A stretch of DNA of 40,769 nt, taken from Vicugna vicugna. Taxonomy: Eukaryota. Location: NCBI GenBank assembly GCA_013265495.1, contig MU057796.1, positions 806,001-846,769 of the forward strand, written 5' to 3'. Both the position numbers and the translations under genes were made by a program. Below are positions 1 to 40,769 of the stretch, in pieces. Under the pieces are notes generated by a model, which saw nothing but the letters and a program-made list of their open reading frames with translations, searched no databases and was not told where the DNA came from. Positions within the stretch are counted from its first letter, which is position 1. Each line of letters opens with the position of its first letter.

Positions 1-2344
1 GACTACTGCAGTTACATATTAGAGCCCTTTTTCTAGGGCGTTTAAAATTTGAACAGTTCTACTTTACCATTAATACATTTCTCTCCATGTAATAAACACA
101 ATCTAAAGGAAAAGAAGTAAAATAATTATAGATTATATTTGTTATAAAGAAAATCTACCTCTATCTATGTATCTTTAATTACTGGGTGAAAATCTTGGGA
201 TTTGGCATATAATTAAGTTCACAGGTGGGCATTTTGTAATAGGGTTTTCCTATGTATTAATGCAGTTTAGTCACCCCATCCATTTATTCTAAGTAAATAC
301 TAGAGTTTATGCATATGTTTAAATTTCATGCCTTATCTGCTACAGAAGGGAAGTGAATTTAAGAGGTAAAGCATTAATTTTTATAGTTTAAATCATAACT
401 TGTAAAGTTTCTGTATTGGTTTTTATGAATATTTTTCTCTTTAGTTATTTTGAGCATGTCAGTGATGTCACCCAGCTTACTGAAACTAGCCCCTCTTCCT
501 ATTTGAATTTGTTTCTTACAACTTTGTTACAGTAGAACCCAAATAATTGTCCAAACAAGATAAAATATTGCTGACAGAAAGGCCTAAAGGTGTTCTGAGT
601 CAAGTCTATCAGTTTCAGAATCAGCAACCTCTTCAGCTGTCTAGAATTGATGAAAATAATTGTAACAAGTAAGAGTTGGTAACAGAAAAGGTCTTATAGA
701 GTATCTGTAATGTATGATAGTAAATGTCAACAGTTTATGGTCTTGTTTGTTCATTCTCCTGTGCTTCTGCTTTTGTTTGCCCAGAATGTGATCATAATCC
801 TACTAAGCGTTCATGGTCCAGCCTCGACATGTCTTGTGTTGTGACTGCTGCTCCTCTTACTCCCTTGTTGCTCCTGTCATTTCTTCCAACTTCCTATCTT
901 CTTATATCTGTGATAATACCTGATTTATCTGTTTTCCCTCAGTGCCTGGTAGAGTAAACACCAGGTGCACTGTGCTAAGTATGCATGAAATGCAAAGGTT
1001 AACGATACACTGTAGTAGTTTACTGTTTACTTTTTCTGAGTATTTCCTCTGAGTCAGGCACTGTGCTAATTTTCGTCTACATTTTATAGAGTGGGGCCAG
1101 TGAAAAACATCTGGCTAAAACAAGGATTCAGATTCAAATCTGACTCCGGAGCTGTTAACTATTTCTATCCCTTAGGAAAACAAACAAACAAAAAACCAAA
1201 TTATTATACTAGGACAAAATAGAGACTAAAAGAGGGGAGAGGTGGGTGCAGAGAAAATGATACATGAATTAAAGGTCATGATAAATATGTTATAGACTTG
1301 CATGAAATGAAGGCTGCATTCTAAGGGTGGGAAAAGATTAAGCAAAAAGACAAGATGTGGGATGTGAAACTTCATGCTATATTTGGAGAATAATAATTGG
1401 TTCAGTAGGGCTGAACCATATTCATACTAGGAGATTAAGATGGAAGCAGAAGTTGGGATCAGAGGCAATACACCTGGCATAATCGTTTCTTCTCATGCTA
1501 TCTTCACTATACACTGTTTGCATGCTTATCTCAGTATAAAACACTAAACGTGAATACCCAAGGCGTGACTGTAAAGGTATTCGTGGAAGTAGAACAGCCT
1601 CCTTAAAGAGCAGTAAGAACTTCTCTTAAAGCTGTAGTAAAACTTTAAAGTATTAGAAACTGAGCGCTGTGACTGTTTTTCATAAACCGTGCTTAAAATA
1701 GCAGAAAGGGAGGCAGGATTGCGGTGGGTGGGGGGGTGTCGGGTCAGGGATGTCCTCACTTCGCATTTATACTAATCCAAGCCTACCAAGCTTCATGACT
1801 AGTATTGTGCGGACAAATACCAGTCATCTTTCCAGGCATTCATTTTCATCTGAAAAACATGAAGTCTGTATATATGGAGGTTCCCCCTGGTGCAGCTCAT
1901 AGTTTTAAAATCAGTGGCAGTGGGTAGCATGAAGGAAGAGCAGAGCGGGAAAAGTCGGTCACGGGTGAAGAGGAAGAGCAAATATCCCTGTGACACAGCA
2001 AAATAAAACCCCAGCCAGAAAGATTAGGTTTTAATTCCTTTCGCTAGCTTCCTGACGTCACAACCCTAAAATTTGAGCGATCTGTACAGTCATATTAAAG
2101 AAGAGGGCAATGGGAGCAGTCCACCTAGGCAGGAGGGACGTTTGCCCTCTGAAATTGCTTAGAACTACCCACATATGATGATGATGATAAAGTAGAACTA
2201 GACCAAGTCAGTTTTATTGTCCTTAAACTCTGCAAACACCCTCTTTTTGCCTGTGCTGGGGCATGCAGTTCCCACCATACCCCTTCTCGAAACACACACC
2301 CCGAAGCTTCTTTCTCTTAATTCACATGTTGGCTGCACGTGTCC

Positions 2345-2640
2345 TCTATGTGCCTTCCTCATTCTGTGATGACTGAGGAGCAGCCTCCATCAGGAGTGGG
2401 CAGTTCTCCTGGTGGGGGAAAAAGAGGAAGATAATTGGCAAAACCACTGATGACACGTAAAGCTTCTTTTAGGAGCTAGCAGAATGTCACTTCTGCTTAT
2501 GTTTCTCTGGCCAAAAAAGTGACCTGGCCAAACCTGATGTCAGTGAGGCTAAGAGGCAGACTCCTCCCACAGAGAGATCCTGCAGGTCCTGTAGCAACAA
2601 ACAGTGATAATACTCTTAAAGGGAAACACATGGAATTGAG
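2345..2640. mobile_element. Ancient MaLR LTR relic (MLT1-like)
   Basis: The tgtcacttctgcttatgtttctctggccaaa...gtgacctggccaaacctga motif is characteristic of old MLT1 LTRs. Confidence 0.6.
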
Positions 2641-3956
2641 AACAGTAATACCATCTGCTGCCATAGGTTACTGTAGGTCCGGGGGATTTAAGAGTTTAAA
2701 TTAATGGAAAGGATATAAAGAGTCCACCTAGAAATAAGGAATTTTTTGACTATCAGACTGATATTTGCCCAGGTGCTGATATAATAACTTTTACCATTTA
2801 AAAACGTCAGATAATCATTTTTTTCTTGAATTTTGTAAGTGTTCATGTGCGTAAAGAGCAGTGGCTTATTGTTAGCTGTGTTCTTAATAAAATACAGTAG
2901 TTAGACGACAAAGAGCCTTTCTTGGCCCAGTTCTTCATAATAAGAGAACCCAGAAAGTGATTGTAGATGGATAGGAGAGTTAGTACACAGCGGATGCCTG
3001 GGGAATGAATTCTCTGGCCGAAATCAGTGGAGAAAGGCTGGGAGGATCGTGGAAGTGAATTGTGCAGTTATGGCAATAGGAAGAGAAAAGAAGTCCAGGG
3101 GTTAATACTAATCATTGTAGTGATTACAGCAAATTGTATCCTTCAGAGACTTTTCCTCCTACTGCCTTACTTCACTTACTCATTTAGAGTGCTGTTTCTA
3201 TGCATAAAAAACCTCAGTGGACTTCGCTATATGTTTCCTACCCTGTCTTCTCTGCTGACACAGCACAAATCAGCACACAGCAGTGGGTTCTTGTGGAGGT
3301 AGCTAGGACTTCCTGCGCATAGTTTGGGAAATCATGGAAGAGTAAGAAAAAATGACCAGTGACCTACCTACTTTCAATTGATGGCATTAACTGAATTCTG
3401 TTTCTAACATTGGCAATGAAGAACATCAGACGCTCAAGAGCATTTGATAATTGATTTAAAATCTGTTTCATAGTGGTTCCCACATTATTTTCATACGTAT
3501 AGTTAGTGAATGAAGAGGCAATATAAAACATAGAACAAAGTGACTTTAAAGGGAAATTCTACTTAAAGCTTACAGGGAAATTATATCCCAGTTTTTTGTT
3601 TTGTTTTGGAAGGACTCTTAATAGCACTTTAAAATGTTATCTGCAAGTTAAAATGTAATTTAGATATGCATGATTATTCTTGAAGCTCAAAGATTCTTTG
3701 ATTACTTGTGACAGCAGATTGCTCTTGATAATAATGAAGGGTATAAGAAATAAGCTTTAAAGACCTTTTCAGTAATGAATTGCATACTTATATCTAGTTA
3801 AGGAACTGAGCACAGGCCTTCCTTGTATTTCAGTAGGTGTTTAGAAGCATAGCTAATGTTACAACATTTTAAAAGGTTATGGTGAGCAGACAGCTAGGTG
3901 AGAAAGAGGTACTTGTTTCGTGACTACTGGATATTAGATAGTCCCATTGTAGCAGT

Positions 3957-3987
3957 TGTTTTGTTTTGTTTTGTTTTGTTTTGTTTT
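3957..3987. repeat. (GTTTT)n microsatellite
   Basis: About 6 tandem GTTTT units. Confidence 0.9.
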
Positions 3988-4454
3988 CCTTCTCTTCTGT
4001 AACACTTTGCCAGTTAAAGCTAGGTGAGGCTAGATAATTTTGAAAGCTATATTGTTCAGCAATCCCTGTTCACCAGTAAATTGGCTGAGAAAGGGGTTGT
4101 TTGCTCTAACGTTCCTCTGATAAAAAGCATCTGATTATATATGACTAATGTAGAGAACTACTTTTAGAGTAAATGTAATTTTGATGATCAATCTGAGTTT
4201 TTAAACATAGCTAATTAAAATAATATTTAAGTATTTGACTTAATGTTTAGAATCTCTTGCTAGTGGGGGGACCTAAAAGTGTTTCTGGTATAATACACAT
4301 TGAACTTTTCTCCTAAGTGCTACTTACTAGGGATGAAGAAAAGAAAATGCTTACAAGTATCCTAGAATTATATCATTAGAATCTCTTTATTTATATCTCA
4401 ATATTTTTTTGAGGGTAGGGGATTACTGTATGTTTAAATTTTACTTTAGAAGGT

Positions 4455-5334
4455 GTTTTGGGGAGGGGTTGGTTTTTTGGGGTTTTTTTTACAACTGGAT
4501 GCTTTTTATTGCATAGGACAATGGTTGCAGGCCACAAAGATTCGGGAAGACCCACTGCTTGGGCCCCACAAAAGGCAGTATTCACCCTCTCAGTTAGGAG
4601 TCTTCTGGGGTTGGCGGGGATAGGCTTTTTCCCGCATGGCTCTGGTGGGAAGTCCACGACAGTACTCAGTTCAAGAAGAGGCGCGTCCGAGCCTAGCTGT
4701 AGAGGGGTGAGTGGATAAGGTGGGCCAGGCTCATTTCAGGTACCTGGGTGTGACCCTGAAGACGCGGGTGTGGATGGCCGAGTTGCTGCGAATGCGAGTC
4801 AGCGGCTCTCGCGTATCGGTCTCTGGTTCCAGCTCATCAGCAGGCTCCACGGTAGAAGTACTGGCGGCCACCTGCAAGGGCCCGAAGCTGCCAGCCTGCA
4901 GCTGGAGGGCAGTGCTGATGGCGCGGTTGATGGCCAGGCCCAGGCCGTGAATGTAGGTCTCAGTGCGCGCGTTCTGACCCCGCGCCCCTCCGTCCAGCAG
5001 CAGCGGGCCAGCTGGGCCTTAAAGTCAGTCTCCGTGTTGACGTAAATGTCATCGGGCCTCCGGGGCCGACGGTGGGGAAGCCGCGTCCGCAGGGTGTTAC
5101 TCCACCGGGTCCAGCTCAGTCTCCACGGCCCCGCGGGGCTCTCGGTTTTCGGCCGTGTTCTGTGCTTCTCTCCGGCCCGCAGTTTCCGCCCCGCGCCCGC
5201 GCCCGGCCGCTTCAGCGTAGCGCCGACCGGCCTGCAATGGAGGCTGCTGCCCGCGGGCCCCAAGGAGGGAAGAGAAAAAAGGCGCGCGCCGCAGCCCTAG
5301 CGGCACCTGGCTCCTGAAAGGGTTGCCGAGCGCC
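4455..5334 (-). pseudogene. POP7: Processed pseudogene of POP7 (RNase P/MRP subunit p20), intronic and antisense to MINDY3; former CDS 5156..4740
   Basis: The minus strand encodes AENREPRGAVETELDPVE...DIYVN..TDFKAQLARC...YIHGLGLAINRAI..ALQLQAGSFG.LQVAA.TSTVE..DELEPETDTREPLTRIR.NSAIH.RVFRVTP. The start is ATG->ACG. There is a +1 insertion near 5097 giving TAA, a 7-nt deletion near 5000, and loss of the stop. AATAAA at 4510-4505, eroded poly(A) at ~4455-4490, and TSD TAGAAGGT at 4447-4454 and 5335-5342 beside a TTT/AAAA L1-endonuclease site. Confidence 0.95.
4680..5334. promoter_or_regulatory. CpG-island-like segment formed by the POP7 retrocopy
   Basis: Very GC- and CpG-rich (gcgcgc, ccgcgg, cgccga) against an AT-rich, CpG-depleted background. 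Confidence 0.7.
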
Positions 5335-7077
5335 TAGAAGGTTTTTTTTTTTTAAAGATAATTTTAATGATATTCTTGGGAATAAGCACAAAGGGACATA
5401 TTTCTCTCTCTCTCATTAGATTGTGACCTTAAATGTATAGCCTAAGTTCTTATCTGATAGGCTTGATAGTATTCAAAACATTGAGTGGTGGATAGTTATA
5501 TAGGAAGAATAAATATGTAATCTAAAAGCTATTCCATATTAAGTGTTGGAAATGGAAAATCAGTGTAGAATCCTCTTCATGTTATTGTTCACACTTACAC
5601 AGTTTTTACATGAGAGTTCTAATTTACTCTTTCCTTTCTAATTAAATCATTTCCTTTATGTGCAATGGCAAAAAATTGGCAGTTACATCTCACTAAAGTA
5701 TGTTGTCTTGAGATTGTAATTACAGGATTCTTTCTCAATTAATAGAATTCTATACTGACTGTTCAAACTTGCTATGCAAATATGAAATCTGTTTAATATT
5801 AACATATTGCCAGACTGGATAGCTAGATCATTCTACTCCAGATCTTTAAACTGGGAACCTTGTTCAGAAGTGTTTAAGTTAAACTAATTGGTAAAAATGA
5901 GTGTTGGAATTTGTACTTTTAAATCAAATTAGAAAGTTAAATGGAATTCAGCATGAAATTGTATAATGGTAATAGGAGGTGGTTTTGTAACTTTTCCTCA
6001 TTTTATCTATAAACATTTAAACATATAAATTTAAACAAACTTTACAAGATCTTTTTCAGTAATAATCTAAAAAGCATTGTAAACACTCAAAATAAGCCAA
6101 GCCGATAATCAGTCTAGAAGATTGTACTGGTTTTGATTTGTAGATGAAAACTTTTGAATGTTTTCATTGGAACTCACTGTAGTTTTTTTTTTTTAAACCT
6201 TCTTTTCTTTTTTTCCCCTCTAGTATAAACACATCTTAAAATAAGTGATATGATTAAGAACCGTTAATTTCTACGGAGTTTAACTAATTAGCTATTAAGT
6301 ATATCACTGAGAGCCAAGGAGCAAAACAAGATTGTTTTCCTAATCATCCAAGACCCAACTGGCTTCATTAGTAATGACAGTTACAGTTGATGGCTTTTTT
6401 ATGTGGAACCTGAGCACTACCACTCGGTTGTATTTTGGGAGGAAAAAAGAAATTTCTGGTTAGGTAGTTTACATCTGGGTTTTTTTGTTGTTTCCTCACA
6501 TACAGGGTTTTGACATAACTTGTTTCACACTTTTAAACTTCAAGCTATAAATTCTCTAAATTCCTTTTTGGAACTACTCTATTTTGACGTCTTTGAAGTT
6601 ATCTGCTTTCACCTGTTTCCATATCTTACCGGGTGGTTTCTCCAGCCCTGATCTCCTTTCTCTTGGCCTGTGAGAAGCCTACGATTGGCAAACACTGGGT
6701 GTTGACAGTGATAACCATGTGCTCTACGTGGGTGTTTAACCATCACCTTCAAACTGAATGTTGAAAATCAATTCATTCTTCCAACAGAGCTGATTTCCCT
6801 GCCTAATTACTCCTTTTCTTTCACAGTTCTCAGTCCAGTTCAACTCTTTCGGTTCCCCCTTGTCCCCTGCTAATTCGCATCTTTCTACCTTTCATGGTTC
6901 TGTTCCTCCTAGCTAGAATTTCCTACCTTTTTTTCTCTTTCAGATGAGAGCCAACATATCTTCTTTGTAAAACCTATTCAGGTGATTAAGACATCACTAT
7001 ATCCCCAGATATGTCAAAAGAAGGCATGTTTGCTAAGTGTTAGAGCATTTGGGGAAAAAAATAAAATGTATCCTCTG

Positions 7078-7265
7078 AATCGTGGATCGGCAAACTATGA
7101 CCCACAGGCCAAATCAACCCCGCCACCTATGTTGTAAAATATTTATTGGAACACAGCCATGTGCATTTGTTTATGTATTGTATTATCTTGCTACTTTATG
7201 ATCAGCAAAGCCTAAGAGATTTACTTTCTGGCCCATTACAGAAAAAAAAATTTGCCACCCTTTGC
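7078..7265. mobile_element. hAT-Charlie MITE, MER58A-like
   Basis: ggcaaactatgacccacaggccaaatc...ttattggaacacagccatg...tttactttctggcccattacagaaaaa..tttgcc with degenerate terminal inverted repeats. Confidence 0.8.
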
Positions 7266-8329
7266 TCTAAATTAACACCTGTTAAACCAGAGTACACCAA
7301 GATTTTTGCCCAAGCTTCACTTGATCTTTCTATATCAGGCCAGGCCAATTCAAACAAGAATTAACTACACATTTTCTAGAGCCTAAATTTTTTTATATGT
7401 TTATAACCAGAGGCATAATAACAGATAAGCAGTGAACATTTCATTAAGTCTCCTTTAATTTCTTTTAAGCATGGTGTATTTTTTATTTGTAGTACTTGGA
7501 ACTTAGAGATGAGGCATCAGGTAGTTCATGTTTAAATTCTTTCTGTGCTCCTGTGTTTTCTGAAATCTTTAATGCCAGAGAATTTGATGCAAACATTTTT
7601 CTATAACTAAAACTGGAATCTTCTTTCTTGCCTCCACTTTATAAACAATGGTAATTTCCCAAAACTTCATTTTGTAGAAAATTAAAGTAATGCTTCAGTT
7701 TTATTCTCTTCCACCTCTTCCTCCAAGAGTCTGGTTTTTTTTTTTTTTTTTGACTAAGAAAATGATATTCCCTTTCCATCTATTTAGATCATAGTTTTAA
7801 TTAGTATTTAGAAAATTTGAAGTCATGTTTTAGAACTCATTTCAAACTTCCTCATCACTTACTAGTAACAAAGATTGAAATGCAACAGATAGTGAATGGA
7901 AGGAATGTATCTTCATCTTGGGCCCTCATATGCTCCCCTTGCATAAAATCTCATCTGCAGCTGTACACTGTCTCCTCAGCCAGAATTTCAGTGACGGTGC
8001 TCATTCACAAATACCAGTAGCCATTCTAAGGGGAGGAATTGAAGGAAAAAAGAAAAAGTAGGGTTAGAAATAGTTAAGGGGGCTAAAGCTTATTCTGGAA
8101 TACATGTAGAAATATTTCCAGTTAAGGTTTGGGAGTGGTAAAAGAAGGTAAGGAGTAATAATGAAGATAGCCCCAATGTTAATAATTGCTCCCTAAATCT
8201 GAGCGCCTACACTGCAATCCTAGCTTTGATATAATGTTAATTACAGAGCAAAGGCTTTACTGATGATACATTAGAGAAAGGAAAGCATTAAGAAATCTCA
8301 TTCAAAATAAGTTAAATGAACAAATTAAA

Positions 8330-8620
8330 CCCAAGAATCTGGCAGTAGCTTCCAAAATCACAAATGCTTTCTTCCTTTGGCCCAGCGATCCTACTCTGGA
8401 ACTCTGTCCTACAGATACAACTGTTCATGTATGAAATTACACATTCAAGTTTATTTGGTGCAGCATTGTTTGTAATAGCAAAAGATTAGACACAATCCAA
8501 GTATTCAGCAGTAAAGGACTAGATCATAAAATCAGAAAGGCATTGAGAAAGTTCAACCGGATGAAAACATGTCCCTTGTCATGTGTATAATAATCTACAA
8601 AATAATATGAAAAAGCAGGA
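8330..8620 (+). mobile_element. Old L1 (L1ME-like) 3' fragment
   Basis: cctttggcccagcgatcctactctggaactctgtcctacag...cagcattgtttgtaatagcaaaaga resembles the L1 ORF2 end. Confidence 0.65.
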
Positions 8621-9599
8621 AATACAGCCCCGGAAAGTTGCTACCAGGGGATGGTAAATGGGAAGTAGTTGTGCCTTACTAATTTTTACTGTTACAAAAT
8701 ACCAGATTTTTAAAATTATTTTAATACTTAGTTTAATACATTAAAAACATTTAGAGGCTTGTATATATTGCCTTGTTTTGATTCCCATTCCCATTTGATT
8801 TTTACTCCCATGTAAACTGAAGATACTATTATGGTGTTCAGGTACCTACTCTCATGTTTGAGTAAGAATTACACTGACTCCTAGAGTTCATTCCTTCACC
8901 TTTGAGCTAAGGATGGGATGATTAGGACAAAAGTTAATTAGTACATTTCTTTTTTTAAAAAAAAAAAGTGTTTCCACAGAGAAATAGCAATTTAAATTGT
9001 ATTTAACATTTATACTCTACAACTTCTTAAAAAGGATTCAAGAATGATAAAAATTGGAAATTTGTTCTGTGATGAAGTTTGTCTCAGTGAACACTGTTAC
9101 AGGCAGATGCTTGGACCAGATTTATGAAAAGAGGAAAACAATTACAGTGTAGATTCTAGATTCATGTCAGTCAAGTAATAGAATTTCATAATAGGTAAAG
9201 TGTGTGGGATACAGGTTTGTGAAGGATCCAAATAACACTGAATTTTGTGTTTATTTTTGATTAATTGTAATACTGCTTACCTTTTAAAGAAATTAGTCAT
9301 GATAGAGAATTAGTTTTATGGGAAAAAGAACTCTGCCTTTTGGATATTTAAGAAAAGTTAAAATTCTGAACATGCAAGAGCTAGATTGTTGATCTGTGCA
9401 TAAGTATTGAAATAAAATGCTTCCTAAATAACTTTCAAATGCATTCCTATGTAATTATTTGCTGTCATATCTCTTGATTTGAGTTTTAAATATTTGAAAA
9501 TGAGTATATTTTCAGTTATATTTCTTTTTACTTGGACAATAATATAAAGCAAAACTATCAGTCATTAATTGTAGATTCCACCTAATAGTATTACCAATA

Positions 9600-9770
9600 T
9601 AATATTAGACTTTTCAAGCTTTATATAAAACTTTATTTCATTCTTACAACAATTCTCTGTGGTTATAGTATTCCCATTTTTCAGATGTGAAATGAAGGCC
9701 CAGAGAGTTTGACTTATCTAGCTATACGCTTATGATATAAATAGAACACATAGTCTTCTGACTCCAGATG
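9600..9770 (-). mobile_element. MIR SINE relic
   Basis: Core attcccattttcagatgtgaaa..aggcccagagagttt...tctgactccag. Confidence 0.6.
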
Positions 9771-9859
9771 TCATCATTTCTTCACCCTAGCCTAATTTGT
9801 TTGTTTTTAGTGTCATGTGTATTATAGCTCATTGATAGCATGCTTTTTTATCTTTTCAG

Positions 9860-9932
9860 GATATGGCTTTAGTTGCCCCTGAGGCTCCTTCAGAACAAGC
9901 CAGAAGAGTTTTTCAAACTTACGATCCAGAAG
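9860..9932 (+). CDS. MINDY3: MINDY3 internal coding exon (73 nt): DMALVAPEAPSEQARRVFQTYDPE+G
   Basis: Acceptor tttttatcttttcag, donor G|gtaaaa. Translation matches the recalled MINDY3/FAM188A sequence. The phase-1 end fits the next exon. The preceding exon was not found in the window. Confidence 0.96.
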
Positions 9933-10803
9933 GTAAAAGATTTTATTATTTTATTAACTCTGTGTTTTATATCTTTATGTATTCGAAATATATTGATACT
10001 TTCCTGAGTTTTATTTTAAAGAGTTATTGGATTAGTGAATGAACGGTAGCTCACATTTCTTGAAAACTTTAAATGGGAAAGGGTGAAAATGGGAACAAAC
10101 TAACAGAATACTTCATTGATCATCAGAGTCTCACGTGGTATAAGGTTTTCATGTTTCTTAGGGTACGAATGTTATGGTTACTTGAATCTTGACCTCTGAT
10201 GATGTTAAACAAGGAAAAAAACTACCTCTGAATAAGCTCTTTGAAAGTTAAGTCATTTATTTATTCAAATGAATAAATGTTCCAGAATATTTTTTAATTG
10301 AGATATAATTTATATATAACATTATTTTTGTAAGGTTAAGGGATACAACGTGTTGCTCTGACATATTTATATATTACAGAATGATTACTACATTAGCATT
10401 AGGTGACACCTCTATCACGTCACGTAATTATTTCTTTTTTGTGGAGAAAATGGTTAAGATCTAGTCTCTTTAACAATTTCGAAGTTTATAATACAGTGTT
10501 GTTGACTGTAATCACCATGTTGTGCATTAGTTCTCCAGAACTTAACTACTGTTTGCAAGTCTGTACCCTTAAACATCTCCCCAGTTAACATACCTCAAGC
10601 CCCCAATAACCACCACTGTTACTCTGTTTTTACAAATTCATCTTTTCTAGATTTCACATGTGCTGTTGTGCAGTATTTGTCCTTCTGTGTCTGCCTTATT
10701 TCACTTAGCGTAATGCCCTCAAGGTTTATCCATGTCGTCATAAACGGTAGGATTTCCTTCTTTCTCATGGCTAAATGATACCCCATTGTAGGTGTGTGCA
10801 CAT

Positions 10804-10832
<29 letters not shown>
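10804..10832. repeat. (CA)n microsatellite inside the L1 3' UTR
   Basis: About 14 CA units. Confidence 0.9.
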
Positions 10833-10834
<2 letters not shown>

Positions 10835-12942
10835 CTCGTGACCTATATTTATCCAGTGATGAGTACTTAAGTTGTTTCCATATCTTGGCTGTTGTGAACA
10901 ATATTGTAGTGATTGTAGTTGTGCCAATACCTCTTTGCTACTGATTTCAGTACCTCCAGATACATAATCAGGAATGGAATTGCTGGATCATATGGTAGTT
11001 CTGTTTCTAATTGTTTGAGGAATCTCTATACTGTTTAATAGGTGTATCATTTTATATTTTCACCAACGGTGAATAAGGTTTCCCCTTTTTTTCCATAGAC
11101 TCAACCAACATTTAATCTCTTGTCTTTTTGATAAAAGTCATCCTAACAGATAGGAGGTAATATCTCACTGTGGTTTTGATTTGCATTTTCCTGATGATTA
11201 GTGATATTGAACATCTTTTCATATACCTGTTGGCTATTTGTATGTCTTCTTTAGAAAAATGTCTATTCAGGTCCATTGCTAACTTTTTAATTGGATTATT
11301 TGTGGTTTTGCTATTGAGGCCTATGGGTTCTTTATGTATTTTGTGTATTAACCCCTTATCAGATAAATAGGTTGCAAACATTTTCTCCCTCTGTGTAGGT
11401 TGCCTTTTCAGTTCATTGATTGTTTCCTTTGCTGTGCAGAAGCTCTTTAGTTTAATGTAGTCCTGCTTGTTTTATTTTAGTTTTTGTTGCCTGTGCTTTT
11501 GCTGTCTTATCCAAGAAATCATTGCCAAGACCAATGGCAAGGATCTTCTCCCCTACAATTTCTTGTAGGAGTTTTATAGTTTCAGGTCTTAGATTTAAGT
11601 CTTTGATCCATTTCGGGGTTTTTTTTTTTTGTGAGTACTGTAAGGTAGGGGTCCAGTTTCATTCTTCTGCATGTGGATATCCGTTTTCTCTAGTACTATT
11701 TAATGAAGAGACTATCCTTTCCCTATTGTGTATTCATGGCATTCTTACAAAAAAAATAGTTGACCATGGGTTTATGTCTGCGCTCAATATTTTGTTACAC
11801 TGGTCTGTGTGCCTATTTTTATGCCAGTACCATATTCTTCTAATTATTGTAACTTTACAGTGTAGCTTGAAATCAGGTAATGTGATACCTCTGGCTTTGT
11901 TCTTCCTTCTCAAAATTGCTTTGGCTATGCGTTATCTTTCATGGTTTCAGACAAATTTTAGAATAGTTTTTTCTATTTCTGTGAAAAATGTCATTGGAAT
12001 ATTGATAGAGATTGCATTGACTGTGTAGATCGCTTTGGGTAGTATGGGTAGTATGGACATTTTAACACTATGAATTCTTACAATCCCTGAGAACAGAATA
12101 TCTTTCTATTTATTTGTATTTTTTCAGTCTCTTTCATCAGTGTCTTATTGTTTTCAGTTTCTTATATTCCCTTGGTTAAACATACTCCTAAGTATTTCAT
12201 TGTTTTCAGTGCTATTGTAAATGAGGTTGCTTTTTAAATTTTTCTTTCAAATAATTCTTATTGGTGTAGAGAAATGGAACTGATAACAGTATATTGACTG
12301 TGTATCCTTCAAAATTACTGAAATCATTTATTCTGGCAGTTTTTTAGTGGTATCTTAAAGGTTTATATGTACAATCAAGTTATCTTTATAATTCTTGGTG
12401 TATTATTGTTCATAGCAGTTTCTTCTGACTGTGTTTCTCTGGTATCAGTTGTAATATATCCTTTTTAATCTCTAATTTTATTTGTCTAATTTGTTTATCT
12501 TGTCAGAAAGCCACTCTTGATTTTGTTGTCCTTTTCTATATTCCTATCCTCTATTTCATTTCTCTTTTCTGATCTTTGTTATTTCCTTCCTTTGTAAACT
12601 TTGAGCTTACTTTGTCTTCTTTTTTCAGTTGCATGAGGTGGTTTACTTGAGCTCTTTCCTGTTTCTTAATGTAGGCACTTACCACTATACCCTTCCCTCT
12701 AAAAACTGCTTTTGCAGCATCCCTTAAGTTTTAATACATTGTGCTTTCATTTTTATTTGTTTCAAGATATTTCTTGATTCTCCTTTTGATTTCTTTGACC
12801 CACTGATTATTCAGGAGCTTGTTGTTTAAACCCAATATATTTGTGTGTTTTCCAGGTTTCTTCCTATCACTAATTTCTAGTTTCCGATCTTTCTGGTAGG
12901 GAAAAATAGTCGGTATGATTGTACTTCTTTTAAATTTACTAA

Positions 12943-13045
12943 TGTTCATGTATAACTGGAATATTGTGCTCTACACTGGAATTTGACACAACATTGTAAA
13001 ATGACTATAACTTAATTTAAAAAGTTTATATATAAAAAATTTAAA
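12943..13045 (+). mobile_element. Short, 5'-truncated young L1 3' end nested in the older L1, opposite orientation
   Basis: tgtataactggaatattgtgctctacactggaatttgacacaacattgtaaaatgactataact followed by an A-rich tail. TSD taaattt(a/c)ctaa at 12931-12942 and 13046-13057. Confidence 0.75.
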
Positions 13046-14054
13046 TAAATTTCCTAAGATATTTTCTGTCCTATCATGTGATCTGTCTTGGAGAGTGTTT
13101 CATGTGCACTTGAGAAGAAATGTGTATCCTGCTGCTGTTACACAGAGTGTTCTGTGTGTGTCTATTTGGTACATGTGTTCTAAAGTGTAATTCACACCCG
13201 CTATTCCTTCTTCATTTTCTGTCTGTGTAATCTTACTGTTTTTGAAAGTGGGGTATTGAAATCCCCTACTTTATTCCACTGCTGTCTGTTCTCCTTTTAG
13301 ATCTGTTATTAATAATCATTTATTTAGGGGCTGCATATATGGTATGTGTATACTTACAATCATTAAATCCTCCTGATATCTTGATCCTTTGATCATTGTA
13401 TAGTGACCTAGTTTGTCTCCTGTTATTTTTTATTAGAAAATACTTTGTGTGACATAAGGATGGCTACCCCAGTTCTCTTGTTCCCTGTTGGTGTGAAATA
13501 CCTTTTTCAATCCCATCACTTTCAGCCTGTCAGTATCCTTTAAGTATGAGCCTTTAGGCAACATATAGTTGGGTTTTGTTTTATTCATTCAGCCACTTTA
13601 TGTCTTTTGATTGAAGGAGTAAAACTATTTACGTTTAGAGTAAACGTTGATAAGTAAGGACTTACTGTTACCGTTTTGTTGATTACTTTCTGATTGTTTA
13701 TATAGTTCTGTAGTTTTTTCTTCCTCTGTTGCTTTCTTTGTGACCTGAATTTTTATAATACTAGGCTTTGATTCTTTTCTCTTTATTGTGTATCTATTAT
13801 AGGTTTTTGCTCTTTGGATATTGTGAAGCTTTCATAATACATCTTAGTCTTATAACCATCCATTTTAAGCTAACAACAACTTAACTTCAGTTACATAAAA
13901 AAGTTCAATGCATTTACCTGCCTTATAGTTTTGATATCCCAATATACATCTCCCTATATTGTGTACCCATTAACATATTATTGTAGATATAGTTATTTTT
14001 AACCTTTTGTCTTTTGCTAGAGTTCAAAGTGATTTACACACCACCACTACAGGA

Positions 14055-14968
14055 TTGTTTTTGTTTTTTTAAGGTGTAACTGATGTTTAACATTATATTA
14101 GTTTCATGTGCACAACATAATGATATTTGTATGTATGGCAGAATGATCACCACAGTAAGCCTAGTTGGCATTAACCACCATACATAGTTACACGTTTTTT
14201 GAGTGTGATGAGAATTTTTAAGATTTATTCTGTTAGTGACTTTCAAATAATCAGTACAGTTTTATTAACTATAATCAACATGCTGTACATTCCATCCCCA
14301 TGACTTATTTTATAATTGAAAGTTTGTACCTCTGACACCTTTTACCCATTTCACCTACCTCCCCACCCCTTACCTCTAGCAACCACCAGTCTGTTCTCTA
14401 TCTATGAGCTCAGTTTTGTTTTGATTCCACATATAAGTGAGATCAGGCGGCATTTGTCTTCCTCTGTCTGATTTACTTCACTTAGAATAATACCGTCAAG
14501 TTCCATCCATGTTGAGGCAAAGAGCAAGATTTCCTTCCCTTTTAATGGCTGAATAATACTCCATTTAGTAATATATACCAAATTTTCTTTATCCATTCAT
14601 CCATTGATGGACATTTAGGTTGTTTCCATATCTTGGCTATTGTAAACAGGGTTGCAGTGAACATGGAGGTGCGTATTCCTTTCCAGGTGTGTGTTTTTGG
14701 GTTTTTTTGTTTGTTGTTTTTTCCCTTCAGATAAATACCCAAAAAGTGAAATTATGGATGATATGGTAGTTCTGTTTCTGATTTTCTGAGGTACCTTCAT
14801 ACTGTTCTCCACAGTGGCTGTACCAATTTACATTCCCACCAGCAGTTCACAAGGGTTTCCTTTTCTCCCCGTCATCGCCAGTACTTGCTATTTCTTATCT
14901 TTCTAATAATAGCCACTGTAATAAGTGTGAGGTGATGCCTTGTTGTGGTTTTGATTTGCATTTCCATT
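14055..14968 (-). mobile_element. Second 5'-truncated LINE-1 (3' UTR plus ORF2 end)
   Basis: T-rich tail at ~14057-14070. ORF fragments MFTATLFTIAKIWKQPKCPSMDEWIKKIWY and FASTWMELDGIILSEVNQTE. Confidence 0.9.
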
Positions 14969-16269
14969 TAGCAGAGGCTGCTGTGGGGACGGGTGCCCTT
15001 TGTCACCCTCTTCAGAATATTTGTAGAAAAACTGACCTGCAAGGAAGCTAAAGAAAAGAGAATTAAAATTCTGGTATCCCTGAGTATTTGTGTATCTGAC
15101 TCACTCTCCCCACCTCACCCTTGCTCCTGCTCCTGGGTTCTACCCATGTGTCTGACAGGTAGACCTGTACCTAAACCTGTTGCCTAGACCCATACATTGT
15201 TAGCACCATGCTTTAGGCATATTATGAATTGAAAGTATTTGCAGGCTAATCACCATTTATTGCATTGCTTCTGTGAGACTGCCTTTTCAAGGTTGTAAAT
15301 AGTCGATTTGTTAATGGTCTTTTGGAACATAAAGCTGATTTATTACTTGAGACCTGTCTTAAAAAAAAATAATGGTATTGTCTGGCCTTTGCATGAAACA
15401 TTATAATTTATAAATCAGTTTACCTCCATGGTCTCATTAAAACCTTACCATAAACCTAGGAGATAGACAAGGAACTACCATCAAGATTTTATTCCTAAGA
15501 AAACCAGTCCTATGACAGTTTAAGTCACTTCTTCAGAGCTACATACCTAGTTGTAAGAACTGAGACCACATTCTAGCTGTTCTTCCAGGAAATCAAGCAA
15601 TCTTTCCCCTTCTCTCTACTACATATGTCTGTTTAGAAGGCTGAAGTGATAAAGAGGTATTTTTTAACCTCTTTGTCTTCTTTGAATTATTTTTAATTTA
15701 TTAGAATAAGTATATGATATTGACTATCATTCTCATTGAGCAATTGGAGTAATCTCCATTTTAGAGTCTTTAGGATCTTGGGAGCTCAATAATTATTTTG
15801 ATGCCAAGTACACATATAAAACAAGTTCAAAATACATTTTTAGCTGTTAGTTTCTCTTTTGTAATACTTCTAAAATCTTCATTTCAGCAGGACCTGGACA
15901 TACCACCTCTAATTACTTGGTTCACTTTAATAAGTAATTCCAAATTCAGAAATGAAAATAAACCCTAGTATGTGTGCTTATATCCTAAAGAGAATCAGAT
16001 GTTGGAGCCATATAAAGTGTTACATATGGTCTTTAGAAAGTCCATGTTTTGTTTCCTGGGGACTTGGTGTGGGGGTTGGGAGTTGTTTTTGTGTGTGTGT
16101 GTTTTGTTTCATTTTGTCTTTTACATTTTTTTGTTGAGGGGGTGGGGATTGTTTGGGTCTTTGGTTTGTATTCAGTTACATGTTGTACAGGAATTTTTAA
16201 AAATAACCATAAAAGAGTAGGGATGGAGATCAAGTGATCAATGTGATCAAAGATACTGGACAAGAGAGG

Positions 16270-16445
16270 AGTTTTGGAGTACCTCCAGGTGTCAGCATTC
16301 CAGTGGATATCAGAGAACCCGGATTTAAATCCCACCTCTGTTACTCATTAGCTTTGTGATGTTGGGCAAGTTGCTAATCTCAGTTTTCTCAGCTGTAAAA
16401 TGGACTTTATATCTACTTTACATCATTATTCAAGTACTCAATAAA
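16270..16445 (+). mobile_element. MIR SINE relic
   Basis: ggatttaaatcccacctctgttactcattagctttgtgatgttgggcaagttgctaatctcagttttctcagctgtaaaatgg. Confidence 0.75.
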
Positions 16446-17154
16446 TTGACTATATTGTTTTGTTTTAAAAAGAAGAAAAATCCAAAACTGTGGAGCATAG
16501 AGCTTATTCAGGAATCTCCAAAGAACTGAATTCTATATAGATGGTAATTGAATTTTTTTGCATTACATATAATGGGGTTTGTTTTGTTTTCTTCCTTCTT
16601 ATTCTCTTTCTTCACCCCACCCTGTGTAGAATTCATCAACCATTTGGGCAAGGGATATATAATCTTTGATTTAAAAAGAGCCCTTTTTTTTTGTTTTTTT
16701 GTCTTGTTTTGTTTTGTTTTGAGGTTGCTACAATATATTGACAGCGTATTTTGTCTGAATGATTTCAGTGTGGTACTTTTTTTTAATCTTTAAGAATAAT
16801 TTTACTTGTAGATTAGTATACACCAATCCTTAGACATGATCTAGAAATTGCCTTTTGTTTGTCATTTAAAATGACATTTTCTTCTCTCTACCCTTGCTTC
16901 CTCCCTTCTGTCACTGCCATCCACCTTGCTCTACCATTGTTAACATTGTGTCTTTCATGCTGCCCCAGCCATTGTTTTTCAACATTCTGCATGGTGTTTT
17001 GTTTGGTTTGCAACTTTTCCATCACATAATTAAAGTGGTTCTGTAGGACAGGCCATACATTAACTGCTCATTTCTCTCTGAACTTCCTATGTACAGTTCA
17101 CAAAGCTGGTTTTGGTTGAACCCTGGGGCCTGAATGAGCAGTTTGTGTACCTTG

Positions 17155-17290
17155 AAATTAGCATTCACTTGTATCATTAAGTGTAGCGAATGTTACTGAG
17201 TGGCTACTTGTGTGAAGCATTGTGCTGGGCCCCAGGGTTATGGAATCCCCTGCCATCCAGGAGCCCCCATCTGCAGGGAGCCAGATGGCA
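17155..17290 (-). mobile_element. L2 3'-end relic
   Basis: cattcact...ttactgagtggctacttgtgtgaagcattgtgctgggccccaggg...cctgccatccaggagc. Confidence 0.55.
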
Positions 17291-19900
17291 AACTGGCAGA
17301 GACTGAGGACAGTGCAACTACAAAAATGCCTTAATTGCCAATGAGCAGAAGTCACATTTTTCATTAAGAGTTACATTAAATTGTACGTATATGTTATTAA
17401 AGCACTAATAATAATTAGTTAGGTACAGCATGACACAGCATTTAGTAAAAATAATTTAACTCTTACTTGACTAAAACCAACAGCATTAAATTCTCCTTAA
17501 CTAGATCTCATTTTTCTCTTCTATTCCTAAGAAACATGACTCCTCACCTACAGGGGTTTGTAAACGTTATGGTCTCCATCTCCTCACAAACTTTAAAAAA
17601 TAATAATAATTAAAACAACCAACCAAAAACCTCCTTTTAAATTTTTAAACGAACAGCTTCTTTCCTCCTTTTCAAATGTCTTAAAACATAGTTTAACTGA
17701 ATTTGAACATGTACACAGTAGGTGCTTACACCATCATAACTGCCTCTTTTCCTCCCCACTTCATTTTCCCTGTTCTTCTGAGTTTAAGCTCGTAGAGGCT
17801 GTTTTATATCCATATGGTTAAATTACCAGTGCATCTTAGTGCTGCTTTTTCTTTCAGTGCTTCTCAGGTCTACTTGAGCAGTGCACAAACTGTAAGCTCA
17901 GATTTCTTCTCCTGTTGGTATTAAGGTCTCCTTATCATTGTGTCTCTGTTTCCATTTTCTCTAAGGAACCAATTGAGTTTCATCTGCTTAGACTTAAGAT
18001 TTCTGTTCTTTTTTAAAGAATTTGTCTTGATAGGTATGATTATTGAAGAATAAAGTAACTTCAAAATAAATATTTTAAAAAGATGAGCGATTCCAAATCT
18101 CCTCTTCTAATCTTGGGTGTATTAAAAAGTCTTTGAGGTATTGAAAAAATTTTTTATGCTGCAATCTCCAATTATAAAATACTGTCTACAAAAAGCAGAG
18201 TCATTGGCTTGGTGTCATCATTGTTGTACTCCAGAATGTCTCTGTTTACAAGTTATAAGTCTCATCGGTCCCTTAAAAATGTGTTGGGATGTTTAAGCTT
18301 GAGGTTAATCATGTTTAAGGAGGTCATTTTGTTGTTTTCCTAGTTGTTTGTGTCTTTGTACAGCCAGTTAGCTCTTTCTGAGGATGGGAGCTGGGTCTTG
18401 GGTTACAGTAAGAAGAGACAGGGCTGCCTGCCATTCAGTGCTCCTGAAGAGTGTTGTAATACACACTGCTTCTGTCAAGTGGACACACATGATAGCCTGT
18501 AAATACAGAAACTCTCCAGATAACTGTTCCTGTCTGCTAGTGACGGATAAAGCCTGTTTTACATTTGAAGATGCTACGCTTTTAGCTGTGACCTGACTCT
18601 AGGCAAAATGAGTAATTTTTTCCTACCTTTCAAACTCATTAGAGTTAGGCTTACAAAGGTTGAATATTTTCACAGGTACCTTCAAACAAGTTCTTCATTC
18701 TCTATATCTTCAAGTATTGGTAAATTGACAATTTATTCTAAACCTTCACTTTATAAAATTATATTTAGGCTGATTTTTAGTTAGCCTTTTAGTCAAAGCT
18801 AGTCTGTCTTCACATGGTAAGCAAGTGCTTGTGAGGTTTAAGAAAAGACTTTTTAAAAATCGTATCTTCTTTATTTCCTCTCTGGTAGAGACAGAGTATA
18901 TACTGTGTGTGAAAAGAGCAACTACACTTTACACTGTAGTCTGATGATAAAAGCAAGACTTTTGGACATCTTGTTCTCCAGGACAAGATTTTTTTTTTTT
19001 AATCCTAATCCTTGAAAAGGATATTGTGTTGGAAGTTCATTTAAAGCTGAGACAGTCTTCAGGAATGAATTAATGGTAGAGGAACACAGGCATTGTACAT
19101 GTAAGGAAATATACAACTTGCTTGTTTAAAAGTACTGTGAGTTCCAGCTGCCCTACAAGCTTTTTTTGTGTGTCATGTTCTATTGCATCATTTGAGTTGG
19201 AGCCATTTAGCAATGCTGTTTTTTTGAGCCCAAGAAAAAGAATATTTTCCATAAACTAGTCTTTCATCAGCATTTGATTCTACTCTTGTATTCCAACTTT
19301 GAATCTTCTTCCCCTGTTAAATCTGTGGCTTTTACTTAAATTAAGTCTGTTGATTTTAAGTCAAGGGATATCTTTTCTTGATCTTACATTGTTGGAGAGC
19401 TAAATAACAGGGGGTCATGAACATTCTTGCAGAAAGTTAAATAACTTTGTAACAAAAGGAATGTGTTGGTAAAGGATTATTTTAATTGGATTTCTTAAAG
19501 GGAATTTAAAGGTTTGCATTGTTTACTGAAAAAATATACCTATTTGATAAATAATTGTTATAAATATAAGTAGAAAGAAACCTTTATCATTTAAACTTGT
19601 AAGCCTTGTTTAAGAAGGAATTTGTCTTTAAGGTTTTCTTGGAGTTCTCAGGTAGAAGTCATATGGTTAATTTTTGTATTAGAAACTAACCTTTGAAAAT
19701 AAGTCTTTGCCTGTGTGCCCAAGAAAGCTCATAGAAAAGAGTGCCTAATAATAATAAACATTGTGCCCAAAATAAACGTTAAATGCTGTTCCTTAACTCT
19801 GTGTCCCTCTTAAGTGAGTTTTCACTGAAGTCTAATCAGCAATAATAGCATTTCTTAAAGTAAACTTAATCCAGATTGTTATCTCTTTTTTTTTTCCCAG

Positions 19901-19973
19901 ATAATGGATTTATACCTGATTCACTTCTAGAAGATGTGATGAAAGCGTTGGACCTTGTTTCAGATCCTGAATA
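19901..19973 (+). CDS. MINDY3: MINDY3 coding exon (73 nt): (D)NGFIPDSLLEDVMKALDLVSDPE(Y)
   Basis: T-rich tract ending cccag, donor TA|gtaagc. In frame with both neighbouring exons. EF-hand-like segment. Confidence 0.96.
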
Positions 19974-21448
19974 GTAAGCTACCTAGGAATTGTTAGTTAA
20001 CCGACTGATTCTGTTGAATGTGTGACATTATCTGCACATTACCGCCTCTTTTTTTAAAATCTAAACTGTATAAATGAAGCGTAGCACTTCATATGAAGCA
20101 AAGATTTCGGAAGCAAGCAATCAGACTAATCAATATTGTAGTACAGACTTGACCTACTTAAAATGAGCTTCCTTTCCCACTCTGCACTGAAGTCCTGCTT
20201 TAAAAAAGGGTGCTAAGAATGTAAGTGCCTTTTTCTATATTAAATGTTTTTTCTCACTGTGAAACCTGTATTTTGAAATTCTGTGCATGTCTGTATAGTA
20301 CCTTTAGTGAAAGTAGTGACAGTTTTGCAGAATGTCTCTACCATTAGGCTTCCTGCTTAAGTAACCAGCAGGCCTCTGACTTTCAGTCTTAAGTAAAAAC
20401 ATTGAATATTTTAAATACCCGAATCCGTTGGCCCCACTATATTTCAGAATATAGTTTTCAGTTTTGCCTAACATTAATATCCTGTCATTGTCTCTATTCT
20501 GTTATATTCTGTACATTATTACATCTACAACTTCTTCCATAAATTTGGGATCTTCATTATCCATGGGAAAATATCTCTCGGGTTAAGTGGATACGTCATA
20601 TTAATACATATGAAAATTAAAAATCACCTATGAGCTACACTAACTTTTCCTTTTTCTGCCTGGTTTAATTATTTTTTTTTCTTCTGAAAGTGTATCTCAC
20701 AATAAACAAACGTTAGCTTACAAACATTTAAGAAAAGGATTCAGCAGAAGCAACATAAAACACATTGGTATGCATAGTTCTTAAAATTTGATGCTATCCT
20801 GTTTTTAAATAGTTTGTATTTTCTTTGAAAGTATAAAATACATATAAACATTTGCAAACTAATTGAATTAATGTGCCTCGCTCTCACTACACGGTGCTGT
20901 GATGTTATTCTTTCTTAGTAGACATAGTTGTTGATTCCAACTTAAAGAGGAGAAATTCAGAGACAGTTGAACTGTTCCAATAAATGGTGTAACTGTAACT
21001 ACCATATTTCCTCTCAGCTGATTTCCAAGTGGAGACCATCTTGTTTACCTTTGATAAACAGAGTTGAACTTAGGTAATTTTGATTACTAATAATTCTTAA
21101 GATAGGAAGGAGGAAAAAGGAAAAGTTAGGTTTATTTGGTTTTTTCCCCAGATTCTTAGATGGTTATACATCATCTACTTAATTGTCCTTGTTCCATCAG
21201 AATTCATAACATACCTTGAATTACAATTACAACTGAGCTAGTAAATTGTTTTTCTAGAAGTAGCTGAAAGATTGGACTGAGTTATTCATGTGGTCGTTTG
21301 ATCTAATCACATGTATAACAACCAGGCCATAGTAAGGATAAATAAATATATTAAATATAATAATATAATCTTGCTTTCATTTGTTTCATGCCGTAACCTC
21401 CTGTCATTACTCAGACCCATTAAAATGTCATATCCTCTGCATGTTGTG

Positions 21449-21765
21449 CAGTTGACCCTTGAACAGCTCAAGGGCTGGGTCACCGACCTCTGTGCAGACC
21501 AAGATCTGCATATAACTTTTGACTCCCCAAAACTTAACTACTAGTAGCCTATTGTTGACCAGAAGCCTACCGATTAATACATATTTTGTATGTTATATAC
21601 ATTATATATTCTGTTCTTAAAGTAAGATAAAGAAAACAAAATGTTGCTAGAAAAATCATAAGAGAAAATATATTTATGGTACATACATGTATTTGTTGGG
21701 AAAAAAAAATCCATGTATAGGTGGACACTGCGGTTCAGACAGCCCCATTCTTCAAGGGTCAACTG
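21449..21765. mobile_element. Tigger2-derived MITE (Tigger2a/MER28-like)
   Basis: Perfect 15-bp terminal inverted repeats CAGTTGACCCTTGAA (21449-21463) and TTCAAGGGTCAACTG (21751-21765). Internal tataacttttgactccccaaaacttaactact. Confidence 0.85.
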
Positions 21766-22569
21766 TCTAATAAGGTCTATTTAACCTGACATTTATACTT
21801 TGGGAGATAACACAGAGAATCAGAATTTTCTGAAAAGACCATTTTTATTTTTGAAACTCTTCCAACCGCAGCCCACTTTCTGCCTTCTCTAAGTCACACG
21901 TAACACCTTTCAGCAGCCTTGGCTACGCCTCATGCACGGCAAGGGCTGTGCAAAGCACAGCTCACTTCAGCCTGCACCCGAGACAAGACAGTCCACACCA
22001 CTTACTGAAATTCACTGTACTTTAGCTCTTTTACAATATCTTACCTCTTCAGTTTGCACTAAGAATTTTAAGCCTCCACCCCATTTGGTTCTTGAAAGCT
22101 AGCTTTTTAGGAGATGTTTTTGATTATCTGGTGTACCACTGCCCTTGACACTGCTTTTCTCCTTGGACTTAAAGTAAACTTTCTTTTTTTTTAAGTTAAA
22201 TGCCTCATTTGATAGTCAAATTCAGGCATACTATGAAGCAAAGAAAACTTGCCTTTGGGAGTTTATAAGCCTGCGTTTGTAAGCCTGGGTTTTTAAGTTA
22301 CTTTACCTAATAAGGAACAATATTCCAAAGTTGTCATCATAATTTAAATTCTAAATAGTAACACATTACTCTGGTTTAAAAATAACCAAGTTTTGGCAAA
22401 TTAGATGTCATTCCTGTGTATTTGTCATTAAGGGTCTAAAAAGAACAGCTCTTAGGATATTTTGCAGTCAAATGTGGTGCGGTACTAGTGATTTAATCAT
22501 GAAAGGACAAAAGTAAGCTGCTTTTTTTTTCCCTTTGGTATCTACCGTTTCTTTTTTCTACCCCTCTAG

Positions 22570-22657
22570 CATAAATCTCATGAAGAATAAATTAGATCCA
22601 GAAGGATTAGGAATCATATTATTGGGTCCATTTCTTCAAGAATTTTTTCCTGATCAG
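22570..22657 (+). CDS. MINDY3: MINDY3 coding exon (88 nt): (Y)INLMKNKLDPEGLGIILLGPFLQEFFPDQ
   Basis: Acceptor ttttttctacccctctag, donor CAG|gtaata. Frame continuous. Confidence 0.96.
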
Positions 22658-24186
22658 GTAATATAGCTGAATAAATATATTTATTGTTTTGTTCTGTTGA
22701 GATGATCGTATTATAATTGTTTCAGCATTTTTTTCTACTAGTGTTTTAAAATGTTCAACCATGCAGATACAAGAATAAGAAAGCACTATTATTATGTAAA
22801 TACTTTCCTGGGCAGAGAGGATGCAGGGTATGTGTGTTCCAATACAGTAATGCAAAACTTTGGGGGACTGGGGTGGTGGAAGAAAATAAACACACCATTA
22901 TAGATACATTGATACTGTTTTTCTGAAAGAAGGATAAATTTCAGAAGTATGTGGAGTAGAAGGAGAAGGATTCCCTTTATCCACTCCCACCCGTTTTCCT
23001 TCTCTTGCATGACTGCCATGAATAGGTTGGTGTGTATCTTTAGAAATTTCTAAACACAAGGCAAGAAGGTAAAGGAGCCTGTGAGTAATGTGAACTCCTG
23101 TGAGAGCTCCTAAGTGCCAGGAGAACTCTACTTGAGTAAAAGGGAAACCTTCGGGTGGAGCTGTGCTGTTTCATGTTGGGGCGTGTCTGCCACTGGCTGT
23201 GACAGGAGCTCAGTGAAAAGAATCTTTGCCGGTCGGTGTCTGTACTCTTGAGTTATGTCTGCGTCACTGACAAGCTAATTCTGCAGCCTCCATCGGTCAT
23301 TTCTTCCCATCTAAGTGAAGGGTTTTACCACTCAGCCAAATCATTTAGCCAGTTATATTGTGACCATTTCATCAGATACCAACATGGTTTAAAAGTTCGT
23401 TGTTTTAATAGAAATGCCAGTTTATATTCTACCGTTTATAAAAGTAGAAAAAGTGTAACAAAATGATGGAGGGACCATATTAAGATAAAATATTAAATTA
23501 CAAGATATAATTACCAGTTTAAATCGGAGACATTCAATCTTGGTAATTAAAAAAGAAAAAGAAATCCTTGTTTTCTAAACCTGTGTCTATCTGTTGTGGT
23601 TATTGTGAGTAAAGACAGTGAGGAAAATTCAAAAAGTAAGGAGAGCACAATATAGCTGTTAACTGTCTTCAATTTTTATTAAATGCTTCAGGAAAAAGCT
23701 TTTCTTTCTCCTCACATTGTTAGGAAGACTCCATTGGATTGTAAGGCCCTCATACTCCAACTACTAGGGTTTTTGGAAAGTTCTTTTTGGAATCTAGTAC
23801 TGTGTTTTAGATATCTTAGTACATGTAATTAATTTAGTGATGTAAGCTTTTGGGGGCTATTTTGAAAAGTTCTTGGGAAACGTAAACAAAGTGAGATAAT
23901 TACCAACTCTTTTGGAAATACATATCTGTATCTATATCTTACATTTAGTTAATTATATGATGTTGCTTATAATTATTCTATGAACTTATTAGCCAAGAAA
24001 TTAATTTTTTCATTGTAATATTCCTTGAGGTAATTAAAGGGAATTCTAATCCCCTTCACAGATAACAGACTCTTCTTAGTTGGTTATTCTGTTTATTCTC
24101 TCCAAGTTCATCTCTTACTGTTTGTTTTTTTCCTCCCATTCTTCTAAACAGACTCTGCATCTGAGCTTGCTCTTGGTTCCCTTTAG

Positions 24187-24342
24187 AGCAGTGGGTTCTC
24201 CAAATGTGGTCTCCAAGAACTTATTAGAAATGCAAATTCTCAGGTGCCTCCCCAGCCCTAGTTCATAGGGAGTAGAGCCCACAGTCTGTACATACCAGCC
24301 CCCCAGGGGCATCGGATGGTACCAAAGTTTGAGGCCCGCTGC
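24187..24342. mobile_element. hAT-Charlie MITE, MER5A-like
   Basis: cagtgggttctccaaatgtggtc...ttagaaatgcaaattctcagg...aaagtttgaggcccgctgc. Confidence 0.8.
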
Positions 24343-24764
24343 TTCAGAGGAAGACCTGTCACATTCCCATCTGTTCATGTCCAGTGCGAGCTCAGAGCTC
24401 CCTGTGTCACAGATCTTTTCCAATCACAGCCCACAGCACCAATGTCCTCTTTCTCCATAGTCGAACGTGAACTGACTTTATGACTCGTTTTGGCCATTGT
24501 TCATGTACTGTTGTGTACCTGACAGGTCAGTATAGTGGCAGTAAACGTTTAATCAGCCAGTAATCAATGAGGTAAAGTTGCAAAAATGCGGTCAGGACAG
24601 CCAGGAAAGTATTTACCTACTTTAGTAATCTTTACAAACGCTTAATGTAGGTGCTATGCGGCAGCATTTCTTTGCCATGAGGTAGATGCAGATTCGGGGG
24701 GAAACAGAAGTGGGAATACTGATAAAGTATTTCAAGGCAATTTGCTTATAATAAGAATAGCAGG

Positions 24765-24955
24765 AGCAGCTACCATTTATTAAGCATGTTCAGTGCACCA
24801 GGCACTACGGGCCTTACCAGTTAGGTATTATTTTTCCCCCATTTTGCCGATGAGGAAACCGGGGATTAGAGAATTTAGGACGACAGTCATTCAGCTAGCA
24901 CATGGCTGAACCAGGATCCAGTGTAGGTTACCTAACCACCACGTTACACTGCCTT
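24765..24955 (-). mobile_element. MIR SINE relic
   Basis: taccatttattaagc...ccaggcact...cccattttgccgatgaggaaaccggg. Confidence 0.7.
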
Positions 24956-26689
24956 TGGTTGATATTTATTTTGTACCAGCTGTTAGTGACTAGTACTGGA
25001 GATATAAATTGATTACAGTAAAATATTTATTTTGTAAGTTAAAGTACATTAACCCTGAAAATCAATAGCCAGAGTATTTATCTCAGTTACTAATTGCACT
25101 GACTTCTGTATACAATTAAAGTGACTTGATTTTTCTGTTCTTTTGTGAAGCGTTTTGGGTGGGATACAAAAAATTGTAAGAGAGCTTAGATTTTAGCTGG
25201 GAATACAAGTCATGAGAAGTTAAAAACAGTTAAAGATGTTAAACAGTCTTTCAGAATAACAACTGAAGAGATAATACAAAGTAGTATATGATTCACAAAT
25301 TAATTATTGAGACGTAGTTACAAAGTTTCCAAAGTAATAAAGAACCCAACTAGTGTGTTTAAGAACTTTACAAAGTAAGATTTGAACCAGAGCTCGAAAA
25401 AGGAGTTTTAAAAAATCACAAACGTGCAAAGAGCCAACAGCAAAAGGTCTTTTCATGAAGAGATGAGTAATACACTTGTATCTATCAGAGACTTCAGACG
25501 GTTAAGCGGTTAGAGCTAAGACTGGAAAGGTGTGTTAGGTCTTGTGTTTTAGGATTCTTGGCTGCAAATCCCAGCCTGAACTGACTTCCTTGAGAGGGAA
25601 AAGATGGGAATTGGAAGGAGTAAGCTCAGAGCAGCTGAAGGGTGAAGTGCGGCTCCCTGAAGGTGGCACTGGGAGCCTCCGGGACGGGGGCTGTCTCTCC
25701 ACCTGCGCCCTCACCCAATCCCTTCTCTCTATAAATTAGCTACTTCTCTCGGCCCCTCTTACTCTGGGAAGCTGATGCCACAGTTGCCAGCAGCTCTTTT
25801 CTCTTAGTTCCAGTTGGAAAAAATTCCAGATGGGGATGCTGGCCCAACTTTTGTCATAATCGAGTATGACCAGGAAGACCCTTCAGGGGGATGGGCACAT
25901 GGAGACTCAGCCACAGGGCCTGAGGGGAGTCGCTGGCGGCCAGGCACCTGCAGTGGGGGACCTGACTGCTAATGGCCTTGAATACAAGTTCACGAGAGGT
26001 GAATGTGAACTTTAGCTAACTGAGAACCAAAGTTAGAACAGTGGGACTGACATGACCAGTTTCTCTGGAAGTTAGTATAATAGTGATTTATTCCATTTCC
26101 TTCCTCTCTTGAAAGTTACTTAATTCTCTAAGCACTAAAAGCACAGGTGTCTGTTCCAGTGCTCTTTTCACTGTTAAAGTTGACAAGATTTGAAAGATAT
26201 TTTGGGGGATGGAAACCCCTAATTCTGTAGTGTGGACCAAAGTGGAAGTATTTGTGCATGTATGTTTGTAATCTGAGTGACGGTGGCATTACTGCTCTTC
26301 TGTATTTATTGAGGGGAACACGTTATTTACAACAGAAAAAATGCAGAGATACATTATAGGGAATATTTCTGTATTTTAGAATCTTGTCCTTTTTAAAAAA
26401 AATTACATTAATGGATGCACATATTTAGAAATGTAAATTCTACTTTAGAAGAGCTTATAATTAAAAAAAAAAATCACCACTTCCCCAGTTTCTGCTCTCA
26501 TTTCCAGAAACAACTATTTCAGCTTTCAGGTTTTATGGTAGTTAACCAAATAAGTGTAAGTTTCTTGCTCCATCAAATGATTCCTTTAAGGATACGGATT
26601 TAAGAAACTTCCATTTTATTTTCAGTCACTAATTAGAAATTGCCTGATATAAAGATTTAAAAATTTTAATTGTACTTTATTTATAATAG

Positions 26690-26761
26690 GGTTCCAGTGG
26701 TCCAGAGTCTTTCACTGTCTACCACTACAATGGATTGAAGCAATCAAATTACAACGAAAAG
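26690..26761 (+). CDS. MINDY3: MINDY3 coding exon (72 nt): GSSGPESFTVYHYNGLKQSNYNEK
   Basis: Acceptor ttataatag, donor AAG|gtatga. Contains the YHYNGL motif typical of MINDY3. Confidence 0.96.
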
Positions 26762-27094
26762 GTATGAAACTCACATGTTAATTTGTCTTCACCTGAGTTG
26801 GTAGAATAATATGTAACAATGTTAGATGCCCAGAAAATTGCTACCTAAGGAACGAGTCTCTTTACCATCACAGCATATTTTAGAACTGGACTTAGTGGGG
26901 TCTTTATTGGAATTTTGGAGCCGCAGTTTCACTGTGACAGATAACTATCTATACACGTGTTGTTACCCTTGAGTGTGTAGCTGTTACTAAATCAAGGTTA
27001 GTCCCCTGAAAGTTACTGATCCATTTAAATGGAGAAGGGGGTAAAGAGTGAGATTCTTTATTTAGAAAAATATTTTTAAAGGACTTAAATTAAT

Positions 27095-27330
27095 ACCATA
27101 ATGGATAGTGAGCATTTACTTGGAATTGTCTTAAGCACTTTTTTGATCTGAAGTTTCACACCACCGCAAGAAGTAAGTATTGCCTCTATACCCCCATCTT
27201 ACAGTGGGGGAAACTGAGGCACAGAGAGAGAAGCAGCTTGCCAGCGTCAGGCAGCCAGGAAATGGCAGAGCTGGGTCTGAACCCAAGGTCGTCTCCCTCC
27301 GAGCCTGCGGCTCACCCACTGTGCTTTGCT
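27095..27330 (-). mobile_element. MIR SINE relic
   Basis: cccatcttacagtgggggaaactgaggcacagagagagaagcagcttgccagcgtca...ggcagagctgggtctgaacccaagg. Confidence 0.8.
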
Positions 27331-27879
27331 GCATTCCCTCCTGAGTCACTGACAAAGGCACCTCAGTGTTTCACTTCCAGGTGGACTCACCCGGTTTAAG
27401 TCAAAAGTTTGGCCTCACCAGTTCACCAGCTTTGATTAGTGAGCTTTGTCTACACATAAGATCTGCCTACTATGTTTGCATTTATTCCAGTGCCAGTCAA
27501 GTAGATATAGCTAATGTTAGAAGGAATAAGGCCTAATATGCCTTTTTAATGTGAAATACCCATGCTGGTTTTATAAGTATCTAAATTGAGGATGGCTCCA
27601 GAAAATAGATCATAATGTACATTAGATACATAATTTTAGAGAGAACCTGAGCCTGCAACTAAAATTGACTTCTATATTCATAACATGAATTAGAACTTTT
27701 ATTAAATTAGGTACAAAGATCTTTTCATAGGAAAGTAATTTATTGATATTTATAGCAAAAAATGTAAATAATAAGAAAACTCGTATGCTCCATCCTAATA
27801 TGTGTAAATGAGTGCTTCATCTAGACTTTGAAGTTTTACATAGCTTTGTAATAGAAAGTCCTTTATAGTCACTAATTAG

Positions 27880-28075
27880 TTACTTGCCTACACAATCCCT
27901 ACAAGGTAGGTGAGCCACATATTATCCGTATTTTACAGATGTGAGGCATCTGAGACAGGGAGAGTAGGTGACTCACCCAGGGTCACACAGCAGGACACTG
28001 GCAGAGCAGGGATTGGAGCGGAGTTCCTGGTTCCCAGTCCTGTCTTTGGTCTGCTTGACCACGTTGCCTGTGTAT
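27880..28075 (-). mobile_element. MIR SINE relic
   Basis: attttacagatgtgaggcatctgagacagggagag...tgactcacccagggtcacacagc...ggcagagcagggatt. Confidence 0.75.
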
Positions 28076-29821
28076 AGTAAGTCTTCAAATCATGCCCGTG
28101 ACAAGCGTCTGACATACTAACAAAAAAGATCAGAAGCCAAAGATGAACTATTGACGTGACAGTAGTGTGCAAGAACGATAAACCAAAGCATGGATGCCAT
28201 TGAGGTGCAGAAGTCTGACGTTATAAAGCTGCTCAGGAGCTAGGAGCACGGTAGACTGCACAGTAAGGGACTATTAAAAATATCTGAGGAAACGGACAAA
28301 ACGCAAGAGCTGGCCTTGTGGGAGGGACCGTGGTCCACCAAGCAGCACGGCTGAAGCCAGAGGTAGGAGGGTCAATGGCCTTCCACCCAAGCTGGTCTGT
28401 TCTGACACCATGGACAAATGACGTTCTTTGTGCAAAAGAGGTCCTGTCTTACTTGAATTGTGATAACTTGAGTTATGTTCTTCGTGGACAGTTTCTCAGA
28501 GAAGTTTTGCGTTGGAAAGTTGAAAAGCATGACTTGTAGTTTTAAAAGTAAATTGATTCCATCAAAACTAGAAAGTAATGTATTAAGCAAAATAAAGAGG
28601 CAAAAAAATGAAGTATTTCACAGTAAATTATGTCTTTAGAGTTTCGTAAAAAAGGAGTAGTTTATGAAAGCATATTACCTCACCTAGTAATAGAAAATAT
28701 TCTATTCCTATATTTAGTATGTTTTTAAGGAGACTCCAAATTACAGCTAATGAAGTTTCTTCTTTTGGCTCCTTGATCAAATACTTTATAGCTTTTATCT
28801 TAGAAAAACATAATTACAATCATGTGTATCAACCACTGAGTGTGTAAAAATCATTATACATCCTTTGGATGAAGGCAGTCTGTATCTCTTCTTTTTAAAT
28901 TACTCAATTAGAATTTCTCTTGATACAAAAGGAAATTACTGCTTGACTGCTTTAATGTACACAGTGAGCACTTATCATGACTTGGGATTTTAGTTTGTAT
29001 GTTACTTCATAGATAACTTCTAAAAGTTTTTTATTATAAATTAAAGAAATCAAAATAAACCTTTTTTCTGGTTATCTAACTGCCAGTGTATCTTTTAAAT
29101 GATCATTGCTGCTGCATATAAATTTACCCAGATGGTTTTATCTGTCAGCCTTTTTCTACTCTTTTATTTTTGTTTCTGTCCTTATATCCTTTAATTCTTT
29201 TTCTGTATGATTTTTCCTGCAGAGCAGAGTACATTCTAATACAATAATAGAAAATTTTGTTGACAAACATCCAATTTGCTTCCAGCTCTGAATTTCAACA
29301 CCCAAGTTGAAAGTAGAAAATAAAGTCGTTCCCAGGATATATATATCTGTTTCTGTTACCACTTTTTTATCTCATGAGGCAGCATGACTGGCTGAGTGCC
29401 TCAATATTAGAGCAGTAGGAACTATATAAATGTTATATAAATAAAACTTAAAATTTATTCCAAGTGGTATGTATTATTTGGAGAATGATTTTTCTTTTAT
29501 CAGAAACAGTATCTTCTATGGGATTCACATACTAAGTTTTTGTTTGTTTGCTTTTTTAATCATGATCTTAAAATCTAAAAATCAGCTGGTCAGCTAGTAG
29601 TTAAAACTGTTTCACCGTCCTGTTTCCAGGTTTATTGTCACACTAATCAGTAAGCAGATAATCTTGCTTATAATTTCTATCAAAATAAAATTAGATCTAA
29701 AGCTCCATGTATGTAAAATGACACACAGTGCCTTCTTTGGCAGCCTGTGAATGTTCTGTATCCTACCTAAGGCCGTGCTGAGAATACTGACTGACCTTGG
29801 TGGCTTTATTTTGTTCAACAG

Positions 29822-29971
29822 GTAATGTATGTGGAAGGAACTGCAGTTATTATGGGTTTTGAAGATTCCATGCTACAGACAGATGACACGCCTATTAAAC
29901 GCTGTCTCCAAACCAAATGGCCATACATCGAATTACTCTGGACCACAGACCGCTCTCCTTCACTAAACTGA
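29822..29971 (+). CDS. MINDY3: MINDY3 terminal coding exon: VMYVEGTAVIMGFEDSMLQTDDTPIKRCLQTKWPYIELLWTTDRSPSLN*
   Basis: Acceptor ttttgttcaacag, then 49 codons and TGA at 29969-29971. Matches the recalled MINDY3 C-terminus. Confidence 0.96.
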   Translation, partial: VMYVEGTAVIMGFEDSMLQTDDTPIKRCLQTKWPYIELLWTTDRSPSLN

Positions 29972-30800
29972 TCTGCCTGAGTATTTATAAGGAAGATTTT
30001 AATAGCAGATGTTGAAAGAGGGATGTAAGACTGGCGATTGGCTCAATTAAGTTATACACTGGTATCACTGACTAACTGTAAATAACAATTAAAAAAACAC
30101 ATTTTCAGTGTTTAAGATATGTTTAAATTATTTGTTTTAAAGCTTTATGTCAAAGGTTACCCTATTTAAATTCTATGTGAAATTTACTAGCAAAACTAAG
30201 CTGTAATCAATGTTCATCACTGTTGCAGTCAAATAATTTTGTCATTTATCAAGTTACAAACATTATATTACTATAGCATTTTTATATTGAGTATCAAAGT
30301 TACTATTTATAAACTACTTTGGGGTTTTGTTTCATTCAGGCACAGTCTATTGTTTAAATGATTCTGGCATGCAATATTAGCCTCCACGCTGAAATGCAGA
30401 TTTTTTCTTGGTTATTTCTTTTCTAAAATCTGGTTTCCATTAGAAATATTGATAACAAATCATCAGCCTGGATCTTTGACAACTGGCCTAGCTCTGGCAT
30501 GTTTATAAAAATTAGAAACAATAAGGGAACATTACCATTTATTCACAGATATTTAGAGGATGTATTTTAAAAAGTGATAGGAAAGAGAATCTGTTGGATA
30601 GTCTTAACACTGTTAACTTTTACTGTATTGCCAAATACACTTTTCCAAATTTGTCCCAACAGCCCTGTAAGCCAGCTTTCTTGTATATTTATAAATGTGA
30701 TAAATGCATGAGAACATCTGTTATTACACCAGTATATTGCATTATTTATTATGATCCTAGTGGATGGCCTAAATAAACTTTTTTTTTCTTTAACGAACTG
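29972..30800 (+). other. MINDY3: MINDY3 3' UTR (end approximate)
   Basis: AT-rich, repeat-free sequence after the stop, ending near AATAAA 30772-30777 followed by a T-rich tract. Confidence 0.7.
30772..30777 (+). terminator. Probable MINDY3 polyadenylation signal (a second AATAAA lies at 30830-30835)
   Basis: AATAAA about 800 nt after the stop, with downstream U/GU-rich sequence. Confidence 0.65.
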
Positions 30801-31550
30801 TGCCCTTTCATTTTACTTTCATGGCTCAAAATAAACAAATACTTTCAAGTGATTTTGCCCAGTTACCCTGAGAGAACCCAGTAAAAGCAAAGAACAAATG
30901 CCTACTGGACTCACACAACACCTGGAGAGGGAGACCACACCTTATAGTCACTTGGGACACTAATGTACTCAGATGGCCAGGAGCACCTGGGGGCAGCTGT
31001 CTCGATCAGAAGCCCCCATCCTGTTAATTTCTGAGAGAGATTTATTGTGTTCCAGTAGGATTGTTGTCAAGCAATTTGAAACGTGAAGATCCAGAAAATA
31101 CTTTTCTTTCCTTCACTAGAGAAGCAGACAAGATATCCTGTTAAGAATTTCAGAACTGAACTTTACCTTCAACAGTATAGTTGAACATACATTTCCTCTA
31201 TAATCTCTTGGAATTTTTTTCTATGTTTTATTTTTACATATATATTAACAATTATAATAAGTAGATTTCAGCATGGGAAAAAGGTAACACAAAATTTTAT
31301 GTATAACTTTTCATAGCACTGTGTTCAGGAGTGTTACTAGCTCCTACAATTACAGCTGTAAAATGTCAGTATTTCTGGTTAATCTTGGCTTGCAAGTCCT
31401 ACACCATCTGCACCACCACTACCCTTCTTAACTCATCTTACCCCACTCCCAACCCCATTTGTTCTCCCCTAACACAGCTGCTTCATTGCTTCCCTGGACA
31501 GTATCAAGAATGTCTCCACCTCAACCCCTTGGTACTTGTGATTCTTTCAA

Positions 31551-32470
31551 CCCCGAGCCCACATCTCCCCAATCCAGCATCATCTCCCAAAGCCCGCATC
31601 TTCTCCCCAAGCCCATGTCATCTCACAAAGCCTACATCATTTCTGCAAGCCCCTGTCGTCTCCCCGAGCCCATGTCATCTCCCTGAGCTGGCATCATATC
31701 TGGAGGCCACTTCATCTGTGCAGGCCTGTGTCATCTCACAGAGCCCACATCATCTTCCTGAGCCCGCGTTCTCTCCCAGAGCCGGCATCATCTCCCCAAG
31801 CACACATCATCTCCACAAGAATGCATAATCTCCAAAGTCCACATTCTCTCTCCAAGCATACGTCATCTCCGAAAGCAAACGTCATCTCCCAAATCCTGCG
31901 ATGTGTCCCTGAGTCCGCATTACCTCCCCGAGCCCAGTCACGTCCCTGAGCCCACATCTTGTCCGCAAGCCCATGTCGTCTTCCCAAGACTGCGTCATCT
32001 CCCCTGGTCTGAGACATCTGTCTGAGCCCACAACTCCCCGAGCCCTCTTTATCTTCCAGAGCCCACATCTTCTCAGGCCCACATTATGTGCCTGAGCCTG
32101 ATTCATCTCCCCAAGCCCACATCTCCCCAAACCCGCATCATCTCCCCAATCGACATAATCTCCCCATCCCACATTTCTCCAAGCCCACATTATGTCCCCA
32201 AGGCCGCCACATGTCCCCAGGCACACATCATCTACCTGAGCCCACAGCATGTCCCCAAGCCCACATCTCCTCAAGCCAACATAATCTTCCCAAGCCTACG
32301 TCATCTCCCCAAGCCCGTGTCATGTCCCCAAACCAGCATCAAGTCCCAGAGCCCACATCATGTCAGCAAGCCCACGTCATGTCCACAAGCCTGAAAAATG
32401 TCTGCAAGCCTGCGTCATCTACCCGAGCCTGCGTCATGTCTCAGAGCACACGTCATGTCCATGAGCCCAC
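31551..32470. repeat. Degenerate minisatellite, 19-bp unit ~(A/G)AGCCC(A/G)CATCATCTCCCC with 16-bp deletion variants; roughly 50 units
   Basis: Recurrent agccc...tcatctcccc periodicity read directly from the sequence. C-rich on the + strand. Confidence 0.92.
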
Positions 32471-33091
32471 AGTTGGCTCTTTTTCTAAAATATTTAGTAT
32501 ATTTATTTTGCCCATCCTTCCACTTTCAGCAGAGCGAGTCCCATCTTTTTGATAATTGTGTACTGCCCAGTGCACCCCCATTCTACTTTAGTGGGTGTTT
32601 TTTTCTCACTGCTGGCAGGGAAGTCAGTAATCTACAATTTTGATAGTTTTCCATGTTTAAGGTATTCCTCTGTCCTGATAACAGGAGCATCCAGAAACAC
32701 AAATTATGATGCAGACATATAAATGTCCTTTTCATGGGAGAGACTTCTGAGTCATCACTGAATGCTCTAGAAGCACAGTGATGGAGAGGGGTCCCCTGGC
32801 TCTGTATAGATCCTACCTGTAAAGCCCTCCTCTTGTCCCACAAGGAAAGTTATCCTTGTCATGGCCATTCCCACACACAGTGATGCTCAGTATTTGAACC
32901 AGCTAGAGGAGACTCAGCCACGTGACAAATATGCCAGCTTTTTCACCCCTAAAGTTCAATCTTCCCTAAAAGTGCTATCTTTTTTCCTCTCATCAGCACC
33001 GGCTTTGTGAGTTCTTTTTCCTACATAATAAAGCAGACCCCCAGGCAAATTCTGATATAGCCATTCAACTAAGTCTACATTCCTAGGAGTA

Positions 33092-33365
33092 TATAACCAG
33101 CCTCTGTATCCTTGGCTTCTGCATCTGCAGATACAACTAATCTTGGATCAAAAATATAACAACAACATAAAATTTCCAGAAAGTTCCAAAAAGCAAAACT
33201 TGAATTTCCCCCATGCTGGCAACTATTTACATAACATTTGCATCGTATCTGCAACTATTTACATAGTCTTTTATTGTATTAGGTATCATAAATAATCTAG
33301 AGGTGATTAAAAGCATAAGGAAGGATAGGTGTGTGCATTTGTGTGTTATGTGCAAATACTATGTA
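33092..33365. mobile_element. Tigger-family DNA transposon fragment (MER2-like)
   Basis: ctgtatccttggcttctgcatctgcagatacaactaa...caactatttacatag...tgtattaggtatcataaataatctagaggtgattaaaag. Confidence 0.75.
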
Positions 33366-34069
33366 AAAGCGCTTTGTAACTTCCCCTTACCCAGTCCTTT
33401 CCACATATCCCCTTTGTCAAATCTCAACTTTACAATGCCAAACAGCACTGTACATTTTTAAGCTAATTTGCCAGCTATTTTCATCATTCAGATTTGACAG
33501 GCCCAAATTTAAAAATTTAATTTCTGTCTCTGATGACATATTTAAAAAGTCAAAATATGGGGAGACGGTGGCTTTTCCAGTGCTTAGAAAATACCCCACA
33601 AAAGGAATGTCCTGATTCCCCCCACCCAGTCCACGTTTTTATATTCATATCCTGTGCGTGAAGACCTGGAATTGCAGGTGAAGGCTTTCAAGTCTCTGTA
33701 CTTATTTCCCAACGTGCTCTATTTGGTGATGTGTTTTTTTTTTTTCTAAACATTGAGCAATTGTCAGTCATCCCTATGTTTCACCAGCTCCCTGCTAATA
33801 AGTTATTTGCTGACATGCTGGTCTATTAAGTAATGGATGAAGAGAGTGCACAAGTTTGTGTTTTCAATTAGTCATGAAGAGCTTGAGAAAATTCCACAAA
33901 GGGTGGTGAGCAAAGGAAAACTTAATTAGTTCAAGTGAAACTGACTCAGACAATAATGCTCATTGGCTGACTCCAGGATCTGATTTTCTTGAGAACAGAT
34001 TTCCATGGCTGTTTCATCTGGGCTGACTTTTTTCTTTTTTCTAAAATCATGTTCAACTTTATTCTTCTT

Positions 34070-34225
34070 TAAGTTTTTTAAAACATTTTCATTGTGGTAT
34101 GATTCTTGCACAGTAAACTGCACATGTTTCAGATGTACACTTTGATGAATTTTGGCAGATGTATATATACCCCCGTGAAACCACCACCACAATCAAGATA
34201 GCTAACATTTCCACCACTCCCCAAG
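34070..34225 (-). mobile_element. Old L1 3' end (L1MB/MC-like)
   Basis: tgcacagtaaactgcacatgttt..gatgtacactttgatgaattttggcagatgtatatacccccgtgaaaccaccaccacaatcaagata..aacatttccaccactccc. Confidence 0.75.
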
Positions 34226-34229
34226 AGGG

Positions 34230-34640
34230 GCAATGTTCAAATTCCCAATTTAGCCCTTCCCACCCCCTTTCACCCCTGGTAACCGTAAGTTTGTTCTCTA
34301 TGTCTGTGAGTCTGTTTCTGTTTTGTAGATAAGTTCCTTTTTTTTTTTTCAGATTCCACATATGAGTGATATCATATGGTATTTTTCTTTCTCTTTCTGG
34401 CTTATTTCACTTAGAATGACTATCACCAGGTCAATCCATCTTGTTGCAAATGGCATTAATTTATTCTTTTTTACAGCTGAGTAGTATTCCATTGTAGATA
34501 TACACCTCATCTTCTTTATCCAGTCATCTGTCAGTGGGCATTTGGGTTATTTCCATGTCTTGGCTATTGTAAATAGTGCTTCTATGAACATTGGGGTGCA
34601 AGTGTCTTTTTGAATTACATTTTTCTCCAGATATATGCAT
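34230..34640 (-). mobile_element. Younger L1 3' UTR/ORF2-end fragment
   Basis: ggtaaccgtaagtttgttctctatgtctgtgagtctgtttctgttttgtagataagttc...gattccacatatgagtgatatc...ggctattgtaaatagtgct. Confidence 0.85.
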
Positions 34641-35544
34641 CTAAGCTCACTTTTGACTTTTAAATCACATTTGTGATTGTAGACTGTCCCAGGCCCCACC
34701 CTTCAGAGACAGAGCTGGTGTGGGTTTGGTGACAGAGAAGAGCATCCAGGCAGGAAAATCAGGCCCGGCTCAACAGGGGCTGTTCTCATGGTCAACGCCA
34801 ACAAGACTCCTAGGAGGAGGGAGAGAATGCCACTTGCAGCTAAGAAGATATAACAAGCTGATGGGAGCAGCTGAGAAGGCATAACAAGAGGATGGCAGAG
34901 CTGGTCCTAATCGGGATGTCAAAGTGCAGATCGGGCCTAGTTGGTGAAACAAAAAAAGAGGTCAGTGTGGGGCAGGTTGTGTCTATTTTGGATGCTGCCT
35001 GGGATGAAAGGTAATCTTCTACCCACACTGAAGTGACTTCAGGAGCCTTTAGTCAAGTGAGAATTATACTTTGTTTCAAAGGAAACTCTTCCCAATATCG
35101 CTGAAGCAGCAACTGCCTTGGCAAGTGAAAGTGTCTTAGGGCAGGTTGACAGGCGAAAACTTGAGGCTTAAGATATAAACTGTAACTAACATTTGCCTCA
35201 GCACCTTCCTGGGAAAGACACCTTGTCTGCGTTGGTTTTAAGTCCCCAAGACTAAATCCCACAATAGCTGCGTGGGTCTGCCCGGAGTCCCTTCTGTTGA
35301 AACACGGCTCTCAGAATAACAAGCTGCCCCTCTCCTCCTCCCCTTTTCCAGTAAGGAGTCAGCAGCGCTGAGGCCTTGGAGGGAAGAGGCGCAGAAGTCG
35401 TGGGCTGCGTGATGCAGTGGGGTCAGGAGACTGGTATCGTAGAGGGGGTGGAGCAAACAAGTCAATTCTGGCATTCGTGGAAGTCAGTTTTCTCACTATC
35501 AGACAAGGGATTTACAGAGACAGAAATCTGGAAAGCCATAAAGA

Positions 35545-35880
35545 AGTCAGGTGTTGAACTGGAATAGGAGTTACTGATGTCAACTCATGATCTTTAATAC
35601 GTACACACACATGAGAAGAGACGTGGAAACAGACGTTGCTCTGTGTGTGTATGTGCATGAAAATATATGTACACAGACACGTATACACATTTTTGCTAGC
35701 TGATTCTCTAATTGTGGGGCAGGGAAAATATAAGATGGGCATCTTTTAGGGCCAGAGTGTAAAAAAGTACTCAAGATAGTTAAATACACATACACACACA
35801 CATACACACAAAAACAGGATGGGGACATGTGAATGGGATATAGGAACCAAAGCCAAACTTAAAGAGCTCCCAGTGCCCAG
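35545..35880 (+). mobile_element. Old L1 3' UTR fragment (L1MC/MD-like)
   Basis: gctgattct..tggggcagggaaaatataagatg...gccagagtgtaa..aagtactca...aaagagctccca resembles L1MD 3' UTR. Confidence 0.5.
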
Positions 35881-35884
35881 AGAG

Positions 35885-36075
35885 ACCTTCCCTGACCTGC
35901 CTCTCACTTCCTATTACCCTCTGTTTTCTTTATAGCATGTGTCACTGACACTACACTATATATTTATTCATTTATTCTTCTCCCTAAAATGGAAGCTTTA
36001 TGTAAACAAGAACTTTGTCTTTTTCAGTCACTGCTGCATCCACAGCCCCTTAATAACTGCTGATATGTAGTTGGA
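35885..36075 (+). mobile_element. L2 3' relic
   Basis: agaccttccctgacc...ttctttatagca...ctaaaatggaagcttta..aaacaagaactttgtc..ttcagtcactgctgcatccacagccc. Confidence 0.65.
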
Positions 36076-38339
36076 GTACGTGGACACAGAAGAGCCCTTC
36101 GATAGAGTAATTTTAGAGGAACTCAAATCTAAAAGGAAACTTCAGTGGGGCAAGGATGGTTTTTTCCTTCTGTGAACCCCGAACCTAAATAAATGTCTCT
36201 GGCTGAGATGAATAATTGCCTAAATTGAAGAGAATCAGTGTGATTGGTCCTTAAAATGGATAATGGCTATTTTCCCCAGCTAATATCTGGCCTGAACTAT
36301 AAGTGGAGTGGACCCGAAAAGATCTCTTAGTGCAGCCAGTCTAATCCTGTGTCACATTGTTGAATTCCTTTGAAGAAATGAACTTGAAATCCCTCTGATA
36401 ATGCAGCCAGAACCCAGAGGAGAAGGAAAATGGGTGTGCCTGCCCTCTCCTCCCTCGTCTTTCACGTGGCAGAAAAATGCTCGTCCATCATAGTGTCCTT
36501 GGCCCCAGAACCCTCGGCAAGGCTCTCTTGGAAGCCATAGCTGTCATGACTCTAGGTGACATTAATTTGTTGTTGTTGCTTAAAAGAGTCAGTCTTGGGC
36601 AAAATTATCAGAAACCAGGAAAGCACAAATTATTACTTTACTGCCTAACACAAATAATATAGATCTCAGACTTCCATGTAGGTAAACCTAAAATCCAGAA
36701 ATTGGTCCTTATTACTTTTCCCCCATAGTAGTGGAGAAAGAATGATCCTCATTTTGGCAAACATGAGATCCAAGCTTTTTTGGTGGGGGGGTGGGAATGA
36801 TTCTCTTAAAAAGAAAGATTAAACTTGAACTTTCAAATCCCTCTCCTTGGATATTTCAGATCAAAGTTGTGAATGTGACTTATATTTAAGCTTATTTAAA
36901 TGCATACATATTTATTGAGTGTCTGCTATGGAAAATAGATTCCCTGGTAGGAATAGGTTATTAAGAGAGGGAAGAAAGCAAATAGATCCCCGATGGTAAC
37001 TGTATTCAGAGATGACATTTGATAACATCATAAACACTTAAAAATGGCGATTGCTTAAGGGACTGATATAAACCCATCTTTTGGATGTGATTAATCCAAA
37101 ATTCCTAATAACTAAGCCAGGTCTATTCTAAAGTTTAGTTTTGAAATTTCTTTGGGAAAAAAAATGTGTCAGTAAGCAAATTTGCAACATAAAAGGCAAA
37201 TGTAACAATATTTTTAACCTAGAGAGTAAAAGAATAATTTTTAAGGACTCCAGTGACATTCAGTAAGTAGAAACAAAAATGTCAGTTAACAACAACTCTC
37301 AACTATCCCTTAAAGCTGGTAGAGGAGGATCTACATTTTGGCAAGATACTTAGCGGTTTATTCAAGATAACATGCAACTTGCGAAAATCAAATGTTTTGG
37401 ATTTTTCAAAAATGTATTATTCGGATTTTTCCACTAATGTACCTGGTCTCTCCTTCCTGTGACTTTGGATAGATGAGTTGTTATCTGTGAAAAAGAAATT
37501 TTTTAACATTGAGTCTTTGAGAGACCAAATAACTAAGAACTTTCTGCAATAGGAAATTTCAGTTAGATAGCCGAGAGAATTCAACAGTGCAAAATGAAAT
37601 CCTGTTCTGCCATCTAGAGGACACACACTAGTGGCATAGAAAATGTTTTATCTTTAATGGCCCTTGAAGCTTAAAATAAAAAGATTTTCTGTCTAAAAAA
37701 CAGGCAGGGGTAAGGGAGTAGGTGTGCATTTTGCTCTATGACATTATGTCAGATTGGAGCACAGAGAAGAAAGTAACTTACTTTGTTTAGTTGTTGAAAA
37801 TAACTTACTTTTAAAAGCACTTAAACAAACAAACAAAACACTATGGATGAGATAGGCACCGAACTGAGGTCTTACACTTCACCAGATCTGCTTGGCCCCA
37901 TCTGGCCTCCAGGGCTGTGGCCACGTACAGTTGCAGAGCACCAGCCCCCACCACGTCCCCTAAGAACACTTTCCTTGCCATAGGAGGGCAACAGCACAGC
38001 CTCTGTTCCGCCGGCAGGTGGGTAACAAGAATTATTTGGGGCACTTTGGGGTTTGATCACACCAGACTCAATCAGTCAATCTTTCACATATTTCTCATAA
38101 TATTCTAACTTGACTGTCTCCAAGTGACTCATCCCAGAAGTTCACATCAATTCCTCCTATTGCCGGTACTCAGAGAACTTCCTAACTGAAAGGACAGTAA
38201 AGATAATCTACTTCAGTTTCTTCATTTTGCAGTAGAAGAAGCTGAGGTCGACAGATTCCATACTGTTTAAGATCACTAGTGGAATTTTCACTGTAACCTA
38301 TATTGCCTACTCTTAAAGCCAATTTTTTTTCCACTTTAT

Positions 38340-38480
38340 GTATCCATTCATTTAACAAATACTTAGTGTTTGCATACTATGGGCTAAGCATTGTGATAGG
38401 TACTGAGGGGGAAATGCCACATCAAAAAAAGAAAAAAGAAATTCCCTGTTCTCTAGAAGCTAACAGTCTGCTGGGGGTGA
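38340..38480 (-). mobile_element. L2 3'-end relic
   Basis: cattcatttaacaaatacttagtgtttgcatactatgggctaagcattgtgatagg...ccctgttctctagaagctaacagtct. Confidence 0.7.
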
Positions 38481-38899
38481 AAGTCATATAAAATTATAAA
38501 AGTACAAGGGACTAAAAAAATTTTAGTGGGAGCACAAAAAAGGAACAAAAAAGATTCGGTTTTGAAAGGAACCACTGTTTTTGTTTAGTTTTGCTTTTTG
38601 CTTGGTTTTTAAGCAGAGGAATTCAGAGTCTCTATTTAGCTCAGTCAGGCTATATAGCTGATTTCCCCCCAGAATGTGAAATCCTTCTTCAAGGCTCCTC
38701 TGAGCACAGGGTCTCTGTTCTGAAGCCAGACTCTCTTTGCTAGACCAGGGACTCCATTACGCCTGTGCCTCCCCTAACCGTCCCTTTCGGGCAAAGCACA
38801 GCTGCAGGGTTCCTTCACTCCTCCTTTAGTCTGCTGACAGGAGAGAAATGAAGCCAAAGCTAAAGTTCCTAGAGCCTTTTCCATTGATAGTTATCAGCT

Positions 38900-39120
38900 T
38901 TAGAACGACATGTATCTGTCTTGAATCCCGGCTCTGCAACTTAATAACTTTGTGAGTTTGGGCAGGTCACTTTCCTTCTCTGAGTCAGTTTCCTTACTAC
39001 AGAATAGGAATAAATAGATTTATCTTCATAAAATTGTTGTAGAAAAAAATGAGTTCATGTAATAGAGTGGTTAGCAAAGGGTCTGCTTGTGGAAGGCTCA
39101 AAATAAGAGATGTCATTGTT
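38900..39120 (+). mobile_element. MIR SINE relic
   Basis: ttgaatcccggctctgcaacttaataactttgtgagtttgggcaggtcactttccttctctgagtcagtttcctt. Confidence 0.75.

Positions 39121-40769: not shown

Follow-up and report, generated by a model that had tools for sequence, protein, structure and literature searches.

At positions 4447-5342 of the window (the whole 40,769-nt stretch of DNA analysed here), the minus strand carries a full-length processed copy of POP7, the gene of RPP20, the p20 subunit of RNase P/MRP. Searching the whole genome with the copy (2.03 Gb, 12,405 contigs) returned three places: one is the copy, and the others are the two exons belonging to a single parental gene on contig C7341, to which bases 169-845 of the copy are 92% identical and bases 2-145 are 75% identical. 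The copy precisely lacks the parental intron (about 250 bp), its exon 1 and exon 2 parts being joined at 5166/5167, and an A-rich tail at 4455-4489 comes after the AATAAA signal and the cleavage site. An 8-bp direct repeat, TAGAAGGT, flanks the copy at 4447-4454 and 5335-5342 and constitutes its target-site duplication; this duplication may reach into the T-run, with one mismatch. The parts of the element are as follows:

4447-4454: target-site duplication, 3'-side copy, reading TAGAAGGT on the plus strand; an identical 8-mer stands at 5335-5342
4455-4489, minus strand: remnant of the poly(A) tail with C-runs, beginning where the alignment to the parental 3' end stops
4490-4739, minus strand: 3' UTR-derived part including AATAAA, from the alignment to parental exon 2
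4740-5156, minus strand: CDS-derived part, from protein and nucleotide alignment to POP7
5157-5334 (5333 is the other figure for this end), minus strand: 5' UTR-derived part, of which 5167-5333 derives from exon 1
5335-5342: target-site duplication, 5'-side copy, followed by a run of 12 T belonging to the target

The kinship with POP7 is also visible at the protein level. Indeed, human RPP20 from solved structures (6ahr_G, E = 1e-42) and the Pfam family Rpp20 (E = 5.6e-12) are both matched by the frame at 4734-5018, which also gives an Alba match below threshold. The first-pass annotation had described the copy as dead, and every lesion behind that statement is in place: the start codon has gone from ATG to ACG at 5154-5156, an additional A in the CDS-derived part creates an early TAA at 5097-5099, and 7 bp are deleted near 5000. 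The old stop codon, at 4740-4742, has itself turned from TAA into TAC, and the 5' UTR part shows three gaps of 19, 7, and 13 bp against parental exon 1. Comparing copy and parent gave a pN/pS of 1.02, so the protein is not under selection. With its intron lost, its tail and target-site duplication preserved, and its frame disabled and unconstrained, the segment at 4447-5342 is a processed, L1-mediated retrocopy.

The copy had been placed inside a MINDY3 intron by the same annotation, a location that is unproven, as is the argument on orientation drawn from it. One exon of the MINDY family was found on the plus strand 9 kb upstream of the window (Pfam MINDY-3_4_CD, 30 aa, C841:797143-797232). 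The Atlas match for that exon reads "MINDY family" without further precision, at scores of 0.83-0.84, and is a lead only. We obtained no MINDY match in 150 of the 195 frames with 55 aa or more (both strands, window positions 502-33826), nor in 150 of the 322 remaining plus-strand frames of at least 28 aa at 5526-24780, where only a weak NOB1 match appeared; the first of these two sets of frames yielded only Rpp20 (with Alba) and a weak UfSP2_N match. As a side observation, the sequence words of window positions 3400-6400 occur at 0.86-0.88 in 14 DNA runs and at 0.21-0.26 in the RNA runs X16 and X18, from which we draw nothing on expression or habitat.

Direction and timing of the substitutions

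We compared the copy with this genome's own POP7 over 842 aligned columns. The alignment listed 68 differences, of which three at the alignment ends (5334, 4489, and 4486) were dropped, leaving 65. As many as 55 run from A or T in the parent to G or C in the copy (W>S: 31 T>C, 15 A>G, 6 T>G, and 3 A>C, that is, 46 transitions and nine transversions), only two run the other way (S>W, positions 4791 and 4733), and eight are GC-neutral transversions (seven S to S, one W to W). Expressed per site, the rates are 0.153 per W site for W>S vs. 0.004 per S site for S>W, and equal per-site rates are rejected by a binomial test (p = 2e-18). The nucleotide counts are thus far from balanced, and A>G and T>C are both found on the same strand of the copy.

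The W>S changes hit the 5' UTR, the 3' UTR, synonymous sites, and replacement sites alike: synonymous sites show four W>S, one S>W, and one S<>S change, and the exon 1-derived part has 13 W>S and no S>W. Their density is even along the copy (0.12-0.26 per W site in eight bins) up to both edges, and they reach within 7 bp of the tail (4497, 4501, 4512, 4527, and 4531). Contexts in which a change would create a CpG are not enriched, T>C being found at 11 of 60 TpG sites vs. 20 of 120 sites elsewhere and A>G at 4 of 58 CpA sites vs. 11 of 121.

Reading a direction into these differences requires knowing which of the two sequences has changed. The first-pass annotation had listed 17 amino acid replacements, each most simply a single A/T to G/C change. 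All 17 are present, whether the copy is compared with human RPP20 (PDB 6ahr_G for residues 17-140 and the human UniRef entry for residues 1-16) or with its own parental POP7 (P0001), which is without the derived residues of the copy. At all 17 sites, the parent agrees with the human, pig, bat, and armadillo proteins. When the lost stop codon is included, the polarised changes derived in the copy number 18 W>S and 0 S>W; under the substitution spectrum of the control retrocopies described below, the chance of 18 out of 18 being W>S is about 3e-13. One protein difference is derived in the parent, which carries T50. The guess that H28 and T67 were parental-lineage states was right. The one change thought to go in the reverse direction, A13T, turned out otherwise, T13 being a parental-lineage state shared with the parent; with T13, H28, and T67 all belonging to the parental lineage, the copy has no replacement in the G/C to A/T direction. 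An excess of W>S over S>W across site classes is what distinguishes a GC-biased gene conversion (gBGC) tract, and this excess is 18:0 at polarised sites and 55:2 overall, about 40 of the 65 differences (UTR and synonymous) being without a nucleotide outgroup and about 34 of the 55 W>S differences lying in UTRs, where some could be parental S>W changes. A metagenome scan for nucleotide outgroups returned three distant POP7 loci (71, 46, and 45% protein identity), which we left out.

An ortholog of the copy exists in camels. The proteins named "ribonuclease P subunit p20-like" of Camelus ferus, C. dromedarius, and C. bactrianus carry a translated 5' UTR together with 13 of the same derived replacements, and they therefore represent the orthologous copy; the best match of the window frame is at 93%. 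These 13 W>S replacements are common to the window copy and to Camelus, and five changes, again all W>S, are restricted to the window lineage (K42E, I69T, I84T, L107P, and stop141Y). The changes private to Camelus are mostly S>W (Q97K in general; A100T, D35N, and P7L in some species). The contrast in direction between the two lineages gives a Fisher p of 0.008-0.048, depending on how K54L is scored, in a comparison resting on the Camelus proteins and on the codons of this genome, with no camel DNA. By this comparison, the window would belong to a camelid other than Camelus. The insertion appears to be older than the split from Camelus and younger than the camelid-specific A13T common to parent and copy. 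The bias was long-lived, since it acted both before a camelid lineage split (13 replacements) and after it (five changes). Its persistence would be lineage-specific: changes in the Camelus lineage being mostly S>W, the protein comparison suggests that the bias is no constant property of the sequence. The p20-like proteins of pinnipeds and Phyllostomus show mixed or S>W-rich changes when the codons of this genome are used as a rough proxy.

CpG retention, control retrocopies and flanks

A CpG island is commonly defined by a length over 200 bp, a GC content over 0.5, and a CpG observed/expected ratio over 0.6. The copy, with 844 bp, a GC content of 0.636, and 67 CpGs at an observed/expected ratio of 0.79, is a CpG island by sequence, in flanks where that ratio is 0.13 and 0.14; the earlier description of a dead copy that remains CpG-rich is thus borne out. 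At 92% identity, 44 of the 47 parental CpGs (94%) are kept, and 23 CpGs are new in the copy.

We used five GAPDH retrocopies of the same genome as controls, polarising each by the agreement of the parent with at least three other copies. Together they show 226 S>W changes (76 of them at CpG), 61 W>S, 26 S<>S, and 14 W<>W, and they keep 7-52% of the parental CpGs at 86-95% identity. Set against these values, the retention of 44 out of 47 in the POP7 copy indirectly suggests that the island may have been unmethylated in the germline.

We took the control spectrum as neutral and the eight GC-neutral transversions as a clock, keeping in mind that this clock consists of eight sites only, four of which lie in the gappy exon 1 alignment. 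The clock expectation for the POP7 copy is 11.6-12.5 W>S and 33-46 S>W changes, where 55 and 2 are observed; W>S thus stands about 4.5-fold above expectation, and non-CpG S>W about 15-fold under it (32.7 expected vs. 2 observed). A one-parameter fixation-bias model gives B = 4.3-4.7 (95% profile interval 3.2-6.3), with a likelihood-ratio statistic of 126-160 against B = 0, and its fitted counts of 55.1, 2.0, and 7.9 compare with the observed 55, 2, and 8. The excess of W>S and the deficit of S>W are therefore accounted for together by a single fixation-bias parameter. When 12 UTR changes that may be mis-polarised are taken out, B is still about 4.0-4.3. If only W>S hypermutation is allowed, the fit loses 8-10.7 log-likelihood units, or 2.3-3.7 units when exon 2 is considered alone. 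For a large mammal, a B of 4-5 kept up over tens of millions of years is high.

Outside the insert, the picture is different. GC content in the first 100 bp of the flanks is 0.25 and 0.30, for a background mean of 0.35 (SD 0.07), so that neither flank shows the rise in GC or CpG that a spill-over of the bias would give; this is a low-power result based on composition only, which excludes only a flux above roughly half of that inside the copy (a rough bound taken from the spread of background GC). Both 1-kb flanks are single-copy in the genome, which makes polarisation through repeats impossible.

The tail, which the first-pass annotation had described as filled with C-runs, does contain them: its 35 nt (4455-4489) comprise 19 A, 15 C, 1 T, and 0 G. 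They are probably not simple gBGC point changes, with no G beside 15 C; indeed, a tail with A>C only, on the same strand as a body with 15 A>G and 3 A>C, has a chance of about 2e-12. The C-runs probably came from a few events plus slippage, or were made at insertion.

Competing explanations and a putative default hotspot

The pattern could be an artefact of polarity if the parental gene had changed from G/C to A/T in place of the copy. The sites without a nucleotide outgroup leave room for this, and at five 3' UTR differences the copy has CpG where the parent has TpG/CpA; however, the agreement of the parent with four other mammals at the stop codon and the 17 replaced residues, with T50 as the single parent-derived difference, refutes parental decay for the coding part. 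Some UTR differences may well be explained in this way, but as an account of the whole we find it hardly credible. The parent could also have acted as a filter, ectopic (non-allelic) GC-biased conversion erasing S>W changes in the copy and sparing the W>S ones, and the bias does end sharply where homology to the parent ends. Such a filter cannot lift W>S above the mutation rate, as the observed 4.5-fold excess would demand; moreover, no long identical tract hints at a recent event, the density of W>S is even from bin to bin, and the parent is without copy-type states, which leaves a very improbable explanation. Selection for GC or CpG content, with the island serving as a functional promoter, enhancer, or transcript, would agree with an island kept up over a long time and with a Camelus ortholog whose long open frame is annotated in three species. 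Against it, the window frame is broken and evolves at a pN/pS of about 1, GC-rich DNA is expected to hold open frames by chance, and a bias uniform over UTRs, synonymous, and replacement sites is unlike selection on particular motifs; we consider it quite improbable.

Two further explanations place the bias in mutation. In the first, A:T>G:C hypermutation would have come in a burst when the copy was inserted or close to that time, ADAR-type editing of the mRNA and/or the RNA:DNA intermediate being one example, and the unmethylated island would have evolved in the ordinary way afterwards. This would readily restrict the bias to the inserted DNA and keep it flat to both edges; it would also suit the predominance of transitions, A>G or T>C making up 46 of the 55 W>S changes, and the fact that 13 of the 18 polarised changes are older than the split from Camelus. 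An ADAR hyper-edited retro-insert was rejected on strand and on neighbours, as both strands are changed (31 T>C and 15 A>G), the changed sites show no shortage of G on their 5' side (11/46, or 0.24, vs. 98/359 A sites, or 0.27), and G is rarer on their 3' side (7/46 vs. 119/359). More generally, a burst leaves nine W>S transversions unexplained, five W>S changes postdate the lineage split, and a boost of W>S alone cannot produce two S>W changes beside eight neutral transversions, hence the poorer likelihood of the hypermutation-only model; we hold it to be improbable. The other possibility is a local mutational, not fixational, bias in open, unmethylated, or transcribed chromatin, with A:T>G:C raised and G:C>A:T lowered. 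The retention of CpGs shows that the deamination route is closed, and the asymmetry between T>C (31/180) and A>G (15/179) on the sense strand of the copy (p = 0.017) shows that a strand-specific mutational process contributes. But a loss of methylation does away with no more than the S>W changes at CpG, 76 of 226 in the controls, and a suppression of about 15-fold would still be needed for non-CpG S>W; no germline process is known to hold back non-CpG C>T and C>A to such a degree. As for the asymmetry, a T>C excess on the sense strand of the copy equals an A>G excess on the plus strand of the window, and such an A>G excess is a signature of the non-template strand of transcribed mammalian DNA according to PMC2927911. 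In size and direction, what we see fits the ordinary transcription-associated excess of that report, which is too weak for such a change in GC, and we regard a purely mutational origin as unlikely.

The reading we favour, and consider probable, is that the retrocopy is an unmethylated CpG island driven GC-rich by long-lasting gBGC at a default hotspot. L1-type retroposition in the camelid stem lineage would have inserted a full-length copy of the POP7 mRNA into AT-rich, CpG-poor DNA, bringing along a CpG-rich 5' UTR and 47 CpGs. The insert may then have functioned as a CpG island in its own right, free of methylation in the germline, whose CpGs would consequently have escaped decay, and it may have turned into a frequent site of meiotic heteroduplex, i.e., a default hotspot at hypomethylated, promoter-like sequence, where GC-biased mismatch repair would favour G/C alleles. 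Over tens of millions of years, A/T>G/C changes would have been fixed about 4-5 times faster than neutral ones and G/C>A/T changes blocked about 20-fold (a population-scaled B of about 4-5 and an equilibrium GC of about 0.97), the reading frame meanwhile drifting neutrally until it broke. The recombination activity of the locus, its hypomethylation, and its independence from PRDM9 are what we infer from the substitution pattern.

A PRDM9-like gene is found on contig C4951, with KRAB, SSXRD, three PR/SET exons, and C2H2 fingers in order and all as open frames; its finger array is broken by an assembly gap of 207 N, and the gene is apparently intact. With PRDM9 present in the genome, the putative hotspot would coexist with it.

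The gBGC reading, already put forward in the first-pass annotation, agrees with the direction of the changes, their 55:2 ratio, the retention of CpGs, the duration of the bias, and the one-parameter fit; the flanks and the spectrum of the tail do not fit it neatly. A broader version can be offered only tentatively, as possible rather than probable: much as in a natural transgene experiment, the CpG-rich mRNA copy, landing in methylated, AT-rich DNA, may alone have sufficed to found both a germline-unmethylated island and a default site of recombination or gene conversion, bounded almost exactly by the insert, active for tens of millions of years alongside PRDM9, and off in Camelus.

Comparison with known systems

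The GAPDH retrocopies of the same genome have an origin like that of the POP7 copy, each being an L1-type copy of a GC-rich housekeeping mRNA, and they show the opposite pattern, with 226 S>W vs. 61 W>S changes and a CpG retention of 7-52% vs. 94%. Retroelements hypermutated by editing (ADAR for A>G, APOBEC for G>A) also display dense directional transitions limited to the retro-inserted segment. The POP7 copy differs from them in that both strands are changed, with no ADAR neighbour preference, biased transversions, a deficit of S>W, and changes that postdate a lineage split.

PRDM9 is absent in canids, and the default hotspots of the dog are among the closest parallels to the process proposed here. 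According to Joseph et al. (2024, PMC11161765), PRDM9-independent hotspots lie in germline-hypomethylated regions and evolve slowly, along with methylation, and gBGC peaks at such hotspots in 39 of 52 mammals, many of them with an intact PRDM9; camelids are absent from the text and from four supplementary files of that study. The POP7 island resembles these default hotspots in being a CpG-rich, apparently unmethylated, long-lived island with a very high equilibrium GC, in a genome that holds a PRDM9-like gene. It differs from them in having been made by retroposition in AT-rich DNA, in being a single locus known from sequence, and in its flanks, which show no visible rise in GC. In the open-access literature searched, we found no retrocopy or processed pseudogene described as a PRDM9-independent hotspot.

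Runs of substitutions that are all W>S at one locus have been described in functional genes, and these are the nearest parallels at the level of a single locus. In Berglund et al. (2009, PMC2631073), the 3' part of Fxy (Mid1), which lies in the pseudoautosomal region of Mus musculus, has 28 of 28 replacements W>S, and an exon of human KIF26B carries a run of 17 substitutions that are all W>S. The 18 out of 18 polarised changes of the POP7 copy form the same kind of locus-specific run. Fxy and KIF26B, as presented there, are functional genes moved to, or lying in, highly recombining regions, whereas the POP7 copy is dead and free of protein constraint.

It is this last property that gives the locus its value: a dead retrocopy combines the lack of protein constraint with a known starting sequence, the parental mRNA, and thus leaves a clean record of the local substitution process. 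Its polarised changes are all W>S, its equilibrium GC is about 0.97, and its B is about 4.5, which makes the copy comparable to the textbook case of Fxy. If the hotspot reading is true, it would follow that a mammal with PRDM9 can acquire a long-lived PRDM9-independent hotspot from a CpG-rich sequence alone, that sister lineages can differ in hotspots of this kind, and that CpG islands can be built up by gBGC. There is also a warning for annotation, as an open frame driven by GC is called a "p20-like" gene in three Camelus genomes, and the copy in the window has a pN/pS of about 1. Taken beside these known systems, the POP7 copy is a new, unusually clean case of a process already known; the process itself is of no new kind.

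The POP7 copy and its Camelus orthologue

The open frame of the orthologous POP7 copy carries a gene annotation in three Camelus species; despite this annotation, the dead processed copy in the window has a pN/pS of about 1. In the Camelus “p20-like” proteins encoded by the orthologous copy (P0123 and P0124), the part derived from the 5' UTR translates as a long Gly/Ala/Arg repeat (GGAGARGRGG...), which suggests an expanded GC-rich tandem repeat whose counterpart in the window, at about 5170-5215, is short.

Other features of the window and of its genome

The following features lie in the window, or on contigs C841 and C4951 of the same genome assembly (G000), of which L009, L011 and L020 are pieces:

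Window 39918-39990, minus strand: Rfam tRNA match, 38.9 bits
Window 40284-40355, minus strand: Rfam tRNA match, 60.5 bits
G000:C841:797143-797232 (L020:256-336), + strand: MINDY-family exon (VGSYLKSPKFPIWIVGSETHLTVFFAK), 9 kb upstream of the window
L009:9159-9398 (G000:C4951, about 24.2 kb): frame resembling a retrocopy of ribosomal protein L39, Pfam E = 1.3e-14
L011:8606-9583 (G000:C4951, about 43.6-44.6 kb): gag fragments that resemble gammaretroviral ones (Gag_MA and Gag_p30)

The two tRNA matches, spaced about 300 bp apart, may be either tRNA genes or the heads of tRNA-derived SINEs. Numerous long stop-free frames, reaching 179 aa at most, occupy both strands of the window at about 31300-33600; none of these long frames had a Pfam match, and the region may be a GC-rich island or a promoter.

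Two further MINDY-family genes are found on contigs C9417 and C6135. On C4951, the L39 retrocopy-like frame sits inside the PRDM9-like gene, with the KRAB exon on one side and the SSXRD exon on the other, while the gag fragments lie downstream of its zinc-finger exon.

Direction of change in a functional POP7 and composition of the retrocopy tail

With the codons of the window genome taken as a proxy for scoring direction, the POP7 protein of the bat Pipistrellus kuhlii (P0024) shows 11 differences of the A/T to G/C type versus a single one in the opposite direction, a hint that functional POP7 is subject to GC-biased gene conversion in this lineage.

The retrocopy's poly(A) tail (window 4455-4489) has a spectrum sharply different from that of the element body: runs of C (C4, C2, C4, C4, and C1) are interspersed between runs of A, with one T and no G. 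Viewed on the + strand, the tail reads as T and G runs, similar to T4G4-type repeats.
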